Notes under the pieces: model-generated
Databases searched by the model: none
Seen by the model: the letters and a program-made list of their open reading frames with translations, nothing else
Told to the model about the DNA's origin: nothing
Position numbers and translations under genes: made by a program
Assembly (NCBI GenBank): GCA_964510375.1
Contig: CAZEBR010000001.1
Coordinates: forward strand, 37,207 to 101,206
Direction of reading: 5' to 3'
From: Candidatus Hadarchaeota archaeon
GTDB lineage: Archaea; Hadarchaeota; Hadarchaeia; Hadarchaeales; JAGGTB01
DNA: 64,000 bases
In this document: positions 1 to 64,000 of the stretch, one piece after another
Layout: each line of letters opens with the position of its first letter
How positions within the stretch are numbered: the first letter of the stretch is position 1

Positions 1-325
1 TTACCGCGACTGGTTAGATGTTGACGGATAAATCTACTCCGTTCGTCGTATGGGTCTGAGCTGTGGTTTTCGGATATAAGCCGCGGATATGTGCGATTTT
101 CGGATACTGTAATGGGTCGGGTCGTGAAGTTTGAGGACGGTTTCGTGAAGGTATTGGCGGATCCTACGAGCGGAGAAATTTTGGGATGTGAAGTCACGGA
201 TGAGGATGCCTCAACGCTGATTCACGAAGTGATTGTTGCGGCAAGGAACGGTCTCAAAGCCCCCGAAGTTGCTGATTCCCCAATTTAAAATAAAAAGGGT
301 AGAGAAGCCCTTTTTTGGACTTCTC

Positions 326-1204
326 TCAGTATGGATCAGGTCCGGTTACGGTCGGATTGTCCGGATAGGCGGTCCACTCGGTGAACGAGCCCTCGTAGTT
401 CTTCACGTTGTCGAAACCGAAGTACCATTTGAGAAGGATGAACTCGTTGGTAGCTTCCCTCCCGGTACCGCAAGAACAGATGACCTTTTTATCCTTTGTC
501 ACGCCGTGTTCTTCAGGGATTTTCTCTAGTTCGTCCTCGGGCTTCAGAAGTTTTGGATTTTCGTCTGCCATGAGACTCTTCCATGGTAGGTTAACCGCCC
601 CCGGTATGTGCCCCGGTTTAGCCCATATGGCCTGGCCTTCGTACATCTCCGCAGGTCTCGCGTCGAGCAATATAACGTCGTCTTCATCCTTCGTTTTCTT
701 GACTTCCTCCATGTCTGCCTTGTATTCTTCGCGGACGTCGACGTCGAAATCCGATCCCTCGATTTCCGGGAATTCTTTGGTAAGTTCCTTTCCTTCATCC
801 TTCCACTTGTCGATCCCGCCGTCCAGCACGTAAACGTTATCGTGGCCAAATCGGGCTAAGGAGTAGGCTGCCATCGTCTGTTCTAGCCCGTCTCCCCATC
901 CCCGGAAGGCGCCTACGCCCGTGTAAACGACTACCGGAGTGTCCGGTTTCAACCCGACCCTCCCGGCAAGCGATTCTACCACGCTTGGAGGAACGTAAAC
1001 CCCGGGTCTGCCTTTGTAGGGGACTCTCCACAGCCTCTGATTGAAGTATACTGATCCCGGAATGTGTTCTTTTATGTAGTCGTGAATATCCGGTTGTACA
1101 TCGAGTATGTTTATTTCCTCATTGTCCAGATTATCCTCGAGCCAATCAGTGGAAACCCACTTGATTTTACCCTCTCCGGACGGATAAGGTCCTTTTTCTT
1201 TCAC
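326..1204 (-). CDS. Tandem-rhodanese sulfurtransferase (thiosulfate/3-mercaptopyruvate sulfurtransferase family)
   Basis: 292 aa with two rhodanese domains; active-site Cys loop CSCGTGREAT near C-terminus; GGAGGTGA SD 5 nt upstream of ATG. Confidence 0.8.
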   Translation of the reverse strand: MKEKGPYPSGEGKIKWVSTDWLEDNLDNEEINILDVQPDIHDYIKEHIPGSVYFNQRLWRVPYKGRPGVYVPPSVVESLAGRVGLKPDTPVVVYTGVGAFRGWGDGLEQTMAAYSLARFGHDNVYVLDGGIDKWKDEGKELTKEFPEIEGSDFDVDVREEYKADMEEVKKTKDEDDVILLDARPAEMYEGQAIWAKPGHIPGAVNLPWKSLMADENPKLLKPEDELEKIPEEHGVTKDKKVICSCGTGREATNEFILLKWYFGFDNVKNYEGSFTEWTAYPDNPTVTGPDPY

Positions 1205-1441
1205 ATTTTCACCTCCTATTGGAAAATATATAGTTAGCGGGAGAAACCGTCTCCGGTCGCCTCTCGATTTTTAGGTTACAGATTCGCTTCTTCCGAAATT
1301 CGAAATTTCTATTTAAATCTAAGAAGTTCGTCTCCCCCGTCAAATGTTTCCCATGAATGTATAAATGGGTTATAATAGTATAAATCTTCTCTGCGATTGA
1401 ATCGACGATAGAGGCCTGATCTTCGCAAGTTTTCAGATTGT

Positions 1442-2050
1442 TTAGTAGTGTACGATGTCGGCATTCTCCGGCGGCGAGAACAGGTTGTCCGGTAGGGTGG
1501 GATTGACGTCTTTCAACGTAATTGTCACGGACCAGTTTGCGTAGGAATAATCGTAGCTCCCTTCGCCTTTTTTTACCCATTCCTGTGCTTTCTCTGCGAT
1601 ATCCATGTAAACTTCACCTTGGGAAAGTGGAATTTCGGCCCAAGAATCTCCTCCCATATAAGCGTAGTAGGCGTTTTCGTCGCCGGGGTAAATCCAAATG
1701 CCCGTGCCGTCCGAACTCTCGATCCTCACTTTGGGAGTCTCGGTGTTGATTTCCTTGATCCAGTAGGAGATATCTCCTCCTAACTTTCCGTTTTCGAATC
1801 CTTTTATGTTGATTTTAGCGCTGGTTATTTCGTTTCTGCCGTTTCCTCCTCCGGAAAGAAGAAGATAACCTCCGATAAGCGCCGCAATCAGTAGTCCAAC
1901 AGTTAGTATCTTAATGGTAGGGGGTCCCGATTCCTGTTTTTCTTCTCTGGAAGAACTGCGTTTGGAGGAAAATTTACTATTTACGTTAATATATTTTCCA
2001 CACTTTGGATAGCGGATCAAACTAAAACCTGTTTTTCTATTATCTAGCAC
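1442..2050 (-). CDS. Hypothetical membrane-anchored extracytoplasmic protein
   Basis: Single N-proximal TM helix (ILTVGLLIAALIGGYLLL) followed by Gly-rich linker and soluble domain; no recognisable family; true start may be internal. Confidence 0.4.
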   Translation of the reverse strand: MLDNRKTGFSLIRYPKCGKYINVNSKFSSKRSSSREEKQESGPPTIKILTVGLLIAALIGGYLLLSGGGNGRNEITSAKINIKGFENGKLGGDISYWIKEINTETPKVRIESSDGTGIWIYPGDENAYYAYMGGDSWAEIPLSQGEVYMDIAEKAQEWVKKGEGSYDYSYANWSVTITLKDVNPTLPDNLFSPPENADIVHY

Positions 2051-2298
2051 ATAGTAATAAATATTAAAAGAAAATTCTATTTCTCAGCTCTCTTTTTTCA
2101 TATTGTGAGGGGAGATGCGAAATATTTTTTCTTGTTTCGAATGTGAAGAATAATTTCCGGAGTACGTTGATTTATCTCCCAAGTGTTGAGGGAGTTTGAG
2201 TAAGAGTTTCGAAAAAAGCTAACTTTAGATATTTTTGTCCGAAAGTGTGGAATCGATAAAAATGTAAAAGGATAAGGCACCATTGGGATTATAGAGAA

Positions 2299-3882
2299 AT
2301 GGGGGGTGATATTTTGGAAGAAAAAGTTGTAGCTAAGGTAGACGAACTTAGCGATGGCGGGATGAAGAAGGTTGAGTGCGGGGAAAAGGAGATTCTTTTG
2401 GTAAAGTTGGATGGCGAATTTCACGCACTCGGTCCGGAGTGTAGTCATTACGGAGCTCCTCTGGAAGAAGGTGTTCTAAACGAGGGAAGGATCAGGTGTC
2501 CTTGGCACCAAGCCTGCTTTGACGCTGTTTCCGGGGATATCGAAGAACCGCCTGCTTTGGATGCGATATCGGATTTCGAAACGAAGGTGAAGGGCGAGGA
2601 TGTGGTCGTCGTTCTCCCGGAGGAAGTCGAATATACCCGGGTCACCGATATGGTTTCTTATAATCCTGGAAAAGACGACAGGACTTTCTTAGTTCTGGGT
2701 GCCGGGTCTGCGGGAAATGCGGCTGCGGAGACGCTCAGACAGTCGGGCTACGAAGGGCGAATTGTGATGGTGACAAGGGAGGAGAACCTTCCTTATGATC
2801 GGCCGGATCTAAGCAAGAGGTATTTGAAAGAAAGAGTGAAACAGTCTCCGACTCTGAGGTCTAAAGAATTCTACGATAGGCACGATATAGAGGTTTTGAA
2901 GGGAAAGGAGGCAGTTGAGGTTGATTTTTCCGACAAGATAGTGGTATTCGAGGAGGGTCAAGAGTTGGAGTACGATAAGCTATTGTTGGCTACTGGAGGT
3001 AGACCCAGAAGGTTATCCGGTTCCGATCTGGATAGGATTTTCACACTCAGGACGGTCGAGGACGCCAATCGAATAAACGATGCCGCCGAGGATTCGACGA
3101 GGGTTTTGATCGTGGGTGCCAGTTTTATCGGGATGGAAACTGCCGCCAGCCTAAAGGAGAGCGGTCTTTCCGTGACCGTGGTCGCTCCCGAATCTACTCC
3201 TTTCGAGAGGACTCTCGGGAAGGAGGTTGGTCAGATGTTCGAGGAGATGCACAAGGAGAAAGGAGTCAATTTCCGACTCGGACAAAAAATCGAAAGGTTT
3301 GAAGGCGAAGAAAAGATCGAGTCCGCGGTTCTTGAGGGCGGTGAAGAGGTAAAAACCGATTTTGTGATAGCCGGGATAGGTGTAGAGCCCGCCACGGGTT
3401 TCTTGGAAGATGATGATTTGAATTCCGATGGTAGTCTTTCGGTAGATTTTAACCTGAGATTTAAGGAGGATGTCTACGCCGCTGGAGATATCGCAAGGTT
3501 TCCCGATTGGCGGACTGATGATGAGATAAGGATAGAGCACTGGAGACTCGCCCAGCAGCACGGTCGAATTGCTGCTAAAAACATGACTGGGGATGATGCT
3601 GATTATTCCAGTATTCCGTTTTTCTGGACGAGGCAGTTCGAAACGAGCTTGCAGTACGTGGGATATGTCGAGGAGTGGGACGAAGTGATATTCGACGGCG
3701 ATCCTTCGTCGCGTGACTTCGTCGGTTACTACGAAAAGGACGGAATGATTCTAGCCGCCGCTGGGCTCGGTAATTCCGCTAAGATGGTCGCTATCGCCGA
3801 GCTAATGCAGATGGATGAGATGCCTTCGCCTGAGGAGATAAAAACGGGTTCCACCGATATTACGGGTAAATTAAAGAGATAG
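2299..3882 (+). CDS. Rieske [2Fe-2S] domain fused to FAD/NAD(P)-dependent pyridine nucleotide-disulfide oxidoreductase (AIF/ferredoxin-reductase-like)
   Basis: N-terminal CSHYGAP...CPWHQACF Rieske box; two GxGxxG dinucleotide folds (LVLGAGSAGNAAAE, VLIVGASFIGMETAA); 527 aa. Confidence 0.75.
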   Translation: MGGDILEEKVVAKVDELSDGGMKKVECGEKEILLVKLDGEFHALGPECSHYGAPLEEGVLNEGRIRCPWHQACFDAVSGDIEEPPALDAISDFETKVKGEDVVVVLPEEVEYTRVTDMVSYNPGKDDRTFLVLGAGSAGNAAAETLRQSGYEGRIVMVTREENLPYDRPDLSKRYLKERVKQSPTLRSKEFYDRHDIEVLKGKEAVEVDFSDKIVVFEEGQELEYDKLLLATGGRPRRLSGSDLDRIFTLRTVEDANRINDAAEDSTRVLIVGASFIGMETAASLKESGLSVTVVAPESTPFERTLGKEVGQMFEEMHKEKGVNFRLGQKIERFEGEEKIESAVLEGGEEVKTDFVIAGIGVEPATGFLEDDDLNSDGSLSVDFNLRFKEDVYAAGDIARFPDWRTDDEIRIEHWRLAQQHGRIAAKNMTGDDADYSSIPFFWTRQFETSLQYVGYVEEWDEVIFDGDPSSRDFVGYYEKDGMILAAAGLGNSAKMVAIAELMQMDEMPSPEEIKTGSTDITGKLKR

Positions 3883-4323
3883 TTCCCACTGGCGAATAGA
3901 AAGTGCGTAAGTTGGAGAGTTGGCAATCGATATTCTGATCCAGATTAATGGGATTTCGTCGTGATTTCCATCCCCGTTTATTTTCTTTTCGTTTTTCACC
4001 ACTCCGGGATAAGTTCTCAGAAGAATCTTGAAATTTCTTGATCAAAATAAAATTGGACTAAGGAATGTTCTCTAACTGTGAATTGGCAATGTGAATATAA
4101 AGACTATTACTATTTCTGAAATTGCTTAGCTGAAATTGATAGATATTTTCGTTTCAGGTGCCAATTCGCTTATTTTTTTAAAATAAGTTTATAAAAAGGA
4201 CATAAAAGAAAATAGGGGGACGATGATAGGTTTTTCCACTTAATGTTTTTATTAAGAGCTTTCATTATCATTAGTATTAACGGAAATAGTTATTAATGAA
4301 AAACGGTAATTAAAAACGGTAGA

Positions 4324-5088
4324 ATGTCGGGGGGAGAGCAGAAAAAATTCCGTAATTTGAGGATTTTTAATGGGGCTATGGGTGTTTTGCACCTCTCTCA
4401 ATCCATTTTGATGTTTGTACTGAGTAGTGATTTTTCTTTACCTGTCCTGAATTCCTACCTCACGGGGGCTCCGGGCTCCGAGACCACGACCGAGGTGCTT
4501 TTTAATCTCAGAATTGGCCCGATGGTAGCTCTTTTTTTACTAATATCTGCGGTAGCTCATTTTCTGCTCGCTACCGTTCTGTACGAATGGTACGTGAAGA
4601 ATCTGAAAGATCATATCAATCCCCTGCGATGGGTCGAGTATTCTTTCAGTTCCTCTATAATGATAGTGGTCATCGCGATGTTGACGGGTATCCTGGAGAT
4701 AGCCGCTCTGGTTACAATCTTCATCGTCAATGCTTCGATGATTCTTTTCGGCTGGATGATGGAACTCTACAACCAGGAGACAGAGGAGACGAAGTGGACT
4801 CCGTTTGTGTTCGGGTGCATCGCCGGAATTGCCCCTTGGATAGCAATAGCTATAAGTCTCGTGACGGCACTAACGAGCGCCACGGTCAATGTTCCCACAT
4901 TTGTCATAGGAATTTTTGTCTCGATAGGTGTACTATTCAACGTATTCGCTCTGAATCAGGTCCTGCAGTACAAGAAGGTGGGGCCTTGGAGGGACTATCT
5001 TTTCGGCGAGAAAATGTACGTCGTCTTGAGCTTGGTGGCCAAATCTGCTTTGGCCTGGCAGGTCTTTGCCGGTACGCTGATAGGATAG
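4324..5088 (+). CDS. Heliorhodopsin (inverted-topology microbial rhodopsin)
   Basis: 254 aa, 7 TM. Near-identical blocks to heliorhodopsin 48C12 recalled from memory: FN..GV.HL.Q, RWVEYSxSSSxMIVxIA, NASMILFGW, FGCIAGIxPWI, YxVLSLVAKSALAWQxFxGxLI. Schiff-base Lys (K240, AAA at 5041-5043), counterion Glu in RWVEY, and both conserved His present. Confidence 0.85.
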   Translation: MSGGEQKKFRNLRIFNGAMGVLHLSQSILMFVLSSDFSLPVLNSYLTGAPGSETTTEVLFNLRIGPMVALFLLISAVAHFLLATVLYEWYVKNLKDHINPLRWVEYSFSSSIMIVVIAMLTGILEIAALVTIFIVNASMILFGWMMELYNQETEETKWTPFVFGCIAGIAPWIAIAISLVTALTSATVNVPTFVIGIFVSIGVLFNVFALNQVLQYKKVGPWRDYLFGEKMYVVLSLVAKSALAWQVFAGTLIG

Positions 5089-5173
5089 GATTATTTAAGT
5101 TTGATTTCTTTTTTTGCTAATAAAAAGGGATTTCTGTAAAGAGTTTTAAAGCCCATTTTTTCTAACTTTTTGT

Positions 5174-5959
5174 ATGCCTTCCGATAAAAAATGCGATATT
5201 GAGCTGAGAAACGTATCCAAAGTGATAGATGGAGAGACGATCATAGACGATATCAGTTGGGGAGTGGGGGAGGGCGAAAATTGGGCACTGATTGGAGCAA
5301 ACGGTGCCGGAAAGACGACCTTGATGGAGATAATCACTGGATACATGTGGCCCAGCGAGGGCCAAGTCAGGGTCCTGGGGCACGATTTTGGTGATGTGGA
5401 TTTGAGGGAGTTGCGGAAACGGATAGGATACGTGAATTCGGTTCTACTGAGTGAGGTCCCTCCCATGGACACGGTCCGGGAGATAGTACTATCCGGCAAG
5501 TTCGGCACCCTTGGTCTGTACGACGAGACTTCAGCCCGTGACCTCGATCGCGCGGAAGAGATGCTGGAAGTGATGGGATGCGCAGACCGCTCTGGGGAGA
5601 GGTTTGAGACGCTTTCTCAGGGAGAAAAACAGAAAACAATCATAGCCCGTTCCCTGATGCCCGATCCCGATCTCCTGATATTGGACGAGCCAGCCATGGG
5701 CCTCGACCCCGCCTCGAGAGAAAGTTTTCTAGAAAGAATCGAAAAAATTGCCATGATGGAAAATGGTCCCACGATGATTTACATTACGCATCATATAGAG
5801 GAGATAATCCCCGTATTTGCCCGCGTAATTGTTCTTAAGGGTGGGAGCGTTCTGACCTCAGGGGAGAGGTCGGAAGTTTTGACAGGGGAGATTTTGAGTG
5901 AAGCTTTCGACAGGGATATGGATGTCATCGAAAAGGAAGGAAGGTACGTACTTGCCTGA
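5174..5959 (+). CDS. ABC transporter ATP-binding protein
   Basis: Walker A GANGAGKTT, signature LSQGEKQ, Walker B LLILDEP, H-loop ITHH. Confidence 0.8.
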   Translation: MPSDKKCDIELRNVSKVIDGETIIDDISWGVGEGENWALIGANGAGKTTLMEIITGYMWPSEGQVRVLGHDFGDVDLRELRKRIGYVNSVLLSEVPPMDTVREIVLSGKFGTLGLYDETSARDLDRAEEMLEVMGCADRSGERFETLSQGEKQKTIIARSLMPDPDLLILDEPAMGLDPASRESFLERIEKIAMMENGPTMIYITHHIEEIIPVFARVIVLKGGSVLTSGERSEVLTGEILSEAFDRDMDVIEKEGRYVLA

Positions 5960-6057
5960 TTGTCTCTTCGCCCGTCTTTCGGCTCTTCTTTACTTTCATC
6001 TACCTCTGTCGGAAAGTCATTTTTTATTGAGAGGGAACCTTAGCCCGAAAACTTGGG

Positions 6058-8097
6058 GTGTACCCGATTAATCTGGATCCGCTTTATCTCGATTCTCTAG
6101 AATCCCTCCGCGACATTCCTGGGATAGGCCGGAAAACGGCGGAGAGGCTTAAAGATTCCTTCGGTTCCGAGGAGTCTGCTTTGGAGGAGATTCGGAATGG
6201 CGATGTCGTCTCCCTGTCCAGCGTTTCGGATCTTTCCGAGGGTGATGCCTCGAGGATCATAAAAAATGCGATTGCAGAGGAGTACCGTTCCGAGAACCCT
6301 TTGAAGACCGAATCTCTGTCGGATATTTATGGGGACTTGCTCAACAGAATCAAGGAAAGGGCAAGGACCAAGTACGGCAAAGCGAGGTTGGACATTTACT
6401 TCCCTGTGTCTTCTGAGGAGAGAATAGAGGAGGTCAGGGAGTGGGTTGACATGGCCTTGAGCGTACGGGTCGATGGAAGTATCGAGGAGAGCATGGAGCG
6501 CGTATCCACATTGAAAGTCCCCGATAGAATCCATGTGGACGACAGAATTATACTAACGGACGATCTGGGGGAGCTAGAGAGGATTCAGGAGGAGATTCCG
6601 GGGGCTCAGGTCGATCTCGTCGATGATTACAGGGAGCTGAGGGACTACGTCAGGGAGTACGAGACGATATTTGTTTTGGGTGATGAATTTTCTGGAATTG
6701 ATATCGACTCGGAGTCGATAGAAAGGATACCCGGGGGTCTAGAGGACCCCTTGGAGGTCTTCCCGGAGATAGTCCTAAATTTTTTTACCGAAAACCTGGA
6801 ATCCATCGAGAACGCCATCGAAGTCCGTAAGAGAGTTGAAGCGCCTTTTCTGGATGACATCGACGGGGAGAGAATCGAAAAAGTCGAGAATTTGCTGTCT
6901 AATCTGGCTCCCGACGGGACCGTGAAACGGGAGGAAAATATTCGAAGGCTCGAGAATGCTTTGGAAAGGATGGGTGACGTTATAGAAAGGGCGGAATCTC
7001 GGGCAAACGATAGATTCGAGAAGCTCCTCGACGATAAGGAGATAACGATCCGCGGAAGCGATCTTAGGGGCCTGGTCAAAAACGGCGGCGAGGCGGATGA
7101 CTTGATCCGATCGGAACTGGGTGATGATTTCGATCGAATAGTTGAAGAAGCCGTCGAAGAGATAGTATCAGAGCTTGATTTGGATTACGAGGAGGAGGCC
7201 ATCGCCCAAGATTTGTTTGTCCAGGGCTTGGAGCTACCCTTGGAGGCCGATAAAGAAACGGTTAGCAGGTTGAGGGACGAGCTGAGGAGAAAGCATTCGT
7301 GGAAATCCCTAGAGACGAAGACACAGGTCGCCAGAGAGCTGGAAGATTTGCAGGAGGGTGTCGAGGATTTGGTTGATAAGGTTCTCGAACTAGATGCCGC
7401 CTTGGCGGTGAAGGAGTTTACGGAGGAAAATTCTATGACGATGCCGGAGTTCGACGGTCGAGGGTTTGATTTGAAGAGTGGAAAGAACATCTTTATCGAT
7501 AATCCGGAGTCGATAGATTACAAAGTCGAGGGCGTCAGGCTATTAACGGGCGTAAACAGTGGAGGGAAAACATCGGCCTTGGATTTGGTCGCCCAGTCTT
7601 ACGTACTTGCTCATATGGGATTTCCGGTTCCGGCAGAGGAGGCCAGGATTGAGATGATGGAGGAGTTCTATTACTATAGAAATATCAAGAAGACGATGAG
7701 TAGCGGTGCGCTCGAAAATATACTGAAGAGATTTGAGCGCTTGCTAGATTCTGAAGGCTCGAAGATCGTCCTCGTGGATGAGTTGGAAAACATTACCGAA
7801 CCTGGGGCTAGCGCCAAGATAGTTTCCGGGATCCTGGATATTTTAAAGACAGACGGCAGCGTAGCGGTCTTCGTCTCCCACCTAGCGGACAAGATTATGG
7901 AGAAAGCGAACTTTGAGATTCCCGTGGACGGCATTGAACCTGAGGGTCTCGATGAGGATATGAATCTGGTCGTCGACAGGTCTCCCAAGAGGGACTTGCT
8001 TGCCACTAGCACTCCCGAACTCGTCGTGAAAAAGCTCGGTAGCCGAAGTAACTCGGAGTTTTACGACGAACTCCTAGAGAAGTTTGACGGGTCGTAG
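6058..8097 (+). CDS. MutS-family (MutS2-like) P-loop ATPase with N-terminal helix-hairpin-helix DNA-binding region
   Basis: GTG start; N-terminal IPGIGRKTAERL HhH; MutS domain-V type P-loop LTGVNSGGKTSALDLVAQSYVLAHMGFPVPA and Walker B IVLVDELE; no mismatch-recognition domain; very acidic. Confidence 0.6.
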   Translation: MYPINLDPLYLDSLESLRDIPGIGRKTAERLKDSFGSEESALEEIRNGDVVSLSSVSDLSEGDASRIIKNAIAEEYRSENPLKTESLSDIYGDLLNRIKERARTKYGKARLDIYFPVSSEERIEEVREWVDMALSVRVDGSIEESMERVSTLKVPDRIHVDDRIILTDDLGELERIQEEIPGAQVDLVDDYRELRDYVREYETIFVLGDEFSGIDIDSESIERIPGGLEDPLEVFPEIVLNFFTENLESIENAIEVRKRVEAPFLDDIDGERIEKVENLLSNLAPDGTVKREENIRRLENALERMGDVIERAESRANDRFEKLLDDKEITIRGSDLRGLVKNGGEADDLIRSELGDDFDRIVEEAVEEIVSELDLDYEEEAIAQDLFVQGLELPLEADKETVSRLRDELRRKHSWKSLETKTQVARELEDLQEGVEDLVDKVLELDAALAVKEFTEENSMTMPEFDGRGFDLKSGKNIFIDNPESIDYKVEGVRLLTGVNSGGKTSALDLVAQSYVLAHMGFPVPAEEARIEMMEEFYYYRNIKKTMSSGALENILKRFERLLDSEGSKIVLVDELENITEPGASAKIVSGILDILKTDGSVAVFVSHLADKIMEKANFEIPVDGIEPEGLDEDMNLVVDRSPKRDLLATSTPELVVKKLGSRSNSEFYDELLEKFDGS

Positions 8098-8199
8098 GCT
8101 GTTTTCTCTGAAAGTTTTTACTGCCGACGAAATGTTTAAATAGTAAATGAATATATATTCTTAACTGAAAAGAATAAATATTCAAAAAGGTGGTGAATC

Positions 8200-8565
8200 A
8201 TGCCAAGAGGAGATGGAACTGGACCGACTGGCTCAGGCCCTATGACAGGTAGATCTTTAGGCTACTGCACGGGTTCCAATACCCCAGGGTTTGCGAGTTC
8301 GGCCCCTAGGATGTCAAATGGTCCTCGTCAGGGAGCTAAAGCATCAGGTCGTGCTGATAATTCCGGTCGTGGAGCAGGTCGAGGAAGGTCGGCTGGAAGA
8401 GGATCCGGTAATTCCGGACGTGGAAGAGGACCTCGAGGACGGTCCCAGTCCCTCGGATCGGCGACCTCTCAAAGACAAGTTAACACTAATTCCAGGCAGA
8501 ATAATCCGGCCAATAATCAGCGTGCCGGGGTCGGTCGTCGTACAGGGTCGGATAACAGGAGGTGA
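8200..8565 (+). CDS. DUF5320-like protein, N-terminal part (MPRGDGTGP...GPMTGR...GYC motif plus Gly/Arg-rich low-complexity); terminated by in-frame TGA
   Basis: Conserved N-terminal motif of a family I recall as DUF5320; TTTAAATA TATA-like box and AAGGTGGTGA RBS upstream; stop TGA at 8563-8565 is immediately followed in the same frame by ATG of next ORF. Confidence 0.5.
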   Translation: MPRGDGTGPTGSGPMTGRSLGYCTGSNTPGFASSAPRMSNGPRQGAKASGRADNSGRGAGRGRSAGRGSGNSGRGRGPRGRSQSLGSATSQRQVNTNSRQNNPANNQRAGVGRRTGSDNRR

Positions 8566-8910
8566 ATGTCAATGGGACAACACGGACATAGAAACATGTT
8601 TTACGCAACCGGTTTACCCGGATGGATGAGGTTCGGATACAGTCCCGGATGGGGTGGAATGCCCCCTTGCGCGCAGTACTTAGAACGGACGGAAAGGTTG
8701 TCCGAGGCCGTAGATTGGTTTAATCAGCAGACGGATGTCCAACCCAATCAGACGATTCAGGCAGATGTTTCCTATTCTCCTGCGTCTCAATCCCGGAGTT
8801 CGGAGCAAACTTCGGCGGATCAAGGGATTCAAGAACTGGAAGGCCGACTGAACGCTCTCAAAGATCGGATCGAACAAATCAGGGAAAAGCTCGAACAGTT
8901 GAAAGAATGA
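8566..8910 (+). CDS. DUF5320-like protein, C-terminal part (Gly/Pro/aromatic-rich region plus C-terminal coiled coil)
   Basis: Same frame as 8200-8565 and contiguous with it; GLPGWMRFGYSPGWGG mid-region and ELEGRLNALKDRIEQIREKLEQLKE coiled coil match the usual C-terminal half of this family. Confidence 0.45.
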   Translation: MSMGQHGHRNMFYATGLPGWMRFGYSPGWGGMPPCAQYLERTERLSEAVDWFNQQTDVQPNQTIQADVSYSPASQSRSSEQTSADQGIQELEGRLNALKDRIEQIREKLEQLKE

Positions 8911-9025
8911 CACTGGGGGATTCGTGAATGATAAGATTAATTGTAGCCGGCCAGAATGGCCGTTTGAAGGAAAGGTCCGTTTGAATAGACATGAAAAATC
9001 GGGGATGGGCTGAAGAATTTGAAAA

Positions 9026-9430
9026 ATGTTCAATCTTGCAAAAGTTGGTGGTGTTGTGAAAGTAGCGAGTAGTGCGGAAGGGCAGAGCTTGGACAGCCAA
9101 GTAAGTCCGGTTTTTGGACGATGTCAATGTTTCGTCATAGTGGGCTTGGAGGACGACAAAATAAAAAATAGCTATTGTCTTGAAAATGCGGCTGCCAGCG
9201 AATATAGCGGAGCGGGGACTGAGGCCGCTCAGATTGTCGGTGATGAGGAAACGGATGTCGTGATTTCAGGCTCCGTGGGGCCCAAGGCCTTTTCTGCCTT
9301 GAAACAGCGAAATATCCGTGTGTATAGGGGCAAGCCGGGCACAGTGAGAGAGAACATCGATAAACTTTCCAGAGGGGAACTGGAGGTAGTGGATTCCCCC
9401 ACCGGGTCCCCCCACATGGGACTCGATTAG
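9026..9430 (+). CDS. Dinitrogenase FeMo-cofactor-binding domain protein (NifX/NafY/NifB-C-terminal-like, PF02579-type)
   Basis: Family pattern VKVASS.G...VSPVFGRC..FVIV...D......GAG...A.IV....DVVISGSVGPKA...L....I.VY; probable alternative GTG start at 9056 with GGTGGTG RBS. Confidence 0.7.
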   Translation: MFNLAKVGGVVKVASSAEGQSLDSQVSPVFGRCQCFVIVGLEDDKIKNSYCLENAAASEYSGAGTEAAQIVGDEETDVVISGSVGPKAFSALKQRNIRVYRGKPGTVRENIDKLSRGELEVVDSPTGSPHMGLD

Positions 9431-9495
9431 TAATAAATCGGAAGAATCTGATTTCAAATTAATTAAGGTGTAAACACCTTATATACTGGAGGTCG

Positions 9496-9792
9496 TTGGA
9501 AGGAATGCCTAGACGTAGGAGAAGGAGAAGAGTCGGTTTTCGACCCAATCGGAAATACTTTGGTCCCGGACGAGGAAGGGCCAGCGACGAGGTGGTGATG
9601 AGGGTGGAGGAGCTAGAAGCTATCAGACTGAAGGACGGAGAGGGGTTTTCCCAGGTCGAGTCCGCGGAAAAGATGGATGTCTCTCAGCCGACTTTTTCTA
9701 GGATACTGGAGTCTGCTAGGCAGAAGGTAGCGGACGCTCTGGTAAACGGCAAGGCCCTTCGGATAGAGGGCGGGGACTATGAGGTTGTTTGA
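9496..9792 (+). CDS. DUF134 (UPF0251) family putative DNA-binding protein
   Basis: N-terminal [24 protein letters not shown] motif and C-terminal sigma-70 region-4-like HTH ([51 protein letters not shown]). Confidence 0.65.
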
Positions 9793-9839
9793 ATCGAAGG
9801 GAAATCCAATTATTTATTAATCTGTATAAATAGTGCGAG

Positions 9840-10685
9840 TTGAATAAAGATATGAACGAAGAAATGATGGAAAAGGCTCAGAAGGAAATGAAGGAAAGAA
9901 ACGAAAAAGTCGCCCAAAACATCGAAAGAGTCGATAATACGATAGCCGTGATGAGCGGCAAGGGAGGCGTCGGTAAGAGTACAGTTGCGGCCAATCTCGC
10001 CACCGAGTTGGCGGTGCAGGGTTACGACGTGGGTCTCATGGACTGCGACATGCACGGGCCGAGCATTCCGAAAATCGTGGGGATCGATTACGATCAGAGG
10101 CCGGAGGGGACCGATTCAAATATGAATCCCGTATCCACGGACGTGGGGCTGAAAGTAATTTCTATGGGGTCCTTATTGCCAGAGAGCGACTCCCCGGTCG
10201 TCTGGAGGGGCCCACTGAAGATGAGGGCTATACAGCAGTTTTTAGGCGATGTTAAGTGGGGTGATCTGGATTACTTGATCTTTGACCTGCCTCCAGGAAC
10301 GGGCGACGAACCCCTGAGCATAGCACAGCTTTTGCCTGATCCGGATGGCGCTGTCATAGTCACGACACCTCAGGAGGTGGCTCTTCAGACGATAAGAAGG
10401 GCGGTAAACTTTGCCAAAAAGGTCGATTTGCCGGTTTTGGGGATAATAGAGAATATGAGCGGTTTTGTTTGTCCCCATTGTGGTGAAAAATCCGATATAT
10501 TTAGCTCGGGTGGTGGCAAGGATCTCTCAGAAGAATTGAACATCCCGTTCCTTGGTAGCATTCCCCTTGATCAGGAAATAGTCGAAAGTGGAGAAGAGGG
10601 AAGACCAATAGTTCTGAAGGAAGGGTCCGATGCTGCGAAGGCCTTCAAGGATATTGTTTCCGACATAAAGAAGGCGTTGAGCTGA
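9840..10685 (+). CDS. Mrp/NBP35/ApbC family Fe-S cluster carrier ATPase
   Basis: Deviant Walker A VMSGKGGVGKST; conserved CPHCG cluster-binding motif; 281 aa. Confidence 0.85.
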   Translation: MNKDMNEEMMEKAQKEMKERNEKVAQNIERVDNTIAVMSGKGGVGKSTVAANLATELAVQGYDVGLMDCDMHGPSIPKIVGIDYDQRPEGTDSNMNPVSTDVGLKVISMGSLLPESDSPVVWRGPLKMRAIQQFLGDVKWGDLDYLIFDLPPGTGDEPLSIAQLLPDPDGAVIVTTPQEVALQTIRRAVNFAKKVDLPVLGIIENMSGFVCPHCGEKSDIFSSGGGKDLSEELNIPFLGSIPLDQEIVESGEEGRPIVLKEGSDAAKAFKDIVSDIKKALS

Positions 10686-10810
10686 GATTATTAATCCCTC
10701 GTCCAGCAGCATGCCGGTTGATTCGGTCTCAGAATTTTGACACTATTTACTCAGGGGGACATGAGGAAATTTTGAAATAGTTAGCCGGTAGAAAATTGAT
10801 TGCGACTGGT

Positions 10811-11653
10811 CTAAATTGAGTCCGTCCGCTTTATGATTGCGCTACCTTCTTTCGCCCCGACTCGTCGGCTTACGTGGGGACATTTGACCATGAAAAGGAA
10901 AAAGATGTTCGCTTCGACTTCACTGAAAGCTTCGTAGTTTGCCTGCCCCTTGCTGACGACCACATCGGCGTTACTCAGCCTCGATTTGAACTCTTCCGAG
11001 ATTTTATTGAGCCCGATGTTCTCCTCCATCTCTTCGATTTCGGCTACCTTATCTATTCCCGCGAATTCGGCTTCAGGCCTCATGGCATCGTTCAGCATCG
11101 GAAAACCACGAACAAAGCACCTAACATTTTTTTCTGGCAGTTCTTCCAATAGGAGCCGGTCGAATACTATCTCTCCAGCGTTATCCAAAAGGTATACTAT
11201 ATTATCGGCTTCGCCTATTTCTTTCTTGAACTCTTTAAAATGGTCTATTTCGAAATTCCCGTTCAGATTATTTTCGATAGTTTTCTCTATGTCGAAGTCT
11301 CTGTCGGGGCCGAAATCTATGATGTTTCCGGCAATTGCTATTTTGGTGGCGGTAAGCATCCTATCTTCGGACTCTTCGATTTTTTCTTTCATGCTCGGAT
11401 ACAGGTTCATGGCTTTCTCGTTTGACTCCCTTTTCAGCTTGCGGTAGGGGTCCTGGGTGCTTGTTACCTCCCTTACGATTTTCAGTACCCTGTAAGAAAT
11501 CGAGAGGGGGATTCCATCCAAGCTGATTCTTCCGAGTTCTTTTGCTACTTCTTTTATGGCCTTTCTCTGCAGGGTTTCATCGTCCGTGGCCAGTTTGCTG
11601 GCCTCCAATGCACTTTTCATTATGCACGGTATACAGTCTGGACAAGCTTTCAA
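10811..11653 (-). CDS. DUF89 (ARMT1-like damage-control phosphatase) family protein
   Basis: 280 aa; N-terminal C-x-D-C-x-x-C, DNAGE and KGQANYE motifs typical of archaeal DUF89 proteins. Confidence 0.55.
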   Translation of the reverse strand: MKACPDCIPCIMKSALEASKLATDDETLQRKAIKEVAKELGRISLDGIPLSISYRVLKIVREVTSTQDPYRKLKRESNEKAMNLYPSMKEKIEESEDRMLTATKIAIAGNIIDFGPDRDFDIEKTIENNLNGNFEIDHFKEFKKEIGEADNIVYLLDNAGEIVFDRLLLEELPEKNVRCFVRGFPMLNDAMRPEAEFAGIDKVAEIEEMEENIGLNKISEEFKSRLSNADVVVSKGQANYEAFSEVEANIFFLFMVKCPHVSRRVGAKEGSAIIKRTDSI

Positions 11654-11822
11654 TTATTTCACCTACGAATGTGATGATTGAGGTTGTCTCGGTCTCGAGA
11701 TAAATCTTACCCTCGTTTCAGACTTGAATGACTTGACGGGACCTAATGGCTCCCTTCGGTTCCTTTCGCTCGGATTCGTTCCACTGTCTCGGCTATAAAG
11801 TTTTTCAGGATTTAAGGATCGT

Positions 11823-12167
11823 TCAATGTTTTCCATTCCCGGGTTCGCAAAGGTTTTCACCTGAGTCTATATCCCCTTCCAGGAACTGTTCGATCACATT
11901 TTCGACCTCACCGTTCACTCCGCTGATTACTTTTATGCCCAAATCGTCGAATATGTTAATGGCTTTTCTCCCGATACCGCCGGTGATTATACAGTCCACG
12001 TTATTCTCGCTCATGAATTGGGGGATGTATCCCGGTTTGTGTCCGGGATTTTCGACTACATCCTTACTTTTCACCTTATTTCCCTCGATTTCTACGAAGG
12101 TGAATTCGGGACATCTACCGAAATGAGTTGCTACCATTCCAGAGTCTGTCGGTATGCCAACTTTCAT
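11823..12167 (-). CDS. Dinitrogenase FeMo-cofactor-binding domain protein (NifX-like, second paralogue)
   Basis: MKVGIPTDSGMVATHFGRCPEFTFVEI...NPGHKPG...NVDCIITGGIGRKA...GIKVI family pattern. Confidence 0.7.
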   Translation of the reverse strand: MKVGIPTDSGMVATHFGRCPEFTFVEIEGNKVKSKDVVENPGHKPGYIPQFMSENNVDCIITGGIGRKAINIFDDLGIKVISGVNGEVENVIEQFLEGDIDSGENLCEPGNGKH

Positions 12168-12315
12168 CCGTTTTCACCTCCTAGAACCTGTCCGTTTTTT
12201 TAAATTTATATTCATAAAACTCCTTTCCCGGTCAAGCCTAAAAATCCGTACTTTAAAAATGTCCCCCTGTGTTCTAGAAACTCTTTGAGTTCACGTTACC
12301 GGTTTATTGTCGGCT

Positions 12316-13161
12316 CTATACCAACGAGCCTATAAGAAAGGCGATAAGGCCCGATCCCATCCCTATCTTGTAAACGAGCGAGGCTCTTTTTGCAGCCAGT
12401 TTTTCCTGACTTTTTGCAATGATTGCTATTCCTGTGAGGAAGGATAAAATCGGGACCGTTACGACGTAGAGGTACAGTCTTCCAAATATGTTCCACAGGT
12501 AAGGTAGTGGGGTCAGAATAATCGCTATAACGGTGAACGTGATAGCCAGCCCTGCTGCTTTTTTTCTGCCGTGTTCAAGAGGGAAGGACTTTGATCCGGA
12601 TTTTTTGTCCCCCTCGATGTCCTCGATATCCTTTATCAGTTCTCTACCTGCGGTCGAGAATGCGGCCATGGCGGCCATGATGCCGGCTGTTTGGAATCTA
12701 CCCACCGCAAGGCTTCCGAACAAGAAAGTAGATCCCACCAGGAAACTTATTGCAACATTTCCGACCAATCCCCTCTTCTTCAAGCTCCGAGCGTAATAAT
12801 AAAGCAAAATCGAGTTGGCGGAGGCGAGTATCAGACATGATAATCTCCACGTGAGAGCGGAGTAGACGATTCCGACCGCGAAGAGTATCCTGCTTATCGT
12901 GAGGGCGTCCGATGGACTAATTCTTCCTGATGGTATGGGCCTATCCGGATTGTTCACGGAGTCGAGTTCCCTGTCTGCGTAATCATTTACCGAGTTCCCA
13001 GCCCCTGCGATAAAGGCCGCGGCCACGAAGGCGAAGATGATTTCGAATGAGGGTATTCCTCCGGCCCCGATAATTCCGCCTATGAGAACCCCTATTCCCG
13101 CCAGAACGCAGTTATGCGGCCTTATTAGTTCCAGTGCTGCCTTTCCATTCATGTTGATCAC
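12316..13161 (-). CDS. UbiA-family prenyltransferase, likely digeranylgeranylglyceryl phosphate (DGGGP) synthase
   Basis: 281 aa, ~8 TM; Asp-rich motif GNSVNDYADRELDSVNNPDRPIP; size and pattern fit archaeal DGGGP synthase. Confidence 0.6.
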   Translation of the reverse strand: MINMNGKAALELIRPHNCVLAGIGVLIGGIIGAGGIPSFEIIFAFVAAAFIAGAGNSVNDYADRELDSVNNPDRPIPSGRISPSDALTISRILFAVGIVYSALTWRLSCLILASANSILLYYYARSLKKRGLVGNVAISFLVGSTFLFGSLAVGRFQTAGIMAAMAAFSTAGRELIKDIEDIEGDKKSGSKSFPLEHGRKKAAGLAITFTVIAIILTPLPYLWNIFGRLYLYVVTVPILSFLTGIAIIAKSQEKLAAKRASLVYKIGMGSGLIAFLIGSLV

Positions 13162-13305
13162 ATCGAACTCGGGTGTTAGAGTTCAGGATACCTAGATTTC
13201 CTTTCCCGTTCGTCGTCCAGCCTTTTTAGGTATGCCCCGCGCTGTTTGTGTTCCATTGATTCGAAAGATTTTTTATTTTAATGCTCCAACGTATTACCGG
13301 TATTT

Positions 13306-14145
13306 ATGGCAGGCGAAATCCTAGAGCACAAATCGAAAAAGGATTCTACCGTCAAATGGTTCGTTATCGGTTTGATTCCCATACTGAATTTGTATCTTCT
13401 GTGGAAATCTGCCGAAAACATCGCGGGTCACGAGGTAATAATAAAAAAGTACGAGTCGCTAAATCACATGCTACCTAAAGATGATACGCTGAAATGGTTC
13501 GCCATATTTTTTATACCCGTTATTCTCGGTACTCTAATGATTCCGTTGTTGGTATTATACTATCTTCTTGGAATGTCAGTAGCGGGAGCGTGGTTTTTTA
13601 TTACTATAATTCCGGTCTTTGCAGTAGTGACGATAGGAGTCGGGCTGTACATGCTCTATAAGCAGGCCATAGTGGTATCCGGCCACGAGAAGGTATACGA
13701 AACTCACGAAAAAATAGAACACATGAAAAAGAAAGAGTCGACCGGCAAATGGATGGTCTTTGGCATGATCCCGCCTCTAAGTTTTTACTTTCTATGGAAA
13801 CTGGCGGAAGTTATTGCCGGTCACGAGGTCACCTACGGCTCCGAGGAGGAACTTGAAGGTTCTTCCGGTCACGAACATGGACGGGCGGAGGAGGGTGAAA
13901 GACCTTACTGCCCCGAATGTGGAAATGAAATAAGTATGGGTTCCAGGTTCTGTACCGAGTGTGGTGCCGAAATTGGGGAAGAGGCCGAAGTACACGAGAG
14001 TGAAACTGTTGAGGAAGAAGAACACGAGCATGAAACTGTCGAGGAAGAAGAGATCAGGGAATGTCCCGTATGTGGTGCAGAAACCCCTGGTGACGCCAAA
14101 TATTGCCCGACCTGTGGACTAGAACTCGAAGAGGAAGAGGAGTAA
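13306..14145 (+). CDS. Membrane protein with three internal repeats and two C-terminal zinc-ribbon motifs
   Basis: Repeat unit (K/T)KW(F/M)V.G(L/M)IP.L..Y.LWK.AE.IAGHEV occurs three times; CPECGN..CTECGAEI and CPVCGAE..CPTCGLEL zinc ribbons; acidic EEEEHEHET linker. Confidence 0.5.
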   Translation: MAGEILEHKSKKDSTVKWFVIGLIPILNLYLLWKSAENIAGHEVIIKKYESLNHMLPKDDTLKWFAIFFIPVILGTLMIPLLVLYYLLGMSVAGAWFFITIIPVFAVVTIGVGLYMLYKQAIVVSGHEKVYETHEKIEHMKKKESTGKWMVFGMIPPLSFYFLWKLAEVIAGHEVTYGSEEELEGSSGHEHGRAEEGERPYCPECGNEISMGSRFCTECGAEIGEEAEVHESETVEEEEHEHETVEEEEIRECPVCGAETPGDAKYCPTCGLELEEEEE

Positions 14146-14283
14146 CTAGCGGTAGGATTTCTTTTGACAGTTCCAAATTTTTTCTTTTTTAATTTATTTT
14201 TCAATAGCCGTGTGAGTTTACTTTCACTGACCCCTCCCCGCTCTCCTTTAAAAACCTTTTAATCTTTTAAAGATGGAGGTTGC

Positions 14284-14532
14284 TTGATGCTGTCTTTGAC
14301 GTCCGAAACTGTCTCCTTGAACGACCGAAAGGACTTGGAATACAAGCTCGGCGAAATAGCGGAAAAGATCGAGGATCAAGGGAGAAAAAGACGCGTTCTG
14401 GCCGATATATTGAGAAAGGCCAAGGAAGATTTTAGGCTCCCAATGGACGATGAAGAGAAAAGCATAGTCGAGTCCGACTTGGTTTATAACGTCGAGAACT
14501 TACGGTCGCCGGCGTGGATGGCGGAGTCCTGA
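14284..14532 (+). CDS. Small hypothetical ORF overlapping start of NurA-like gene (possibly its frameshifted N-terminal segment)
   Basis: 82 aa helical ORF ending 19 nt inside the next gene in a different frame. Confidence 0.25.
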   Translation: MMLSLTSETVSLNDRKDLEYKLGEIAEKIEDQGRKRRVLADILRKAKEDFRLPMDDEEKSIVESDLVYNVENLRSPAWMAES

Positions 14533-15446
14533 GCAAACCTCTCCACGGGTTGGACCTGATTTTGGTCAGGGCCGTGGTCGCAATTTTTGATTATCGAGAC
14601 GGTCGCTTGGAAAACACCCATTACCACCCAAACGAAATGCCCGTCCCCGAACTCATCAACATACACGAACCCCTCGACACTAGGGAGTTGGAGGTACTGG
14701 TGGGAATGAAGAGACAACTCACGGAACTCGAGAGGGCTAAGGAGGTGGCGGCGGATGGAGGGATAGACGCCCTGATGTTGGACGGGTCAGTCGTACCGCA
14801 GTACTCCAGCCACGTTTCCGATGAGAGGACCCGCGAGCTCTACCGAAAGCTAATCGATTCTTTTACCGAGGTTTACCGTACCTGTGAAGAAAGGGACGTT
14901 CTGCTGATGGGTGCGATTAAGGATTCTAGGAGCACGCGGTTGGTGAACGTGTTCCGAAACAAGGTTCTTCCCGAATTTATGGAAGGAACGGACCTGCCTT
15001 ACCCCGATGTTTCCTCGGTGGATGAGACAAGAAACGTTCTTCAAAGCTCCCGTGACACCGCCTTTCTGGATTACCTGCTGGAAGCCGGCGAGAGGACGTT
15101 TACCTTCAAGTACGCGCAGGCTCCGGCGAACCTCTTGGAGGACCTCGGCGACTGGAGAAAGAGTATACACGCTTTTTACGTCAAGCCCGCACCCTACGAC
15201 AGGCCGGTCAGGGTCGAATTCGTGAGTGGTCTGGATGAGGTGGTCGAAAGGGTCGATAAGATCGCATCGCTAGTAAATACCCTCTCCTCCGGCCACGAAG
15301 CATGTGCCTTGCCTTCCGTACTAATCGAGGCCGATGCGAGGGCCCGGCTGGCCGAAGAGGAGATCGGCATGCTTCGGGATAACATAGCGGATAGACTTGA
15401 GCCTTCCACTATGATGGATTTGAGAAGGGAAAGGAGGCCTTTTTAA
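14514..15446 (+). CDS. nurA: NurA-like 5'-3' nuclease
   Basis: LMLDGSVVP Asp motif, AIKDSRSTRL (GxxKxS-like) motif, FYVKPA block; immediately upstream of and translationally coupled to HerA (stop TAA overlaps ATG at 15447). Confidence 0.5.
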   Translation: MDGGVLSKPLHGLDLILVRAVVAIFDYRDGRLENTHYHPNEMPVPELINIHEPLDTRELEVLVGMKRQLTELERAKEVAADGGIDALMLDGSVVPQYSSHVSDERTRELYRKLIDSFTEVYRTCEERDVLLMGAIKDSRSTRLVNVFRNKVLPEFMEGTDLPYPDVSSVDETRNVLQSSRDTAFLDYLLEAGERTFTFKYAQAPANLLEDLGDWRKSIHAFYVKPAPYDRPVRVEFVSGLDEVVERVDKIASLVNTLSSGHEACALPSVLIEADARARLAEEEIGMLRDNIADRLEPSTMMDLRRERRPF

Positions 15447-16991
15447 ATGGGACCCGAAGTCGGAACCGTGATATGCACCTCGGACGGTCCGTCCGCGGGC
15501 GATTTTTCCTTCGTCGTGACGGACAGCGGCGGCGAAGCCCCCATCCGGAGGGGTCAGTTCGTCGAACTCAGGGGATCCGAGGGAAAAGTCGTAGCACAGG
15601 TTCAGAATATACGTAAGACAAACCGTTACTTCATGCGTCCCGAGTCTGTCAAGGAGTACGAGACCGGAAAAGAATCCGTAAGCACGATTTTTCCGGCAGA
15701 TCGTTGGGAGTACGTCGTCGCGGAGGCCAAGAACTCGGGGGTACAGACCGATGAGGGACTCGAACAGGTCACATATCCCGTCTCACCGGGGGACAAGGTG
15801 TATGAAGCCGGACCCGACACGCTTTCCGGATTTCTAGGGATAGATGAGACCGGAGGCGTGAAGCTCGGACACGTCAAGCATCACGATTTACCCGCCCAAC
15901 TCAACCTCACGAAGCTATTGAGAAAGCATGTTGCCATCCTTGCGATGAGCGGCGCCGGAAAAAGCTACACCGCGACGGTTCTCTTGGAGGAACTCATGGA
16001 TCGTGATCCTGACGAGGGGCGAGTTGCGTCAGTCGTCGTAGACGTTCATGGAGAGTACACCTCTCTGGCGAAGTCGAACGGCGGTGGCGCGGATTACTCG
16101 GATAGGGCTTACATAGTCAGGGGGGAGAACGTCGAGATTGGCGTTCCAAACATGCACGCCTACAGGTTCAGGGAGTTTGTTCCTGACATGTCCGGTAGCC
16201 AAGTCAGGGAACTGGACAGGGTCCTGAAGGAACTGAGATCGGAGATGAGGTCAGGCCGGGGCGAGTATGATCTGGACGACGTGATCGCCAAGGTGGAGGA
16301 GAACGGAAAGTCCCACAAGCAGCTCAAGAGGGCTCTCCTCGATAGGCTCTACGATCTCAGATCATTGGACGTGTTCGGCAAGAGCGACTATCCCGACTGG
16401 AGGGCGCTGGTGGAGCCGGGAAAGACCGCAATTCTCGATCTCAGCAGGGTCTTCGATCAACGGAAAAAGAGGGTCATCTTTACCTACTTCGCTAGGAGAC
16501 TATTCAACAAGAGGAAGTCGGGCCAGGCTCCCCCCTTCGCTCTACTCTTGGAGGAGGCACACCAGTTCGCTCCATCCCAGATCTCTGCGATCTCCAGCTC
16601 CGTTCTGAAGAAGATAGCGAGGGAGGGACGGAAGTTCTATGCTTCACTCATCCTGGTAAGCCAGAGGCCCGTCAGGCTTTCCACGACGGTTCTCTCTCAG
16701 GCGAACACGAACATCCTACTCAGGGTCACGAACCCTCACGATCTGGACCATATCAAAAAGTCATCCGAGCGCATCACCAAGGACACGGCTAGCATGATAT
16801 CCTCGCTTCCGGTCGGACAGGCGCTAGTCGTTGGAGAGGCGGTAAACCATCCAATATTCGTGGACGTCAGGGAGAGGAGGTCGAAGGAACCGGATCACGG
16901 TACGAGCTTGGAGGAGGTGGCCCAGAAATATGAAGAAGAGCATGAAAAGAGCCCTGATCAGGGCCAGGAAGGAATTAAGGCCTTCGTTTAA
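15447..16991 (+). CDS. herA: HerA-family (DUF87) hexameric ATPase/helicase
   Basis: 514 aa; N-terminal HAS-barrel-like region; Walker A AILAMSGAGKSYTA; Walker B ALLLEEAHQFAP; typical HerA size. Confidence 0.75.
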   Translation: MGPEVGTVICTSDGPSAGDFSFVVTDSGGEAPIRRGQFVELRGSEGKVVAQVQNIRKTNRYFMRPESVKEYETGKESVSTIFPADRWEYVVAEAKNSGVQTDEGLEQVTYPVSPGDKVYEAGPDTLSGFLGIDETGGVKLGHVKHHDLPAQLNLTKLLRKHVAILAMSGAGKSYTATVLLEELMDRDPDEGRVASVVVDVHGEYTSLAKSNGGGADYSDRAYIVRGENVEIGVPNMHAYRFREFVPDMSGSQVRELDRVLKELRSEMRSGRGEYDLDDVIAKVEENGKSHKQLKRALLDRLYDLRSLDVFGKSDYPDWRALVEPGKTAILDLSRVFDQRKKRVIFTYFARRLFNKRKSGQAPPFALLLEEAHQFAPSQISAISSSVLKKIAREGRKFYASLILVSQRPVRLSTTVLSQANTNILLRVTNPHDLDHIKKSSERITKDTASMISSLPVGQALVVGEAVNHPIFVDVRERRSKEPDHGTSLEEVAQKYEEEHEKSPDQGQEGIKAFV

Positions 16992-17203
16992 TATGCTTAG
17001 AGATATATCCTAATCCTGAGCAGGTTTAAGGATTATAAAAATCATTTATTTTTCCTATAACTGGTTCGTGGTCAATCTAATTCCGATAGGCGGTATCAAG
17101 TTATTTGGATTGGGTTTGATTTATTGGTTGGTTCGCATTGCGGAGGAAGCCATGGACTCCAGTATAGATGACCTTTTTGCCTTTGAGGATGAAGAAGAGT
17201 GAT

Positions 17204-18475
17204 CTAATCAGTCCTTTCAAGTTTGAGAAGACAGGAGAGAGCTTCTTCCATGTCTTTGACTATGATGGCTTCTTTTTCCAGAGAAGAAAAGATTTCTTTT
17301 GCCTCACCGTCTGTGAAATCCTTTTCGTCTATGGGAGTGTTTTTGATAACTAAGGTGGGTTTGTGTTTTGCTATCTCCTCTGCCAGCTTCAGATTTTTTA
17401 AATTTCCTCTGCCGAAGGGCATCTCCGTGAGTACTACCGCATCCGACTTTTCGGCAAGTTCTCTGTTTTTTCGATTTTTGTTTTCCGGTATCGCCGCGAA
17501 CGGGGAACATTCAACCGTCTCGATTCCTAGTCGACGGGCTTCCGTGTAGTCGTCGTCCATGGGGGAGAGTACTCCAGCTGAAACTGTGAAACCCTTTCTC
17601 TTAAGAGAGTGCATCAATGAACTTCCGGTGCCGCCCCCGCATATAAAATGTACTCTGAAATCCTTTTTCGCTCCGGTTTTCGTGTCCGTCGCCCTAGAAA
17701 CCGGAGTTACGTAAAGGGAATTTGTTTCTGGGACCCTTCTTATTGATACTTCAGCTCCATAGACTTCTTTGATGTTCTCTTCGGTCAGGACTTCTGGGGG
17801 GTCGCCCTTGGCATATATTTTCCCGTCTTTGAGCAGAATTAGAAAATCACAGTATCTTCCTGCCGTGTTCAGGTCATGGAAGGTAGTTATGGTGCATTTA
17901 TCCTGTTCCTTTGTCAGATTTTTCAATAGGTCCAGGATCACCATTTGATTGCTGACGTCGAGGTGGTTCGTGGGTTCGTCAAGAAGGATTACCGACGGCT
18001 CCTGAGCAAGTGCCTTGGCGATTATGACCCTCTGCTTTTCCCCGCCCGATAGTTCGTTGAAGTCGCGCGAATGGAGCCGCCAGGTGTCGGTTATTTCCAT
18101 GGCCCTCTTTACTACGGACATGTCTTCCTCCCCTTCGTCTTCCAACGGACCGAGATGAGGCGTTCGACCTAAAGTAACCATTTCGAGTGCGGTAAAAGAG
18201 TAGTTGGAGTCGAATTCCTGAGGTACTGTGGCCATGTCCCGGGCGATTTCCTTCTGTTTTGCCCTGCCGATATCTTTTCCGTTTAAGTAGACGGCTCCTT
18301 TCATCGGATTTAGGATTTGGTTTATCGTTTTTAGAAGGGTAGTTTTTCCGGAGGCATTTGGACCTATTATACCGACAAAATCTCCCTTCTCGACGGAAAA
18401 ATCCGCTCCGCGGAGCACTTCGGTGTCCCCGTATCCAGAGGTCAGATTTTCGACTGACAGTCTATCTTCGGACAC
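17204..18475 (-). CDS. ABC transporter ATP-binding protein (FepC/BtuD-like) fused to ~170-aa C-terminal domain of unknown function
   Basis: Walker A GPNASGKTT, signature LSGGEKQR, Walker B ILLDEPTNHLD; C-terminal extension with Gly-rich loop VHFICGGGTGSS not found in canonical FepC/BtuD. Confidence 0.75.
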   Translation of the reverse strand: MSEDRLSVENLTSGYGDTEVLRGADFSVEKGDFVGIIGPNASGKTTLLKTINQILNPMKGAVYLNGKDIGRAKQKEIARDMATVPQEFDSNYSFTALEMVTLGRTPHLGPLEDEGEEDMSVVKRAMEITDTWRLHSRDFNELSGGEKQRVIIAKALAQEPSVILLDEPTNHLDVSNQMVILDLLKNLTKEQDKCTITTFHDLNTAGRYCDFLILLKDGKIYAKGDPPEVLTEENIKEVYGAEVSIRRVPETNSLYVTPVSRATDTKTGAKKDFRVHFICGGGTGSSLMHSLKRKGFTVSAGVLSPMDDDYTEARRLGIETVECSPFAAIPENKNRKNRELAEKSDAVVLTEMPFGRGNLKNLKLAEEIAKHKPTLVIKNTPIDEKDFTDGEAKEIFSSLEKEAIIVKDMEEALSCLLKLERTD

Positions 18476-18486
18476 TCATATCACCG

Positions 18487-19554
18487 TTAGAAAGAATATT
18501 TTTTCCTCCTCAAAAGGTAAATGAAGAAGGGAACTCCCGCCATCGCCGTTATTATCCCCACGGGCAGATCCTCGGGTTGTAGCGCGACGCGCGCGACCGC
18601 ATCAGCCCAGACCAGAAATATCCCGCCACCGAGTGCGGAAGCGGGTATCAGAATACGGTGATCCGAACCGATCAAAATCCTCATCATATGTGGTACGATA
18701 AGCCCCACGAATCCGATTATTCCGCTGACTGAAACCGCTGCCGATGTTATCAATGTTGAGAATATCAGTAAGGTCTTTTTCGTCCTTTCGACGTCGATAC
18801 CGAGTTGGTGGGCCTGTTCTTCGCCGAGCAACATGACGTTCAGTCCTCGGCTGAAGTAGTAGATTACTCCCGATCCCACGACGGTAAAGGGCGCGATTAT
18901 GAGGACGTGGGTCCAGTTTTTTGCCCACAGGCCCCCCATCGTCCAATAAACCATTCCGTGGAGGTCTTCTGCGCCCGTGTACATGATCAGACGCACGGTG
19001 GCGTTGAGGAAGAAGCTGACCGCTATTCCAGTTAGCAGGAGGACGCCTATCGGGAGTCTCCCTTTGATTTTGGCCACATTGTACACTAATAAAATGGCTC
19101 CCAGACCGAATAAGAAGCTCATAAATGGTTTGGTGTAAAAGCCGAAAAAGTTCAAATTAAAAGCAATCGATGATACCGCTCCGAGCGCGGCTCCCGATGA
19201 AACTCCGACCGTGTAGGGCTCCGCCATTGGATTTCTGAAAATTCCCTGAATCGTCGTTCCGGCAACTCCTAACGATGCTCCGACGAAGACACCGACGATT
19301 ACTCTAGGTAGTCTGACCTGTAGGACAATCGATTTAGCGCCCGCCGAAGAGGTTTCGGAAAAAAGGAGGTCCACGAGGGGGATCCGATTCAGTATAATTT
19401 TGGCTGAAAGAATCGGGGAGATTTCGTAAGGACCTATTGTAGTCGAGATCACTACAGTTAAGCAAAGAACTATAATTAGGGTTATGATTATCCAGCGCCA
19501 GTGGACCAGCCTTTGCCGCCAAATCTCCAGCGCGCTTTCCTTTTTTTGAGACAT
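18487..19554 (-). CDS. FecCD-family ABC permease (BtuC/FepD-like)
   Basis: 355 aa, ~9-10 TM, typical FecCD organisation; 11-nt gap to the downstream ATPase gene, same strand. Confidence 0.8.
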   Translation of the reverse strand: MSQKKESALEIWRQRLVHWRWIIITLIIVLCLTVVISTTIGPYEISPILSAKIILNRIPLVDLLFSETSSAGAKSIVLQVRLPRVIVGVFVGASLGVAGTTIQGIFRNPMAEPYTVGVSSGAALGAVSSIAFNLNFFGFYTKPFMSFLFGLGAILLVYNVAKIKGRLPIGVLLLTGIAVSFFLNATVRLIMYTGAEDLHGMVYWTMGGLWAKNWTHVLIIAPFTVVGSGVIYYFSRGLNVMLLGEEQAHQLGIDVERTKKTLLIFSTLITSAAVSVSGIIGFVGLIVPHMMRILIGSDHRILIPASALGGGIFLVWADAVARVALQPEDLPVGIITAMAGVPFFIYLLRRKKYSF

Positions 19555-19689
19555 TACAGTTCTTCCCTCTATTTTGATAATTTTCTGCTTCCCGAGCTTC
19601 GATCTGAATAAGAAGAGAGGAAAAGGGATACATTCTCATTGGCACCCCTTTCCGTCTCAATATGGAAGTAGTTGTTAGCAGTCATATGC

Positions 19690-20691
19690 CTACTCGCTCA
19701 CTTCTGGAATTTCTGTGTAGGAGAGAGAGGGTTTTTCGAACATGTCCGGGTGTAAGATATAACTCAGGACTTTAACCGCGTCTGCAAGCCTCGGTCCGGG
19801 CCGGCTGAAGATATTTTTTGGAACACTGTAGACTTGATTATCTTTAATTGCTTCGACCTCGCTGAAGCCGGGTGTATTTTTGACTTCTTCTACGGTCTTT
19901 CCGGAATGGGGAGGGACCATATAGAATTCTGGGTCCCGGCCGATCACTGTTTCCTTACTGACTGAAATATACCCTTTTTTGTCATCAAAGATGTTTTGGC
20001 CTCCACATATTTCGACTATACTGTCGATGAAGGTGTCGGAACCCATGGTGTAGATTGGGTCCCACCAGACTTGCCAGAATACTCCGGGTCTTTCGCTCGC
20101 GTCTAGATTCTCCGTTCTTTCTTCAACCTCTTGAATTTCCTCTCTCATGTTTTCAGCAATCTCTTTGGCGGTTTTCGAGGCCCCGATGGACTTTCCAATC
20201 GTTTCTATGTCGCTAATTGCATCGGGGATGTTTTCACCTTTGAAGCACAGGACCGGTATTCCGACCTGCTCGAGCTTCTGCACCCGAGATTTCGTGACCG
20301 ACTGGTATCCTCCTACGATGATCAGGTCCGGATTTGTACCGATGACCTTTTCGACGCTGGGCTTGGAATATTCCCCGATTATTTCCAAGCTGCCGTTTTC
20401 CTTTCCTTCTTCCACTTCCGGGGGATAGTCGGCGTAGCTATCCACTCCGACAACTCGGTCACCGGCTCCCAAAGCGAAGACTATCTCCGTGGTGACTGGA
20501 GTTATACAAACGATGTTTTCCGGCCTCCGAGTAATTTCGACGTTCTCTCCCCTGTCGTCCGTCACTGTTATCGGGAATTCAACACTCTTTTCCTCTTCAT
20601 TCTGCCCGCCGATAAGATTGTAAGCACCGACAGCTGAAACCACTAAAACGAGTACTATGGCGAGGTAGGCCGCTTTCTTTTTTCCGTCCAT
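19690..20691 (-). CDS. Periplasmic/extracytoplasmic substrate-binding protein (class III, BtuF/FepB-like) for iron-chelate or corrinoid ABC uptake
   Basis: N-terminal signal anchor AAYLAIVLVLVVSAVGA; binding-protein fold pattern; probable true start ATG at 20691 (ORF track extends to a TTG at 20724). Confidence 0.7.
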   Translation of the reverse strand: MDGKKKAAYLAIVLVLVVSAVGAYNLIGGQNEEEKSVEFPITVTDDRGENVEITRRPENIVCITPVTTEIVFALGAGDRVVGVDSYADYPPEVEEGKENGSLEIIGEYSKPSVEKVIGTNPDLIIVGGYQSVTKSRVQKLEQVGIPVLCFKGENIPDAISDIETIGKSIGASKTAKEIAENMREEIQEVEERTENLDASERPGVFWQVWWDPIYTMGSDTFIDSIVEICGGQNIFDDKKGYISVSKETVIGRDPEFYMVPPHSGKTVEEVKNTPGFSEVEAIKDNQVYSVPKNIFSRPGPRLADAVKVLSYILHPDMFEKPSLSYTEIPEVSE

Positions 20692-20718
20692 GCTGTTTGC
20701 CCTTTTGTTGGATTTTTT

Positions 20719-20734
20719 ATCCAACTAGTTGGAT
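20719..20734. promoter_or_regulatory. Perfect 16-bp palindrome ATCCAACTAGTTGGAT, candidate operator upstream of the ABC uptake operon
   Basis: Read directly; centred ~35 bp upstream of the ATG at 20691, in the only intergenic gap preceding the binding-protein/permease/ATPase operon. Confidence 0.35.
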
Positions 20735-20859
20735 AGTATGTCCAGCCTTTTTTAAGTTTTACCGGATTTATCCCGCGAAATTTGTTAAGTCACAAATTGA
20801 ATTTTCGACATCTGACTTCTTTGAAGCACGGAACAGAATCTCTGAGCTTTCGTTAAGGT

Positions 20860-21489
20860 TCAGAATCCGCGGGTTCTTCTCAAAACAAGGTAAAACCCAA
20901 GGGCTACAGGGATCATGACGAGCCCGATCATAATCCACTGAACTCCCGGAGAATCAATATTGGCAGAGGAGGGATCGGGATCATTTGTTGATCCTTCTGA
21001 ATTTTCTTTTCCGATCATGCTCAACAGCTCATTCTCGTGAATTATCCCAACATGGTAAGATTTGACTTGCCCGTTCTCGACCACGAAGGTTGTAGGCGTG
21101 CCCTCCACACCGTACTCTCGGGCAACTCCCGGGGCCTGAATTATAGGCCATTCGAACTGGTAGTCAGTTTTGAATTTTTCAAGATCTTCCCTCGAGTAGT
21201 ATGACCCTGTTTCCACAGAGAGAAAACTCACACCCCTACTTTCGGAAATTTCGTTCCTTGCCTTTTTCCATTCGTCGATCTCTCTCTGACAGGGCTCGCA
21301 CCCAATGTTCATAAAGTTTAGAATCAGAGTCTCGTTTTCATAATCCTCAAGACTTACCGACTCTTCCTGGGTCTTGACGGTGAACTCTGGAGCTTTTTCG
21401 CCGACCGATGGTTTTTCCAAAGCCCGCACGGTCGGAGTCGAGAGGAAAAGGACCACCATGGCCAAAACGCAAAAGATTCTTTTCTTCAA
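20860..21489 (-). CDS. TlpA/ResA-like thioredoxin-fold thiol-disulfide oxidoreductase with C-terminal membrane anchor
   Basis: CEPC active site in redoxin fold; signal peptide; C-terminal PGV + hydrophobic helix + RRTRGF tail; probable TTG start at 21489 with GGAGGA RBS (ORF track start 21540). Confidence 0.6.
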   Translation of the reverse strand: MKKRIFCVLAMVVLFLSTPTVRALEKPSVGEKAPEFTVKTQEESVSLEDYENETLILNFMNIGCEPCQREIDEWKKARNEISESRGVSFLSVETGSYYSREDLEKFKTDYQFEWPIIQAPGVAREYGVEGTPTTFVVENGQVKSYHVGIIHENELLSMIGKENSEGSTNDPDPSSANIDSPGVQWIMIGLVMIPVALGFYLVLRRTRGF

Positions 21490-21543
21490 AACTATTCCTC
21501 CTCTTTTTCTTAAACGAAACCTTTCTTTTAAACACCTCAATCC

Positions 21544-22692
21544 TTACAGGGTCGTGAAAAGGTACAGGCTCAAGGCAAGGATCACGAGGCCGGAGACGAG
21601 CTCCACACGCTCCCTGTTATCCCTCCACCATTTCTTCGCACGAACCCTCTTACCCGACAGGAAGCACGTCCCGAGCAAGATTGCTAGAAACGGAATTATG
21701 AAAATAAAATTGTAGAGGAGCAATAACGGCACTCCCAAGATGGGAGATTTTGAAATGAAGCTGATGGCCACGAAATAAGGTCCAGAGGTGCACGGGAGCA
21801 GTAACAGGGACGTGGCTAGGCCGAAAATGAAAGCTCCCAACATCCCCTCGTCAAATCTTTCAAGAAGACCTCCGGAACCCATCCCCTCTTTGGCCTTTTC
21901 GCTAAACGAGTCCGGAGTCAGTGTAATTCCGTGATTGAGGAAATAATTAGAAGCCTCCAACAGACCGACTGCAATTCCAAAAACCACGACGAGATACCTG
22001 ACTCCCGGAACCGTGGACACTATCTTCCTCAACCCGAACCCGAGGCCGAGATAGGTCAGGAAAACTCCAAAAACAAAACAAAGGCCAAGTTTCAGAGGGG
22101 AGGAGAGCCGGATGGCGACAACCGTGAGAAACACTAAGAACAGGGTTAGGGCGCACGGGTTTACAGAATCGGCGAAAGCAGCCGTCACCACGGGAAGGAG
22201 CAGACTCGTGAACGTAGGGCTTTCCGGATCCACTTCTCGAAGGAACAGTTTTTCCACGTACTCGGAATTCTTCAACCGGTTATTCTCCCTATTATAGTAG
22301 GCACGTTTTTGGTCGGTCGGTTGATTTTTCCAAAAATTTTCGTCAGAGAAAAGATCACAGTACCCGCCGGTCACAATCCTTAACTCCCCATCCTGAAACA
22401 CCCCAACTAGGGGTGTATCCCCCCGCCTTCCTGGAAAGACCGTCGAGTAGATCCCGTCAAAATATTTAGAATTTGCATTTTCCGAAAGGGAATAGAAAAC
22501 TATAGAACTCTCCCCGTACACGTCCTCCAACGTCTTTTCGACCCTCTCGCAAGAAGAGCAAAACTCGTCACCAAACACCACCACTTTCGAACCAGATTCA
22601 CCTCGAGATCCGGCCCCAGCGACAGGTAAAACGAGCAGAGAAACCAAGAAAACCAACATGAGAGTGGATACGATTTTTTCCCGATTTATCAT
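21544..22692 (-). CDS. CcdA/DsbD-family transmembrane thiol-disulfide transporter fused to N-terminal thioredoxin-like domain
   Basis: CSSC motif in N-terminal soluble domain; CcdA-type TM core with conserved NPC and LPCTSGP cysteines; start probably Met at 22692 (signal peptide MINREKIVSTLMLVFLVSLLVLPVAGAG). Confidence 0.6.
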   Translation of the reverse strand: MINREKIVSTLMLVFLVSLLVLPVAGAGSRGESGSKVVVFGDEFCSSCERVEKTLEDVYGESSIVFYSLSENANSKYFDGIYSTVFPGRRGDTPLVGVFQDGELRIVTGGYCDLFSDENFWKNQPTDQKRAYYNRENNRLKNSEYVEKLFLREVDPESPTFTSLLLPVVTAAFADSVNPCALTLFLVFLTVVAIRLSSPLKLGLCFVFGVFLTYLGLGFGLRKIVSTVPGVRYLVVVFGIAVGLLEASNYFLNHGITLTPDSFSEKAKEGMGSGGLLERFDEGMLGAFIFGLATSLLLLPCTSGPYFVAISFISKSPILGVPLLLLYNFIFIIPFLAILLGTCFLSGKRVRAKKWWRDNRERVELVSGLVILALSLYLFTTL

Positions 22693-22833
22693 TTTATCCC
22701 AGTTTATGTCCTCGAGTTTCTTTTCCAAAATGATACTAATAAGGTTACAAAAAATCGAAAAGAACTTTGTTTTTGTTATGGGTGTAACAAAAATTAGACT
22801 AGGCCTCAAACGAAAACTGTTTATCTCTCAATT

Positions 22834-23115
22834 CTATTTTTTGTATGCGTTTTTTCTGTGAAAAATGGATAAAAACCTGATCTCTCCACCCAAGATGTCG
22901 AAAAATGCTCGATAATCACCGATCCTTAATCTCCAGACACGCTTTTCGGGAATGTATTTTGTACTACCGTGCTGTCTCGGGTCGATAGAATAATCGTTCA
23001 CTTGTTTACCGAACTCTCGAAGTTTTTTCAGAACCCTCTCCCTGGTCTCGCTCGGCAGTTTTTCAAGATTTTCGTCAAATTTTTGAGTACGGGTGAGTTT
23101 AAAAGAGCTCGTCAA
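22834..23115 (-). CDS. RelE/ParE-family type II toxin
   Basis: C-terminal ..RVWRLRIGDYRAFFDILGGEIRFLSIFHRKNAY pattern; likely TTG start at 23115 overlapping antitoxin stop by 17 nt (ORF track start 23181). Confidence 0.5.
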   Translation of the reverse strand: MTSSFKLTRTQKFDENLEKLPSETRERVLKKLREFGKQVNDYSIDPRQHGSTKYIPEKRVWRLRIGDYRAFFDILGGEIRFLSIFHRKNAYKK

Positions 23116-23317
23116 GCGGTTTCCCCTCTTGCTTTCTAGCCTCTTCGATATCCCGTTTTGCCTTTTCAGAAAGCTCGGCATCTTCGACCTTTCGAAGTAG
23201 AGATCTTAGAAACTCGCCTCTAGAGGTAAACCTCCCCGATTCTACCGCCTTGTCGATCCGTTCGATCTGTTCTTCCGTCGCTTTAAAGCTCACGTTTTTC
23301 GTCTCGGACATTGCCAC
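23099..23317 (-). CDS. Ribbon-helix-helix (CopG/RHH) antitoxin
   Basis: 72 aa; N-terminal beta-strand plus two helices (VSFKATEEQIERIDKAVESGRFTSRGEFLRSLL); immediately upstream of and overlapping the RelE-like ORF. Confidence 0.55.
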   Translation of the reverse strand: MAMSETKNVSFKATEEQIERIDKAVESGRFTSRGEFLRSLLRKVEDAELSEKAKRDIEEARKQEGKPLDELF

Positions 23318-23454
23318 ACACCTTCAAGTATTCTATACGATACTTTAGTAATAAAATCTTTTTTTTGGTTTTTGTTGATCAAAAGTGTTCCACTTATACT
23401 ACACTTCTAAAAACACATATTGAAGAAAAAAGGACCGATAGGAGGTGAGACGCT

Positions 23455-24271
23455 TTTGGACAACAAAGTAACCTATGGAGTAATACTAACTATTGTAGTA
23501 ATGATAGCAGGAATTAGCACCTTTGTAATAATCCAAGGAAACAACCCCAACGACACCGAGGACCCTATCAAAGATCCTACAGACAACCAAAACCACATCG
23601 ATGATAATGAAAATGTTGAAAACGAGACCGTCCAGTTCAAATACGTCGTTTCCATGAAGTACACCGACAATAGAGAAAACATACCGAGAGAAGGTCTATC
23701 CATCTATACCCCAATGCCCTTTTTGTGGAGCCCCGATGAAAACATCTTTCAGCATGTTGTGAGGACTGTCGAAAAAAATGTGAAGAGAGTGAAGAGCATC
23801 ACTTGGAAGATTTGGAAAGATAACACTTTACAGATAGAGAATGGTCACGTTAAAGAACTCATAAGTCCGAGAGAACAGAACGTGGACAATTTTTTTAATG
23901 TAGTAGGGCTTGAATGGTCAGGACGGCTTGTATCTACTCTTGCCAAGGAAAACTCTCAAGTAATGTACGAAAATGAAGTACTTAGAGTGAAAATTCCTTT
24001 CAAGGTATCAAAAGAAAATTCAGACATAGTAAGAATACCAGGCGTATTCTTAAACGAAAACCCTAGTAAGATTTCAGGTGAAATTAAAACCTTCAACGTC
24101 AGAAAGGAAGATAATCATCTGACAAATGAGGAGCAGCTCTATCCAGGGAAATGCCGGTCGGTCGTAAAGTTGTGCAGAAAAGAAAACGGGATGTATAGGA
24201 CTATCGAAAAGTACGTTGGTAAACAAACCAGCTCAAATGAATCCACTTTTATACTAGAGAGAACCGAGTGA
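23455..24271 (+). CDS. Hypothetical N-terminally anchored extracytoplasmic protein
   Basis: GGAGGTGA RBS 6 nt before TTG at 23455; TM anchor VILTIVVMIAGISTFVIIQG; AT-rich coding relative to neighbours; no recognisable domain. Confidence 0.4.
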
Positions 24272-24349
24272 TAAACACCTTATTTTTGCCGTTTTTTTAT
24301 ATTGTTTCTTATTTTCGAGTTTAAAGAGGTAGTAGAAGACGGGGGCGTA

Positions 24350-27300
24350 CTAACGTTCGTATTCTGGAGTTGTAATCTTTTTATACTCTTTCCAATCGTA
24401 CTTCGCAGATCCCGGCCAGGGCGGACTGGGGGGAGTTCCTGGATCAGTAACGTACTCATCTGGATCCCCCCACATGTATCCCATGTCAACATCGTCATGT
24501 CCGTCAAGATTGTAATCGTTTACAATGTTCCAGAAGGATTCAAGCACTTTCTCGTTCGAAGCCTCGACAACCCACGGTGTCGGAACAGGGCTACTGTAGG
24601 AAAGCTCTCCTGACGAAATTGGGGTATGAGACTCATCCATAGATATCAACATGTAGCCTTTGTACGTGTGAGTGACGTTTTCGAGATCCTCAGTATAACC
24701 CATACTATTCGTCCTCATGTATCCTCTCGTTATACTCTCACCGAGACCCTTGTTGATCAATTCGATGATATCGGAGGCAGCCCCTTGTTCTGACAGTTCA
24801 TCTTCTGCTAAATTTGATTCGATATATCTTATTATTTTCACTTTTACGCCATCATAATCCCAATACTCGTAAATTTTCACATCACCCGAAATCGATCCAG
24901 GACTGTTGCACAGATAAAATGTGCGGCCTATAAGTTCTGAACTCGATCCTAAATTTGAGCTGCCTTCCCCATCCGTGCCATCTCCTTCTTTGAAGTGTGC
25001 GATTCTCGTCTCGTCTTTGACAATTTTGAAACTGATCGATTTTCGAGTGCTTTTATAGTCGCTGGTGGGGTTGCCGTCCGTCCACTTTTCCCACTCTCCC
25101 TGTGGGTGTGCGGTGAGTGTGACTTTGTTTCCGAATTTTACCTTGTAATTGTCTCCTGCGGCTTGGTTTATTGTCTCTCCCGTTTTGTGGTTCTGGTACT
25201 CTACAGTTCCCGGGCCTTTCTTTCCAAGCTCAAGCTCGTACTCGGCCTGGTAATAGGCGGTGAGGGTTGCTGATTCTCCATTATCGACCGTGACCGTATC
25301 ATCGACCTTTAAAAGTTCGTACTTGGTGCCGTTCATCGTGAACTTTTGGGGCGGGTTCAGCGTGTAAGATCCTGTCGGTACTGGGTAGGTTTGCCCGCTT
25401 TCACCCGTGAAGGGTTGTTCCCCGTTCACGTTCATGGCGTTAAGGCCGAGAGTTTCGCCGGTTCGATTGTCTTTCGCTAGAATGGTGAGGTCGGCGCTTC
25501 CCGGCATGGGTGCTTTGACCTGTCGAGTGTCCAAGATTTCGGTTGTCGTTTCCGGTGATGGTTTGTCGCTTTGAAGGTTCAGGTTGTAGTTTTTGGACTC
25601 GCTCCACACTGTACGGGACTGTGGCGGGTTTGAGGGTGTTCCGATGATCTCTACCGTGTGTGTCGATCCGGTCATTTCGGGATTGGGCTGTACCTTCACG
25701 GTTTTGGGGTTATAGCACGCGTCGCACACTTGGCGACAGTTTTCTTCGACAGTTTCTGTACACGTGTCGTAGCACGTTTCGCAAACTTGGTGACAGTTTT
25801 CGACGGTTTTTGTACAGTTATCGTAACACGTGTCGCACTCTTCGTGGTGGCTACAGCCATAAAGAGCGGAATTGCACTGCCGCCCGTCACAGTCACACTC
25901 CCAAGAATTAGGTCCCCAACTGCAAATGCACACTTCTTCACAGTTACAATCGTGCGGGTTGCACTCGTAAGTGACCGTGGTGTTTTCGCACTCTTCGTGA
26001 CAGCACTCGTGAGGGTTACAGTCATAGGTGCGCGTTGTAGTGTCGCACACCTGGTGACAGTTGCAGTCGTTCGGGGTATAGGTGGGTGTGTGTTCGATCT
26101 CCACCTGCATGCTTCCTTCCGAAACTTCCGAGAGATCGACCGTCCCGCTGTAATTGTTCTTGGAGACGACATCGACGGTGACGCTTTCCGAATTCCAGGG
26201 ACCCGCCTCGTATTCTTGTTCGTATTTTTTCCGCCTGACGAGGTTTTCTACCCTGCGCTTTATCACGCTCAAAGTTCCCGACTTTTCGATCACTGTAGCG
26301 TATTCGCCTCCATTGTTTTGGGCGAACTGTTCGGCTTCAGATTTGTCCAGGAAGGCTTCCGTCCGGAACCACGGGTCGAGAGAATCATATTCGAGGGTTC
26401 CCGAACCGTTCTCGGAGGATACGTGGAAAGTGACATTTTGAACTTCTTCGTGTTCTCTGGCGCTCTGATACTCGGAATAAGTGCCCGTTTTGGTGGTGGC
26501 TTCATCCCATTCTAACGCCCAGTCTCCAGTGCTTAAAACTTGGCGATTGTCGGTTATTTGCCCGGCGTTGCCAGCTTCGGATTTTTTATCGAACCATTCG
26601 GAGTGGTGTGTGCCTTCTTCCCATTCTACTCTGTAATCGTATCCTCCTTCCCAGTGGCCACCGGACACCCACTCGTACTTGTAATCGTAGGTCCAGTTAT
26701 TGCATTCGTCTTTTTCAGTTTTCACGAGATTTCCACTTACGACGCTGCTACTGTAACTGTCCTGCCACCAGGTATCGGTGCAAGTGTCATAACAGGTTTC
26801 ATAGCAGGTGTCGTAACAGGTATCATAGCAAGTCTCGCACTTTTCGTGACAGTTACATTCGTAGGATGAATAACAAGTGTCGTAGCAAGTATCGCAAACT
26901 TCGCCACAGTTACATGAGTAAGTAGAGCTGCACGTGTCGTAGCAGGTATCGCACTCTTCGTGACACTCTTCCTCCTGCCAACAAGTCGTGTATGCGCATT
27001 TGGTTACGGTTTCACAAACCTCGTGACAGTTACAATCGTGCGGATTACAGTCGTAATAGGTAGTACACGTGTCGCACTCGGAGTGACAGTTACAGTCGTG
27101 GGGATTGCAAGGGTATGATCGAGTGCACGTGTCGCACACTTCGTGACAGTTGCAGTCATGCGGGTTGCAATCGTGAGGGTTACAATTGTAAGGATTACAA
27201 TCGTGTGGATTGCACTGGTAGGATTCTTCGAATTTGTACTTGTAGTCCCATTCTGTGCACTCGTCTTTTCTAGTATTGACGAGCGTAAGGTCCGAATAAG

Positions 27301-28336
27301 GATTGTCCGAGTCTAATTTCTCGTCAAACCATTCTGTTTCTTTTTCCAGAATGTAATCGTGCCTTGAGTTCCAGAAACGCTCTATAGTAACATTTCTAAC
27401 GCCAGATTGACTTTGCAATGAGTTTTTCTTGTCCTCAGCAGCAGATTGCGTATCAAGCTCGGTCGAGTGATCACTCCAGGTGGCCCACTCGGCCTTGTAC
27501 TCGATCTCGGGTCTTGAAACGATCTCGCCGTCAAGATCATTATTTGTGGCGTAATTACTTGCAGCGTAGTAGGTGTCGTGTCTTTTACTCTTATGCTCGA
27601 CTTCCTCCCACTCTACCGTGGTCCTGTCCAGAACGTTTTGAGCATAATACTCGGCAAGGTAATAAGTCGCTGTATCCTCCTCAATCTCCCACCCGTCAGT
27701 TTCTTGGGCGGCGTTCTGAAATTTGTTAGTCCATTCGAAATCTTCAAAATCTAAGATGACCTCGTAATTTTCCCAAACTACTCTGTCCTCTATCCATTTA
27801 GTGCTGACAAGCTCTTCCCCTCCTAAAGTATAGTTTCGAGAGATCGAATCAGTAGTTTCTGAAAGTTCTATATCGAAAGGGTCGTAGGTTAGCGGTATCG
27901 AAAAACTGACCTTTCCACCCTTACCCACAGTTTTGGTTTTCGATTTTTCTCCAAACCCTCTCCATCCCCCATCTAGAGGACCGTCTGCCTTTTCGTTCCT
28001 GTTTTTATCACCCGCAATCACCGTCACCGAGTGTAATCCCCCGCTCAGATTGTCAATCTCTATACTAAAATGACCGCTATCGTCTGCAAAGACGTCATCC
28101 CGAACTCTCGTCTCCGAGTTTACCACTATGGTCACGGGGGCATTGCTTTCCGTATGCCCTTCTATTAAAGTGATATCGTCCTTGTCTATAGTAATCTCGT
28201 AGGCTCCATAATCTCTGGTGGCTTTGTCGTTATTTTCTGGAGCATGTACGTTGATTGGAAGGGAAGAAAGCAAAAGAAAAGCCAAAGAAATAGTCACTAA
28301 TACTTTCTTTAAAATTTTAAAATCCCTTTTTCTCAA
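24350..28336 (-). CDS. Giant (1328 aa) secreted protein with two arrays of Cys/His-rich CNPHDC-NCHEVC-DTC-type repeats; function unknown (putative surface/metal-binding protein)
   Basis: Uninterrupted 3987-nt ORF; signal peptide MRKRDFKILKKVLVTISLAFLLLSSLPINVHA; repeats such as CNPHDCNPYNCNPHDCNPHDCNCHEVCDTC and CYDTCYDTCYETCYDTC; no known domain recognised. Confidence 0.7.
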   Translation of the reverse strand: MRKRDFKILKKVLVTISLAFLLLSSLPINVHAPENNDKATRDYGAYEITIDKDDITLIEGHTESNAPVTIVVNSETRVRDDVFADDSGHFSIEIDNLSGGLHSVTVIAGDKNRNEKADGPLDGGWRGFGEKSKTKTVGKGGKVSFSIPLTYDPFDIELSETTDSISRNYTLGGEELVSTKWIEDRVVWENYEVILDFEDFEWTNKFQNAAQETDGWEIEEDTATYYLAEYYAQNVLDRTTVEWEEVEHKSKRHDTYYAASNYATNNDLDGEIVSRPEIEYKAEWATWSDHSTELDTQSAAEDKKNSLQSQSGVRNVTIERFWNSRHDYILEKETEWFDEKLDSDNPYSDLTLVNTRKDECTEWDYKYKFEESYQCNPHDCNPYNCNPHDCNPHDCNCHEVCDTCTRSYPCNPHDCNCHSECDTCTTYYDCNPHDCNCHEVCETVTKCAYTTCWQEEECHEECDTCYDTCSSTYSCNCGEVCDTCYDTCYSSYECNCHEKCETCYDTCYDTCYETCYDTCTDTWWQDSYSSSVVSGNLVKTEKDECNNWTYDYKYEWVSGGHWEGGYDYRVEWEEGTHHSEWFDKKSEAGNAGQITDNRQVLSTGDWALEWDEATTKTGTYSEYQSAREHEEVQNVTFHVSSENGSGTLEYDSLDPWFRTEAFLDKSEAEQFAQNNGGEYATVIEKSGTLSVIKRRVENLVRRKKYEQEYEAGPWNSESVTVDVVSKNNYSGTVDLSEVSEGSMQVEIEHTPTYTPNDCNCHQVCDTTTRTYDCNPHECCHEECENTTVTYECNPHDCNCEEVCICSWGPNSWECDCDGRQCNSALYGCSHHEECDTCYDNCTKTVENCHQVCETCYDTCTETVEENCRQVCDACYNPKTVKVQPNPEMTGSTHTVEIIGTPSNPPQSRTVWSESKNYNLNLQSDKPSPETTTEILDTRQVKAPMPGSADLTILAKDNRTGETLGLNAMNVNGEQPFTGESGQTYPVPTGSYTLNPPQKFTMNGTKYELLKVDDTVTVDNGESATLTAYYQAEYELELGKKGPGTVEYQNHKTGETINQAAGDNYKVKFGNKVTLTAHPQGEWEKWTDGNPTSDYKSTRKSISFKIVKDETRIAHFKEGDGTDGEGSSNLGSSSELIGRTFYLCNSPGSISGDVKIYEYWDYDGVKVKIIRYIESNLAEDELSEQGAASDIIELINKGLGESITRGYMRTNSMGYTEDLENVTHTYKGYMLISMDESHTPISSGELSYSSPVPTPWVVEASNEKVLESFWNIVNDYNLDGHDDVDMGYMWGDPDEYVTDPGTPPSPPWPGSAKYDWKEYKKITTPEYER
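25720..26100 (-). repeat. Coding tandem repeat block 2 (second Cys/His-rich array of giant protein)
   Basis: Same unit types repeated (gtcgcacacttggcgacagtt, gtcgcactcttcgtggtg, ttcgcactcttcgtgacagc). Confidence 0.6.
26760..27230 (-). repeat. Coding tandem repeat block 1 (Cys/His-rich repeat array of giant protein)
   Basis: Reiterated GCA/ACA-punctuated 9-15 nt units on plus strand (reverse complement of TGC/TGT codons), e.g. gtcgcactcttcgtgaca, gtcgtagcaagtatcgca. Confidence 0.6.
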
Positions 28337-28418
28337 ATAAAACCCAAAATATTGATTTTACGAATAATTATAAAATTATTCCTTCTTTGTCAGGGATATA
28401 TTCTATAAATTGCTTTTT

Positions 28419-29162
28419 TTATAAATCAGAATCCCCGTCCGTTTCCGGGATAGGTTCGGCAATTAACAAGACACATTTTTCGCATATATTTCGAATGGTC
28501 TCCTTTTCCAGTATGTTTTGTTCGAAATATTCGTGTATATCTGGCAATATGTTCCAAGTAAAGTAATGGAACTTGATCGTGTCCGAATTCTTTTTATCTT
28601 CGCTGTATTCTGTTACCGATTTCACTGTGTTTTCTATCGAACTTTTGCAACAGTTTCGGACATCATCCGTGGAATCGGAGAATGATGCTCCGTTTTTCAG
28701 ACAGTCTTGAAACTTTTTACCCGTTCTATAGATTAGTTCTCTGTAAAGCTCCAAGATGTCCCGGATGGTCAGCCAGCTCGAGCGAGCTTCAATACTTTCG
28801 ATTTTATTGATGCCTATCCCCTCCGATATTCTGTTTATTAGTTTGTCGTTTAATATCAAAATCGGCAGTTTCAAGTGTGCGCTCAGCATTAGTCCGCGGA
28901 GGTCCGTTAGTGCCACGTTGTGTTCGACTCTGAACATTATCTGTCTGCTTAATTCGTCGTAAATGTCGGGCAAATGGGCGGGGTAAACGTCCCCTTTTCT
29001 GACGAGCTTACTGATGAGGCTGTGCTTTACGGATTCCTTTCTAACCTCGATAAGCTTGGATCTCGATAGCCAAGAATACGTGGAGCTGGGTATGTAAAGG
29101 CCGGAATTTGGAAATAGCTTTTTGGCTTTTTCGAGCGATGTCCTGTCGGTCAAGGCACTCAC
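28419..29162 (-). CDS. Hypothetical protein (247 aa), no recognisable domain
   Basis: Long ORF, AT-rich, located between the giant Cys-rich gene and the cyclophilin-like gene. Confidence 0.4.
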   Translation of the reverse strand: MSALTDRTSLEKAKKLFPNSGLYIPSSTYSWLSRSKLIEVRKESVKHSLISKLVRKGDVYPAHLPDIYDELSRQIMFRVEHNVALTDLRGLMLSAHLKLPILILNDKLINRISEGIGINKIESIEARSSWLTIRDILELYRELIYRTGKKFQDCLKNGASFSDSTDDVRNCCKSSIENTVKSVTEYSEDKKNSDTIKFHYFTWNILPDIHEYFEQNILEKETIRNICEKCVLLIAEPIPETDGDSDL

Positions 29163-29283
29163 GTCACAGACGGTCCCGAAATCCTGTATCGTCAGTTTTA
29201 ATCCCGTTTCCGTTTTCCGGCAAGATGGTTTTTAAGCTCGAAACAATCCGCATTTTTTAAAAGATATTTCCCCAATTTCCCTT

Positions 29284-29646
29284 TTGAGCATGTCACGAAA
29301 AATCAAGATCGAGACGGACGATTTCGAGGTCGTGGCGACATTACTCGAAGAAGAACGTCCCGAAACCTGCGATGCCGTCTGGGATGCCCTGCCGTTTGAG
29401 GGTAAAGCCTCTCAGTACAAGGAAGAAATCTACTTTGACATACCCATGGACATGGGTCCGGAGGACGCTACCCCCCAGACGGAGAGGGGCGACGTTTCCT
29501 ACTGGCCCGAGGGCCCGGCCTTCTGCGTCTTCTACGGCGATTCACAGCCGGTCAGCCCCGTCAACACCTTCGCCGAGATAGAGGGAGGATTGGAGAAATT
29601 TCGCGAAGTCCAGAGCGGCGATGTGGTGAGGGTAAGCAGAGCGTGA
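29284..29646 (+). CDS. Cyclophilin-like superfamily small protein (PF04126/DUF3830-like)
   Basis: 120 aa; pattern ..A..L.....P..WGDE.YF..P.....GDVSYWPEGPAFCVFYG........FAEIEGGLEKF....GD.V.V. Confidence 0.4.
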   Translation: MSMSRKIKIETDDFEVVATLLEEERPETCDAVWDALPFEGKASQYKEEIYFDIPMDMGPEDATPQTERGDVSYWPEGPAFCVFYGDSQPVSPVNTFAEIEGGLEKFREVQSGDVVRVSRA

Positions 29647-29786
29647 TGCGTTGTCCTATCGCTGTCTCTCCGAAAAAATCTCCAAATAGGGCCGTTATAA
29701 TCGATTAGGTGTATAATTCTTCCACGATTTCTCCGATTCGGCAAACATAAATTGGTGAAGCCGAGAAATAAATAAAAGGTGCATTT

Positions 29787-30209
29787 ATGTCGGGTGACTC
29801 GGACGAGCTGGACGAGCTTCTCGAGGATGAAGATATCGAAGTGGACAGGGATAGCATAAGCGACATCAGCGACACCATTCAGTACGTAGAGGAGGAGCTG
29901 GAGAGGGTATCGGACCTTCAGATGACCTATACCGGGAACCTTCTTAAGATCGGTCTTCTCGCCTGGATTTTCGGTTTCTCCGTGTTTGTCTGGGAGCTCT
30001 TGATACTGGGCGGACCGGGCTTCGAGTTCATCGATCCCACCATTTCTATCCCTCTCCTGGTGGCAACGGGTGCCGCACCGGTCGTGATCATGATTTTCCT
30101 GATCCAGAGCAACCGGAAGAGGCTGAGCAGATTGCGTAGGATTCGGAAGAAACTCCAGTCCGAGTACCACTCGACCGTCATGGACAAGGTGGAGAGAGAG
30201 GTAGCGTGA
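29787..30209 (+). CDS. Hypothetical membrane protein with acidic N-terminus and two TM helices
   Basis: 140 aa; DELDELLEDEDIEVD acidic head, two hydrophobic helices, basic C-terminal RKRLSRLRRIRKK. Confidence 0.35.
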   Translation: MSGDSDELDELLEDEDIEVDRDSISDISDTIQYVEEELERVSDLQMTYTGNLLKIGLLAWIFGFSVFVWELLILGGPGFEFIDPTISIPLLVATGAAPVVIMIFLIQSNRKRLSRLRRIRKKLQSEYHSTVMDKVEREVA

Positions 30210-30763
30210 AGTCGCTCGATTTTCTGTATCGGTCATTTTGAAGCTATCTGAGGTATTCTAAACATTGATATCTCTCGTTCGGTTCATTTTCCGGGAGAGT
30301 TGTAGTCAGCAATTATTTCAAGCAAACATATTGACAAACCTTATGGGACAAATGGGAACTAAATAAATAATTTTTACTTCAAAAAAGAATTTTTAGTCTA
30401 TATCGTCCTATTTTAATGTCATATATTGGTTTTTTTGATATATATTGAGATAAAAAACTATATATTTTCTTTTTTGGTTCATTCTTTCTTTTTCATGCGA
30501 AGCTTTAACACACTTTGTCTTGTTTAGATACTGGAAGCAAGAGGTCTATTTTCAAATATTTCTGAGGGGGAACGCCTTTTGGTAGATGTCTGATTTCGAA
30601 TTAGCGTTGAATCGGGCCTAGAAGAAAATGAAAATTGACTTTTAGTTTCTGGGAGCGAAGAATGATTATGAAAATTTGTGGTCATATCGAAATTGGATTT
30701 AACATTCCCCCCGTGATATCGGGTTACCAGAGCCGAGGTACTGATTGTGGTGAGGTGATTTAA

Positions 30764-31033
30764 ATGGATGGAGGAAACGGTGCGGAACTACTCGAGCGTT
30801 TCATGATTATACTGTCGGATCGAGATTGGCACACGATAGAGGATATCGCAGACGAGCTTTCCCTGTCCTTAGATAGCCTCAATGAGTTTCTGATTGAACT
30901 GGAGGATGCGGAGATAGTTCTTGTCGAAGGGGATAAGTATAAGAAAACCAATCTCGTCAAGGGCACGGATTTTGTCGACAGATTTTTAGAACTTCCGGTC
31001 GAGGAAGACTTTCAAGGTATGGATGGTAAGTAA
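30764..31033 (+). CDS. Small winged-helix (HTH_45-like) protein, paralogue 1
   Basis: 89 aa; ..IL.....W.TIEDIA.EL..S...L.EFLIELEDAEIV... pattern shared with the two following ORFs. Confidence 0.4.
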   Translation: MDGGNGAELLERFMIILSDRDWHTIEDIADELSLSLDSLNEFLIELEDAEIVLVEGDKYKKTNLVKGTDFVDRFLELPVEEDFQGMDGK

Positions 31034-31071
31034 ATATTACGGTATCATCGGTTTTAGCAAGGGGAGTTTTA

Positions 31072-31332
31072 ATGACAAAAATAAGGAGCCAGATTACAAG
31101 AGAGATACTCCAGATCGTCCAAGAGGCCGATGAATGCCATGAGGAAGACATTGATAAAGGGGTTGATCTTGATCGGGATACCCTCCAAGAATATGTTTCA
31201 ATTTTGATTGACGAAGGGTTCTTGAAAGAACATCATAGCAAAGCGAGGTACGAACTTACGGACAAAGGAGAGGCGATGATGAGGGCTTTTGGAAAATTGG
31301 ATGATATTACTTCCATTTCTATTGTTCTTTGA
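31072..31332 (+). CDS. Small winged-helix (HTH_45-like) protein, paralogue 2
   Basis: 86 aa; I.REILQIV.E...C.EEDI........TLQEYVSILIDEGFLKE......YELTDKGEAMM. Confidence 0.45.
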   Translation: MTKIRSQITREILQIVQEADECHEEDIDKGVDLDRDTLQEYVSILIDEGFLKEHHSKARYELTDKGEAMMRAFGKLDDITSISIVL

Positions 31333-31429
31333 ATACTTGTGGTTAATTGCGAACAATTAATACGTAATGAATCCGTAACACATTTGGAATGTTAATCAAA
31401 TAATTAAAATTCTAAGCAAGGTTCGAATA

Positions 31430-31696
31430 ATGACTAGATCTAAAACTGAGATTGTTAAAGATATTCTTGAAACTATAAAGGAGAATGAATCTTGTAAAAA
31501 GACCAGTATAGTTAGACTAGCTAATTTAGATTGGGATATGGCTGAAAGATATCTTAGCACGCTTTTAGAAGAGGGATTCGTGGATAAAAAAACGGAGGAA
31601 GGGTCTAGAGGGAAGGAATCCTATTTTCTGACTGAGAAGGGCGAGAGTCTTTTAAAAACTGTGAAGAAGATGAGTAAAATAAGTTCAATTTTTTGA
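31430..31696 (+). CDS. Small winged-helix (HTH_45-like) protein, paralogue 3
   Basis: 88 aa; IVKDILETIKENESCKKTSIVRLANLDWDMAERYLSTLLEEGFVDKK......YFLTEKGESLL. Confidence 0.45.
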   Translation: MTRSKTEIVKDILETIKENESCKKTSIVRLANLDWDMAERYLSTLLEEGFVDKKTEEGSRGKESYFLTEKGESLLKTVKKMSKISSIF

Positions 31697-31915
31697 ACTG
31701 TAGTTGTTAATAAATACAGATAATTATCTGAATATGGGAACGAAGAGGAGAAAGGGGGCTAACGGGTGAGCAGGTTTTTCGTCAGGCTGGCTACTGTATG
31801 GATTTTCGAAGTGAAATTCTGAGGGGAAAGCCTAATTCGACATTGAGTCTATTCTGAAAAGCTCCTTTGGCCAAAATTTTATTGGTTCTGCGAAAGAGTT
31901 AGACCTGCGATTCAA

Positions 31916-32761
31916 ATGGGAAAGCCGAAAAACCTCAAAGAGGCCCTGGAGGGAGAGTTCACGCAGGAGGAGTTGGAAAAAGTAGGGACTTCCTTCGACG
32001 TCGTGGGTGACATCGCCGTAATTAAGCTCCCTGATGAGCTCCTGGAAAGGAAGGGGATCGTGGGTGAGGCGCTGATGGAGGTTCATGGAAACGTCAAGAC
32101 CGTTTTGCTCCAGACAGGTCCCGTGGACGGCGAGTTCAGGATCAGGGAGCTGGAAGTGATCGCCGGTGAGGATAGGACCGAAACCGTGCATAAGGAGTAC
32201 GGTTGTTCATTCGAGGTTGACTTGGCCGAGGTCTATTTCTCCCCTCGTCTGGCCAACGAGAGGTTTCAGGTAGCCAAGAAGGTGGAGCCCGACGAGGTGG
32301 TTACTAACATGTTCGCAGGAGTTGGCTGCTATTCCATTCTTATGGCGAAACATGCCGATCCCGAAAAGGTCTACTCGATAGACAAGAATCCAAAGGCCGT
32401 CGAATACATGAAACGGAACGTCAGGACCAACAAGGTTAGCGGCACAGTGGTCCCTGTGGAAGGGGACGCCCGCGAAATGATAGAGAAGTACTTTGAGGAC
32501 AAGTCCGACCGCGTCCTCATGCCCTTGCCGGAGTTCGGCAGGGATTTTTTCGGTGACGCCCTCAAGGCGCTGAAGCCGGAGGGGGGGATAATTCACTTCT
32601 ACGACTACGGAGAGGACCCCGATCTGTTCGGACCATCGCTGGATTTCGTTAGAGATGAGGCTTCCGGCAAGAGTGTGGAGCTGAGGGACAAGCGAGTCGT
32701 CCGATCTTACGCTCCGAATCTATATCACGTCGTCTTGGACCTTCAGATAGAGCCGAAATGA
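31916..32761 (+). CDS. Trm5/Tyw2-family class I SAM-dependent tRNA methyltransferase (Met-10+ like; tRNA m1G37 methyltransferase)
   Basis: 281 aa; D1-like N-terminus then VVTNMFAGVGCYSILMAKH SAM-binding motif and acidic loops typical of archaeal Trm5. Confidence 0.7.
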   Translation: MGKPKNLKEALEGEFTQEELEKVGTSFDVVGDIAVIKLPDELLERKGIVGEALMEVHGNVKTVLLQTGPVDGEFRIRELEVIAGEDRTETVHKEYGCSFEVDLAEVYFSPRLANERFQVAKKVEPDEVVTNMFAGVGCYSILMAKHADPEKVYSIDKNPKAVEYMKRNVRTNKVSGTVVPVEGDAREMIEKYFEDKSDRVLMPLPEFGRDFFGDALKALKPEGGIIHFYDYGEDPDLFGPSLDFVRDEASGKSVELRDKRVVRSYAPNLYHVVLDLQIEPK

Positions 32762-32827
32762 CGTCCTATCCCTTATGGTTATACTTTTAAAGTCAGACGC
32801 CTCACAAATTATTGCGGAGGAAAAAGT

Positions 32828-33100
32828 TTGTCGAGGATACTTGCGAGCAGTCTGCGCGATATGAGGATTCTGACCGACAAGGGCTTGAGAGTAGGCACTA
32901 TTTTCGACTTGGATGTGGATGAAGAAACTGGTGAGGTCGAAACTCTCGTCGTCAAGCCTGAATCCCAGGATATTGCTCAGAACCTTTCCACTGACGAGGA
33001 TGGAAACGCCCTGGTCCCATTTGATGCCGTAGTGGCCATTCGCGATTATATAGTTATTGCCGAGAAAAATCTGGCTGTTCAGCAATTGAAGGGCCGCTGA
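32828..33100 (+). CDS. PRC-barrel domain protein
   Basis: 90 aa; L.DMRILTDKGLRVGTIFDLDVDEETGEVETLVV pattern. Confidence 0.55.
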   Translation: MSRILASSLRDMRILTDKGLRVGTIFDLDVDEETGEVETLVVKPESQDIAQNLSTDEDGNALVPFDAVVAIRDYIVIAEKNLAVQQLKGR

Positions 33101-33790
33101 TTACCAACCGAAATGCAACCTAGTTGCGAATTTTTCGGGAAGTCCAGCTTCCTTTATCATTTTTTCGACTTTCTCCACGTCGTAGGAGACCCGCTTCGTG
33201 GATACCTCCCTCTCGTCACCTAGCTCCAAAACCATATAGCTGGCTTTCGGTTCTCTGTCCCTCGGCTGTCCCACGCTCCCCGGGTTTATGACGAGTTTTC
33301 CCTGAATCATTTCCTCGAGCGGAACGTGAGTGTGTCCCAGCACGATCACATCGGAGTTTGCGGTTTGGGTCATCTTTGCGAGTGCCTTTTTTGAAGTCCC
33401 CGGATACAGATATTCGTTCAAAGGATTTCTGGGAGTTCCGTGTGCTATCGAGATTTTGTGGCCTTCTACTTGGATATCCTCGATCTCGTCGAGCTTCTTC
33501 AAAAAATTCAGGTTCTTGTTCTTGAGTTCCTTCCGGTTCCACCGGTCGGCCTCGGTGGCCAGTTCGTCGTAAGAGTGGTAGTCTCCGGTGATCACGGCGT
33601 GGTCGTGATTTCCAAGAACGGATAATATGTTCCTCGTTCTTACCGTCTCGATCACCTCGTTAGGCTGAGGACCATATCCGACGAGGTCTCCGGCACAGAG
33701 GATCCTGTCCACCTCAGGCATGTCCTCTAAAACGGCATGAAGGGCAACTGCATTGGAGTGAGGATCGGCTATCACGCCAATTTTTTTCAT
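33101..33790 (-). CDS. Metallophosphoesterase (MJ0936/YfcE-like phosphodiesterase)
   Basis: MKKIGVIADPHSN, CAGDLVGYGP, GNHD, VLGHTH calcineurin-like motifs. Confidence 0.7.
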   Translation of the reverse strand: MKKIGVIADPHSNAVALHAVLEDMPEVDRILCAGDLVGYGPQPNEVIETVRTRNILSVLGNHDHAVITGDYHSYDELATEADRWNRKELKNKNLNFLKKLDEIEDIQVEGHKISIAHGTPRNPLNEYLYPGTSKKALAKMTQTANSDVIVLGHTHVPLEEMIQGKLVINPGSVGQPRDREPKASYMVLELGDEREVSTKRVSYDVEKVEKMIKEAGLPEKFATRLHFGW

Positions 33791-33805
33791 AAAAATCAGC
33801 CCGGG

Positions 33806-36800
33806 TTATTCGGTACGTCCCAGAGAGATTTTGAAATCTTGATCGTTGATTTCCCACTTCTTTTTGTAATCTTTTTTATCAACTTTTCTGGGGTTTACTA
33901 TCTCGAGGTTATCGACTCTGACCTCCTGTTTTATGTAATCGCTCTTGCTTTTCAACGACTGCTTGCTCTCTTTGCTTTCCACCCCGATCGCGGCGTTGAC
34001 TCTTTCCTCCATCTCGAGGTCCATCTCCTTTCTCATCTCCTGCATTCTCCTGACCACGTCCCTCGTGACTCTTTCCGTCTTTAGTTCCGGGGTAACCGTG
34101 GTATCGATAATCACGTCTCCGTAGGAGGACTCCGCGCTGACTAGTTCTTCCGGTAATTGGTCCAGCGAAAGGTCGTTCAGACCGACCTTGACCTTTTCTC
34201 CCTTGACGGTGAGACCGACAAACCCCTGAGACTCAACCTGACTTCTGATCTGGGTGAGGTCCATATTCTTGATCACGTTTTGAATCGAAGGAGCTAGGTC
34301 ATCAAATCGATCTTTCAGTGATTCCATGTTGACCTCGCACCTCAGGTCCACCTCGTCCCGAAACTCTTCTTCCGTGAGGACTTCCACCTCCTTGCAATTT
34401 AGCTGGTCGGTCAGAATCTTTTCCAGTCTTCTCGCGGATTCCTTCAAATCCTCGCTGTCCGCCTTTATTATCACCCTTTTTACCGGCCAGCGACGCTTCA
34501 GGTCCGCTCGCTGTCGCGCCTTTGCTCCGGCCTTCACGTATTCTCTTACCGCTTCCATGTCATTCTCCAGCTGTTCGTCGACCCTCGACTCGTCGAACTC
34601 GGGCCATGATAGCTGATGGACGCTTTCTGGTCTCGAGGGCTCGGCGGCCATGCCCATCTTTTGATACATTTCCTCGGCCGCATGCGGCATGAGGGGGGAT
34701 AATAGTCTGAATAGGATATCGAAAACCCGATAAAGCGTCTGGTATGCGACTTCCTTTCGAGGGTCCTTTTCCTCGATCCAAGTCCTCCTCCTTATGAGCT
34801 TGATGTACCATCTGCTGAGATCTTCCAGTATGAAAGACTCGAGTTCCCTCGTCGCCTTGTGGAAGTTTCTTTCTTCCAGATGCCTCGTGACGGTTTGTAT
34901 GGTATCGTGGATTCTCGATAGGATCCATCTGTCCTCAACCATCAGGTTCTCTTCAATCTCCTCTTCGCTCATTTCCCGCGGGTCGAACTCGTCTAGGCTC
35001 ATGTAAGTAGTAGCGAACTTGAAGCTGTTCCAGAGGACCTTTAGTAGCCTGTCGGCCACCTCAACCTCGTCCCAGCTGAACCTCAGGTCCTCCCACACTG
35101 GACTCGTGTGGAGCATGTAGAATCTGAGGACATCTGACCCGTATTCCTCCACCACCTCCGAAGGTTCCACTACGTTTCCCAAGGATTTTGACATCTTTCT
35201 TCCTTCCTCGTCCAGAGTGAATCCGTGCATCAATGCCTCCCGATATGGCAAATCGTCGAAGGCTATCATCGAGGCGACCTGCTGACCGTAGAACCACTTT
35301 GTAACCTGATCCTCCCCTTCCGTTATGAATTGGCTCGGCCAGAGTTCCTCGATCGTTTCCTCGTCCCTCGGATAGTCCAAACTGGCCCATCCGGCGACGC
35401 TAGAGTCGAACCAAACGTCGAGCACGTCCGGAATACGTTTCATTTTTCCGTTGCAAGAGGGGCAGTCAATAGTTACTTTGTCCACATCGGGCCTGTGGAG
35501 GTCGATATCTTCGAATTCTTTGTCGGAGTTCTGCAGCAACTCCTCCTTGCTTGAGATAAGTTTCTTTTCCTCGCACTCCTCGCAGGACCATATGGGGATA
35601 GGCACTCCCCAGAACCGCTGTCTCGAGATGCACCAATCGCCCACTGATTCCACGCCGTCGTTGAACCTTTTTTGGGCCCAGTCGGGCACCCATTTGACTT
35701 TTTCAGTGTTTTGCTCTATTATGTCGGACTTGATCTGGCTCGTGTCCACGAACCACTGACCGGTCGCGCGGAAAATCAGCGGAGTTCCGCATCTCCAGCA
35801 GTGAGGATAAGAGTGTCGGATCTTTCCGCTCTTGAGCAGAACGTTCTTCTGATCCAGGTCTTCTAGGACGACATCGTCCGCGTCCTTTACGTATATGCCC
35901 TCGTATTTACCGGCCTCTTCGGTGAATTTTCCGTCCGGTCCCACTGGACTGAAAACCGGCAGATCGTATTCCTTTCCGATTTCAAAGTCCTCTTCTCCGT
36001 GTCCCGGTGCAGTATGTACGCATCCGGTTCCCTCCTCGATGGTGACGTGCTCTGCGGTTATCACCTTGTGATATGGTTTGAAGTCGTTCTGCTTGGGTAC
36101 TTCCTTCAGCATCGGGTGTTCGTATCTCAGGCCCTCCAGCTCCTCGCCTTTAACGATATCCACCAACTTGTAGTCGTAGATACCTAGCTCTCCCATCACC
36201 TTGGAAACGAGCGCTTCGGCAAGGATGTAGGTATCGTCACCGACCTCGACCTTGGCATAGTTCAAGTCGGGATTGACGGCGACCGATATGTTCGAGGGTA
36301 TAGTCCAGGGGGTGGTGGTCCAGACGAGTAAGTATTCGTCTGACGTGTAGGTAAGCTTGAAGCGAGCGTAAAGTGAAGGATCTTTTACTTGCCTATATTC
36401 GCCCCTTATTTCGTGTTCCGCAAGGGCCGTTTCGCATCTGGGACACCACTGTATGACCTGTGACCTTTTTTCCATCAGTCCCTTTTCTTCCGCCTGTTTC
36501 AAAGTCCACCATACCGTCTCTATGTAGTCGTCCTTGAAGGTGAGATAGGGATCCTCCCAGTCCATCCAAACGCCGAGCCTTTTGAACTGATCGCTCATTA
36601 TGTCCACGTGTTCGGTGGCCCAGTTCTTACATTCCTCTATAAAGTTCCCGATACCGTACTCTTCCTCTATGTCCTTCTTCGAGTCTATGTTCAGCTTCTC
36701 CTCGACTTTCACCTCAATTGGGAGGCCGTGACAGTCCCATCCTGGCTGTCTTCTCACGTCGTGACCTTGCATGGTCTTGAAGCGCAGGACGGTGTCCTTT

Positions 36801-36991
36801 ATCAGTTTGTTCCATGCGGTCCCGAGATGTATCGTCCCACTTGCGTAGGGCGGGCCATCCAGGAAGTACCAGTTCGGGTCATCCTCGTGGACCTCCTTTA
36901 CCTTTTCGTAGATTTTTTCGGAGTTCCACCACTCCTGGATCTCTCCTTCTTTTTCTTCCGCCTTGTACTCTTTCGGAGCTTCTTCTATCAT
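33806..36991 (-). CDS. ileS: Isoleucyl-tRNA synthetase
   Basis: 1061 aa; HIGH-type PYASGTIHLGTAWN motif; KMSKS; editing CP1 domain; archaeal-type C-terminus. Confidence 0.95.
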   Translation of the reverse strand: MIEEAPKEYKAEEKEGEIQEWWNSEKIYEKVKEVHEDDPNWYFLDGPPYASGTIHLGTAWNKLIKDTVLRFKTMQGHDVRRQPGWDCHGLPIEVKVEEKLNIDSKKDIEEEYGIGNFIEECKNWATEHVDIMSDQFKRLGVWMDWEDPYLTFKDDYIETVWWTLKQAEEKGLMEKRSQVIQWCPRCETALAEHEIRGEYRQVKDPSLYARFKLTYTSDEYLLVWTTTPWTIPSNISVAVNPDLNYAKVEVGDDTYILAEALVSKVMGELGIYDYKLVDIVKGEELEGLRYEHPMLKEVPKQNDFKPYHKVITAEHVTIEEGTGCVHTAPGHGEEDFEIGKEYDLPVFSPVGPDGKFTEEAGKYEGIYVKDADDVVLEDLDQKNVLLKSGKIRHSYPHCWRCGTPLIFRATGQWFVDTSQIKSDIIEQNTEKVKWVPDWAQKRFNDGVESVGDWCISRQRFWGVPIPIWSCEECEEKKLISSKEELLQNSDKEFEDIDLHRPDVDKVTIDCPSCNGKMKRIPDVLDVWFDSSVAGWASLDYPRDEETIEELWPSQFITEGEDQVTKWFYGQQVASMIAFDDLPYREALMHGFTLDEEGRKMSKSLGNVVEPSEVVEEYGSDVLRFYMLHTSPVWEDLRFSWDEVEVADRLLKVLWNSFKFATTYMSLDEFDPREMSEEEIEENLMVEDRWILSRIHDTIQTVTRHLEERNFHKATRELESFILEDLSRWYIKLIRRRTWIEEKDPRKEVAYQTLYRVFDILFRLLSPLMPHAAEEMYQKMGMAAEPSRPESVHQLSWPEFDESRVDEQLENDMEAVREYVKAGAKARQRADLKRRWPVKRVIIKADSEDLKESARRLEKILTDQLNCKEVEVLTEEEFRDEVDLRCEVNMESLKDRFDDLAPSIQNVIKNMDLTQIRSQVESQGFVGLTVKGEKVKVGLNDLSLDQLPEELVSAESSYGDVIIDTTVTPELKTERVTRDVVRRMQEMRKEMDLEMEERVNAAIGVESKESKQSLKSKSDYIKQEVRVDNLEIVNPRKVDKKDYKKKWEINDQDFKISLGRTE

Positions 36992-37150
36992 TCGATCACC
37001 GATTTTTATGGTAGGATATTAATTCTTTTTTAGTTTATAGTGCTGTGTGGATAAAAATTTCAACCTTTCTAGCCTTCAATCCTTGTCTTTACTACACCGG
37101 GAGTACTTATAAACGGAATGAAGGGAAACGGAATTTGAGGTTGTCTAGAT

Positions 37151-38122
37151 ATGACCAAAAATCATGAGGTCTGGGTTGAAAGGTATCGTCCCCAACGACT
37201 TTCCGAGATAGTCGGTCAGGATCACATAGTTGAGAGGCTTCAGACTTTCGTAGAAAAGGAATCGCTCCCTCATTTGCTCTTTGCAGGCCCGCCCGGGAAC
37301 GGAAAGACTACCGCGGCTCTGTCGATAGCACGAGAGCTTTTTGGAGATAGTTGGAACAGGAACTTTTTGGAACTGAATGCCTCAGACGAGCGTGGGATAG
37401 ACACGATTAGAACCAGAGTCAAGGAGAATGCGAGGACCAGACCGGTAGGGGAGGTTCCGTACAAGATAATCTATCTGGACGAATCCGATGCCCTCACTTC
37501 GGACGCGCAGAACGCCCTTCGCCGAACGATGGAGATGTATTCAGACACCTGCAGGTTCATCTTGGCCTGCAACTATTCGAGCAAAATTATCGAACCGATC
37601 CAGTCGAGATGTGCCGTGTTCAGATTCAGGAGACTGGCTGACGAGGATATTCAGGGGGTTCTGGAAAGAATTGCGGATGAGGAGGATATTGATTTGACTG
37701 GTGAGGGTGTAGAGGCCATAATATACGTGTCCGAGGGGGATATGCGCAGGGCCATAAACGTCCTGCAAGCAGCCTCCGCTTTAAAAGAGAGAATAGATGA
37801 AGATGTAATTTATCAGGTAAGCGCGACTGCCAGTCCGGGCGAGGTCAAGGAAATGATGGATCTCGCTCTGAACGGGGAATTTGAGAAATCCAGAAAGAAG
37901 CTGATGGATCTTCTAATAAATCAGGGACTGGCCGGTGACGATGTGCTCCAGCAGATGCATAAGGAAGTATCTAACTTGGATATACCGGACCCCATGAAGG
38001 TCAAGCTAATAGATCGGATAGGGGAGTTCGACTTCAGGATGGTCGAGGGTGCGAGCGAGCGGATACAATTGGAGGCGGCCTTGGCCCACCTATCTCGATT
38101 GGGAAACCGTATGAGATCATAG
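37151..38122 (+). CDS. rfcS: Replication factor C small subunit
   Basis: 323 aa; RYRPQRLSEIVGQ, GPPGNGKTT, DESDAL, SRC motif (QSRCAVFRF); no intein. Confidence 0.9.
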   Translation: MTKNHEVWVERYRPQRLSEIVGQDHIVERLQTFVEKESLPHLLFAGPPGNGKTTAALSIARELFGDSWNRNFLELNASDERGIDTIRTRVKENARTRPVGEVPYKIIYLDESDALTSDAQNALRRTMEMYSDTCRFILACNYSSKIIEPIQSRCAVFRFRRLADEDIQGVLERIADEEDIDLTGEGVEAIIYVSEGDMRRAINVLQAASALKERIDEDVIYQVSATASPGEVKEMMDLALNGEFEKSRKKLMDLLINQGLAGDDVLQQMHKEVSNLDIPDPMKVKLIDRIGEFDFRMVEGASERIQLEAALAHLSRLGNRMRS

Positions 38123-38271
38123 CTTTCGCTATTTCTTTATACGAAAAACACTTTTTCACGCAATATCCCTGTTAAGATTGTTTTTTTGCTGATATCTTGA
38201 TGAACAAAAAATATTATTAGATTCACTATAGAATATAACAGGATAATAGCATTGTTGAGGGAGGTGAAATT

Positions 38272-38943
38272 ATGAATGAAGAAGATGGCATGCCGCTTAT
38301 TGGGGACAAGTTCCCGGAAATGGAAGTTAAAACGACCTTCGGGGATAAGAAGCTTCCCGACGACTACGAGGGGAAGTGGCTCTTGCTATTCTCGCATCCG
38401 GGTGATTTTACGCCCGTCTGCACTACGGAATTCTACTCTTTCCAGAAGAGGTACGAGGACTTCAAAGATCTTAATACGGAACTGATAGGGCTCAGTATAG
38501 ATCAGGTACACAGTCATATGAAGTGGGCCGAGTGGATCGAAGACAATCTAGGAGAGGAAATCAAGTTTCCAATAATTGCTGATGACCGGGGAAAAGTGGC
38601 CGAAAAATTGGGCCTTATTCATCCCGGGGCAGGAACAGCAACCGTCAGGGCCGTATTTATCGTCGATCCGGAGTCTACCATCAGGGCGATACTTTACTAT
38701 CCCGCGGAGCTCGGAAGAAACATGGACGAGTTTATCAGGATGATTAAGGGTTTCCAAGTGTCAGACGAACAAGGCGTGGCTATTCCTGCGAATTGGCCGG
38801 AGAACGAGCTTATGGTTGATGACGTTATTATTCCGCCAGCCAGCGACGTTGAAACTGCAAAGGATCGTCTTGAAAAGGCGGATGCTGGCGAGTTTGACTG
38901 TTACGACTGGTGGCTCTGTCACAAGAAGCTCGATGCTGACTGA
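38272..38943 (+). CDS. Peroxiredoxin (Prx6-type thioredoxin peroxidase)
   Basis: FTPVCTTE peroxidatic Cys motif; 223 aa; C-terminal CHKKLD-type region. Confidence 0.85.
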
Positions 38944-39050
38944 TCTCGTAGAAAAGCAACTAGTTTGTGTAGGTGCCGGAATAGGATTGAGTAAATTAAC
39001 TGTTAGTAAAAGCAGGGAATACCCTATCTCTTTTATTTATTACTAATTCT

Positions 39051-39884
39051 CTAGGAGTAATAGTCCCTAAGGTTTACTGTAACAACTTTTCCCATTTCCA
39101 GATTTGCCAGCTCCGCCGCTTTTGAAACGGCTTCCTTATATCCTCCGATATTGTCTATCAGTTTGTATTGGATGGCCTTTTTCCCGGTTATTGTTGAACC
39201 GTCCTTTACGAGGTCGATATAGTTTTCCGTTCTAGGCCGGTTCTTGGTTACTATTTGAAAGAGTTCTTGTTCGTAGCTTTCCACTATGTTTTGTATTATT
39301 TGATTTTCTTCGGCCGTGGGTTTACGGTAAGGTGCGAACATGTCCTTTTCCTCCCCTGTTTTCCAGACGAAGTAATCTATCCCCTGATCGTCGTAGTAAT
39401 CCTCGTAACTGATCCACGTTGCTATTACTCCCAAACCGGCTGTGGTTGTCTGCTCGTAGGCGTAGACTTCGTCCGATGCCGAAGCTATTACGTATGCTCC
39501 CGACGTCGCATATTCTTGGAGGCTAGTCACCACGGGTTTCTTGTTTTCGAGCTTCGAAATTGATGTTTCAGTCTGGAATGTTCCTTTGACGGAACCCCCT
39601 GGACTGTTTATTCTCAGAACTACCGCCTCTATCGAAGGGTCTGTTCTAGCTTTTTCTGCCAGTTTAGCGTAGTCAAATCCATTTATTTCTCCTCCTATGT
39701 TTATGACCCCTACCTTTGAAGGCGCCGACGGTTGGCTGGAATAAAAAACAAAAGCCCCTACAACGATTATCATAGCCGCGGCAAATAACGCTGCTATTTT
39801 CATATTTCCGGTTTTGCTCTTTTCCTTTGTCTCGATCTTTTCCGGTTCTCTCTTTCTGCTTGGAATGCCCTTTCTACTCATCAT
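39051..39884 (-). CDS. sppA: Signal peptide peptidase SppA (S49 family, 36K type)
   Basis: N-terminal TM anchor then S49 fold with NSPGGSV catalytic-Ser region. Confidence 0.7.
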   Translation of the reverse strand: MMSRKGIPSRKREPEKIETKEKSKTGNMKIAALFAAAMIIVVGAFVFYSSQPSAPSKVGVINIGGEINGFDYAKLAEKARTDPSIEAVVLRINSPGGSVKGTFQTETSISKLENKKPVVTSLQEYATSGAYVIASASDEVYAYEQTTTAGLGVIATWISYEDYYDDQGIDYFVWKTGEEKDMFAPYRKPTAEENQIIQNIVESYEQELFQIVTKNRPRTENYIDLVKDGSTITGKKAIQYKLIDNIGGYKEAVSKAAELANLEMGKVVTVNLRDYYS

Positions 39885-39977
39885 TTCCTCCGTTTTGAGT
39901 ATGGCGAAAAGGAAGTAAATAATTTCGGCCTAGGAAGATTTTAACTTACATGATTCCGATTTTTCTTAGGGATCGAA

Positions 39978-42401
39978 ATGCGTGGGCTGTTGCTGGATAC
40001 TGATTACCTGAAAAGACGAGATCCTCCCTCCATGAGATTGTTCATAAAGAAGGACGGGGAAGTAATAACTGCTCTCGACCCTAATTATCGGGATTACTTC
40101 TACGTTTTGACTGAAGACCCCGAGGCTCTGAAAGGAGCGATAGAGAAGATTGAGGCGGACAGGCGCGGCGAAAAGGTTGAACCCTCGAAGGTGGAGATAG
40201 TTGAAAAAAATTTGCTTGGACAGCCCAGGGAAGTAATCAAAGTTGTCGCCAGTAATCCGCTGGAGGTAAATCCCCTCAAGGAGGAGATTTGGGACCTTCC
40301 GAAGGTCGAAGATGTTCTTGAACACGATATCACCACTGCGAAAAAGTATCTAATCGATCATGAGCTGAAGCCGATGACCGGCGTGAAAGTTGAGGGCCAA
40401 GTAAAGGAGGATGATAATGGCAAAAAGATAATTTTGGGGAAACCTCCCGAGCCCGTCGACGACGTGGATGAGGAACTGAATCTCGTGGCCTTCGATATCG
40501 AGACCTATAACCCGGAAGGGAACCCCAGGCCCGAGGAGGATCCCATTATCATGCTAAGCCTCGTTGACGACGAGGGTTTTGAAAAGGTCCTTACTTGGAG
40601 GGATTTCGACTCGGACCACGACTATGTCGAGGTTGTAGAGGACGAGCGAGAATTGCTCGAAAGGTTCATTCAAATCGTGAGGGAGAAGGATTTCGATATA
40701 ATTATGGGGTATAACACGGATCTTTTCGATTTTCCATATCTGAGGGAGAGGGCCGATAATCTTAATATCAGCCTTGAGCTTGGCAGGAACGGCGAAGAAG
40801 TAAAGTCTCACAGGCGCCGTTTTGAAACCGTTACTAGGGTACCGGGAAGACCCCACATTGATGTTTATGCTTTGGTGGACTTTCTCTCGAAAATAGGTGC
40901 GATAAGGTTGATCGATTACTCGCTGGAGAACGTTTACGAGCATATGATAGGGGAAACTAAACCCGATTTGGAGGGCAGCGAGATTTCTGTGGCTTGGGAC
41001 GAGGGCGAGAGTAGGGGTAGAGAACTCTTGGAGTATTCGCTGTCGGATTCCGGGGGGACTCTGGAACTCGGAATAGAGATTTTTCCGCTCGTCAGAGAAC
41101 TCAGTCGAACCGTCCATCAGTCTCTGTTTGATGTCAGCAGGATGACCTCCGGCCAGCTAGTGGAATGGCTTCTCATCTACAAAGCTCATCAAATCGACGA
41201 GCTCGTTCCGACTCGCCCGGTTGGTGACGAGTATCAAAGGAGGCGTAGGCAGAGTTATATTGGGGGCTACGTGATGGAGCCTGAGAAGGGGCTTTACGAG
41301 AACTTGGTCGTTTTCGACTTCAGGTCCCTGTACCCTACTATAATAGTCACTCATAACATCGATCCGGCGGCGCTGAATTGTGATTGTTGCGACTCCGACG
41401 AGACGGTAAAGGCTCCAAACCTCGAGTACGAATTCTGCCAAAAAGAGAGGGGTTTCATCCCCGAAACTCTGAAAGAACTCGTAAAGAGCAGGGCGGACCT
41501 AAAGGAGCAGATGAGTCAGATCGAGGAGGGGACGAAAGAATATCAATCCGTCTACAATCGCCAGTGGGCGCTCAAGATAATCGCAAATTCATTCTACGGA
41601 ATGTTGGGTTACGCCAGAGCGAGGTGGTACTCGAAAGAATGTGCGGAAAGCGTTACGAGCTTCGGCCGTCACTACATTAAGAATACTATAGAAAGGGCCG
41701 AGGACGAGGGATTTGAGGTGGTTTATGGGGATACGGACAGTCTCCTCTGCAAGGTCGGCGATAAGAGCAGGGATGAAGTGGAGGAATTTCTAGAGAAGGT
41801 AAACGACGACATGCCCGGAATGATGGAGCTGGAATTGGAAGATTACTTCAAGAGGGGGGTTTTCATCGCAAAGAAGCGCTACGCTATGGTCAGCGAGGAA
41901 GGAAAAATGGAGGTGAAGGGTTTGGAGTTCGTCAGGAGAGATTGGGCGGCTCTAGCAAAGAGGACTCAGGAGGAAGTGCTTAAGGCAATATTGCACGACG
42001 GCTCACCGGAAAAGGCCGCCGAGATCGTCCAAGAGGTAACGAAGGACGTGGAGCAGGGGAGGGTTGACTTGGAGGATCTTATTATCCATACCCAGCTGAA
42101 AAAACCAATCGAGGATTACAAGTCGGAAGGTCCTCACGTCGTCGCCGCTAAGAGGCTGAAGGAGAGGGGGAAGGAGATAGAGCCGGGAATGACGATCCGG
42201 TATATAGTAGAGAAGGGTTCCGGAAACGTGAGCGATCATGCGATTCCGGTTTCAATGTTTGGCGATAGGGAGTACAGTCCGGATTATTATATCGAGCACC
42301 AGATTTTGCCGGCCGTCATGAGGGTTATGGAGGTTCTGGGCTACACCGAAGAAGAATTGAGGTACGAGGAAACTAAACAGACGAAGTTGGGAACCTTTTG
42401 A
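39978..42401 (+). CDS. polB: Family B DNA polymerase
   Basis: 807 aa; exonuclease motifs (FDIET), polymerase motifs DFRSLYPTII, KIIANSFYG, YGDTDS; no inteins. Confidence 0.95.
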   Translation: MRGLLLDTDYLKRRDPPSMRLFIKKDGEVITALDPNYRDYFYVLTEDPEALKGAIEKIEADRRGEKVEPSKVEIVEKNLLGQPREVIKVVASNPLEVNPLKEEIWDLPKVEDVLEHDITTAKKYLIDHELKPMTGVKVEGQVKEDDNGKKIILGKPPEPVDDVDEELNLVAFDIETYNPEGNPRPEEDPIIMLSLVDDEGFEKVLTWRDFDSDHDYVEVVEDERELLERFIQIVREKDFDIIMGYNTDLFDFPYLRERADNLNISLELGRNGEEVKSHRRRFETVTRVPGRPHIDVYALVDFLSKIGAIRLIDYSLENVYEHMIGETKPDLEGSEISVAWDEGESRGRELLEYSLSDSGGTLELGIEIFPLVRELSRTVHQSLFDVSRMTSGQLVEWLLIYKAHQIDELVPTRPVGDEYQRRRRQSYIGGYVMEPEKGLYENLVVFDFRSLYPTIIVTHNIDPAALNCDCCDSDETVKAPNLEYEFCQKERGFIPETLKELVKSRADLKEQMSQIEEGTKEYQSVYNRQWALKIIANSFYGMLGYARARWYSKECAESVTSFGRHYIKNTIERAEDEGFEVVYGDTDSLLCKVGDKSRDEVEEFLEKVNDDMPGMMELELEDYFKRGVFIAKKRYAMVSEEGKMEVKGLEFVRRDWAALAKRTQEEVLKAILHDGSPEKAAEIVQEVTKDVEQGRVDLEDLIIHTQLKKPIEDYKSEGPHVVAAKRLKERGKEIEPGMTIRYIVEKGSGNVSDHAIPVSMFGDREYSPDYYIEHQILPAVMRVMEVLGYTEEELRYEETKQTKLGTF

Positions 42402-42519
42402 TAGCATCGATTTCCAGCTTTACGGCTCCGAATGATGAATGACCCCACCTTGGTCGATTTTTTCCTGCTTTTTCCGGAGACCATATACTTTTATTGTAGA
42501 TAAATAGTAACAGAATTCG

Positions 42520-43548
42520 ATGTCGAAAAAATTGAGCGATGAAGAAATCGAAAAGTATCGAGAAGCTGGCAGGATAGTATCTCAGGCTCTGGAGCATGCC
42601 CGGGAGATGATAGAGCCCGGAAAAAAACTGATTACGATAGCCGAAGAAGTGGAGAATCTAATAGAAGAGGAAGGTGCCAGACCGGCATTTCCTTGTAATA
42701 TTTCAATAAACGAAAAAGCCGCTCATTATACCCCTCCTATGGAGGATGACACGGAAGTGCAAGCTGGAGATATGGTTAAAGTGGACGTGGGTGCCCACGT
42801 CGACGGTTACATCGGCGATTCGGCGATAACGGTCAAAGCAGGTGTTTCTGAAAGCGAGGATTCTGAGCCCGAAGGGGAAGAACCGGAATCCGTAAATGAT
42901 CAAACCGATACCGAAGGTGAAGAGTCGGAAGTATCTGAAGAGGAATCCGAGGAGGAACCAGGTTCCGAGAAGGATGATATGATAGAAGTCGTCGAGGAAG
43001 TTTTGGAGGAGGCTCTCGATATGGTGGAGCCCGGTGTCGGAGTGAATGAAATAGGGAAAAAGATCGAAGAGACTGCTGAAAATTTGGGATATAGACCGAT
43101 TAGTAACTTGACGGGTCACAATCTCAAACGTGGATCCTTGCATGGAGGTAAAACGATACCGAATGTCGAGAAGGAAGATTCGGACGAAGAACTAGAAGAG
43201 GGCGAGGTTGTGGCGATAGAACCTTTTATAACTACTGGGGAGGGGGAAGTTGAAGATATGCCAGAAGTGTATATATTTAGATATTTGGGAAGCAAGAACG
43301 TCTCCGGGCGGATGGCTCGGCGCACGCTCAAACAGATTCGTAACAAGTACGGAAATCTTCCCTTCGCCGAAAGATGGCTCGCCGAGGACTTGTCAAGGAT
43401 TTGGTTACAGATGACCTTGCGGGAGCTCTTATCTTCAGAGGCCTTACATCCGTATTACGTTTTGAAGGAAGTCGAGGATGGAGTGGTTGCTCAGGCCGAG
43501 CATACTGCAATCGTGACCGAGGACGGTTGCGAAATAACGACGCGATAA
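42520..43548 (+). CDS. map: Methionine aminopeptidase type 2 with ~45-aa acidic insertion
   Basis: Pita-bread fold motifs (FPCNISINEKAAHYTP, DMVKVDVGAHVDGY, EHTAIVTEDG); 342 aa versus ~295 typical because of SESEDSEPEGEEPES...EEESEEEPGSEKDD insert. Confidence 0.85.
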   Translation: MSKKLSDEEIEKYREAGRIVSQALEHAREMIEPGKKLITIAEEVENLIEEEGARPAFPCNISINEKAAHYTPPMEDDTEVQAGDMVKVDVGAHVDGYIGDSAITVKAGVSESEDSEPEGEEPESVNDQTDTEGEESEVSEEESEEEPGSEKDDMIEVVEEVLEEALDMVEPGVGVNEIGKKIEETAENLGYRPISNLTGHNLKRGSLHGGKTIPNVEKEDSDEELEEGEVVAIEPFITTGEGEVEDMPEVYIFRYLGSKNVSGRMARRTLKQIRNKYGNLPFAERWLAEDLSRIWLQMTLRELLSSEALHPYYVLKEVEDGVVAQAEHTAIVTEDGCEITTR

Positions 43549-43558
43549 AAAGAGATTT

Positions 43559-44245
43559 TTACCCGGTTTTTTCGAGTAGTATCATTGCGTGGTCTTCTTC
43601 GTAAGGGTCCAACAGTTTTGAATCGATAATTTTCATTTCTTTTTCGAGCCTTTCTATTTCCTCTTCGAAGATTTCTTGAGGGTCCTTTGTTACATTTATG
43701 CTTCGGGCCTTCAATGCAAGTAACACGTAGCCTTTTTCCCTGAGAAAAGCTTCCGCGTTTTTCAGCACGATACTCGTCTGTTCCGGATGAGCGATGTCCT
43801 GATACAAGACGTCCACCTGTTCCACCATAGTCCGATATTCCTGTATGTTTTGGGCGTCTGCCAAGATAGGCGCTATATTGGGTCGCTCCTTACAAGTTGC
43901 CAGAAGGTCCCTGACGGGGCGCGACGATATTTCGACGCCGTAAACGATTCCGTCTCCCCCGACTATATCGGAGACGTGGCTGGGGGTCGTTCCGCTCGCG
44001 GCACCCAGGTAAAGTACTTTGGAGCCTATATTTATAGGGACTCTTTCGATTTCTTCAAAAATAGCAGCTGCCAGTTTGCTCCTGTAAGGGTTCCATATTC
44101 TGTACTCTTCCCCATCGAACTCGATCAGCTTTTCGTCGTAAACTTGATGACCCGGGGCAAGATTTTTTGTGGCTAGCCGAGTTTCCTCCCCCTCGAGATT
44201 TACCCAGTATACGCCTTCGAACTTTTCGTGAGTTTCTACATTCAT
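43559..44245 (-). CDS. flpA: Fibrillarin (C/D box sRNP 2'-O-methyltransferase)
   Basis: 228 aa; VLYLGAASGTTPSHVSD SAM motif; adjacent to nop5. Confidence 0.9.
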   Translation of the reverse strand: MNVETHEKFEGVYWVNLEGEETRLATKNLAPGHQVYDEKLIEFDGEEYRIWNPYRSKLAAAIFEEIERVPINIGSKVLYLGAASGTTPSHVSDIVGGDGIVYGVEISSRPVRDLLATCKERPNIAPILADAQNIQEYRTMVEQVDVLYQDIAHPEQTSIVLKNAEAFLREKGYVLLALKARSINVTKDPQEIFEEEIERLEKEMKIIDSKLLDPYEEDHAMILLEKTG

Positions 44246-44252
44246 CTTCCTG

Positions 44253-45392
44253 TCACCCTTCCTGCTTTATGGATTCTATTCTCTCGTCAAGCTCTTCCTT
44301 AAGCCTTTCACCGATATATCTGCCTGACGTGGAATCAACTCTGGCAGCGATACTCAGCTTTCCGGCCAGTGCTCTGGCTATTTTTCCCCTTATCGACTTT
44401 GGAGAGTTCCGTATATCGGGATGTTGGAATATTACACCATGTTTTGGGGGTTTGGAGCCCGTCTTGAGTGACCTGAATAGGGCTTTTTCCGCTCCGAGAA
44501 CTTGAACCGTACTGGACGGCATCTTGGCCAAGTCCTCCAACCCCCCGGCGATGGAGATTAGCCTGGCTCCTATCAAACTCCCGACGAGTTTCTTTATATT
44601 TGGGGCGACTTTTTCCATCAGTTCTTCCACGTAGTCCGAGGTCTCCTCACGGGCTTTTTCCAATTCACGAATTTTTTCTGCAGTTCTTTGGATGGTTTCG
44701 ATATCCGTCTCATCGAAGTCGGCACCGATGGAGTCCTGCGAGTCTCTCTCTAATTCGCTGGCGTCCTCCTCGGAAATTCCGATATCCGTTAGTTTCTCTT
44801 TTGTAAAGTTTTCTCTCCCGCCAAGCTTTCCCACTAACTCTAAGTATTTGGATGGCTCATCGATTTTTCTTTGTAGCTCGGGGAAGTGTATTCCGTACCA
44901 ATCCCTTATTTTCTCAAAGAGGGTGTTAATTGATTTGTCCAATTCGTCGATTGTGTTAATGGCTTCCATGATTATTTTGTCCTTCTCAGAGACCTCTTTC
45001 TTTACTCTATTTCTGGTTATCAACACGTTTACGTCCCTGAGAAATCTAGTCATGTCTTCTATTGAGGATCCCTTCGATATCTTACGCATGGATTCTCGAA
45101 GTTTTTTCCCCGCCCTGCTTGGGACTTCGACTACGAAGGAAATTCCTTCAAAATCTTTGCTTAACTCCGAGGCCATTTTTTCCGATTCTACGATGAATTC
45201 TTCGTGACCTTCTGCAATGAGTTTCTCTATAAGCTCCTTTTGTTCGCTAACTGGAACTTCGTTTCTCAATGTCATGAGTTTTTCTGAAACTTCCTTTGGA
45301 TTATTTGGGAACAGTTTTGAATTTACTATCTTCTCACAGTTTTCGTCGTAAGCAAAAACTCCCAAAGGACATTCGCTTATATATAATGCCAT
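44253..45392 (-). CDS. nop5: Nop56/58 (Nop5) C/D box sRNP protein
   Basis: 379 aa; NOP domain (KALFRSLKTGSKPPKHGVIFQHP...); coiled-coil middle; operon with fibrillarin. Confidence 0.85.
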   Translation of the reverse strand: MALYISECPLGVFAYDENCEKIVNSKLFPNNPKEVSEKLMTLRNEVPVSEQKELIEKLIAEGHEEFIVESEKMASELSKDFEGISFVVEVPSRAGKKLRESMRKISKGSSIEDMTRFLRDVNVLITRNRVKKEVSEKDKIIMEAINTIDELDKSINTLFEKIRDWYGIHFPELQRKIDEPSKYLELVGKLGGRENFTKEKLTDIGISEEDASELERDSQDSIGADFDETDIETIQRTAEKIRELEKAREETSDYVEELMEKVAPNIKKLVGSLIGARLISIAGGLEDLAKMPSSTVQVLGAEKALFRSLKTGSKPPKHGVIFQHPDIRNSPKSIRGKIARALAGKLSIAARVDSTSGRYIGERLKEELDERIESIKQEG

Positions 45393-45542
45393 AACTTTTC
45401 ATCCTCCACTTATTTTCTAGCTCGTAACATAAAAAGAATCTGTGCCTGGTGTCTTGGAAGAAAATGAGAAAATTATTAAAAAATGTGGAATTTTTGCGTT
45501 CTACCTATTGAAATCCTCGATTGTCGATATTAAAAGACGATT

Positions 45543-46556
45543 TTACAGTTTTTCGGATCTTAAGTCCACCGTGTCTTCGATTTCTGGCCCCGTGGATACC
45601 AGGGTGATGGGAACTTCCAATTCTTTTTCTACCTTCTCCATGAATTTTTTGGCTTCATCGGTCAGATTTTCTTTTTCTTGGACTCCCTCGTTTCCGTCGA
45701 AAAGCCTGTCGACGTTGGTCATCGCTATTTGGGTAGCACCGTTTATCATGACGGATCTTTTCGCCAGTTCGAAATCGAACTCTCCTATTCTTCTTTTTCG
45801 ACCGGTCACCGTCGCGTATTCCGCGATACCTTTTTCCTCTGCTTTCTCTTGAGATATTTCGGTCGGGAAGGGCCCCTCTCCGACCCTACTTACGTAAGGT
45901 TTCATGACCACTATTACGTCGTCGATGTTTGTAGGTCCCACTCCAACGTCGGCGGCGAGTGAACTAGCAGCTACGTCCTTACTGGTAACGTAAGGATAGG
46001 TTCCGAAGTAAAGCGATAATCCAAAGCCTTGGGAGCCTTCTATGAGTACTTTTTCTCCGTTTTCAATGGCATCGTTCATAGTTTTTGGAACGTCCTTGAT
46101 GTAGTCTTCGAGTTCTTCGATCTCTCTAGCAAGTTTAATAGATCTATTTGCTCTCTCGGCGTTAGCTGGACCGCAACCAGTTCCTGTGGTTCCGATTTCG
46201 TCCTCCAGGTGTTCTGAACTCCGGTCTTCTTCGATATGTTTCTGTTCGATGATTGCGCACTGAGGATCTATCCCCACGCGGTCCTCGATACCTGTTTTTT
46301 CGATTTCCTCCAGAACTACCTCCGGATTTACGAGTACGCCGGGCCCGATGAGAATCTCCGCTTTCTCTTGGACGAATCCACAGGAGATTTCTCTAAGCCC
46401 GAGCTCTTCGCCTTTCCAGAAAACGGTGTGTCCAGCATTTGGGCCGACTCCGCTACGTCCAACTTTAGTTGGTTCGTCTTCTAGGGCTAAATAGGAGGAT
46501 AGTTTTCCCTTTCCTTCGTCACCCCATTGTCCACCGGTTATGATTGTACAGGGCAA
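45543..46556 (-). CDS. purA: Adenylosuccinate synthetase (short archaeal type)
   Basis: [12 protein letters not shown]-loop, GTTGTGCGP; GGAGGTG RBS 7 nt upstream of TTG at 46556 (ORF track start 46595 is probably an N-terminal over-extension). Confidence 0.9.
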
Positions 46557-46869
46557 ATTATGACACCTCCAAATCCGTATATACCGACCCTTCAACTGTT
46601 TTAACTGTTTTTCCTTTCTCAGTTTAAACTCATCCCCTGATGGGTATTCTAACGTCCCCTGATTTTTCTAGAAATGGAAAGAGTAATAAGGCATGATAAC
46701 ATTATTTGAGTTTTTACTATCGTTTGTTTTTGCACATTATACAGCAAGTTTTCGTTCTTTTTAGATATCTGCTAATAATTTAGATATAAAAAGGAAAGAC
46801 TTAAAAACTATCTCTAAAGACTAATTTTAACTGTAAAAAGAATCTACAAATTAAAAAGGAGGAGATAAA

Positions 46870-47070
46870 GTGACTGAATTACCAATTGCTGCAGTTGATC
46901 GGATTATAAGAAAGGCAGGCGCAAGAAGAGTTAGTGAAAGTGCTGCTGAAGAATTGGCAGAAGTACTCGAAGACCAAGCACTAGAAATAGCTGGCGAAGC
47001 AACGGAACTAGCAGACCACGCTGGCAGAAAGACTGTGAGAGATACGGATATACGCCTAGCATCCAAATAG
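46870..47070 (+). CDS. Archaeal histone (HMf-like histone fold)
   Basis: 66 aa; [31 protein letters not shown]...[14 protein letters not shown]; GTG start with GGAGATAAAG RBS; long AT-rich promoter upstream. Confidence 0.85.
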
Positions 47071-47162
47071 CTAAATTCTTCCTAACATATTTTTTCTCTT
47101 TTATTTTTCTGAATAGATTAATTCTAAATACGAGTTTGTAAAAGTGTATTCTAGGGTAAGAG

Positions 47163-47480
47163 ATGGCGGAAGGAAATCCTCCCTCTATGGACATGCCGCG
47201 ACTTTTCAATATTTTCGACATACCCGAGGTTAAGTCCGTCCGTGCCGCGTCCTCTTTGAGGTCCGATGTCGATTTGGAGGAAGTCTGGGGCAGGTTGTCT
47301 AGGGCTAGGAAGATTCGGACCTCCGGAAAGGAGGTTGTAAAGTTCGAGATTGGAAAAGGAAAATATTTGCTTCTCTTTCCTTCTGGTTATATCCAGATTT
47401 CGGCACCCGACGAGGACAGTATAAGGGAGATACTGAGGGCCTTCCGAAACGAGCTGTATGAAAATGGGCTCTTGAAATAA
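47163..47480 (+). CDS. Single-repeat TBP-like fold protein (mini-TBP?)
   Basis: 105 aa; KYLLLFPSGYIQISAPDEDSIREILRAFRNELYENGLL resembles the C-terminal strand-helix of one TBP repeat (..LLIFSSGK.VVTGAKS.E.I..A..), preceded by IFDIPEVKSV...DVDLEEV resembling the start of a repeat. Confidence 0.35.
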   Translation: MAEGNPPSMDMPRLFNIFDIPEVKSVRAASSLRSDVDLEEVWGRLSRARKIRTSGKEVVKFEIGKGKYLLLFPSGYIQISAPDEDSIREILRAFRNELYENGLLK

Positions 47481-47600
47481 TCTGACATTTGTAATCAGTC
47501 TACATATGAGAGAAAATATTTTGCCGGATTGATTATAAAATTTTTCTAAAAGGTATTTTTTCTTTAACAATTCTTCGAAAAAGTAAACGTTTATATAATC

Positions 47601-48089
47601 ATGCTCGATGTTAGTGGTTATGAGGAAAATATGTCAAATATTGATGAAACCGACAAGGAGATTATAAGAGCCTTAGAGACGGATGGTAGAGCCTCCTTCA
47701 GAGAAATAGCGGAGGATCTTGAAGTTTCTGAGGGGACTGTTTACAATCGAGTAAAGAAAATGGAAGAGGAGGGTATAATCAAAGGATTTTCAGTTCGAGC
47801 CGATTCGATGAAGCTCGGGAAGACGTTAGAGGCCGTGATAGGTCTTAAAGTCGATGGGGGTCATCTCGTTGAAGTTGAAGAAAAGCTTTCGGAGGAAGAG
47901 CCGGTTCGATGCGTTTACGATGTTACGGGGCAGTATGATGTAATCCTGATAGGAAGATTTGAAACAAGAGCAGAGTTAAATGAGTTCGTCAAAAAAACGC
48001 TTTCTCTAGAGCACGTGGAAAGATCTTCTACCCATTTGGTCTTGAACGTGGTAAAAGAAGACTTTAGGACCTTTGACCCGTTAGAGTGA
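47601..48089 (+). CDS. lrp: Lrp/AsnC family transcriptional regulator
   Basis: N-terminal HTH (DKEIIRALETDGRASFREIAEDLEVSEGTVYNRVKKMEEEGII) plus C-terminal RAM domain. Confidence 0.8.
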   Translation: MLDVSGYEENMSNIDETDKEIIRALETDGRASFREIAEDLEVSEGTVYNRVKKMEEEGIIKGFSVRADSMKLGKTLEAVIGLKVDGGHLVEVEEKLSEEEPVRCVYDVTGQYDVILIGRFETRAELNEFVKKTLSLEHVERSSTHLVLNVVKEDFRTFDPLE

Positions 48090-48099
48090 AATTTTGGAT

Positions 48100-50775
48100 C
48101 TATCTTAACCTTAGTTCCGCTCGGACTGTTTCGTCGCTTTCCTCTTCTATCTCGAAGCCCATTTTTTCTACTAGATTTATCATCCGTGTGTTTTCTTTCA
48201 TAATGGTACCGTAGATATAGTCTAACTCTTTATCTTCAGCGACTCCGATTATGGCATCGGTTAGTTTCTCGCCCAATCCTAGTCCTTGCCAAGGGTCTCC
48301 CACGACTACGGCGTATTCGCCGGCATTTTTGTCCGGATCTATTATGAGCCTGCCAACCCCGATCATTTTTCTTTCTCCTTCTTCCTCCAACACGCCAATA
48401 ATGGCCATTTCCCTCCGATAGTCGATGTTTGTAAACCTGACCATATCCTCGTGAGTTACATCCTTCATCGGGCCGAAAAATCTGTATCGCCAAGTTTCCT
48501 TTGAGAAGGTCTCGAAGAGCTCGAATTCTAGAGGTTCGTCCTCCGGCCTGATAGGACGGAGGGTAACGGGTCTTCCGTCATCCAGCTGCCATTCTTCAAT
48601 GTACTTTCGGGGATAGGATTCAAAGACCAAATGGTCCCTGTATTCCGAACCCTCTGTGACTTTGTCTTTATCGATAATCACCCTGGCGTCCAAGGCAAGG
48701 TACTCGTCCCCTGAACTCGCCAGAGGATTTATGTCGAGTTCCCTGATCTCCGGGAAGTCTATTATGAGTTGGGATAGCCTGACCAGGTGTTCTTCGATCA
48801 ACCTTAGTTGCTCATGAGAGTATTCGTCCGAATCCTTCATCTGTCGGTAGACCCTAGTGTCTTCCATGAGATGACGAGCCAAGCTTTGGTTGAGAGGGGG
48901 TAGGCCAACAGCGATATCTTGATAGTATTCTACGTCCGAACCTCCCTTCCCAAACACGATTGTGGAGCCGAAGGTTGGGTCAGTTTTCGAACCTAAGATT
49001 AGTTCAATGCGCTGATCTTGAATCATTTTTTGAACGGTTACTCCTTCTATCTCAGCGGAGGGGCGATTTTCTTTGACTCTCTCCATTATTTCTTCGTATT
49101 TCTCCTTTACTTCGTCCTTGGAGTTTATGTTAAGGGCAACACCGCCCACTTTTCTTTTATGAGTTATGTCCTCCGAGTATACCTTCAGAACTATCGGAAA
49201 ACCAAGTTTAGAGGCGTACTTTACAGCTTCTCTGGATGTGGATGCTATGTGCGTCGTCGGGGTTGGGATACCGTAGGTTCTCAAAATTTTCTTGGACTCC
49301 GTTTCCGTGAGGATTTCTCTGTCGTTTCTGGCGATCCTCCGAATCATCGCTTTAAGGTTGTATTTTGGAGGTGTTCTGTCGACTGGAAGCTCTTCGGGAG
49401 TTTCGAGAAGGCGTTCTAGATTCCTGGCGTATCGGTTCAGGTACATGTAAGCCTTTATAGACTGTTCGGGTGCCGATTGGACTGATAGGCCTCCTTGGCG
49501 TAGGATTTTACGGCCTTCTCCGACCTTTTCTCCACCCATCCAACACGCCAGGAGAGGCTTTTTCACGTTTTCCTTCAAGCCTTCTATGGCGTCAGCTGCG
49601 GAGGTAGGGGATAGAGTGCCGACGGGAGCGTAAATACAGAGGACGCCGTCCACATTCCCGTCCTCCAAACAGATTTCCGTGGCTTTTCTATACTGATTTG
49701 CGTTTGCGCCCCCGGTGACGTCGATGGGATTTGCTAAACTGGCCGTTGATGGTAGGGCCTCCTCTAGATCACTAACCGTAGAATCGGAAAGAGTGGCCAG
49801 ATCACCGCCCAGATCTATTAGGGCGTCCGTTGCCATTGCCCCGGGTCCGCCCGCATTAGTGACGATTGCAATTTGTGATCCCTCCGGTAGATCCTGCTTC
49901 GCTAGAGTCTCGGAGCAGGTGAAGAGATCATCTATTGTATCCACTCGGGTTACCCCGCATCTTTTGAAAACAGCATCATATACCTCATCGGCTCCGGCTA
50001 GAGATCCAGTGTGCGAAGCGACTGCCTGTGCACTTTTCTTATGCTTACCGGATTTCACAGCCATGATTGGTTGAGTTCTTGCAAAGCCTCTGGCGGCGCT
50101 TACGAATTCCTTGGCATCCTTGATCGCTTCGATGTACATGAGAATGCTGCCGGTTCTTGGGTCTCTACCAAAGTAGTCTATTAGGTCCGAGAAGTCGACG
50201 TCGACCATGTTACCGACCGAGACGAAACTGCTGAAGCCAAACTGGGCGGAAATGGCCCAGTCAAGTGTAGCGGAAGCAAGGGCTCCGCTCTGGGAAAGAA
50301 AGGCAATTTCTCCGGAATCGGGCATCTGGTTCGTAAAAGAAGCGTTCAAATCTTGGGAGGGGTTTATTATTCCCAAGCAGTTTGGCCCGATGATCCTCAT
50401 ATCATATTCTTTATTTGCCTCTGAGATTTCCTGTTCGAGTTTTTTTCCTTCTTTACCAGTCTCGCTGAATCCGGCGGATATAATTACTAGTCCTCCGATT
50501 CCCGATTCGCCGCACTCCTCCACCACTTGGGGTACCGTCGGAGCGGGCGTGGCTATCACCCCGAGATCTACGGATTCTGGGATTTCGGTTACTTTCGATT
50601 TCGACTTCAATCCTAATACTTCGTCACGGTTTGGGTTTACCGGATATAATTCGCCCTTTGGCCTTTCCATTAGATTCTCCATAATGGTACGCCCGATGGA
50701 GTCTTTCTCTTCGGATGCGCCCACAACTGCGATATTTTCTGGCTTGAAAATGTTATCTAATCCGTGAGATGGCAT
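48100..50775 (-). CDS. Pat-like protein acetyltransferase: ADP-forming acyl-CoA synthetase (alpha+beta, NDP-forming) fused to C-terminal GNAT domain
   Basis: 891 aa; CoA-binding/SCS-like N-terminus, ATP-grasp middle, C-terminal GNAT (..AIIGV....MIGVGRLI...EYAVVVGDPWQGLGLGEKL); domain order as bacterial Pat/YfiQ. Confidence 0.75.
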   Translation of the reverse strand: MPSHGLDNIFKPENIAVVGASEEKDSIGRTIMENLMERPKGELYPVNPNRDEVLGLKSKSKVTEIPESVDLGVIATPAPTVPQVVEECGESGIGGLVIISAGFSETGKEGKKLEQEISEANKEYDMRIIGPNCLGIINPSQDLNASFTNQMPDSGEIAFLSQSGALASATLDWAISAQFGFSSFVSVGNMVDVDFSDLIDYFGRDPRTGSILMYIEAIKDAKEFVSAARGFARTQPIMAVKSGKHKKSAQAVASHTGSLAGADEVYDAVFKRCGVTRVDTIDDLFTCSETLAKQDLPEGSQIAIVTNAGGPGAMATDALIDLGGDLATLSDSTVSDLEEALPSTASLANPIDVTGGANANQYRKATEICLEDGNVDGVLCIYAPVGTLSPTSAADAIEGLKENVKKPLLACWMGGEKVGEGRKILRQGGLSVQSAPEQSIKAYMYLNRYARNLERLLETPEELPVDRTPPKYNLKAMIRRIARNDREILTETESKKILRTYGIPTPTTHIASTSREAVKYASKLGFPIVLKVYSEDITHKRKVGGVALNINSKDEVKEKYEEIMERVKENRPSAEIEGVTVQKMIQDQRIELILGSKTDPTFGSTIVFGKGGSDVEYYQDIAVGLPPLNQSLARHLMEDTRVYRQMKDSDEYSHEQLRLIEEHLVRLSQLIIDFPEIRELDINPLASSGDEYLALDARVIIDKDKVTEGSEYRDHLVFESYPRKYIEEWQLDDGRPVTLRPIRPEDEPLEFELFETFSKETWRYRFFGPMKDVTHEDMVRFTNIDYRREMAIIGVLEEEGERKMIGVGRLIIDPDKNAGEYAVVVGDPWQGLGLGEKLTDAIIGVAEDKELDYIYGTIMKENTRMINLVEKMGFEIEEESDETVRAELRLR

Positions 50776-50953
50776 TTTATACCTCTAACTTTCATAGTTC
50801 TATTTTAATTTTTGATATGTGATTAATCTTTTTATATCCGGGGACTTTTTTTATAAAGATGTTTTATACAGCTCTGGAATTACTCCTTTAGTCTATACAC
50901 CGTTAATAGGGATGATGGAAAATAATAGGGCCTTTATTTTGTTATAAGGAATT

Positions 50954-51295
50954 TTATGTATCTAATTCATTCAAAAGGCTCTTATATATCTCGTAAAGCC
51001 CGCCTTTGCTTATGCCAAGAGCTTGAGAGATTTCTACTTGGCTTCTCCAGTCACCCGTTTCATTTACTGCGATGTAAATAGCGGCGGCGAGTAAACTGTT
51101 CGGATTTTTGTCTTCTGCTATTCCCTTTTCGTCCGCTTTCTTGATTATTTCAATTGCCTTCTCTTGGGTCTCTTCCGACAGGCCGAGTTCCTCGGCCGCT
51201 TTTGGCATGAGATTCGATAAAATGCTCATCAGATCTGATTTTACCATTTTTCTGTCATCGTTCATCATGTTTTCACTTCGATTGTTTACTCTCAT
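50954..51295 (-). CDS. Stand-alone TFIIB/TFB cyclin-fold-like small protein (mini-TFB?)
   Basis: 113 aa; LSEETQEKAIEIIKKADEKGIAEDKNPNSLLAAAIYIAVNETGDWRSQVEISQALGISKGGLYEIYKSL parallels one TFB core cyclin repeat (AAAIYIA.R....T..EI........EI...Y..I). Confidence 0.4.
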   Translation of the reverse strand: MRVNNRSENMMNDDRKMVKSDLMSILSNLMPKAAEELGLSEETQEKAIEIIKKADEKGIAEDKNPNSLLAAAIYIAVNETGDWRSQVEISQALGISKGGLYEIYKSLLNELDT

Positions 51296-51375
51296 CTAAC
51301 GGACCATCGTCTTATAAGCTTTCGTAATTGATTTTTGAAGCTCGCTACTTTCTTTTAGAATAGATTAGAATTTTT

Positions 51376-53265
51376 CTAGGAAATTTTTTCTTTTATTTTT
51401 TCCTCTAAAATGGCATGAACAGTTTTTCCGTCTGCTTTTCCTCCAACTTCCTGCATTGCCAATCCCATAAGAGCATCTATTGATTTTTCTCCTCTTTCTT
51501 CTATTAAATCTTCTTTATCTTCAACTATTTCCGATATTATATCGGATATCTTTTTCTCATCCATCTTTTGTATTCCTAAATCTTCGATTGACTCTTTTAC
51601 GGATGATCCCTTTCCAACCTCTTTTAGGATGTTAATCAGGGAGTCTTTCGGTATTTTATCTTCGGATATGAGCTTGAATAGTTTTTTTATCGAGGATTCG
51701 TTGATATTTTCCACTGGGATTCCTTCTCCCTTTAATTGGATCATCGTTTGTTCAAGGGTCGAAGCAACTAGGGTTGGATTCACATCGTATTCTTCTACAA
51801 TTTCTTCGAATAATCCGGATTTATTGGAAGTGCTCATTTGTTTGGCAAGGTCCTCGCTGAGCCCGAATTCTTTTAGGTATCTCTTTCTTTTCGCATCTGG
51901 CCTTTCCGGTAGTCCATCCTTTATCTCTTCTATCTTGTCCTCCGAGATATTGGTCGGCGGAACGTCGGTTTCAACGTACATCCGCGCAGCTCCGGGGAGA
52001 GGTCTCATATACTGAGTGTCGCCATCGGGCAAGGCTCTCCTAGTTTCTTCCGGAATACCCTCGAAGGCTTTGTTTGCTCTATTGATGACGGCTTCCAGTC
52101 CCTTCTCGGCCCTGTCTCTCTCGTCAGCAATCATGACTATTGCATCGTCCTTAGAAGTTTCTAGTTCGCTCTTTAGTTCTCTTATTTCACCCTCGGTAAT
52201 TCCATAGTCCGGAAGTTCGTCCGTGTGGAAAAGGCCCCCAACCCCTCCGTAAACTTGTGCGTAATCCGACAACTCGGTTCCGAATCTTCTGTCGGGGGAT
52301 AGTTCCTTTCCGAGAAGTCCCGCAAATCCCGAAAGCGTGACGGCATAGACGCCACCACCCTCAGATATAGTTTTTTTCAGAAGATTTGAGTCGGTATCGG
52401 AGAATATTTCGGTGACATCGTGGATTTCTTTATTCGGTCTTTTTACATCTCTCTCTTCCAACTCTTCTTTTATCTCCAACAACTTTGCCTGCCTGCTTAC
52501 CTCCCTCTCGATTACTGTTTTGATAAGAGATAGTTCCTGAACTCCTTTGATTTCCTGTCTGGCTCCATCCTCGATCGAGACGTTAACGTCCTGACGGATA
52601 GTTCCGATTCCCCTTTTTACCTTTCCCGTCGCTCTGAGGATTTTACCGATTTTTTCCGCAGCTTTTGCAGTTTCTTCCGGACTGTTAAAATCGGGTGCCG
52701 TTGCGATTTCCAGTAGTGGAATACCGAGTCGATCCAATCTGTATTTCACGAAATCGGACCCTTCGTCTATTTTTCTTGCGGCGTCTTCCTCAAGGCAGAT
52801 TGTGGGTAGGCCTATCCTTTTTCCGTTTATTTCCATCTGTCCGTCCGTGGCTATCAGGATTGTCCGCTGGAACCCCGCCGTATTGCTCCCGTCGATTACC
52901 GTTTTTCTCATTACGTGGGCTTCGTCAATGGGAGTGGCATCAAGCAGCAGCGAAGCTTCCAAGGCAATATCCCTCGCCTCCTCGTTTACGGTATGTGGTG
53001 GCTCTTCGTCCAGTTCGACAAGGCAGACGTTGTCGGGATGGACTTCGTATTTGAATCTTTTGCTCTTTTCGGCTTCGGCGAGTGCCGCGCGGTCTATTTC
53101 CCCGAGCTCGCTTTCAGTCGGTCTAAGTTCCCTATTTACGGTTATTGAGGGATCCTCGTCCCGAAGTTCGGAAGGACAGTCACAGAATAGCTTGTGAGTG
53201 TCGAGTTCTTGGTGAATTTCAAAGCCGGCTTTCAAACCGAGTTCTTCGTAATCCAATTTCTCCAT
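51376..53265 (-). CDS. gatE: Glutamyl-tRNA(Gln) amidotransferase subunit E
   Basis: 629 aa; GatB/E catalytic core plus archaea-specific insertion and C-terminal YqeY-like tail. Confidence 0.9.
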   Translation of the reverse strand: MEKLDYEELGLKAGFEIHQELDTHKLFCDCPSELRDEDPSITVNRELRPTESELGEIDRAALAEAEKSKRFKYEVHPDNVCLVELDEEPPHTVNEEARDIALEASLLLDATPIDEAHVMRKTVIDGSNTAGFQRTILIATDGQMEINGKRIGLPTICLEEDAARKIDEGSDFVKYRLDRLGIPLLEIATAPDFNSPEETAKAAEKIGKILRATGKVKRGIGTIRQDVNVSIEDGARQEIKGVQELSLIKTVIEREVSRQAKLLEIKEELEERDVKRPNKEIHDVTEIFSDTDSNLLKKTISEGGGVYAVTLSGFAGLLGKELSPDRRFGTELSDYAQVYGGVGGLFHTDELPDYGITEGEIRELKSELETSKDDAIVMIADERDRAEKGLEAVINRANKAFEGIPEETRRALPDGDTQYMRPLPGAARMYVETDVPPTNISEDKIEEIKDGLPERPDAKRKRYLKEFGLSEDLAKQMSTSNKSGLFEEIVEEYDVNPTLVASTLEQTMIQLKGEGIPVENINESSIKKLFKLISEDKIPKDSLINILKEVGKGSSVKESIEDLGIQKMDEKKISDIISEIVEDKEDLIEERGEKSIDALMGLAMQEVGGKADGKTVHAILEEKIKEKIS

Positions 53266-53267
53266 CT

Positions 53268-54623
53268 TCAGTCTTCCTCCGGTAAATTGCTCTTAAGATA
53301 GGTATCGGCTCGACTGCGGTCGGAAATCTCTCCGGCGAGGTTCTCTTTCATTAGGGATTCGACCTCATCGGGTTCTTGTGTTTTGTCGAGAACCCACATC
53401 ATTTTCACGTAAGCGGTTTCGGGCAACATATCCTCCAGTGAAAATACCCCTTTGTCCAGCAAATCCCGACCCGTGGAGTAAACTCTCATGTTGGTCCTCC
53501 CCCATAGGCACTGAGAGGTCATGGCGACGGGAATATCTTCGTTTATTGCTTCTTCGATCCCGTCCTGCAAGGACTTTGGAGCGTGTCCTAATCCTGTGCC
53601 CTCCAAAACAATTCCTTTGTAACCGTCCTCGATTAATTTCCTTATAATGTCAGATTGAATATTTGGATATACTTTGAGTAAAGCCACTTTTTCCTCGAAT
53701 CCGTTTCTGAGTTTCAATTTTTCTTTTTCCTCTCCATCATTAATTTCCTCTCGGAATAGTTCTATCTCCCCTTTCCTGTTCACTCGTCCGATCGGGGTTT
53801 CATTGATAGTCTGGAAAGCGTCTCTCCGGCTGGTATGGCACTTTCTCACTTTTGTCCCCGGGTGAATTAGACAGAACTCGTCCTCGGTCGATCCGTGCAT
53901 TACCGTGTAGACTCCCGAGAGATTTGAAGACGCAGTGGATACGGCACCTATTAAGTTCAGTGCGGCGTCGCTGCTGGGCCGATCTGAAGACCTCTGAGAT
54001 CCGACTAGGACGACAGGCTTGTTCAAGTTTTCAAGCATAAAACTGAGCGCGGAGGCCGTGTATCCCATGGTGTCGGTCCCGTGTGCTATCACGACACCTT
54101 CTGCATCATTCCTGAGTTCCTCCACGGTTTTTTCTCCTATTTCCGACCAGAGCTCAGGAGTCATATTTTCGCTGAGAACGTTGCACGCGGTTTTTGCCCT
54201 GATATTTGCTATTTCGGCTATTTCCGGACTCATGTTGTAAATCTCGGCGGTAGAAAATGCGGGATGGACGGCTCCAGTTCTGTAATCAATTTTGGAAGCT
54301 ACGGTCCCTCCTGTTCCTATGATGGTAACATCGGGCTTGTCGGGATCGGGTTCCACCTCTACGGGCGTTTTTCCCATCTCTGGCTCTTTTCCTTCCTTTA
54401 TCTTTTCTATTCGTGTTTCTTCAGAAACCTGCAGACCGACATTGTAACCGTTGTCCAGTTTTAGTACTATGTGGTCGGGTTCCCTCCCCTCAGTTCTGGG
54501 CATGAGTAACCCTTCGAAAGTTTGTTCCTTTTTTTCGACCCTGACTCTGTCTCCTATCTCGGCTTTTGCTGATTTAATCAGGCCTTCAGCTTTGCCTTGA
54601 TAGCTATTCATGTGAATGACCAA
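53268..54623 (-). CDS. gatD: Glutamyl-tRNA(Gln) amidotransferase subunit D (asparaginase-like)
   Basis: 451 aa; asparaginase motifs (IIGTGGTVASK, HGTDTM); 2-nt gap to gatE on same strand. Confidence 0.9.
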   Translation of the reverse strand: MVIHMNSYQGKAEGLIKSAKAEIGDRVRVEKKEQTFEGLLMPRTEGREPDHIVLKLDNGYNVGLQVSEETRIEKIKEGKEPEMGKTPVEVEPDPDKPDVTIIGTGGTVASKIDYRTGAVHPAFSTAEIYNMSPEIAEIANIRAKTACNVLSENMTPELWSEIGEKTVEELRNDAEGVVIAHGTDTMGYTASALSFMLENLNKPVVLVGSQRSSDRPSSDAALNLIGAVSTASSNLSGVYTVMHGSTEDEFCLIHPGTKVRKCHTSRRDAFQTINETPIGRVNRKGEIELFREEINDGEEKEKLKLRNGFEEKVALLKVYPNIQSDIIRKLIEDGYKGIVLEGTGLGHAPKSLQDGIEEAINEDIPVAMTSQCLWGRTNMRVYSTGRDLLDKGVFSLEDMLPETAYVKMMWVLDKTQEPDEVESLMKENLAGEISDRSRADTYLKSNLPEED

Positions 54624-54677
54624 TTGGCAATAGTGCTGGTCCGATTTAAAATTTCATATCGGAAAGAAAAAGGGGAT

Positions 54678-56630
54678 TCATGCCATTTGGTTGGGGGATA
54701 CGTAGTCTCCGTATTTCTCTCTGGCTTCTTCTAACCGTTGTTCCTGTTTTTCAAGCTCTTCGAAGAGTTCCTTGGGGGGATTCTCAACTTTTTCTCTGTA
54801 AATTTTCCTTATCCGCTCGATTTTAGCTAGGTGTTCCGGTATTCTTAGGGTGAACTGTTCTTCGTATTCCTTTCTGGTGTACTCTTTGTCCAGAACTTCG
54901 GAAAACAATCGTTTTAAGTCCTCGTACTTCGGGATGTAACCGGTAGGAGTTTTAATTGCTTTCACGTCTCGGTTGGCTCGAAGATCCATCCACTTGAGCC
55001 AGACCTTTTTGTCATGCATATCGTTCAGGTATTCACCGCACTCGTCTTTGAGGAAATAGTTCGCCGAAAATATCGAGGGTCTTTCATCCAGTTTTTTTCC
55101 GAATCTTAGTTGATGAGCGATGTAATCTCCGATCGGTATCGATAGGAAGTCCAGATTTGACATCGGATTAAATCTCCTCTCTCCGGACTTGCCGAGGGTC
55201 GCCGACGTGGTTTCTGATTCGAGGGTGGCCCCTTTGGTAAGGATACCGTGTTTCCAGTTGAATGCTTCTTCTATCGGGACACAGGTGTCGGAATCTCTAC
55301 CCCCATAGATTATACCGTCAAGTGAAACCCCTTCAGTATTTTCGAGATTTGGGTCTGCGTTCTCCAAATCCGATATTCTCAGCGTGTATCTCGCGTTCCT
55401 GTGGGAGGGGTCGATCAGGTTTCCGTCCGAATCTCTCTTGCCCTTCCACCACTTGCCCGAGTGGTTGATTCCCTCCTCCGGAGTTTCTTGTCCCATCCCC
55501 ATCCAGTACGGTTTGCCATCATTTACCAAAACGTTGGAGAAGATTACCTCTCCGGGCGTGGTGACGGAATTCCATATTAATGGATCGTCCTCCGGGTTTA
55601 CGTCTCTTATGATTCCAAAAATTCCGTTTTCCGGATTAGCTGCTCTTACCTCCCCATCTATTTCCCGAAGATATGCAATATCATCACCAATCAGATTTTC
55701 ATCCTTAATCATCGAGGTGGAAGTTTTTCCGCATCCAGAGGGATATGCTCCGGTAAAGTAAGAGGTTCTTCCCTTGGGACCGTTTACTCCCATTATAAAC
55801 ATGTGTTCGGTCAACCAGCCCTCTTCATATCCTTTTTTAATCGCCAATCTCATGGCTAGTTTTTTTGCGCCGATGGTGTTTCCACCGTATTGAGTATTTG
55901 TAGAATATACTACGTTTGAGTCAAGATCCGTGTAAACTCTTCTCTTGTCGATCTCTTTCGAAACGCCATCTTCAAGGGTCCCGGCTGAGTGCACGAATTT
56001 AAAAAAGTCTTCCTTCCTATCAAAATTTCTTCTTTTGAAGAGGTCATATCCATCCCTATAGAGTATATCTTCGGAGTGAGCAACATATGTGGAGTCCGTG
56101 ATTTGAAGCACTGGCATCGAGAATGGGGATTTTTTCGGACCGAGACAGAAGAAGCATATGTAAGCTTCCTTTCCTTCCATGATGTTTTTTAAGTATCCGT
56201 GGACCTCTTCCAGACCTTTTTCTCGGTCTATGCTATTGAACTGAGGACCTATTTCTTCTTGGGGTGATGTGAGGAATTTTGTATTTCCTTTATCCCTAGC
56301 TTGATCGTTATATCCATCATAATGGACGGTATGTCCTTCCATTTCCAGAGGTTTCTCTTCTGCCTTTTCGATGGATCTATTTCTGATGTATTTCGCATCC
56401 TCGTCGCTATTAGCCCTGACAAAAGCGGAGTCCGGGTTGCAGAGCTTGAGGTATTTTGCAACAAATTCAGTTACGGCCGGGTTGTTTAACTTAACTAGTT
56501 TTTGATATCCCTCTTCTCCGCATTTCTCCTTTAGTACTTTTTCTTTGTCGGCAACTCTGGGTAGAAACTCTTCTGCTTTCATTTCAGGGGCCGTGCCTTC
56601 TGTTTTCTTTCGGGTTAACTTTTCACTCAT
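54678..56630 (-). CDS. pckG: Phosphoenolpyruvate carboxykinase (GTP)
   Basis: 650 aa; GTP-PEPCK kinase motifs (AYPSGCGKTSTSM, FGGRDSD..). Confidence 0.9.
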   Translation of the reverse strand: MSEKLTRKKTEGTAPEMKAEEFLPRVADKEKVLKEKCGEEGYQKLVKLNNPAVTEFVAKYLKLCNPDSAFVRANSDEDAKYIRNRSIEKAEEKPLEMEGHTVHYDGYNDQARDKGNTKFLTSPQEEIGPQFNSIDREKGLEEVHGYLKNIMEGKEAYICFFCLGPKKSPFSMPVLQITDSTYVAHSEDILYRDGYDLFKRRNFDRKEDFFKFVHSAGTLEDGVSKEIDKRRVYTDLDSNVVYSTNTQYGGNTIGAKKLAMRLAIKKGYEEGWLTEHMFIMGVNGPKGRTSYFTGAYPSGCGKTSTSMIKDENLIGDDIAYLREIDGEVRAANPENGIFGIIRDVNPEDDPLIWNSVTTPGEVIFSNVLVNDGKPYWMGMGQETPEEGINHSGKWWKGKRDSDGNLIDPSHRNARYTLRISDLENADPNLENTEGVSLDGIIYGGRDSDTCVPIEEAFNWKHGILTKGATLESETTSATLGKSGERRFNPMSNLDFLSIPIGDYIAHQLRFGKKLDERPSIFSANYFLKDECGEYLNDMHDKKVWLKWMDLRANRDVKAIKTPTGYIPKYEDLKRLFSEVLDKEYTRKEYEEQFTLRIPEHLAKIERIRKIYREKVENPPKELFEELEKQEQRLEEAREKYGDYVSPNQMA

Positions 56631-56695
56631 TTTCTATCCTTCTTTTTCCCTAAATGGTAAGGTTTATAAGGTTTTCTGTTAACAAAATGTTAAGC

Positions 56696-57178
56696 ATGAA
56701 GGAACTTGATAAGAAGATAATTTATCAACTTTTGAAGAATGCGGATCAACCTATAGTGGAGATCGCAGAGAAGGTAGGAGCATCCAGACAGACTGTTTCG
56801 AAGAAGATTAACAAGTTCAAGGATGACGGCGTGATAAAAGGAATCACCGCCAAACTCGACCCTGAAAAGTTCGGTTTGTCCGTCAGGGCTTACGTTTTTC
56901 TTCAGGAGGAACCCGAGGATGAAATTAGAAAGGAGAACGAGGATAAAATCAACGAATTTCCTCAGGTTTCGAAATTCTTCCGGCTTTTTGGAAGATACAG
57001 TGGAGTGCTGGAGGTCTGGAGCGAAGATAGGGACGAATTGACTTCTTTAGTAAAAGAAATTCACGAGCTGGATGGGGTAAAGGAGACGGAAACTTTCCTT
57101 ATCCATAGTACGGTTAAAGAGGAACCGGAAGTACCGTTTTTTAATGAGTTGGAGATTGGTCAGGAATCAAATCTTTAA
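56696..57178 (+). CDS. Lrp/AsnC family transcriptional regulator (second copy)
   Basis: HTH KKIIYQLLKNADQPIVEIAEKVGASRQTVSKKINKFKDDGVI; TTTATAA TATA-like box at 56663-56669 lies inside the longer ORF-track call (56654), so start is probably ATG 56696 on a leaderless transcript. Confidence 0.7.
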   Translation: MKELDKKIIYQLLKNADQPIVEIAEKVGASRQTVSKKINKFKDDGVIKGITAKLDPEKFGLSVRAYVFLQEEPEDEIRKENEDKINEFPQVSKFFRLFGRYSGVLEVWSEDRDELTSLVKEIHELDGVKETETFLIHSTVKEEPEVPFFNELEIGQESNL

Positions 57179-58769
57179 CCATGTAGGGGCCTTCCAACCT
57201 GTAATCGAACTTTCTATAATACGGTCTGGTTCCGACACCGGATAGTATGGATATTTTTTTACAGTCGTATTTCTCTCGGGCGATTTTTTCTCCTTCCTCA
57301 AGCATCTTCCTGCCAAGCCCCTCGTGTTGCCATCCCAGTTTTGATGAATCTCCCCCCACGGAAACAAGTTCTCCAAACACGTAGAGCATCCTAACTAGGG
57401 CAGTTTCCTCGTCTATCTCTGGTCGATGTGGATTTGGTGAGGGTATTCTCAGCCTTAGGTGACCAAATATTACGTCTTTCTCCAGGTCTTCGATGGAGAT
57501 AAAGATTTCTTTTCCTCCCGAAGCGTCGTACTCTTGAGTTAGAAGCTCTGCATTTTCCAAAGCCGGTTCTATACCCTCCTTTAACATTCGATGTCCCACT
57601 TCCCGACATCGGATGCAACTGCATTTTTCTCCCTTTTCTTCCAGCCTGTTTTGAACGATGCTTCTGAAGTTTCCCTTCCAGACTCCGGCCTCGATTAGGT
57701 CGGACGGAATGTCCCGCTGAATTCTTTGGATTCTTACCCATTTCGGCACCCTCTTTTTCATTTCGCTCACTAGTTCCACCGCTTCTTCTCCTTCCAATGG
57801 TTCGAACTCTCCTCGTTTCCAGATATCGTACAGCTCGGTATCTTCAGTTACTAGGCAGGGGTAGATTTTCAGCATGTCCGGCCTGAATCTCGAATCGTCA
57901 AAAATGGTTTCGAAAGCTTTGAGATCCCTTTCCCGATCGGAACCCGGAAGTCCAGGCATCATATGATACACTATTGCGAGTCCCGAGTCCTTCGCCTGTT
58001 GAGTTGCCTCGACGACATCCTCTACGGTATGTTCTCGCTTTACAAGGTCGTATATGTCCTGATATACGGTCTGAACTCCGATTTCTACTCTAGTACCGCC
58101 ATAATCGAGAATTTTATCTATGTGATCGCGTTTGCAGTAATCCGGTCGAGTCTCGAAAGTTATCCCGATAATCTTGGTGTCTGAAGTTTCCGCTTTTTCT
58201 TTCGCAGTCTTCAAGTCGGTGGTGTTGTTATTTGCGATCGTGTCTATACATGAGTGGACGAATTTTTTCTGATACTCTGGTGGCTGGTTTAGAAAGGTCC
58301 CCCCAAATACGATCAGTTCGACTTTGTCGACCTCGTGACCTATGGCCTCAAGCTGTGTCTTTCTGGCTTCTACCTGCTCTACGGGGTCGTAGTTTGCCTG
58401 TTTCGCCCTCGCCGATGCGGGTTCTTCCCCGGTGTAGCTTTGCGGAGTTTCCCAGTCCGGGCCGCCGGGACAGTAAATACACGGTTCGTCCTTCGGACAG
58501 GAGTGGGGCTTTGGCATTACGGTGATCACCGATACTCCTGAAATCGATCTCACGGGCTTCCTTCTCAAGAGTGGCAATACTTTTTCCTCTTCTCCTTCTT
58601 CGGCAAGTTCGAGAATCTCGGCATTGCTGGGAACTTTTGATAGGTTATGTTTCTTGCTCGTTTTTCTTTTGATTTTTTCCAATTCTTTTTTGTCCGAGAT
58701 CTTTCCGGATTTTATTTTTTCTAGTATCTCTCTCCGAGCTTTTTTGGATAAGGGACTCATTTTCATCAC
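57141..58769 (-). CDS. elp3: Elongator Elp3 homologue (radical-SAM + GNAT tRNA wobble-uridine modification enzyme)
   Basis: 542 aa; CIYCPGG radical-SAM cluster motif, central SAM domain, C-terminal acetyltransferase fold. Confidence 0.85.
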   Translation of the reverse strand: MMKMSPLSKKARREILEKIKSGKISDKKELEKIKRKTSKKHNLSKVPSNAEILELAEEGEEEKVLPLLRRKPVRSISGVSVITVMPKPHSCPKDEPCIYCPGGPDWETPQSYTGEEPASARAKQANYDPVEQVEARKTQLEAIGHEVDKVELIVFGGTFLNQPPEYQKKFVHSCIDTIANNNTTDLKTAKEKAETSDTKIIGITFETRPDYCKRDHIDKILDYGGTRVEIGVQTVYQDIYDLVKREHTVEDVVEATQQAKDSGLAIVYHMMPGLPGSDRERDLKAFETIFDDSRFRPDMLKIYPCLVTEDTELYDIWKRGEFEPLEGEEAVELVSEMKKRVPKWVRIQRIQRDIPSDLIEAGVWKGNFRSIVQNRLEEKGEKCSCIRCREVGHRMLKEGIEPALENAELLTQEYDASGGKEIFISIEDLEKDVIFGHLRLRIPSPNPHRPEIDEETALVRMLYVFGELVSVGGDSSKLGWQHEGLGRKMLEEGEKIAREKYDCKKISILSGVGTRPYYRKFDYRLEGPYMVKDLIPDQSPTH

Positions 58770-58869
58770 TCGTTTTATGACTAAAGTTTAGTTTGCAAGT
58801 TAAAGCATCTTGTTCGAATAACGGCTGATTATAAATAAAAAAGAAAGGTGAGAAATTGAGGATTGTTAG

Positions 58870-59958
58870 TTATTTATCTATCGGTTCCCACCTGTCTTCT
58901 AGTCTGTCCAGAACTTCACCTATAGTAGTGTACTCCATTTCTTCAGAGGGAAGTCTATGAGGTTCGAACGGACCGTTTCTCCGCATGTCGTCTGCCATCT
59001 GTGATGCTTTTTCTCTGGCGCGGTCGAACGCTGGATCGTCAAATAAATCCTGTGGTCCTATAAGTTTTCCATCGGAAATTTGGAATCCAGCGGCAATGAC
59101 GCGGGGCGGTCCATCAAATCTGGTTGCTTTTGCGTTGTCAAAGGACACCGGCATCAATGGTGCGTTATGGGAACCCCTCATCCACCCTCCGACTAAATGG
59201 GGATTCGAAAAGGGTTCTAAAATTTCCCCTACTGCGGGAAAACCATGCTGGGCTCTGATGATACAGACCGGATCGTCCTTCCCGACGTATTCCCCGGCTA
59301 TTTGATTCAATCGTTCCGTAGAAGACGCCGAAATTTTAGTATCGTCCTTCCAAATTCTGTTGATGCAGTATCTCCCGATCGTTCCTATAAGCGCTAGGAG
59401 GTCATAGCTTTCCTCGGGCGTCTTAAGGGTTATTTTCCTTCCCTCTTCCACGTCGTGTACCTCAAACTTGAATCCCTCGCTCATCGAGGGACTAATCACT
59501 AGACCGGGGGTATTGAAGGGATCAGCGAAGATTTTGTACAGCGGGAGATTCCACGCGCCGGGTTCGGTCTTGTCCCCCATGAGTATTACCATGGGATCCG
59601 ATTCACGTTCTTCAAATTCTATTTCTGCGCTTCCCGGTCCGGCACCTTTTACGTTTCCCGAAAAAGCATCCGCTAGTAAGTCTTGACCCGCCCCGTATAA
59701 TTTCATTTCTTTTGCTACTTCGGTGCATTCTTCGAATACATCCCAAGCTAGTTTATGTATCTCTTCCGAATCTTCGCCTTCGCGGTGGGTCATAAGGAGC
59801 TCTAGATCGTCTCCGCAATGAGTGACCCAATGATCCACGAGAAGGTCCGAGTCTTTCAACATCTGTTCCGCTTGTTCCATCAGTTTGGGGTGGGTGTTTG
59901 CGTGTCCTGGACATCCACCTACATCTGCCTTTATAATGGAAACGGTTATTTTCGACAT
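58870..59958 (-). CDS. fbp: Fructose-1,6-bisphosphate aldolase/phosphatase (class V FBPase)
   Basis: MSKITVSIIKADVGGCPGH N-terminus and overall pattern diagnostic for FBP A/P; 362 aa. Confidence 0.9.
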   Translation of the reverse strand: MSKITVSIIKADVGGCPGHANTHPKLMEQAEQMLKDSDLLVDHWVTHCGDDLELLMTHREGEDSEEIHKLAWDVFEECTEVAKEMKLYGAGQDLLADAFSGNVKGAGPGSAEIEFEERESDPMVILMGDKTEPGAWNLPLYKIFADPFNTPGLVISPSMSEGFKFEVHDVEEGRKITLKTPEESYDLLALIGTIGRYCINRIWKDDTKISASSTERLNQIAGEYVGKDDPVCIIRAQHGFPAVGEILEPFSNPHLVGGWMRGSHNAPLMPVSFDNAKATRFDGPPRVIAAGFQISDGKLIGPQDLFDDPAFDRAREKASQMADDMRRNGPFEPHRLPSEEMEYTTIGEVLDRLEDRWEPIDK

Positions 59959-60138
59959 TTTTCCATCACTTCCTATTATCTCGAATCTTTAAAAGTCTGT
60001 TTTCAGGATTTTTCTCATTTCATAGTGTCTGTTGACTATCTACGGAAGTATAATGGAGCATTCCATAAGTACTGTATCTACTCTGGAGCCATTTGAGCGA
60101 GCAAAAGATTTTTATTTAAAACTTTTTAAGCGAAAGAG

Positions 60139-61359
60139 GTGACTACAATGGGAAAAAGGCTCGTGGACTACCGGGACTTCGTTGGGGAATCAAAAATATC
60201 CAAGATATACAGGAAGGGGAGCAAGCTATCCAAGTACCATATTCTACATATAAATTCCACTTATTATGGGGGAGGGGTAGCCGAGATTCTGCGAAACATG
60301 ACCCTGCTTTTGAACGAGATAGGTGTCGATGTCGGGTGGCGAGCCGTTATTGGAAATCAAGATTTCTTTAGGGTGACCAAGGAGTTCCATAACGCATTAC
60401 AGGGTGACGACAGTATTGATCTAACTGAATTTAAAAAGAAGGTTTATGAGGAGGTCAACGAGGATTTTGCTTCTTTTACTCACGTTGACCATGACTTAGT
60501 GATCGTTCACGATCCTCAACCTCTATCGCTGATTACCTTTTATAGAAAGCATCAGCCCTGGATTTGGAGATGCCACATAGACCTTTCGCAGCCGAATGGA
60601 GGGGTTTGGGAGTATTTGAAATCTTTTGCTTTGGCTTATGATCAGACCATTTTCCATATGGACGAGTTCGCTTCGAGCGGATTTACCAACGATTACAAAA
60701 TTATCAGGCCGTCTATTGATCCTCTGACGACGAAGAATCAAGATATCGATGAAGAGACGATAGAGAAGTATCTAAGCAAGATTGGAGTGGATTCCTCCAG
60801 ACCTATAATTTCGCAAATTTCGAGATTTGACAAATGGAAGGATCCCAAGGGGGTAATAGAGGTCTATAAGAGAGTTAAAGAGGAGATGGACTGTCAACTC
60901 GTTCTGCTCGGGTCGATGGCGACCGATGATCCCGAAGGACAAGAGATATACGATGAGGTAACTAGGCTGACGGATGACCTTGACGACGTTAGAATCGTAG
61001 TCGATGCTAGGGATATAACCGTAAATGCCGTTCAAAGGGCCTCGGACGTGGTTTTGCAGAAGTCACTGAGGGAGGGATTTGCATTGACGGTTTCGGAGGC
61101 ACTGTGGAAGGAAACTCCGGTGGTGGGCTCCGATAGGGGTGGAATACCCACGCAAATCGTCGACGGGGAAAATGGTTACTTGGTAGATCCCGAAGATTAC
61201 GACGAGGTAGCTAAAAAGGTATTGGATATCCTTTCCGATGAAAATCTCCGCGAAGAGATGGGCAAAAAAGGTCGGGAGAGGGTAAGGAAGAAGTTTCTTA
61301 TTACCCGCCACATAGAGGACTGGATAGATTTGTGGTTGGACTTTCTAGGTACCAGATAA
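60139..61359 (+). CDS. treT: Trehalose glycosyltransferring synthase TreT-like GT4 glycosyltransferase
   Basis: 406 aa; blocks HINSTYYGGGVAEIL, FFRVTKEFHNALQG, VHDPQP, WRCHIDLS, PSIDPL, ISQISRFDKWKDP, DDPEG, QRASDVVLQKSLREGF, ITRH match TreT of Thermococcales as recalled. Confidence 0.75.
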   Translation: MTTMGKRLVDYRDFVGESKISKIYRKGSKLSKYHILHINSTYYGGGVAEILRNMTLLLNEIGVDVGWRAVIGNQDFFRVTKEFHNALQGDDSIDLTEFKKKVYEEVNEDFASFTHVDHDLVIVHDPQPLSLITFYRKHQPWIWRCHIDLSQPNGGVWEYLKSFALAYDQTIFHMDEFASSGFTNDYKIIRPSIDPLTTKNQDIDEETIEKYLSKIGVDSSRPIISQISRFDKWKDPKGVIEVYKRVKEEMDCQLVLLGSMATDDPEGQEIYDEVTRLTDDLDDVRIVVDARDITVNAVQRASDVVLQKSLREGFALTVSEALWKETPVVGSDRGGIPTQIVDGENGYLVDPEDYDEVAKKVLDILSDENLREEMGKKGRERVRKKFLITRHIEDWIDLWLDFLGTR

Positions 61360-61398
61360 AATTATCCATGTCACTTTTGTGATAGTGGTCGGACCAGT

Positions 61399-62211
61399 AT
61401 GAAAAAAAGAATATCCGATTTGGTAGAAAGTCAAAAGCTAATAAGTTTGGATGAAAGGCCCAATGCGATTTTTGTCGGCGATACTCACGGAGATCTTGAG
61501 GCCAGCGAGATTGTCTGGAATAGATTCGGAGAAGAAGTCAGGAACGGCCAGACCTATCTCGTCTTCTTGGGTGATTATGTGGACAGAGGTTCTAAATCGA
61601 AGAAAAATATAGATTTTCTTCTTTCTAAGAAGGAAGAGTGTCCGGAGGGTTTAATTCTGTTGCTGGGAAATCACGATGCCTACTCGAAACGGGAGTTGAG
61701 GCCAGCAGATTTCTGGCAGAGCCTTAGCAGCGATGAGTACGAGTACTATAAGGACCTATCTTCCCTCCCTTGGATGGCGACCGCCGAGGGTTTAGTTGCG
61801 ACTCACGGGTGTTTGCCGTTCATACCGGATCTAGAAGAGTTGAAAACGGCCTCTGAAGATGTTTTTGATATTAAAAACGAGTTTGATATTCCAGCTTGGG
61901 TCTCTACCGTTTGGGGAGATATAAACGAGAGAATATCTGGTGCCCAAATGGACCCACTTACGGGCCGACCCCAGTTCGGGGAAGAGGCCGTAATGGAATA
62001 CATGCACGATCATGACTGGAATGTTTTGATACGAGCTCACCAGCCGGGAATGCAGGGATGGAGTTTTTCTAGAAACGTTTTGACTATCTTCACTTCCGAG
62101 GTCTACGTTAGAATGGATCGGGCTAGAGAAAGAAGCGTCGCCTCGTTGAACCTCGAGGGGGGAGTGGAGAGTCATAACGATGTCAGGGTTATGGGGCTGA
62201 ACGAGCTTTAG
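61399..62211 (+). CDS. PPP-family serine/threonine protein phosphatase (calcineurin-like metallophosphoesterase)
   Basis: GDTHGD, GDYVDRG, GNHD, RAHQ motifs. Confidence 0.7.
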   Translation: MKKRISDLVESQKLISLDERPNAIFVGDTHGDLEASEIVWNRFGEEVRNGQTYLVFLGDYVDRGSKSKKNIDFLLSKKEECPEGLILLLGNHDAYSKRELRPADFWQSLSSDEYEYYKDLSSLPWMATAEGLVATHGCLPFIPDLEELKTASEDVFDIKNEFDIPAWVSTVWGDINERISGAQMDPLTGRPQFGEEAVMEYMHDHDWNVLIRAHQPGMQGWSFSRNVLTIFTSEVYVRMDRARERSVASLNLEGGVESHNDVRVMGLNEL

Positions 62212-62295
62212 ATAACACCTTTTTCGTTACGCCCATTTTCAGCAAAGGTTTATTGTCATTTCTATCCTTATCAATACCATGATGCGGGTGTGCTG

Positions 62296-64000
62296 ATGAA
62301 AGTCGGAAAGCTAAACGAGGATTACGGTTTACCGGAAGAAGTCATAGAGATTCTGAGGGAGGAGGGTATAGAGGAGCTGTATCCTCCTCAGGCCGAGGCC
62401 GTGAGGAAGGGGGCTTTGGATGGAAGGAACCTAGTTTTAGCGATTCCTACGGCGGCCGGCAAAACCTTGGTCGCAGAACTTTGCATGTTGAAGTCCATAT
62501 TTAGAGAGGGTGGAAAGTGCCTCTACATAGTCCCGTTGAGGGCTTTGGCCAACGAAAAGTACGAGGAGTTCAAGAATAAGTACGAGTCTATAGGTATCGA
62601 CGTGGGTATTGCCACTGGCGATTACGAGGCCTCCGGCTCCGACTTGGCTGACAAGGACATCCTGATCGCTACTTCGGAAAAGGTCGACTCCCTTCTCAGG
62701 CATAAGGCAAAGTGGCTGGCTGACCTCACAACGACCTCCGTTTTTGATGAAATACATCTGATCGATGATTCCGGCAGGGGTCCTACGCTCGAAGTGTTGG
62801 CTGCTAGGCTCAGGCAACTTAATCCCGATATGCAAGTTTTGGGTCTCAGTGCCACGATTAGCAATTCTGAAGGAATAGCCGATTGGTTGGATGCAGAACA
62901 TCTGAAGAGCGATTGGCGCCCCGTCCCTTTGAAAGAGGGAGTGTACCTTAGAGACAGAATAATTTTTGAAGATCTCACCGAGAAGGAGATCAAATCCTCC
63001 GCCAATGATGACGTTTCCAAGATAGTGGTGGATACCATCAAAAATAACGATGGTCAAGCCCTGGTTTTCGTGAGTACCAGGAAATCGACACAGGTAGCGG
63101 CTAGAAAGACTTCCAAGGAGGTCGGGCAGCTGATATCTGACGAAGAAGAAGAAAGGTTGGAGGAAGTCGCTCAGGAGGTAGAGAGCGCTTTGGGGGAGCC
63201 GACTGAGACGTGTAAAAAGCTGGCTAGATACGTACGCCGAGGTACCGCTTTTCACCATGCAGGGCTTCATCATGAACAGCGCTCTGCGGTCGAGGACGCG
63301 TTCAGGGAAGACCTGATTAAGGTCGTCTCGGCCACTCCGACTCTGGCGGCTGGGGTAAATATGCCCTCCCAGAGGTCGATTATTCGTGATTATAAACGCT
63401 ATTCTCCTCCCTACGGTATGAAACCTATTCCCGTGTTAGAGTACAAGCAGATGGCCGGGAGGGCAGGCAGACCGGGGTTCGACGATCAAGGGGAATCAGT
63501 GCTTATTTCGAGCAGTGAGTCCGAAAAGGAAGAATTGCTGGATAATTATGTGAGAGCCGAACCGGAGAGGATCGAATCCAAACTTTCTTCCGAGCCTGCA
63601 ATTAGGACGCACGTTCTGGGTTCTATAGCGGCGGGGTACGTGAACAGTCTAGACTCGATGTTGGAATTTGTAGGGCAAACCTTTTTCGCCTACCAGTATT
63701 CGACCTCAAGGGTCTCCAATACTGTCGAGAAGGTCCTTGATTTTCTGGTGGAAGAGGGCATGGTTTCCGAGGAGGGTGAATGGCTCAGCGCGACGAAATT
63801 CGGTAAAAAGATTTCGAGTCTGTACATAGATCCGCTCTCGGGGGTTACGATAAGGAATGGAATCAAAAAAGCGAAATCCCGCGAGCCATCGGAACTTGGC
63901 CTTCTCCACGTAGTATGCTCTACTCCTGACATGAATAATCTCTATCTCAGGAAGGGTGACGATGCCGATCTGGATGTTCTGGTTTCTGACTATCTGGAAG
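62296..64000 (+). CDS. hel308: Hel308/Hjm-type Ski2-like DNA helicase (5' partial; runs off window end)
   Basis: ATG 62296; Walker A IPTAAGKT, DEAH-type (FDEIH) box, SAT, QRAGRAGR motif VI; not in ORF track because no stop within window. Confidence 0.8.
   Translation, partial: MKVGKLNEDYGLPEEVIEILREEGIEELYPPQAEAVRKGALDGRNLVLAIPTAAGKTLVAELCMLKSIFREGGKCLYIVPLRALANEKYEEFKNKYESIGIDVGIATGDYEASGSDLADKDILIATSEKVDSLLRHKAKWLADLTTTSVFDEIHLIDDSGRGPTLEVLAARLRQLNPDMQVLGLSATISNSEGIADWLDAEHLKSDWRPVPLKEGVYLRDRIIFEDLTEKEIKSSANDDVSKIVVDTIKNNDGQALVFVSTRKSTQVAARKTSKEVGQLISDEEEERLEEVAQEVESALGEPTETCKKLARYVRRGTAFHHAGLHHEQRSAVEDAFREDLIKVVSATPTLAAGVNMPSQRSIIRDYKRYSPPYGMKPIPVLEYKQMAGRAGRPGFDDQGESVLISSSESEKEELLDNYVRAEPERIESKLSSEPAIRTHVLGSIAAGYVNSLDSMLEFVGQTFFAYQYSTSRVSNTVEKVLDFLVEEGMVSEEGEWLSATKFGKKISSLYIDPLSGVTIRNGIKKAKSREPSELGLLHVVCSTPDMNNLYLRKGDDADLDVLVSDYLE

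What the first reader, a model, noticed from the sequence alone, without database searches (positions are those of the whole stretch)
22834..31830. AT-richer accessory island: toxin-antitoxin pair, secreted unknowns, giant Cys-rich protein, 520-bp non-coding gap and three tandem wHTH genes
Between the thiol-disulfide operon and trm5, the coding sequence is visibly AT-richer than the flanks. Gene content switches to a RelE/RHH toxin-antitoxin pair, anchored/secreted hypotheticals (23455-24271, 28419-29162, 29787-30209), the giant repeat protein and a cyclophilin-like ORF. It ends with a 520-bp AT-rich intergenic region (30237-30763) followed by three paralogous ~88-aa wHTH genes, each with its own AT-rich leader. 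This composition is typical of horizontally acquired or rapidly evolving surface/defence-related islands, although no integrase or tRNA boundary is visible.
Basis: seen in the sequence. Interest (0 to 1): 0.5.

Follow-up and report, generated by a model that had tools for sequence, protein, structure and literature searches.

The report
Mosaic variable locus, not one island
The supposed 9-kb "island" in this uncultured archaeon is mostly an inherited cell-surface gene cluster with two small strain-specific insertions next to it; the only unusual part is an undescribed cysteine-rich module spliced twice into its giant surface protein.

Summary
The window comes from an MSBL1/Hadarchaeia archaeon (closest Trm5 76% identical). 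Most of the listed features exist, but they do not form one acquired island. GC is 44.3% against 47.0% for the window. That dip comes from intergenic spacers, the 283-aa gene and two small wHTH genes. The giant gene (GC3 z 0.04) and the 247-aa gene (z -0.04) have average codon usage.

Eight relatives share the backbone NurA-HerA-[anchored protein]-[giant secreted protein]-[247-aa protein]-cyclophilin-like-[140-aa membrane protein]-trm5. So 23420-30209 is inherited, fast-evolving core.

Two blocks are strain-specific:
- A 1.7-kb stretch at 30210-31915 (554-bp spacer plus three wHTH genes).

There is no tRNA, integrase, boundary repeat, or viral, plasmid or defence signal. The "secreted" 247-aa protein is a cytoplasmic PIN-fold protein. 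Only two of the three wHTH genes are demonstrable paralogues (Sso10a/HTH_45).

The giant protein's 65 cysteines lie in two blocks that its orthologues lack (0-11 Cys). The blocks match a rare, unannotated bipartite Cys module found in unrelated extracellular proteins.

The parts
17204..22809 (-). Five co-directional genes: ABC ATPase (17204-18475), FecCD-type permease (18487-19554), Peripla_BP_2 binding protein (19690-20724), membrane-anchored AhpC/TSA-thioredoxin-like protein (20860-21540) and a DsbD/CcdA-like polytopic protein with an N-terminal thioredoxin-like CSSC domain (21544-22809).
   Evidence: Pfam hits. The DsbD-like call rests only on a weak Thioredoxin_2 hit (0.0046), multiple TM segments and Cys motifs read from the sequence. 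No homologue lies between HerA and the p283-like gene, or anywhere else, in the fetched stretches of L001, L014, L016 and L023. Composition is normal (GC3 z -0.3 to 0.7; tetranucleotide z -0.78).
22834..23115 (-). ParE/RelE-family toxin. Likely 93 aa from TTG 23115; the longest ORF runs to ATG 23181.
   Evidence: PF05016 3.3e-10 and PHROG RelE-like 4.8e-12. Start position read from the sequence. No match in any of the eight relatives' fetched stretches.
23099..23311 (-). RHH (CopG/ParD-type) antitoxin, 70 aa from ATG 23311.
   Evidence: PF01402 4e-06 and PF03693 9e-06. Below threshold for TIGR02606 ParD. Translation.
23420..24271 (+). p283: signal-anchored (one N-terminal TM) extracytoplasmic protein of unknown family. 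A positional and remote sequence counterpart follows HerA in relatives.
   Evidence: TM at residues 15-41. 27% identity with L023_272 (8e-07) and 20% with L016_272 (3e-05). No Pfam, PHROG or NCBIfam hit. Lowest GC among the larger genes (39.4%; GC3 z -1.28).
24350..28336 (-). Giant secreted protein (1328 aa) with a signal peptide and an N-terminal Ig-like region. It is a lineage-specific orthologue family with a hypervariable body.
   Evidence: Signal peptide. Weak Big_6 hit. Collinear with P0155/L021_1402 (27% over 590 aa, 2e-35). 44.5% identity with L014_1437 and 51% with P0002 over the Ig region. Only 8 family clusters found among 1.84e9 representatives. Codon usage is average.
26702..27259 (-). 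Cys/His-rich block 1 of the giant protein (aa 360-545, 38 Cys). Built from units such as CNPHD-CNC-HEV-CDTC and CYDT runs.
   Evidence: DNA repeat families D1-D5 and TRF periods of 12-60 nt. The region is Cys-free in orthologue P0155. Matches P0159 at 6.6e-10 and nine further proteins.
25718..26068 (-). Cys/His-rich block 2 of the giant protein (aa 757-873, 26 Cys), related to block 1 at the DNA level.
   Evidence: Repeat families D1-D5 link 25.7-26.1 kb with 26.8-27.2 kb at 61-88% identity.
28419..29195 (-). p247: cytoplasmic PIN-fold (VapC-like) domain plus a roughly 120-aa helical C-terminal domain. It is a Hadarchaeia-restricted family always found beside the giant gene. The first canonical start (GTG 29162) lies after the conserved first Asp.
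29284..29646 (+). Cyclophilin-like protein (PF04126/DUF3830). A core gene, GC-rich at 56.7%.
   Evidence: PF04126 4.6e-29. 56-69% identical orthologues at the same position in L001, L016, L020, L021 and L023.
29787..30209 (+). p140: two-TM membrane protein with an acidic N-terminus. A core gene that directly abuts trm5 in relatives.
   Evidence: TM segments. 39-58% identical orthologues in L021, L020, L018, L001 and L023, each 39-99 bp from trm5.
30210..30763 (.). 554-bp AT-rich (33.9% GC) spacer at the start of the right strain-specific stretch. No recognisable gene or RNA.
   Evidence: Only ORFs of 53 aa or less. No Rfam hit at E <= 1. RNA fold z -0.58. No copy elsewhere in the window or in the fetched loci. 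Absent from five relatives.
30764..31033 (+). w1: 89-aa probable wHTH protein, not detectably related to w2 or w3.
   Evidence: Sub-threshold MarR, HTH_69 and HTH_45 hits (0.04-0.08). AF2 single-sequence pLDDT 59 with an H-H-H-beta-beta topology. Pairwise comparison with w3 is not significant.
31072..31332 (+). w2: 86-aa HTH_45/Sso10a-like wHTH protein.
   Evidence: PF14947 1.7e-11 (above cutoff). NCBIfam Sso10a 34.7 bits, below the cutoff of 60. 32% identical to w3. GC3 z -1.65.
31430..31696 (+). w3: 88-aa Sso10a-family wHTH protein. The most compositionally deviant gene in the window.
   Evidence: PF14947 2.1e-21. NCBIfam Sso10a_fam 70.2 bits, at or above the cutoff of 60. PDB 1R7J Sso10a 4.7e-06. 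GC 34.1%, GC3 z -3.04. A 100%-identical w3-trm5 junction appears on Logan contig L013.
31916..32761 (+). trm5: the right-hand conserved anchor. It is followed by PRC-barrel, metallophosphoesterase and IleRS genes, as in all relatives.

Best explanation
The 9-kb stretch is a mosaic, not a single island.

(1) Inherited core, 23420-30209. This is a lineage-specific cell-envelope locus of MSBL1/Hadarchaeia archaea lying between NurA-HerA and trm5. It encodes a signal-anchored protein, a giant secreted Ig-fronted surface protein, a PIN-fold cytoplasmic protein, a cyclophilin-like protein and a small membrane protein. Gene order is conserved. The surface proteins diverge very fast, presumably through in-place replacement and repeat expansion of protein segments. 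That gives the look of an island without horizontal transfer. Synteny is shown; the cause of the fast divergence is inferred.

(2) Two insertions in this organism's lineage.
- A seven-gene, co-directional block at 17204-23311: a FecCD-type ABC importer, a membrane thioredoxin-like protein, a DsbD/CcdA-like protein and a ParE/RHH addiction pair. Its composition is native-like.
- A 1.7-kb AT-rich stretch at 30210-31915: a 554-bp spacer plus three small winged-helix DNA-binding genes, two of them diverged Sso10a/HTH_45 duplicates. These most likely act as small dimeric transcription or chromatin regulators. The spacer most likely holds their promoter and operator DNA.
The direction of change (insertion here rather than loss elsewhere) is inferred by parsimony from 4-5 relatives.

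(3) Cys/His-rich blocks. Only in this organism, two segments of the giant protein were replaced by Cys/His-rich blocks of 38 and 26 Cys. They belong to a rare bipartite Cys module also seen in unrelated extracellular proteins. In the clean examples of that module, the two Cys arrays have equal numbers. I therefore infer that the arrays pair one-to-one, as a disulfide or metal-thiolate ladder forming a rigid extracellular stalk. The adjacent thioredoxin-like/DsbD-like pair may service it; that link rests on adjacency in this one genome.

The GC dip is the sum of ordinary AT-rich intergenic DNA, p283 and w2/w3.
For: SYNTENY
- HerA, p247, cyclophilin-like, p140, trm5, PRC, metallophosphoesterase and IleRS orthologues appear in the same order in L021, L023, L016, L014, L020, L018 and L001.
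- The giant is collinear with its L021 orthologue.
- In L014, L016 and L023, HerA is followed within 60-112 bp by the p283-like gene, with none of the seven left-block genes. In L001, about 0.9 kb without convincing genes leads straight to the cyclophilin-like gene.
- In five relatives p140 is 39-99 bp from trm5, against 1706 bp here.

COMPOSITION
- Tetranucleotide distance is z -0.78 for the left block and z 2.43 for the right stretch.

FAMILY ASSIGNMENTS
-.

CYS MODULE
- 65 Cys here against 0-11 in ten family members or orthologues.
- The exhaustive phmmer search found 10 module-bearing proteins, best E 6.6e-10.
- Array counts are 10/8/10, 10/8/10 and 7/8/7 Cys.
- There is no Pfam, NCBIfam, PDB or literature match.
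Against: - The relatives are distant (Trm5 67-76% identity), so 'insertion here' versus 'loss elsewhere' rests on parsimony over few genomes. No close strain was found.
- I could not check whether the left block sits elsewhere in the relatives' genomes, because only 11-21 kb around the locus was fetched.
- The left block has native composition, so there is no positive signal of foreign origin.
- No mobility signature (repeats, integrase, tRNA) marks either insertion.
- The pairing model for the Cys module is inferred from counts in three proteins. The window's own blocks are an irregular, interleaved version (16 CNPxx/CNC-type against 20 CxxT-type Cys in block 1, by my reading).
- The one other genomic context examined for a module-bearing protein (L024) has no thiol-redox genes.
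- The function of the spacer and of w1-w3 is untested.
Confidence: 0.72

Rival explanations
1. One reading: 22834-31830 is one horizontally acquired accessory, surface or defence island.
For: It is the lowest-GC 9-kb stretch of the window. Its tetranucleotide distance has z 2.36. It contains a TA pair and many orphan genes. Contigs of several relatives break near this locus.
Against: Five of its genes are syntenic orthologues in up to seven relatives. The giant and p247 have average codon usage. The cyclophilin-like and p140 genes are GC-rich core genes sitting in the middle. There is no integrase, tRNA or boundary repeat. PADLOC, PHROGs, viral-contig and plasmid searches gave nothing specific. 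Much of the k-mer deviation peaks on the giant gene's internal repeats (maximum at 25.5 kb).
Confidence: 0.06
2. The two 'strain-specific' blocks are ancestral and were deleted in the sampled relatives, or moved elsewhere in their genomes. On this view the window shows the primitive arrangement.
For: The left block has fully native composition. The locus is visibly prone to gene loss and gain in relatives: the carbamoyltransferase-like (OTCase-family) gene, the cyclophilin-like gene and p140 are each missing in some. An HTH_45 gene 36% identical to w3 exists elsewhere on L016.
Against: It needs independent losses in four (left block) and five (right stretch) relatives. w3's GC3 (z -3.04) is the most deviant in the window, which is hard to reconcile with long residence. 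TA pairs are typically mobile (established knowledge).
Confidence: 0.15
3. The right-hand stretch (spacer plus w1-w3) is a decayed remnant of an integrated archaeal virus or plasmid, with small wHTH regulators as its last surviving genes.
For: AT-rich with low GC3. w2 and w3 hit PHROG transcription-regulator families and the F-93 (SSV1) winged-helix Pfam below threshold. The long spacer without a gene could be decayed coding DNA.
Against: No relative of w3 was found in 2.9 M viral contigs. The stretch has no plasmid DNA match. There is no integrase, att-like repeat or tRNA. tblastx of the stretch against the relatives' loci found nothing beyond one weak w3-like HTH_45 match on L016. Sso10a/HTH_45 proteins are ordinary chromosomal genes in archaea (NCBIfam and PDB naming).
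Confidence: 0.12
4. Assembly or binning artefact: the window-specific blocks are chimeric joins in a metagenome-assembled genome.
For: The source is evidently a MAG (145-kb NCBI contig). The locus is a frequent contig break point in relatives.
Against: A Logan assembly of run ERR5414649 reproduces the w3-trm5 junction at 100% identity, although it may come from the same reads. Genes run intact across all junctions, and the flanks on both sides of each block are syntenic with relatives.
Confidence: 0.03

Closest known systems
Genomic islands and integrative elements (tRNA- or integrase-bounded)
   Same: Strain-specific gene content, a TA addiction pair, a local GC dip, orphan surface proteins.
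   Different: There is no integrase, tRNA target or flanking repeat. The bulk of the stretch is syntenic core. The strain-specific DNA forms two separate blocks, and one of them has native composition.
ParDE / RelE-RHH type II toxin-antitoxin modules
   Same: The toxin passes the Pfam ParE_toxin threshold and the antitoxin passes RHH_1 and ParD_antitoxin. The antitoxin is upstream with overlapping reading frames. Both genes are small.
   Different: No NCBIfam equivalog is reached. Activity and target (gyrase or ribosome-dependent mRNA cleavage) cannot be assigned from sequence.
Sso10a / HTH_45 small winged-helix DNA-binding proteins of archaea (PDB 1R7J, 4HW0)
   Same: w3 passes both the Pfam HTH_45 and NCBIfam Sso10a_fam thresholds and matches 1R7J. 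w2 passes HTH_45. Both are about 87 aa and match over their full length.
   Different: w2 is below the Sso10a cutoff. w1 is not a detectable member. The tandem trio behind a 554-bp spacer is specific to this genome. The match to 1R7J covers chain residues 4-76 of 95, so the C-terminal coiled coil that dimerises Sso10a was not verified.
VapC / PIN-domain nucleases
   Different: No Pfam PIN model matches. There is an extra roughly 120-aa helical C-terminal domain and no adjacent VapB-like antitoxin. The family is Hadarchaeia-restricted and is fixed next to a surface-protein gene. In this genome the first Asp lies upstream of the first canonical start codon.
CXXC-rich surface proteins and disulfide- or metal-ladder repeats (Giardia VSPs, metallothioneins, Tenebrio antifreeze beta-helix). 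An analogy recalled from memory, not tested here.
   Same: Extracellular proteins with dense, regularly spaced Cys in CxC, CxxC and Cx3C motifs, with His, Asp and Glu nearby.
   Different: There is no sequence or profile match to any Pfam, NCBIfam or PDB entry. The architecture is distinctive: (C-N-P-H/Y-x)n ending in CNC, an 8-Cys linker, then (C-x-x-T)n of equal Cys number. It is spliced into unrelated carriers: pilin-like proteins, a zinc-ribbon/TM family, a T9SS lipase and this archaeal giant.

Membership tests
Integrase/tRNA-type genomic island | Site-specific recombinase or integrase gene in or next to the block | tested here: not met
   Pfam on all ten island ORFs and the ten flanking ORFs found no integrase. 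The only related hit was Phage_int_SAM_5 at E 0.093 on p247, which is a PIN fold.
Integrase/tRNA-type genomic island | tRNA/tmRNA target and flanking direct repeats | tested here: not met
   ARAGORN found 0 genes in 64 kb. No repeats at 22.8/31.8 kb or at the redefined edges.
Integrase/tRNA-type genomic island | Absent as a unit from related genomes | tested here: not met
   p247, the cyclophilin-like gene, p140 and the giant gene's N-terminal region are present and syntenic in relatives. Only 17204-23311 and 30210-31915 are absent.
Integrase/tRNA-type genomic island | Atypical composition or codon usage across the block | tested here: inconclusive
   The mean GC is the lowest in the window, but gene by gene only p283, w2 and w3 deviate. 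The giant and p247 are average, and two genes are GC-rich.
Type II TA, ParE/RelE-RHH | Toxin matches the ParE/RelE superfamily above threshold | tested here: met
   PF05016 40.8 bits against a cutoff of 23. PHROG RelE-like 4.8e-12.
Type II TA, ParE/RelE-RHH | Adjacent upstream small antitoxin with an RHH DNA-binding fold, forming a bicistronic arrangement | tested here: met
   PF01402 26.9 bits against 20.5 and PF03693 26.5 against 21. 17-nt overlap, same strand.
Type II TA, ParE/RelE-RHH | Toxic activity neutralised by the antitoxin | not testable with these tools
   Needs expression assays.
Sso10a / HTH_45 wHTH proteins | Profile match above the curated cutoff | tested here: met
   w3: PF14947 76.2 against 25.5 and NF053610 70.2 against 60. 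w2: PF14947 44.4 against 25.5 but NF053610 34.7, below 60. w1: not met (PF14947 13.4).
Sso10a / HTH_45 wHTH proteins | Dimerisation through a C-terminal helix or coiled coil, and DNA binding | not tested
   The 1R7J match covers chain residues 4-76 of 95. No model of w2 or w3 was built.
PIN-domain (VapC-like) nuclease (p247) | PIN fold | tested here: met
   [not shown]
PIN-domain (VapC-like) nuclease (p247) | Four conserved acidic active-site residues | tested here: inconclusive
   D11, E81, D98 and D116 are invariant or nearly invariant in the family. I did not verify their spatial equivalence to the VapC catalytic residues. In the window D11 precedes the first canonical start codon.
PIN-domain (VapC-like) nuclease (p247) | Sequence-profile membership (Pfam PIN families) and a cognate VapB antitoxin | tested here: not met
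   No Pfam hit at E <= 0.1 other than noise. None of the 28 homologues carries a Pfam domain. The neighbours are the giant gene and the cyclophilin-like gene.
DsbD/CcdA thiol-disulfide transporter (21544-22809) | Match to the DsbD/CcdA transmembrane family profile | tested here: not met
   Pfam at E <= 1 gave only Thioredoxin_2 (0.0046, below cutoff) for the N-terminal domain. The assignment rests on multiple predicted TM segments and Cys-Pro motifs read from the sequence.

The most novel reading that the evidence does not exclude
The Cys/His-rich blocks of the giant protein may be copies of an undescribed, horizontally shuffled extracellular domain. The domain would consist of a pentapeptide Cys array (C-N-P-H/Y-x)n ending in CNC, an 8-Cys knot, and a tetrapeptide array (C-x-x-T)n with the same number of Cys. 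The two arrays would zip together one-to-one as a disulfide or metal-thiolate ladder whose length is set by matched repeat expansion. The domain occurs in bacteria (pilin-like proteins, a T9SS lipase, a zinc-ribbon/TM family) and, here, in an anaerobic archaeon. In this genome it arrived together with, or was followed by, a neighbouring thioredoxin-like/DsbD-like pair that may maintain it.
Probability: 0.35. Interest if true: 0.6.

Novelty: new member of a known kind. Interest (0 to 1): 0.33.

Why it matters
As an 'island' the stretch is ordinary. It shows that a GC dip plus orphan genes in a poorly sampled archaeal lineage can mimic horizontal transfer, when the genes are in fact a conserved but fast-evolving surface locus.

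Three by-products may be useful:
- A syntenic marker locus (HerA ... trm5) for comparing MSBL1/Hadarchaeia genomes and their surface-protein turnover.
- A Hadarchaeia-specific PIN-fold family permanently linked to the giant surface-protein gene.
- A rare, unannotated Cys module with matched array lengths. If the pairing idea holds, it would be a new, length-tunable cross-linked protein scaffold.

Tried and rejected
- tRNA/tmRNA scan of the window: none.
- Rfam at gathering thresholds over 64 kb: none. Rfam at E <= 1 over the island gave only a plant-miRNA chance hit at 23365-23472.
- RNA fold of the 554-bp spacer: z -0.58, not structured. Small ORFs in it are 53 aa or less, and no conservation was found.
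- Copies of the spacer elsewhere in the window or in the fetched loci: none. It is not related to the equally long gap at 46.6 kb.
- Boundary repeats at three candidate pairs of edges: none.
- Viral contigs searched with w3 and with the giant: nothing.
- Plasmid blastn of 30210-31915: nothing.
- PADLOC: only generic wHTH similarity to CARF/CasR C-terminal domains, so I rejected a defence role.
- Metagenome and genome scans with Trm5: one genome relative at 67% identity (L001) and otherwise only matches at 39-45% identity; no close strain.
- Exact look-up of the giant protein in assemblies: not on record.
- TAG-as-pyrrolysine recoding, reported for some archaea in a preprint that notes MSBL1 acquired the Pyl machinery: rejected here, because TAG ends 14 of 47 genes.
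- PDB sequence search for p247 and for the Cys block: nothing.
- Literature search for the motif strings: nothing.
- Single-sequence AF2 of w1: low confidence, so no fold search was run.
- The afdb50 fold library was unavailable.
- Context of other module-bearing proteins (L024, L025): uninformative, with no thiol-redox neighbours.

Full report
IDENTITY OF THE WINDOW
The best genome-collection match to Trm5 (31916-32761) is a Candidatus Hadarchaeota MAG at 67% identity (L001). In the large protein collection, the named hits at 60-69% identity are annotated 'candidate division MSBL1 archaeon' or 'Hadarchaeia'. The closest relative recovered is about 76% identical (L021). The window's own proteins are on record from a 145-kb NCBI contig. 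So the organism is an uncultured MSBL1/Hadarchaeia archaeon with no close sequenced relative. All comparisons below are at roughly family or genus depth.

CHECKING THE OBSERVATION
GC content:
- 22834-31830 has 44.3% GC against 47.0% for the window. It is essentially the lowest 9-kb stretch (0.5th percentile, about 1.8 SD).
- The dip is not uniform. Cyclophilin-like is 56.7% GC, p140 54.1%, the giant gene 47.7%, p247 43.0%, p283 39.4%, w1 45.2%, w2 40.6% and w3 34.1%.
- Third-position GC and codon divergence were computed over 57 crudely called ORFs. That greedy caller chose the antisense ORF 29532-30236 in place of the cyclophilin-like and p140 genes. The giant (z 0.04) and p247 (z -0.04) sit exactly at the window mean. 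ParE and w1 are at -0.44, p283 at -1.28, w2 at -1.65 and w3 at -3.04, the most extreme gene in the window.

The non-coding gap:
- It really runs 30210-30763 (554 bp). Its 33.9% GC equals the intergenic norm of 35.5%.
- A 555-bp gap with the same GC lies at 46596-47150.

Gene content:
- The ParE/RelE toxin and RHH antitoxin are real.
- The cyclophilin-like ORF is real (PF04126, 5e-29).
- The giant ORF has a signal peptide and 65 Cys in two blocks, aa 360-545 and 757-873.
- p283 has one N-terminal TM helix and p140 has two. The 28419-29162 product has no hydrophobic segment.

The three wHTH genes:
- w2 and w3 are true paralogues (32% identity, E 6e-18). Both pass Pfam HTH_45, and w3 also passes NCBIfam Sso10a_fam and matches PDB 1R7J.
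- w1 is not detectably related to them. It is a wHTH only by sub-threshold hits and by a low-confidence model with the right helix-helix-helix-hairpin topology.

Boundaries:
- No tRNA, no Rfam family, no integrase and no boundary repeats were found.

COMPARISON WITH RELATIVES
I anchored on Trm5 and p247 homologues and fetched their contigs. I then ran tblastn with every window gene against them.

A conserved backbone emerges: NurA - HerA - [p283-like anchored protein] - [large secreted protein(s)] - p247 - cyclophilin-like - (carbamoyltransferase-like (OTCase-family) gene in some) - p140 - trm5 - PRC-barrel - metallophosphoesterase - IleRS.
- L021 is the closest relative: p247 58%, p140 58%, cyclophilin-like 65% and Trm5 76% identity. 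It has giant (1402 aa) - p247 - cyclophilin-like - p140 - trm5 contiguous.
- L023 has HerA - 272 aa - 516 aa - p247 - 932 aa - cyclophilin-like - OTCase - p140 - trm5.
- L016 has HerA - 272 aa - 464 aa - p247 - cyclophilin-like - trm5.
- L014 has HerA - 286 aa - 1437 aa - p247 - trm5.
- L020, L018 and L001 have p140 directly before trm5.

The window's giant is collinear with the L021 orthologue: 27% identity over 590 aa (E 2e-35), plus two further collinear segments. It shares a 44-52% identical N-terminal Ig region with L014_1437 and P0002. p283 is remotely similar to L023_272 and L016_272. So 23420-30209 is inherited core that evolves quickly. It is not an acquired island.

WHAT IS STRAIN-SPECIFIC

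(a) The left block.
- In L014, L016 and L023, HerA is followed within 60-112 bp by the p283-like gene. In L001, about 0.9 kb without convincing genes leads to the cyclophilin-like gene.
- In the window, 6.4 kb intervenes. It holds seven co-directional minus-strand genes at 17204-23311: ABC ATPase, FecCD permease, Peripla_BP_2, an AhpC/TSA-thioredoxin-like protein with TM anchors, a DsbD-like polytopic protein, and the RHH/ParE pair.
- None of these has a match in any fetched relative locus.
- Their composition is native-like (GC3 z -0.4 to 0.7; tetranucleotide z -0.78).

(b) The right stretch.
- In L021, L020, L018, L001 and L023, p140 is 39-99 bp from trm5. In the window the distance is 1706 bp at 37.3% GC, holding the spacer and w1-w3.
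- Its tetranucleotide distance is in the top 3.6% of equal-sized windows.
- A 100%-identical w3-trm5 junction appears in a separate Logan assembly (L013).
- Neither block has repeats at its edges.

Viral-contig, plasmid, PHROG and PADLOC searches gave nothing beyond the RelE-like hit on the toxin and generic wHTH similarity.

THE 247-AA 'SECRETED' PROTEIN
- It has 28 homologues, all at 31-59% identity and none with a Pfam domain. Their contigs are Hadarchaeial wherever named.
- With that alignment, AlphaFold2 gave pLDDT 87.9.
- Four acidic positions (D11, E81, D98, D116) are invariant or nearly invariant.
- The C-terminal roughly 120 residues are helical, and no fold match was sought for them.
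- In the window, the conserved N-terminus 'IQDFGTVCD' is in frame, but upstream of the first ATG/GTG/TTG. A CTG sits where homologues have the initiator Met. Either translation starts at a non-canonical codon or this copy lacks the first catalytic Asp.

THE CYS-RICH BLOCKS
- The word-indexed homologue search found only the protein itself plus two partial hits.
- An exhaustive phmmer scan with residues 1-1200 against 1.84 billion representatives gave 19 hits, in two kinds.
- The first kind is eight clusters matching the N-terminal region. This is the Hadarchaeial giant family, with 0-11 Cys each. The positional orthologues in the relatives' loci have 0-2 Cys.
- The second kind is ten proteins matching only residues 361-542 (E 6.6e-10 to 2.7e-4, 40-61% identity).

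Those ten proteins are otherwise unrelated:
- two type IV pilin-like proteins (N_methyl motif);
- five proteins with cytoplasmic zinc-ribbon-like CxxC pairs (Pfam zinc-ribbon hits in two), a TM helix and an ectodomain;
- a T9SS-sorted GDSL lipase from Chitinophagales;
- two with no other recognisable domains.
No Pfam model covers the shared region.

The shared region is a bipartite module. It has a pentapeptide array (C-N-P-H/Y-x)n ending in CNC, a linker, and a tetrapeptide array (C-x-x-T)n. In the three cleanest cases the Cys counts (array A / linker / array B) are 10/8/10, 10/8/10 and 7/8/7. Equal array lengths with a constant 8-Cys linker suggest that the arrays pair one-to-one. That is an inference, not a demonstration.

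The window's blocks are an irregular, iterated version built from units such as CNPHD-CNC-HEV-CDTC. They hold 38 and 26 Cys, both even numbers. At the DNA level the two blocks are 61-88% identical in repeat units of 12-60 nt. They replace Cys-free segments of the orthologue.

There is no PDB sequence match and no paper containing the motif strings. The only other module-bearing gene with usable context has no thiol-redox neighbours. The adjacency of the thioredoxin-like/DsbD-like pair in the window is therefore a single observation.

THE SPACER
- It has no ORF above 53 aa, no Rfam hit and no excess folding energy (z -0.58).
- It has no copy elsewhere, and tblastx shows no similarity to the relatives' loci.
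- The simplest reading is regulatory and promoter DNA for w1-w2 (38 bp apart, probably co-transcribed), possibly including decayed sequence. w3 has its own 97-bp AT-rich leader.

VERDICT
- The 'acquired island' interpretation fails its own refutation test for three-quarters of the stretch. The alternative 'rapidly evolving surface locus' is right for the core.
- The strain-specific DNA is two separate blocks, one of them mostly outside the given coordinates.
- Taken as an island, this is an ordinary example of a plastic chromosomal neighbourhood in a poorly sampled lineage.
- The element that deserves a follow-up of its own is the Cys module of the giant protein.

Noticed in passing
window 25718-26068 and 26702-27259 (giant protein aa 757-873 and 360-545); also P0159, P0163, P0168, P0003, P0160, P0162, P0164-P0167: A rare, unannotated bipartite Cys module: a (C-N-P-H/Y-x)n array ending in CNC, an 8-Cys linker, then a (C-x-x-T)n array with the same Cys number (10/8/10, 10/8/10, 7/8/7). 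It is shared by unrelated extracellular proteins of bacteria and by this archaeal giant. It is absent from the giant's orthologues. No Pfam, NCBIfam, PDB or literature match was found.
   Followed up: partly
[not shown]
   Followed up: partly
window 17204-22809 (-): A FecCD-type ABC importer, a TM-anchored AhpC/TSA-thioredoxin-like protein and a DsbD/CcdA-like protein (no Pfam DsbD hit) form one co-directional block with the TA pair. The block is absent between HerA and the p283-like gene in four relatives. It lies next to the only Cys-rich member of the giant-protein family.
   Followed up: partly
window 46596-47150 and 3883-4323: Two other long AT-rich intergenic gaps (555 bp at 33.9% GC; 441 bp at 32.0% GC). 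The first has almost exactly the length and GC of the 30210-30763 gap but no sequence similarity to it.
   Followed up: partly
L018, L019, L020 (contig ends 0.6-1.7 kb upstream of trm5); L021 (contig ends just past the giant gene): Assemblies of several relatives break inside or right next to this locus. That is consistent with population-level variability or repeat-driven assembly failure at the surface-protein locus.
   Followed up: no
L001 8446-9456, L023 4668-5681, L018 2-262, L019 1-348: A carbamoyltransferase-like (OTCase-family) gene lies between the cyclophilin-like gene and p140/trm5 in some relatives. L023 carries the OTCace Pfam domains. The gene is absent from the window, L020, L021 and L016, which is another presence/absence polymorphism at this locus.
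   Followed up: no
window 23365-23472 (+): Sub-threshold Rfam hit to plant MIR828 (30 bits against a gathering score of 69, E 0.017) in the AT-rich divergent promoter region between the RHH gene and p283. Almost certainly chance.
   Followed up: no
window 13306-14145 (+): A 279-aa protein with C-terminal double zinc ribbons lies upstream of NurA-HerA. It shows an internal 55-aa duplication (53% identity) and has no counterpart in the relatives' loci.
   Followed up: no

What the first reader, a model, noticed from the sequence alone, without database searches (positions are those of the whole stretch)
24350..28336. 1328-aa secreted protein with two arrays of novel Cys/His-rich repeats (CNPHDC-NCHEVC-DTC; CYDTCYDTCYETCYDTC)
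The ORF has a signal peptide and a mostly acidic, Thr/Glu/Trp-rich extracellular body, with no TM or recognisable sortase tail. Two blocks (about residues 370-520 and 745-870) carry dozens of Cys and His in regular short spacings. Examples are C-x4-C-x-C-x3-C-x2-C units, NPHDC repeats and YDTC repeats. I recognise no known domain. The pattern suggests a dense metal-binding (Zn/Cu/Fe-S-like) or disulfide-knotted surface module. At DNA level this yields imperfect tandem repeats (25720-26100, 26760-27230) that are prone to assembly collapse. The gene lies in an AT-richer stretch with other secreted/unknown ORFs, consistent with an accessory surface protein.
Basis: seen in the sequence. Interest (0 to 1): 0.75.

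Follow-up and report, generated by a model that had tools for sequence, protein, structure and literature searches.

The report
Cysteine-ladder hairpins in archaeal surface protein
A large secreted protein of a brine-pool archaeon carries two copies of an undescribed cysteine-rich module, also found on phage particles and bacterial surface proteins, whose two halves mirror each other as if zipped together cysteine by cysteine into a long rigid hairpin.

Summary
ORF 24350-28336 (-) encodes a 1328-aa acidic protein with a signal-peptide-like N-terminus. Of its 65 Cys, 62 lie in two blocks (res 375-519 and 758-874).

The blocks match no Pfam, NCBIfam, PHROG or PDB entry, but they are not unique. 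Exhaustive searches found the same grammar, (C-N-P-x-x)n ... (C-Y/W/F/H-x-T)n, in several other contexts:
- Bacteroidota T9SS cargo
- type IV pilin-like proteins
- zinc-ribbon membrane proteins
- proteins of tailed phages

Two results indicate how it folds:
- **Arm lengths match.** The period-5 arm and the period-4 arm have equal rung numbers in 13 of 20 families (permutation p~1e-5). They change in lockstep within families.
- **Spacings mirror.** In the window protein the Cys spacings of the first half mirror those of the second half read backwards (block 1: all 17 intervals, p=0.0002).

Best reading: each block is a long antiparallel hairpin braced Cys-to-Cys, with 18 and 13 rungs, inserted into loops of a lineage-specific MSBL1/Hadarchaeia surface protein. 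The rungs are probably disulfides, but metal bridges are not excluded.

The His residues are not conserved ligands. Heme and Fe-S motifs are absent. An assembly artefact is unlikely. AlphaFold2 was uninformative, and no bond has been shown.

The parts
24350..28336 (-). ORF for the 1328-aa secreted, acidic (pI 4.46) protein. Alternative GTG start at 28297 gives the 1315-aa public version.
28241..28336 (-). Signal-peptide-like N-terminus (res 1-32: K/R-rich n-region, hydrophobic core, VHA).
   Evidence: Read from the translation. No predictor was available.
27818..28171 (-). N-terminal conserved domain (res 56-173). It is Ig-like, with a sub-threshold Big_6 hit at res 50-115, and is 51% identical to Hadesarchaea homologues.
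27228..27283 (-). Copy 1 of a 56-nt direct repeat (res 352-370, LVNTRKDECTEWDYKYKFE) just upstream of block 1. It holds the lone Cys360.
   Evidence: family D7, 73% identity, spacing 555 nt
26780..27214 (-). Cys block 1 (res 375-519): 36 Cys in five units A-E. The units carry 4,1,1,0,0 CNPxx repeats and 0,0,1,1,4 YxTC repeats. Predicted 18-rung antiparallel hairpin (375-519, 380-515 ... 447-452).
27152..27214 (-). Outer period-5 arm of block 1: CNPHD CNPYN CNPHD CNPHD C (res 375-395, 5 rungs).
26780..26830 (-). Outer period-4 arm of block 1: CYDT CYDT CYET CYDT C (res 503-519, 5 rungs).
26673..26728 (-). Copy 2 of the 56-nt direct repeat (res 537-555, LVKTEKDECNNWTYDYKYE) just downstream of block 1. 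It holds the lone Cys545.
26066..26672 (-). Trp/Tyr/Glu-rich scaffold between the blocks (res 556-757). It is homologous to Cys-poor proteins of Hadesarchaea (P0002, L003) and MSBL1 (P0126, weakly L006 464 aa).
25715..26065 (-). Cys block 2 (res 758-874): 26 Cys, a more degenerate copy of the module. It is 41% identical over 107 aa to the single-copy domain of zinc-ribbon membrane protein P0125. Predicted 13-rung hairpin (758-874 ... 814-816).
24350..25714 (-). C-terminal part (res 875-1328). Part of it aligns to the region of the Hadesarchaea homologue (L003) that carries PEGA and carboxypeptidase-regulatory-like Pfam hits. It ends in an uncharacterised domain with one lone Cys (1143).
28419..29162 (-). 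Upstream 247-aa gene, a conserved neighbour. It is 50% identical to the equivalent gene in MSBL1 relative L006. In SAG locus L128 it is fused in one ORF with a scaffold homologue.
23420..24271 (+). Convergent 283-aa membrane-anchored protein of unknown function. It is weakly similar (E 8e-8) to the 272-aa gene at the same position in L006.
20860..22809 (-). Context only. A ResA/TlpA-like exported redoxin (20860-21540) and a 421-aa protein with a CxxC thioredoxin-like domain plus a polytopic membrane domain (21544-22809). This may be a thiol-redox pair in the same island; a link to the Cys protein is inferred, not shown.

Best explanation
The ORF encodes a lineage-specific surface protein of an MSBL1 (Hadarchaeia) archaeon. 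Two loops of its Trp/Tyr/Glu-rich scaffold each carry an insertion of a previously undescribed module.

**Module design.** One arm is built of C-N-P-x-x pentapeptides. The other is built of C-(Y/W/F/H)-x-T tetrapeptides. A C-N-C-x3-C-x2-C core can lie between or within them.

**Proposed fold.** The module folds back on itself as an antiparallel hairpin, so that Cys i of the first half faces Cys n+1-i of the second half. The facing cysteines are bonded rung by rung. This gives 18 rungs in block 1 and 13 in block 2.

**Proposed role.** The result would be a rigid rod or knob, resistant to denaturants and proteases, that projects from the host domain. Its two ends sit together at the insertion point.

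**Shown:** the sequence grammar, its recurrence in unrelated exported and virion proteins, the equal arm lengths, and the mirror-image spacing.

**Inferred:** the physical pairing of the arms, the disulfide chemistry of the rungs, and the structural (stalk or adhesive tip) role.
For: 1. **Same grammar in independent proteins.** An exhaustive phmmer search of res 355-880 against 1.84 billion representatives gave 12 hits. More came from a profile search. A DNA pattern for three CNPxx units found 120 or more metagenome stretches and 39 viral contigs.
2. **Contexts are exported or virion-surface.** They include T9SS tails (P0003, P0133), prepilin N-termini (P0124, P0130), the region after the TM helix of zinc-ribbon proteins (P0125, P0129, P0131, P0132) and signal peptides (P0135, P0142). 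They also include a phage with portal, major head and tail sheath genes (L151) and a gene next to a tail-fibre-like gene (L130).
3. **Arm lengths match.**
   - Rungs in the period-5 arm against the period-4 arm are 9/9, 8/8, 9/9, 6/6, 6/6, 7/7, 5/5, 5/5, 4/4, 9/9 and so on, and 5/5 for window block 1.
   - They are equal in 13 of 20 families and within one in 17 of 20.
   - Permutation p is about 1e-5. Spearman correlation is 0.62, or 0.87 without one outlier.
4. **Lockstep change inside families (my reading of the sequences).**
   - L014, L056 and L033 have 3+3 repeats, against 4+4 in L093 and L118.
   - P0134 has 5/5 against 9/9 in L082, at the same host insertion site.
   - In P0134 the arm order is swapped.
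5. **Mirror symmetry of Cys spacings.**
   - Window block 1 first half: 5,5,5,5,2,4,3,6,5,2,4,3,6,5,2,4,6.
   - Window block 1 second half, reversed: 4,4,4,4,3,4,2,6,4,3,4,2,6,4,3,4,6.
   - The summed difference is 11, against 31 read forwards (p=0.0002).
   - Block 2 gives p=0.016, P0130 gives 0.0003, and P0125, P0129, P0131 and P0132 give 0.0008-0.017.
6. **Even Cys counts.** Both window blocks have an even number (36 and 26).
7. **Flanking repeat.** Block 1 is flanked by a diverged 56-nt direct repeat, as expected if the two ends of an insertion meet.
8. **Scaffold homologues lack the blocks**.
9. **The peptide motif is under selection.** Repeat copies differ mainly at synonymous sites.
Against: - No bond or structure has been observed.
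- AlphaFold2 gave low confidence both for res 355-880 (pLDDT 38.8) and for a compact homologue with a 4-row alignment (47.4). It drew the period-4 arm as a helix (pLDDT about 60), not as a paired ribbon.
- The arm-length rule has exceptions: P0136 is 12/4, P0141 is 5/7, L046 is 5/3, L115 is 7/5, and the L014 family is consistently N = C-1 with odd Cys totals.
- The mirror test is not significant for P0124, P0128, P0134 and L065.
- I chose the family representatives and module boundaries by hand.
- MSBL1 archaea live in anoxic brines (general knowledge), and phage virions assemble in a reducing cytoplasm. Both make disulfides less obvious and favour metal bridges.
- The function in the cell is entirely inferred.
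Confidence: 0.55

Rival explanations
1. Metal-thiolate ladder. The two arms face each other as above, but the rungs are metal ions (Zn, Cu(I), Fe, Cd) bridged by thiolates. The blocks would then be an extracellular metal-sequestering or storage rod rather than a disulfide-braced strut.
For: - Equal arms and mirror spacing fit S-metal-S rungs as well as S-S rungs.
- Cys makes up 22-25% of the blocks, and CxC and CxxC motifs sit at the arm junctions.
- The habitat is anoxic brine and the phage homologues assemble in the cytoplasm, where thiols stay reduced (for lineage, for phage, general knowledge for redox state).
- An iron/B12-type ABC transporter and thiol-redox genes lie in the same island.
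- AlphaFold2 draws the C-x3-C arm as a helix with a Cys stripe. From memory, Cys-lined helices are how Csp copper storage proteins work.
Against: - The His position is not conserved (H, Y, F or V), so there is no Cys/His site.
- Aromatic residues are abundant in the blocks (Tyr 10% in block 1), unlike metallothioneins.
- Many carriers are T9SS cargo, pilin-like proteins and virion proteins, where a structural role is the usual one.
- There is no match to any metal-binding family.
Confidence: 0.25
2. Intermolecular cross-linker. The period-5 arm of one molecule pairs with the period-4 arm of another (or cysteines cross-link at random). This would knit the protein into a sheath or matrix, as high-sulfur keratin-associated proteins do.
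For: - Matching arm lengths are also needed for a swapped pairing.
- P0128 gives a sub-threshold Keratin_B2_2 hit (E 0.014).
- There is no membrane anchor, so retention at the cell surface needs some other attachment.
Against: - Mirror symmetry within one chain, short 5-8 residue connectors in P0142 and P0135, and insertion into host loops with swapped arm order all point to an intramolecular hairpin.
- The even Cys counts per block fit pairing within each block.
Confidence: 0.1
3. No defined structure. The blocks are low-complexity sequence produced by replication slippage or an assembly misjoin, with no function of their own.
For: - The sequence is highly repetitive, and other frames are also open across the blocks.
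- AlphaFold2 gave low confidence.
- The whole protein is known from a single contig.
Against: - One frame stays open through both blocks, and the scaffold on both sides has homologues.
- Copies differ mostly at synonymous sites while the peptide motif is kept.
- The same grammar and arm-length rule recur in unrelated proteins from bacteria, archaea and phages.
- Recurring 5-mers far exceed the shuffle expectation.
Confidence: 0.04
4. Redox cofactor carrier. The blocks bind c-type haems or iron-sulfur clusters and act as an extracellular electron conduit.
For: High Cys and His content. ResA-like and thioredoxin-like membrane genes lie nearby, of the kind used in cytochrome c maturation in bacteria.
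Against: - There are zero CxxCH, CxxxCH, CxxxxCH or CxxCK motifs and zero CxxCxxCxxxC motifs.
- His is replaced by Tyr, Phe or Val in homologues.
- The membrane protein has no significant CcdA/DsbD match.
Confidence: 0.01

Closest known systems
Cyclic cystine ladder of theta-defensins, and the cystine-ladder-like (CLL) loop insertion of Chlamydomonas HAP2
   Same: Two antiparallel strands are cross-braced by parallel disulfides, pairing Cys i with Cys n+1-i. In HAP2 the motif is a species-specific insertion in a loop of an extracellular domain (PMC6327110). This is the arrangement inferred here.
   Different: Those motifs have three rungs in 18-37 residues. Here 5-18 rungs are inferred, the length varies, the two arms have different periods (5 and 4 residues), and the sequence motifs are unrelated. 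The connectivity here is inferred, not solved.
Twin CX3C / CHCH helical hairpins (small Tim proteins, Cox17 family)
   Same: An antiparallel hairpin stapled by juxtaposed disulfides between C-x3-C motifs. The best, non-significant PDB profile match of the module is Tim13 (E 0.074). AlphaFold2 draws the C-x3-C arm as a helix.
   Different: Those proteins have two disulfides, a fixed length and an intermembrane-space location. No partner arm with period 5 and Asn-Pro is known. The sequence match is not significant.
High-sulfur keratin-associated proteins (pentapeptide C-C-x-P-x repeats)
   Same: Cys-rich pentapeptide repeats containing Pro. P0128 gives a sub-threshold Pfam Keratin_B2_2 hit.
   Different: They are eukaryotic and intracellular, and they form intermolecular matrix cross-links. 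They have no second arm of period 4 and no arm-length matching. The window protein gives no hit.
Metallothioneins and Csp copper storage proteins
   Same: Very high Cys content with CxC, CxxC and CxxxC spacings. In Csp proteins the Cys line helices (from memory).
   Different: There is no sequence match. The blocks are rich in Tyr, Trp and His-for-Tyr positions that metallothioneins lack. The module sits in large exported or virion proteins.
Granulin and insect beta-helical antifreeze proteins (disulfide-laddered repeats)
   Same: Regular stacks of disulfides along a repetitive, Thr/Cys-rich extracellular scaffold (from memory).
   Different: The Cys patterns and folds differ (stacked beta-hairpins, 12-residue beta-helix coils). 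No match was found in Pfam or PDB searches.

Membership tests
Undescribed 'CNP / CYxT' two-arm Cys module (no name in Pfam, NCBIfam or PHROGs) | An arm of tandem C-N-P-x-x pentapeptides, often ending in C-N-C | tested here: met
   Res 375-397 hold four such units then CNC. Further CNPH(D/E) units lie at 410, 430, 773 and 792. The same arm occurs in P0003, P0124, P0127, P0128, P0130, P0133-P0142 and many loci.
Undescribed 'CNP / CYxT' two-arm Cys module (no name in Pfam, NCBIfam or PHROGs) | A second arm of tandem C-(Y/W/F/H)-x-T tetrapeptides | tested here: met
   Res 503-519 read CYDT CYDT CYET CYDT C. Single YDTC units follow the cores at 465, 484, 837 and 855.
Undescribed 'CNP / CYxT' two-arm Cys module (no name in Pfam, NCBIfam or PHROGs) | Equal number of rungs in the two arms | tested here: met
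   Block 1 is 5/5 for the outer arms and 18/18 Cys overall. Block 2 is 13/13 Cys. Across the family, arms are equal in 13 of 20 families, p about 1e-5.
Undescribed 'CNP / CYxT' two-arm Cys module (no name in Pfam, NCBIfam or PHROGs) | Mirror-image Cys spacing of the two halves | tested here: met
   Block 1 p=0.0002 and block 2 p=0.016. The same holds in P0130, P0125, P0129, P0131, P0132 and L082.
Undescribed 'CNP / CYxT' two-arm Cys module (no name in Pfam, NCBIfam or PHROGs) | Located in an exported, surface or virion protein | tested here: met
   The window protein has a signal-peptide-like N-terminus. Other carriers have T9SS tails, prepilin motifs, a position after a TM helix, or lie in phage structural gene clusters.
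Cystine ladder (theta-defensin type / HAP2 CLL) | Parallel disulfides joining Cys i to Cys n+1-i of two antiparallel strands | not testable with these tools
   Mirror spacing and equal arms are consistent with it. No bond is observed and AlphaFold2 was low confidence.
c-type (multi)haem cytochrome | CxxCH (or CxxxCH, CxxxxCH, CxxCK) haem-attachment motifs | tested here: not met
   No occurrence in the 1328 aa. The recurring motif is C-N-C-H.
4Fe-4S ferredoxin-type cluster binding | CxxCxxCxxxC motif | tested here: not met
   No occurrence. No Pfam Fer4 hit.
Metallothionein | Small Cys-rich protein essentially lacking aromatic residues, with conserved CxC/CxxC clusters that bind metal | tested here: not met
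   Cys content fits (22-25%), but block 1 has 10% Tyr plus Trp and His. It is part of a 151-kDa protein and gives no family hit. Metal binding itself cannot be tested here.
Keratin-associated high-sulfur protein (Pfam Keratin_B2 / Keratin_B2_2) | Match to the family profile above the gathering score | tested here: not met
   The window protein and its excised blocks give no hit at E up to 10. P0128 scores only 15.7 bits against a cut-off of 27.
Pentapeptide repeat proteins (A(D/N)LXX quadrilateral beta-helix) | Match to the Pfam Pentapeptide profiles; central Leu/Phe in each unit | tested here: not met
   No Pfam hit. The central residue here is Pro.
Bacterial Ig-like domain Big_6 (N-terminal domain only) | Match above the gathering score (27.6 bits) | tested here: inconclusive
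   22.1 bits, E 1.9e-4, at res 50-115. The Hadesarchaea homologue scores 23.3 bits at the aligned place.
Hadarchaeia Trp/Tyr-rich secreted scaffold family (unnamed) | Sequence homology of the non-Cys parts to P0002, L003 and P0126 | tested here: met
   51% identity over res 56-173. Further segments match at res 549-741 and 882-1029. P0126 matches res 550-632 of the protein (query positions 196-278) at E 4e-7.

The most novel reading that the evidence does not exclude
The ladder rungs are not disulfides but a continuous chain of thiolate-bridged metal ions. The module would then be a length-programmable linear metal rod, for storage or even conduction. It would be displayed on the surface of an anaerobic brine archaeon, built into phage particles in the reducing cytoplasm, and spread between bacteria, archaea and viruses as an insertable hairpin.
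Probability: 0.12. Interest if true: 0.85.

Novelty: new variant of a known kind. Interest (0 to 1): 0.62.

Why it matters
If the inference holds, this is a new protein building block. It would be a hairpin whose length is set by adding one pentapeptide to one arm and one tetrapeptide to the other, braced at every step by a cysteine pair.

- **Scale.** It would be by far the longest cystine ladder inferred so far: 18 rungs here, against 3 in theta-defensins.
- **Distribution.** It is shared by phage virion proteins, Bacteroidota T9SS cargo, pilin-like proteins and an archaeal surface protein. This suggests a mobile stability module for harsh extracellular conditions.
- **Annotation.** It would give a name and a structural hypothesis to a set of currently unannotated proteins.
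- **Engineering.** It offers a simple, testable design for rigid spacers of programmable length.
- **Biology of MSBL1.** It marks a fast-evolving surface-protein locus in an uncultured lineage about whose cell envelope little appears to be known.

Tried and rejected
- **Family libraries.** Pfam, NCBIfam and PHROGs found nothing in the Cys regions. This covered the whole protein, the excised blocks and more than 20 module-bearing homologues.
- **PDB sequence and profile searches.** Nothing significant; the best match was Tim13 at E 0.074.
- **Literature string search.** Six motif strings returned 0 papers. Two keyword searches found nothing relevant.
- **AlphaFold2.** One run on res 355-880 without an alignment and one on a compact homologue with 4 rows were both low confidence. 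No fold search was therefore attempted.
- **Haem and Fe-S readings.** Rejected on motif counts.
- **His as a metal ligand.** Rejected because that position varies among H, Y, F and V in homologues.
- **CcdA/DsbD identity of the 421-aa neighbour.** I suspected it from NPC and LPCTSGP motifs in membrane helices. It is not supported: DsbD E 0.29, no Pfam DsbD hit, no PDB hit.
- **DNA inverted repeats as the cause of equal arms.** Rejected by reasoning. The arms have 15-nt and 12-nt periods and encode different peptides. Mirror order at protein level cannot come from DNA inversion.
- **Profile search through the word index.** It returned only 14 proteins and missed known members, so it undercounts the family.
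- **Most short ORFs hit by the DNA pattern.** They lack a second arm. They are probably unrelated 15-nt tandem repeats or fragments, and were not counted.
The Tyr/Arg-rich insertion of the Hadesarchaea homologue lies at the position of window res 574-577, not at the block 1 site.
- **Source genome.** It was not among the species representatives scanned, and the exact protein gave no encoding contig.

Full report
**1. Observation**

The ORF at 24350..28336 on the minus strand is real: 1328 aa with a TTG start. A public protein identical over 1315 aa starts 13 codons further in.

The N-terminus (MRKRDFKILKKVLVTISLAFLLLSSLPINVHA) reads as a signal peptide. There is no later hydrophobic stretch of 18 or more residues, and the pI is 4.46.

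Of 65 Cys, 62 lie in two blocks. Residues 375-519 hold 36 Cys and residues 758-874 hold 26. The other long ORFs of the window average about 1% Cys. Block 1 has 40 recurring 5-mers, against 0.2 expected from shuffles.

Tandem Repeats Finder reports imperfect arrays with periods 60, 54, 24/12 and 15 nt inside both blocks. The repeat families are shared between the two blocks, so the blocks are paralogous.

Pfam gives only a sub-threshold Ig-like (Big_6) hit at res 50-115, and NCBIfam gives only two marginal hits in the same N-terminal region. Neither finds anything in the blocks, even when these are searched alone.

Two details of the finding need correcting:
- The gene has the same GC as the window (0.477 against 0.470). 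Only its flanks are AT-richer.
- The repeat copies are diverged, mostly at third codon positions. Between two units there are 9 synonymous and 2 non-synonymous codon changes. This argues against recent slippage or assembly collapse. It shows selection on the peptide motif.

**2. Organism and locus**

Neighbouring genes are archaeal: RFC, family B polymerase, NurA/HerA and TYW2. The isoleucyl-tRNA synthetase is 69-76% identical to its closest relatives. The named ones among these are candidate division MSBL1 single-cell genomes and Hadarchaeia MAGs.

In two close relatives the order IleRS, phosphoesterase, PRC, TYW2, cyclophilin-like ... HerA, NurA is conserved. The stretch between the cyclophilin-like gene and HerA differs:
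- Locus L004 has only a 93-aa ORF there.
- Locus L006 has three genes of 259, 464 and 272 aa.
- The window has about 12.3 kb (16992-29283).

The L006 259-aa protein is 50% identical to the window's upstream 247-aa gene. The 272-aa protein is weakly similar to the window's 283-aa membrane-anchored neighbour. The 464-aa secreted protein matches only a short piece of the 1328-aa protein.

In an MSBL1 single-cell genome (L128), a 752-aa Cys-poor scaffold homologue sits next to the cyclophilin-like gene. This is therefore a variable surface-protein locus, and only the window's version carries Cys blocks.

The rest of the island holds four things:
- an iron/B12-type ABC transporter
- a ResA/TlpA-like redoxin
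- a thioredoxin-like membrane protein
- a ParD/ParE pair

**3. The scaffold**

Outside the blocks the protein is homologous to Cys-poor proteins of Hadesarchaea (P0002 and L003, 1066-1096 aa). Identity is 51% over res 56-173, with weaker matches over res 549-741 and 882-1029.

In the alignment the two Cys blocks are insertions relative to these proteins. Block 1 is flanked by a 56-nt direct repeat at 73% identity (27228-27283 and 26673-26728). It encodes LV(N/K)T(R/E)KDEC..W.Y.YK(F/Y)E, and each copy holds one lone Cys, at 360 and 545.

**4. The blocks belong to a dispersed, undescribed module**

An exhaustive phmmer search of res 355-880 against 1.84 billion representative proteins gave 12 hits at E up to 1e-3. 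Apart from the protein itself and one scaffold homologue, all hits match the Cys blocks.

| Carrier | Proteins | Evidence for context |
|---|---|---|
| Bacteroidota T9SS cargo | P0003, P0133 | |
| Prepilin-type N-terminus, module at the C-terminus | P0124, P0130 | |
| N-terminal zinc ribbons, one predicted TM helix, then a domain containing CNPHDCNCHEVC ... CDTCYETC | P0125, P0129, P0131, P0132 | |
| Small proteins | P0127, P0128 | |

Block 2 aligns to the P0125 domain at 41% identity over 107 aa (E 2e-12 pairwise).

Further members came from three searches:
- A profile search added P0134-P0142.
- A DNA pattern for three CNPxx units hit at least 120 metagenome stretches, where the scan stopped at its limit. 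Of these, 17 distinct ORFs carry both arms.
- The same pattern hit 39 predicted viral contigs. About two dozen ORFs of 100 aa or more there carry both arms.

Two viral loci were checked. L151 has portal, major head and tail sheath genes, with the module gene between head and tail genes. In L130 the module gene sits next to a tail-fibre-like gene.

None of these proteins has a Pfam, NCBIfam or PHROG hit over the module. No solved structure matches. Six motif strings occur in no paper of the library.

**5. Grammar**

The module has three elements:
- an arm of C-N-P-x-x pentapeptides, where position 4 is H, Y, F or V
- often a C-N-C-x3-C-x2-C core
- an arm of C-(Y/W/F/H)-x-T tetrapeptides

The connector between the arms ranges from about 6 to more than 100 residues. 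In P0134 and several phage proteins the tetrapeptide arm comes first.

Because His alternates with Tyr, Phe and Val, it is not a conserved ligand. The protein has no CxxCH-type and no CxxCxxCxxxC motif.

**6. Evidence that the arms pair**

*(a) Arm lengths match.* The number of rungs in the longest period-5 run against the longest period-4 run is:

| Protein | Period-5 / period-4 rungs |
|---|---|
| P0124 | 9/9 |
| P0127 | 8/8 |
| P0128 | 9/9 |
| P0130 | 6/6 |
| P0133 | 6/6 |
| P0135 | 7/7 |
| P0134 | 5/5 |
| P0142 | 5/5 |
| P0139 | 4/4 |
| L082 | 9/9 (4+5 against 9) |
| L116 | 6/6 |
| Window block 1 | 5/5 |

Using one representative for each of 20 families, the arms are equal in 13 and within one in 17. 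Permutation gives p about 1e-5. Spearman correlation is 0.62, or 0.87 without the eukaryote-like outlier P0136.

*(b) The arms change in lockstep within families.* This rests on my reading of the sequences.
- L014, L056 and L033 have three pentapeptides and three tetrapeptides. L093 and L118 have four and four.
- P0134 (5/5) and L082 (9/9) carry the module at the same place in a homologous host domain.

*(c) The spacings mirror each other.* Each module's cysteines were split at the midpoint. The spacings of the first half were then compared with those of the second half read backwards.
- Window block 1 first half: 5,5,5,5,2,4,3,6,5,2,4,3,6,5,2,4,6.
- Window block 1 second half, reversed: 4,4,4,4,3,4,2,6,4,3,4,2,6,4,3,4,6.
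- All 17 intervals follow one rule: 5 pairs with 4, 2 with 3, 4 with 4, 3 with 2, and 6 with 6.
- The summed difference is 11, against 31 read forwards and 25 on average for permutations (p=0.0002).
- Equivalently, units A-E of block 1 carry 4,1,1,0,0 pentapeptides and 0,0,1,1,4 tetrapeptides.
- Block 2 follows the rule for its first nine intervals (p=0.016).
- The same mirror holds in P0130 (7,5,5,5,5,5,2,13,5,2,4 against 6,4,4,4,4,4,3,12,4,3,4; p=0.0003).
- It also holds in the zinc-ribbon family. There P0131, P0125 and P0129 add (5,9) steps to one half and (4,8) steps to the other in step (p 0.0008-0.017).

*(d) Cys counts are even.* Both window blocks have an even number (36 and 26).

A mirror order of two different peptide motifs cannot arise from DNA inversion. 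The arms also have different DNA periods (15 and 12 nt). A structural constraint is therefore the simplest cause: the two halves run antiparallel, and Cys i faces Cys n+1-i.

This arrangement also brings the two ends of the module together. That suits an insertion into a host loop and the flanking repeat of block 1. Cys360 and Cys545 could form a further rung at its base.

**7. What is not shown**

- No bond is observed.
- AlphaFold2 was uninformative. pLDDT was 38.8 for res 355-880 without an alignment. It was 47.4 for the P0135 module with four rows. The tetrapeptide arm was drawn as a helix at pLDDT about 60.
- The arm rule has exceptions. P0136 is 12/4, P0141 is 5/7, L046 is 5/3 and L115 is 7/5. 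The L014 family is consistently one short, with odd Cys totals.
- The mirror test is not significant for P0124, P0128, P0134 and L065.
- I picked the families and module boundaries by hand.

**8. Disulfide or metal**

Most carriers are exported, which favours disulfides. A laddered hairpin also has precedents. Theta-defensins have three parallel disulfides. The cystine-ladder-like insertion in a loop of algal HAP2 is similar (PMC6327110).

Against this, MSBL1 archaea live in anoxic brines (general knowledge). Phage particles are built in a reducing cytoplasm. In both settings thiolate-metal-thiolate rungs would be at least as plausible.

The ResA-like redoxin and the thioredoxin-like membrane protein lie three to four genes away. 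They could supply reducing power for disulfide shuffling or for keeping thiols free. The link is only positional, and the membrane protein has no significant CcdA/DsbD match.

My estimates are about 0.75 that the arms pair as a ladder and, given pairing, a little better than even that the rungs are disulfides.

**9. Verdict**

The emphasis on His was also misplaced, as were the AT-richness and the assembly risk.

The most likely account is this:
- It is an accessory surface protein of an MSBL1 archaeon.
- It has acquired two copies of a mobile cysteine-ladder hairpin of programmable length.
- Phage virion proteins and bacterial secreted proteins use the same module.

The module is a new variant of the known class of disulfide-laddered extracellular motifs. 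It is unusual for its length, its two unequal periods and its wide but sparse distribution. Experimental mapping of the cysteine connectivity is the decisive missing step.

Noticed in passing
window 16992-29283: A stretch of about 12.3 kb between HerA and a cyclophilin-like gene is absent from relative L004, which has only a 93-aa ORF there. L006 has a three-gene cassette instead. The window's stretch holds an ABC transporter, redox genes, a toxin-antitoxin pair and the Cys-rich gene, so it behaves as a variable island.
   Followed up: partly
window 22834-23317 (-): A complete type II toxin-antitoxin pair. The toxin is ParE (115 aa, Pfam E 3e-10). An overlapping upstream 72-aa ORF (23099-23317) reads like a ribbon-helix-helix ParD/CopG antitoxin.
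   Followed up: partly
window 20860-22809 (-): A ResA/TlpA-like redoxin (226 aa) lies next to a 421-aa protein. The latter has a CxxC thioredoxin-like domain and a polytopic membrane part with Cys in NPC and LPCTSGP contexts. It looks CcdA-like by eye, but no profile or PDB match supports this (DsbD E 0.29).
   Followed up: partly
window 17204-20724 (-): An FecCD-type ABC transporter with its ATPase and a BtuF-like substrate-binding protein. The binding protein's best NCBIfam match is the PGF-CTERM-anchored binding-protein family, but it scores below that family's cut-off.
   Followed up: no
window 28297-28336: The start codon is ambiguous: TTG at 28336 (1328 aa, with a K/R-rich n-region) or GTG at 28297 (the 1315-aa public version). 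An AT-rich TATA-like stretch lies about 35 nt upstream of the TTG.
   Followed up: no
window 25658-26515 (+), 25696-26172 (-), 26540-26925 (+): Long ORFs are open in other frames and on the other strand inside the Cys blocks. They are most likely by-products of the repeats' stop-poor composition, since homologues support only the Cys frame.
   Followed up: partly
L128 988-3246 (MSBL1 single-cell genome GCA_001549095.1): Here a homologue of the window's upstream 247-aa gene and a Cys-poor scaffold homologue form one 752-aa ORF without a signal peptide. This could be a real fusion, a deletion or an assembly or gene-calling effect.
   Followed up: no
L003 3848-7048 (Hadesarchaea AUK037), protein res ~375-430: This scaffold homologue carries a Tyr/Arg-rich low-complexity insertion (YVKYYRIERYVRYYKY...YGYRKVPVY) that its close relative P0002 has only in short form. 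It sits at the position of window res 574-577. A second loop of the scaffold therefore also tolerates repetitive insertions.
   Followed up: partly
P0134; L131, L139, L166; L132, L150, L151, L156: In several proteins, many from predicted phages, the module is circularly permuted, with the tetrapeptide arm before the CNPxx arm. P0134 and L082 have opposite arm orders at the same host insertion site.
   Followed up: partly
L151 5427-6530; L130 7939-9015: The module occurs in tailed-phage genomes, between major head and tail sheath genes in L151 and beside a tail-fibre-like gene in L130. Two further matches lie on contigs labelled as giant-virus MAGs (L133, L148); these were not examined.
   Followed up: partly
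P0143: A weak hit consisting mainly of CYxT-like repeats carries a precomputed Pfam accession, PF27846.1. That accession gave no hit in the local Pfam copy. The window protein and the clear module proteins carry no precomputed Pfam entry. I could not find out what PF27846 is.
   Followed up: partly
L045 (metagenome), ORF of 160 aa: A different Cys/Pro repeat (CPCNP CPCNP ...) in a signal-peptide-bearing protein matched the DNA pattern. It does not follow the two-arm grammar.
   Followed up: no
window 13306-14145 (+): A 279-aa protein with a C-terminal double zinc ribbon. It is unrelated in architecture to the zinc-ribbon proteins that carry the Cys module.
   Followed up: no

What the first reader, a model, noticed from the sequence alone, without database searches (positions are those of the whole stretch)
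50954..51295. Stand-alone TFB/TFIIB cyclin-fold-like miniprotein next to gatE
The 113-aa product has the AAAIYIA signature and following HTH-like helix of a TFIIB core cyclin repeat. It has no Zn ribbon, no B-reader and no second repeat. A truncated TFB paralogue could modulate basal transcription. Together with the mini-TBP and two Lrp regulators this 10-kb stretch is unusually rich in small transcription-related proteins.
Basis: inference. Interest (0 to 1): 0.5.

Follow-up and report, generated by a model that had tools for sequence, protein, structure and literature searches.

The report
Stand-alone half-TFB linked to Pat acetyltransferase
This is a real, conserved small archaeal gene that encodes only the last of the two cyclin-like repeats of transcription factor TFB, with a changed DNA-reading helix, and it sits beside a Pat-type protein acetyltransferase gene in every relative whose flanks can be read, so it is probably a regulatory offshoot of TFB and not an initiation factor.

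Summary
The ORF exists on the minus strand at 50954-51295. It is a single TFIIB/TFB cyclin-like repeat: Pfam PF00382 scores 50.9 bits against a cut-off of 23.6. It corresponds to the second (C-terminal, BRE-reading) repeat. An AlphaFold model (pLDDT 88.5) superposes on P. woesei TFBc at 0.6 Å over 84 residues.

The true start is probably M11 (51265), giving 103 aa. All close homologues start there, and a conserved BRE/TATA-like element lies about 50 nt upstream.

The gene is under purifying selection (pN 0.10-0.21, pS 0.72-0.96). It belongs to a very small family of 11 clusters among 5.8 billion, found in Hadarchaeota-like archaea. It lacks the Zn ribbon, B-reader and first repeat. The invariant TFB recognition helix T-E-V-T-[IV]-R-N-R is replaced by a family-specific S-K-[GS]-x-L-[YF], so it cannot be a canonical initiation factor.

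The conserved neighbour is a PatZ-type lysine acetyltransferase, not gatE. The short form lies 5' of pat in six lineages, and a 185-aa long form lies 3' of pat in two.

My best reading is a TFB-derived HTH module functionally coupled to Pat. That mechanism is inferred, not shown. I rate it a new variant of a known kind, of moderate interest.

The parts
50954..51265 (-). Coding sequence of the mini-TFB as I read it: 103 aa plus stop, starting at M11 of the listed ORF. M10 at 51268 is equally possible. The mechanical and NCBI ORF extends to 51295 (113 aa).
   Evidence: ORF list. The homologues are 103-106 aa and begin MDDxKRMVKSDL, which aligns with window M11. The upstream ATG at 51295 is not conserved in the DNA alignment. 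PF00382 scores 50.9 bits. pN is far below pS.
50963..51040 (-). Helix-turn-helix of the cyclin-like repeat (residues 76-101 of the 103-aa protein; helices H4' 76-83 and H5' 87-101). The recognition helix is family-specific, S-K-G-G-L-Y-E-I-Y-K, in place of the TFB sequence T-E-V-T-[IV]-R-N-R-Y-K.
   Evidence: AF2 secondary structure. Column-by-column comparison of 11 family members with 20 full-length TFBs.
51311..51324 (-). Archaeal promoter-like element: BRE-like CGAAAG (51324-51319) followed by TATA-like CTTATAAG (51318-51311), about 50 nt upstream of the M11 ATG.
   Evidence: It is conserved as CGAAAGnTTATAA in the window, L083, L084 and L086, and as A/T-rich variants in L001 and L085, although synonymous sites are saturated. 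That it functions as a promoter is inferred.
51273..51279 (-). Weak Shine-Dalgarno-like GAAGTGA, 5-8 nt upstream of the ATG pair. The homologues have GGAG or GAGG at the same place.
   Evidence: DNA alignment A2. Inference.
48100..50775 (-). PatZ/Pat-type protein lysine acetyltransferase (NDP-forming acyl-CoA-synthetase-like regulatory part plus a C-terminal GNAT domain), 891 aa. This is the conserved neighbour of the mini-TFB family.
   Evidence: Pfam finds CoA_binding, Succ_CoA_lig, ATP-grasp_5 and Acetyltransf. It matches the solved 'Protein acetyltransferase' 9it0_A end to end at E=1.2e-163. It is adjacent to mini-TFB in the window, L001, L083/84, L086, L087/88, L092, L002 and L089.
50814..50837 (-). 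Conserved block ATATAAAAAGATTAATCACATATC in the mini-TFB/pat spacer, about 40-60 nt upstream of the pat ATG. It is probably the pat promoter (TATA-like plus initiator region). This suggests that pat has its own promoter.
   Evidence: DNA alignment A4 of 6 loci. The function is inferred.
51376..53265 (-). gatE (with gatD at 53268-54623 upstream of it). It is the upstream neighbour in the window, but only a variable neighbour of the family.
   Evidence: Pfam GatB_N/GAD/GatB_Yqey. gatE is upstream in the window, L001, L085 and L087/88, but a radical-SAM gene takes its place in L083 and it is absent in L002 and L089.

Best explanation
Shown:
- The gene encodes a genuine single-domain paralogue of archaeal TFB. 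It consists only of the second cyclin-like repeat with its helix-turn-helix.
- It lacks the Zn ribbon, the B-reader/linker and the first repeat.
- Every invariant polar or charged residue of the TFB BRE-recognition helix has been exchanged for a different set that is itself conserved within the family.
- The gene is under purifying selection.
- It keeps a PatZ-type lysine acetyltransferase gene as its neighbour through at least two different gene orders.
- A conserved BRE/TATA-like element upstream suggests it is transcribed on its own. That it works as a promoter is inferred.

It follows from the known roles of the missing parts that it cannot recruit RNA polymerase or read a canonical BRE.

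Inferred mechanism: it is a small regulatory HTH module that works together with Pat. It uses the changed HTH surface, which is the most conserved part of the family, to bind a specific DNA site or a TBP-DNA complex. It either controls pat expression locally or is switched by Pat-dependent acetylation. The candidate target is the invariant Lys at the N-terminus of the recognition helix (K87), which replaces an invariant Glu of TFBs. The precedent is Pat acetylating Lys180 in the HTH of RcsB.
For: Identity and fold:
- PF00382 scores 50.9 bits, and the match is to the second repeat only.
- The AF2 model has pLDDT 88.5 and five helices.
- Foldseek's top hits are 1d3u_B and 1ais_B, rmsd 0.6 Å over 84 residues, TMq 0.80.

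Real gene:
- There are 11 clusters with E<=1e-36, clearly separated from full-length TFBs at E>=1e-23.
- pN is 0.10-0.21 against pS 0.72-0.96.
- A BRE/TATA-like element is conserved upstream.

Not a fragment:
- Only 110 nt lie between the gatE stop and the start codon, and no other TFB piece is found in the window.
- Other short PF00382 proteins in the databases are split genes or contig-end fragments, and they keep the canonical TEVTIRNRY helix.

Changed HTH:
- TFBs have T-E-V-T-[IV]-R-N-R in 19-20 of 20 sequences.
- The family has S-K-[GS]-[GAS]-L-[YF]-[EN]-x, and K/R77 is replaced by V.
- R74, S75 (T in TFBs) and Q76, plus Y94 and K95, are retained.
- W-R-S-x-V-E-x-S-Q-A and S-K-x-x-L-[YF]-x-x-Y-K are the longest invariant blocks.

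Linkage to Pat:
- The neighbour is an end-to-end homologue of solved PatZ.
- The short form lies 5' of pat in six lineages, with varying upstream genes. The long form lies 3' of pat in two lineages, with different flanks.

Precedent: Pat acetylates Lys180 in the HTH motif RSIK180TIS of RcsB and abolishes its DNA binding (PMC3013089).
Against: - No direct evidence exists for DNA binding, Pat interaction or acetylation.
- The protein is acidic (pI 4.4-5.2, net charge -2.5 to -9.5), and three to four basic DNA-facing residues of TFB are lost. However, the whole proteome is acidic: the histone has pI 4.9 and Lrp 4.6.
- No operator-like repeat shared between loci was found in the flanking spacers.
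- The linkage rests on only about 8 lineages of one narrow clade. One long-form contig (L093, 909 bp) shows no pat within the 228 nt upstream.
- The short form has no obvious dimerisation element.
Confidence: 0.4

Rival explanations
1. Basal-transcription modulator or decoy. The free second repeat occupies the position of the TFB C-terminal repeat on TBP-DNA, or binds the N-terminal region of full-length TFB. Because it cannot recruit RNA polymerase, it would dampen or re-target initiation globally or at a promoter subset.
For: The fold is nearly identical to the TFB second repeat. Both TFB repeats touch the TBP stirrup in the ternary complex, and the second repeat has been proposed to approach the Zn ribbon (PMC4581349). 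Truncated paralogues of general factors that act in trans are known, such as TFB3 and TFS4 (titles and abstracts).
Against: The BRE-reading residues are all replaced. Nothing in the gene neighbourhood links it to TBP, TFB or RNAP genes. The conserved Pat adjacency is left unexplained. Contacts with TBP could not be examined with these tools.
Confidence: 0.2
2. Protein-only adaptor. The cyclin fold acts as a regulatory or substrate-targeting subunit of the Pat acetyltransferase, as cyclins do for kinases, and has no DNA-binding role.
For: Pat adjacency is conserved in two different gene orders. The protein is acidic and has lost basic HTH residues. PatZ activity is known to depend on regulatory-domain contacts that shape the substrate pocket (PMC12184503 abstract).
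Against: The most conserved surface is exactly the HTH, and it keeps the R-S/T-Q and Y-K residues shared with the DNA-binding TFBs. In the short-form loci the two genes appear to have separate promoters and are 70-195 nt apart, so they are not a tight operon of subunits.
Confidence: 0.2
3. A decaying remnant of a TFB gene, or a gene-calling artefact without function.
For: Such fragments do exist. P0254 is the second half of a split TFB next to gar1, and P0007 is cut by a contig end.
Against: The gene shows strong purifying selection with saturated synonymous sites. Length and start are conserved in 11 clusters. It has its own conserved BRE/TATA-like element. It has family-specific invariant residues. 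There is no room or trace of the missing parts upstream.
Confidence: 0.02
4. An unrelated sigma-70 region 4 / LuxR-type HTH protein that only mimics the TFB signature.
For: Weak sub-threshold hits to Sigma70_r4 (E=0.086) and HTH_24 (E=0.014) over the last 25 residues.
Against: The TFIIB repeat match is 12 orders of magnitude better and covers all five helices. The structural superposition on TFBc is 0.6 Å.
Confidence: 0.01

Closest known systems
Archaeal TFB / eukaryotic TFIIB, C-terminal (second) cyclin-like repeat with HTH (PF00382; P. woesei TFBc, PDB 1AIS/1D3U)
   Same: The five-helix fold is the same (rmsd 0.6 Å, 37% identity over 84 residues). The helix-3 AAAIYIA core, the R-[ST]-Q at the start of helix 4', and Y-K-x-L in helix 5' are shared.
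   Different: It has no Zn ribbon, B-reader/linker or first repeat. The recognition helix T-E-V-T-[IV]-R-N-R is changed to S-K-[GS]-x-L-[YF]-[EN]-x. K/R77 is changed to V. It is a stand-alone gene of 103 aa.
Sulfolobus TFB3 (truncated TFB paralogue acting in trans in the UV/DNA-damage response)
   Same: It is also a truncated, non-canonical TFB paralogue that cannot by itself act as an initiation factor (PMC6101594 and PMC6101591, listed).
   Different: The truncation is the reciprocal one. From my own knowledge of those papers, TFB3 keeps the N-terminal Zn ribbon plus a coiled coil and lacks the cyclin core. The protein here keeps only the last cyclin repeat.
Pat/PatZ (YfiQ) with RcsB: acetylation of a lysine in an HTH recognition motif
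   Same: A PatZ-type enzyme is paired with a small HTH protein that carries an invariant Lys at the turn/recognition-helix junction. In RcsB the motif is RSIK180TIS. Here it is G[IV]SK87.
   Different: The RcsB HTH is LuxR-type and its gene is not linked to pat. Acetylation of the mini-TFB is purely hypothetical.
Bacterial sigma-70 region 4 / ECF sigma minimal modules
   Same: Both are minimal HTH modules. The TFB second repeat has been argued to be homologous to sigma region 4 (PMC4581349).
   Different: The sequence match to Sigma70_r4 is below threshold (E=0.086). The protein has the full five-helix cyclin repeat.

Membership tests
TFIIB/TFB cyclin-like repeat domain (PF00382) | Profile match above the curated gathering score | tested here: met
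   50.9 bits against a cut-off of 23.6, E=1.6e-13, covering profile positions 12-91 of 92. All family members carry PF00382.
TFIIB/TFB cyclin-like repeat domain (PF00382) | Five-helix cyclin-like fold ending in a helix-turn-helix | tested here: met
   The AF2 model has pLDDT 88.5 and helices at 9-27, 31-46, 55-70, 76-83 and 87-101. Foldseek against 1d3u_B gives rmsd 0.6 Å over 84 residues and TMq 0.80.
Functional general transcription factor TFB/TFIIB | N-terminal Zn ribbon (PF08271) that recruits RNA polymerase | tested here: not met
   The sequence has no Cys. There is no PF08271 hit, whereas the full-length TFB hits carry it. Only about 8 residues precede helix 1'.
Functional general transcription factor TFB/TFIIB | B-reader/B-linker and two cyclin-like repeats | tested here: not met
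   There is a single matched stretch. The NCBIfam TFB model is matched only at positions 223-307 of 312. The exhaustive search reports one stretch, against two or more for TFBs. Only 110 nt of spacer lie upstream.
Functional general transcription factor TFB/TFIIB | Conserved BRE-reading recognition helix (T-E-V-T-[IV]-R-N-R-Y-K-E-L) | tested here: not met
   The motif is invariant in 19-20 of 20 TFBs. It is replaced by S-K-[GS]-[GAS]-L-[YF]-[EN]-x-Y-K in 11 of 11 family members.
Functional general transcription factor TFB/TFIIB | Binding to the TBP-DNA complex | not testable with these tools
   No multimer modelling or experiment was available.
Sigma-70 region 4 / LuxR-type HTH | Profile match above threshold | tested here: not met
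   PF04545 gives E=0.086 and 12.8 bits against a cut-off of 24.1, over 15 residues only.
TFB3-type truncated TFB paralogue | Zn ribbon retained and cyclin core lost | tested here: not met
   The architecture here is the opposite: the cyclin repeat is retained and the Zn ribbon is lost.
Pat/PatZ substrate or partner | Conserved genomic linkage to a PatZ-type acetyltransferase | tested here: met
   pat is adjacent in all 8 lineages with readable flanks, in two gene orders. One short contig, L093, is uninformative or negative.
Pat/PatZ substrate or partner | Acetylation by Pat, or physical interaction with Pat | not testable with these tools
   Only a candidate site can be named: the invariant K87 at the start of the recognition helix.

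The most novel reading that the evidence does not exclude
A general-transcription-factor domain (the BRE-reading repeat of TFB) has been released as a free module and wired to lysine acetylation. The mini-TFB would sit on DNA or TBP-DNA at selected promoters as a non-productive or re-targeting element. The neighbouring PatZ-type enzyme would switch it on or off by acetylating the HTH lysine, so that acetyl-CoA status feeds directly into promoter choice in an archaeon. Together with the co-resident single-repeat TBP-like protein, this could amount to a set of 'half' basal factors used as regulators.
Probability: 0.15. Interest if true: 0.75.

Novelty: new variant of a known kind. Interest (0 to 1): 0.45.

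Why it matters
TFB/TFIIB is normally an indivisible initiation factor. The known truncated paralogue, TFB3, keeps the N-terminal part. A conserved, free-standing C-terminal cyclin/HTH repeat with a changed recognition helix has two implications. First, it shows that this repeat can fold and be selected for on its own. This bears on models in which a single cyclin-like-repeat/HTH unit is the ancestral building block of TFB and sigma factors. Second, it offers a simple, testable candidate for a regulator derived from the basal machinery. Its persistent pairing with a PatZ-type acetyltransferase suggests a link between protein acetylation and transcription control in a poorly known, uncultured archaeal lineage (Hadarchaeota/MSBL1-like).

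Tried and rejected
- The first genome-contig scan, using the single protein, found no relative. The second scan, using the family alignment, found only L002.
- The metagenome-contig scan chose generic TFB patterns and returned only ordinary TFB second repeats at about 40% identity. It added no family members.
- The look-up of encoding contigs did not find the window's own 113-aa product.
- The afdb50 fold library was unavailable. The viral fold library gave only viral TFIIBs, none with E<=0.001.
- Sigma-70-type promoter and intrinsic-terminator scans found nothing and are not appropriate for an archaeon.
- Rfam and tRNA scans of the window were empty.
- I looked for operator-like direct or inverted repeats shared between loci in the spacers and found none consistent.
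- The long-form N-terminal 90 residues gave an AF2 model of low confidence (pLDDT 41-58). An hhalign comparison against full-length TFBs was insignificant (probability 0.6%), so I cannot say whether it is a degenerate first repeat or a coiled coil.
- A literature search for the human TFIIB BRE-contact residues (V283, R286) returned nothing usable, so I do not rely on that recollection.
- Searches for a published stand-alone C-terminal TFB repeat found none in the held library. That library is incomplete.
- The pseudogene/fragment reading was considered and rejected.
- Acidity as an argument against DNA binding was discounted, because the histone and Lrp of the same window are equally acidic.

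Full report
**Observation**

The window contains a 113-codon ORF on the minus strand at 50954-51295.
- Pfam assigns one TFIIB repeat (PF00382): E=1.6e-13, 50.9 bits against a cut-off of 23.6, residues 30-109 covering profile positions 12-91 of 92. Sigma70_r4 reaches only E=0.086.
- The NCBIfam TFB model is matched only at positions 223-307 of 312.
- Against PDB sequences, the best hits are the P. woesei TFB core (1d3u_B, 1ais_B; E about 9e-16). The second repeat scores 45.9 bits and the first 13.6 bits.

So the protein corresponds specifically to the C-terminal repeat. That is the repeat whose helix-turn-helix reads the BRE in TFB (PMC13502027; PMC4581349).

An AlphaFold2 model built on a 31-sequence alignment has mean pLDDT 88.5 and five helices: 9-27, 31-46, 55-70, 76-83 and 87-101. 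Foldseek places it on 1d3u_B and 1ais_B with rmsd 0.6 Å over 84 residues and TMq 0.80. The next hits are all TFIIB, Brf and then cyclins.

**Gene model**
- All close homologues are 103-106 aa and start MDDxKRMVKSDL, which aligns with M11 of the window ORF.
- In a DNA alignment of six loci, the window's first ATG (51295) is not conserved.
- A BRE/TATA-like element, CGAAAGnTTATAA (window 51324-51311), is conserved about 50 nt upstream of the shared ATG. A GGAG/GAGG-like ribosome-binding site follows it.
- A transcription start about 25 nt downstream of the TATA would fall near 51288-51290, which is after the first ATG. This is inference from the usual archaeal promoter geometry.
- I therefore read the gene as 50954-51265, 103 aa.

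**Is it a real gene or a fragment?**
- Only 110 nt separate it from the gatE stop codon. A tblastn with a full-length TFB finds nothing else in the 64-kb window.
- Pairwise Nei-Gojobori counts among five orthologues give pS 0.72-0.96 (saturated) against pN 0.10-0.21. This indicates strong purifying selection.
- A profile search of 5.8 billion clusters finds 11 family clusters at E<=1e-36. Eight are short (seven of 103-113 aa plus P0006, an 84-aa gene call that reads as 103 aa from an upstream ATG in L001). Three are long, 185 aa, with an extra N-terminal 80-90 residues. Full-length TFBs begin only at E about 1e-23.
- An exhaustive phmmer search of 1.84 billion representatives finds just two single-stretch relatives, P0003 and P0009. 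The other listed hits each show two or more matched stretches, as expected of TFBs with two repeats.
- Other short PF00382 proteins are artefacts. P0254 follows a Zn-ribbon ORF next to gar1 and so is a split TFB. P0007 abuts a contig end. Both keep the canonical TEVTIRNRY helix.

**What changed relative to TFB**

I compared 11 family members with 20 full-length TFBs column by column.
- Retained: the hydrophobic core and AAAIYIA; R74-S/T75-Q76 at the start of helix 4'; and Y94-K95-x-L97.
- Replaced: the recognition-helix motif T-E-V-T-[IV]-R-N-R, present in 19-20 of 20 TFBs, becomes S-K-[GS]-[GAS]-L-[YF]-[EN]-x. K/R77 becomes V.
- These new residues are themselves invariant in the family (S86, K87, L90, Y/F91). 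The HTH region contains the longest invariant blocks.

From these data the protein has no Zn ribbon (no Cys at all), no B-reader/linker, no first repeat and no canonical BRE-reading residues. It follows from the known roles of those parts that it cannot act as an initiation factor.

**Genomic context**

On the minus strand the gene order is gatD, gatE, mini-TFB, then an 891-aa gene. That gene is an end-to-end homologue of the solved 'Protein acetyltransferase' 9it0_A (E=1.2e-163), which I take to be the E. coli PatZ described in PMC12184503. It combines CoA-binding, ATP-grasp and GNAT domains.

| Locus or loci | Form | Position relative to pat | Other neighbours |
|---|---|---|---|
| window, L001, L087/88 | short | 5' of pat | gatD-gatE upstream |
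| L083/84 | short | 5' of pat | radical-SAM gene upstream (seen in L083) |
| L086, L092 | short | 5' of pat | upstream gene not covered by the contig |
| L085 | short | contig ends before pat would appear | gatE upstream |
| L002 (717-kb contig titled Candidatus Hadarchaeota archaeon) | long | 3' of pat | polB before pat; GH3-like gene after mini-TFB |
| L089 | long | 3' of pat | response regulator and S49 peptidase after mini-TFB |
| L093 (909 bp) | long | no pat within 228 nt upstream | none visible |

So the stable neighbour is pat and not gatE, and the adjacency survives a change of gene order and of all other neighbours. The spacer to pat carries its own conserved TATA-like block at 50814-50837, so the two genes are probably separate transcription units in the short-form loci.

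**Organism**
- The Pat protein is 67% identical to that of the Hadarchaeota MAG.
- The neighbouring 105-aa family includes a protein labelled Candidatus Hadarchaeia archaeon.
- Proteins in the window are uniformly acidic: histone pI 4.9, Lrp 4.6, gatE 4.7.
- A Hadarchaeota/MSBL1-like archaeon, possibly salt-adapted, is my inference.

**Mechanism**

Only the domain anatomy and the gene linkage are shown. Everything below is inference.

The conserved, changed HTH surface argues for a specific macromolecular partner, either DNA or protein. The persistent Pat adjacency argues for a functional link with lysine acetylation.

There is a precedent in bacteria. Pat acetylates Lys180 in the HTH motif RSIK180TIS of RcsB and abolishes its DNA binding (PMC3013089). 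The mini-TFB family has an invariant Lys (K87, in G[IV]SK) at the equivalent turn/recognition-helix junction, where all TFBs have Glu.

My preferred model, with confidence about 0.4, is a TFB-derived HTH regulator coupled to Pat. It would act as a local regulator of pat, as a Pat-switched DNA- or TBP-DNA-binding factor, or as both.

The rivals are:
- a decoy that competes with TFB at TBP-DNA or binds the TFB N-terminus (0.2);
- a protein-only, cyclin-like regulatory or targeting subunit of Pat (0.2);
- a functionless remnant (0.02);
- an unrelated sigma-r4-type HTH (0.01).

Against DNA binding are the acidic pI (4.4-5.2), the loss of three to four basic residues, and the absence of a shared operator-like repeat. 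The proteome-wide acidity weakens the first of these points.

**Comparison with known systems and novelty**

As a domain, the protein is a member of the PF00382 family. It fails four defining features of a functional TFB.

The nearest conceptual relative is Sulfolobus TFB3, which is truncated the opposite way. I found no description of a free C-terminal TFB repeat in the held literature. That library is incomplete, so this absence is weak evidence.

I rate it a new variant of a known kind with interest 0.45. The identity is solid and unusual and the Pat link is suggestive. However, the family is tiny and its function is unproven.

Noticed in passing
One member is labelled Candidatus Hadarchaeia archaeon. 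The window copy matches Pfam TBP (PF00352) only at E=0.034, but 23 of 25 members match at E<=1, the best at 2.1e-5, across nearly the whole repeat. A profile search of PDB sequences did not recover TBP. No copy was found in the 20 kb held around the long-form locus L002.
   Followed up: partly
window 48100-50775 (-): A full-length PatZ/Pat-type (type I GNAT) protein acetyltransferase in an archaeon. It is an end-to-end homologue of the solved bacterial enzyme 9it0_A (E=1e-163) and is 67% identical to the copy in a Hadarchaeota MAG.
   Followed up: partly
window 46870-47070 (+), 47601-48089 (+), 51376-53265 (-): The proteins here are uniformly acidic, even the archaeal histone (pI 4.9) and an Lrp/AsnC regulator (pI 4.6). 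This suggests a salt-in, halophile-like proteome, consistent with an MSBL1/Hadarchaeota-like brine organism.
   Followed up: no
window 50814-50837 (-): The block ATATAAAAAGATTAATCACATATC upstream of pat is conserved in five loci despite saturated synonymous divergence. The part downstream of the TATA-like stretch (TAATCACATAT) could be an initiator region or a regulator binding site.
   Followed up: no
L002 9740-10297 (+); L089 164-721 (+): A 185-aa long form of the family carries an extra, conserved, Cys-free N-terminal region of 80-90 residues, predicted to be helical. The AF2 confidence is low (pLDDT 41-58) and there is no significant similarity to the first TFB repeat (hhalign probability 0.6%). 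It may be a coiled-coil or dimerisation element.
   Followed up: partly
L088 1977-4060 (+): In this Logan contig the pat homologue is called as two genes (477 + 218 aa), and the tblastn match changes frame at residue 469. This is either a frameshift or an assembly error.
   Followed up: no
window 54678-56630 (-) and 56654-57178 (+): A GTP-dependent PEP carboxykinase lies next to a divergently oriented second Lrp/AsnC regulator. This looks like an ordinary local regulator-and-target arrangement.
   Followed up: no
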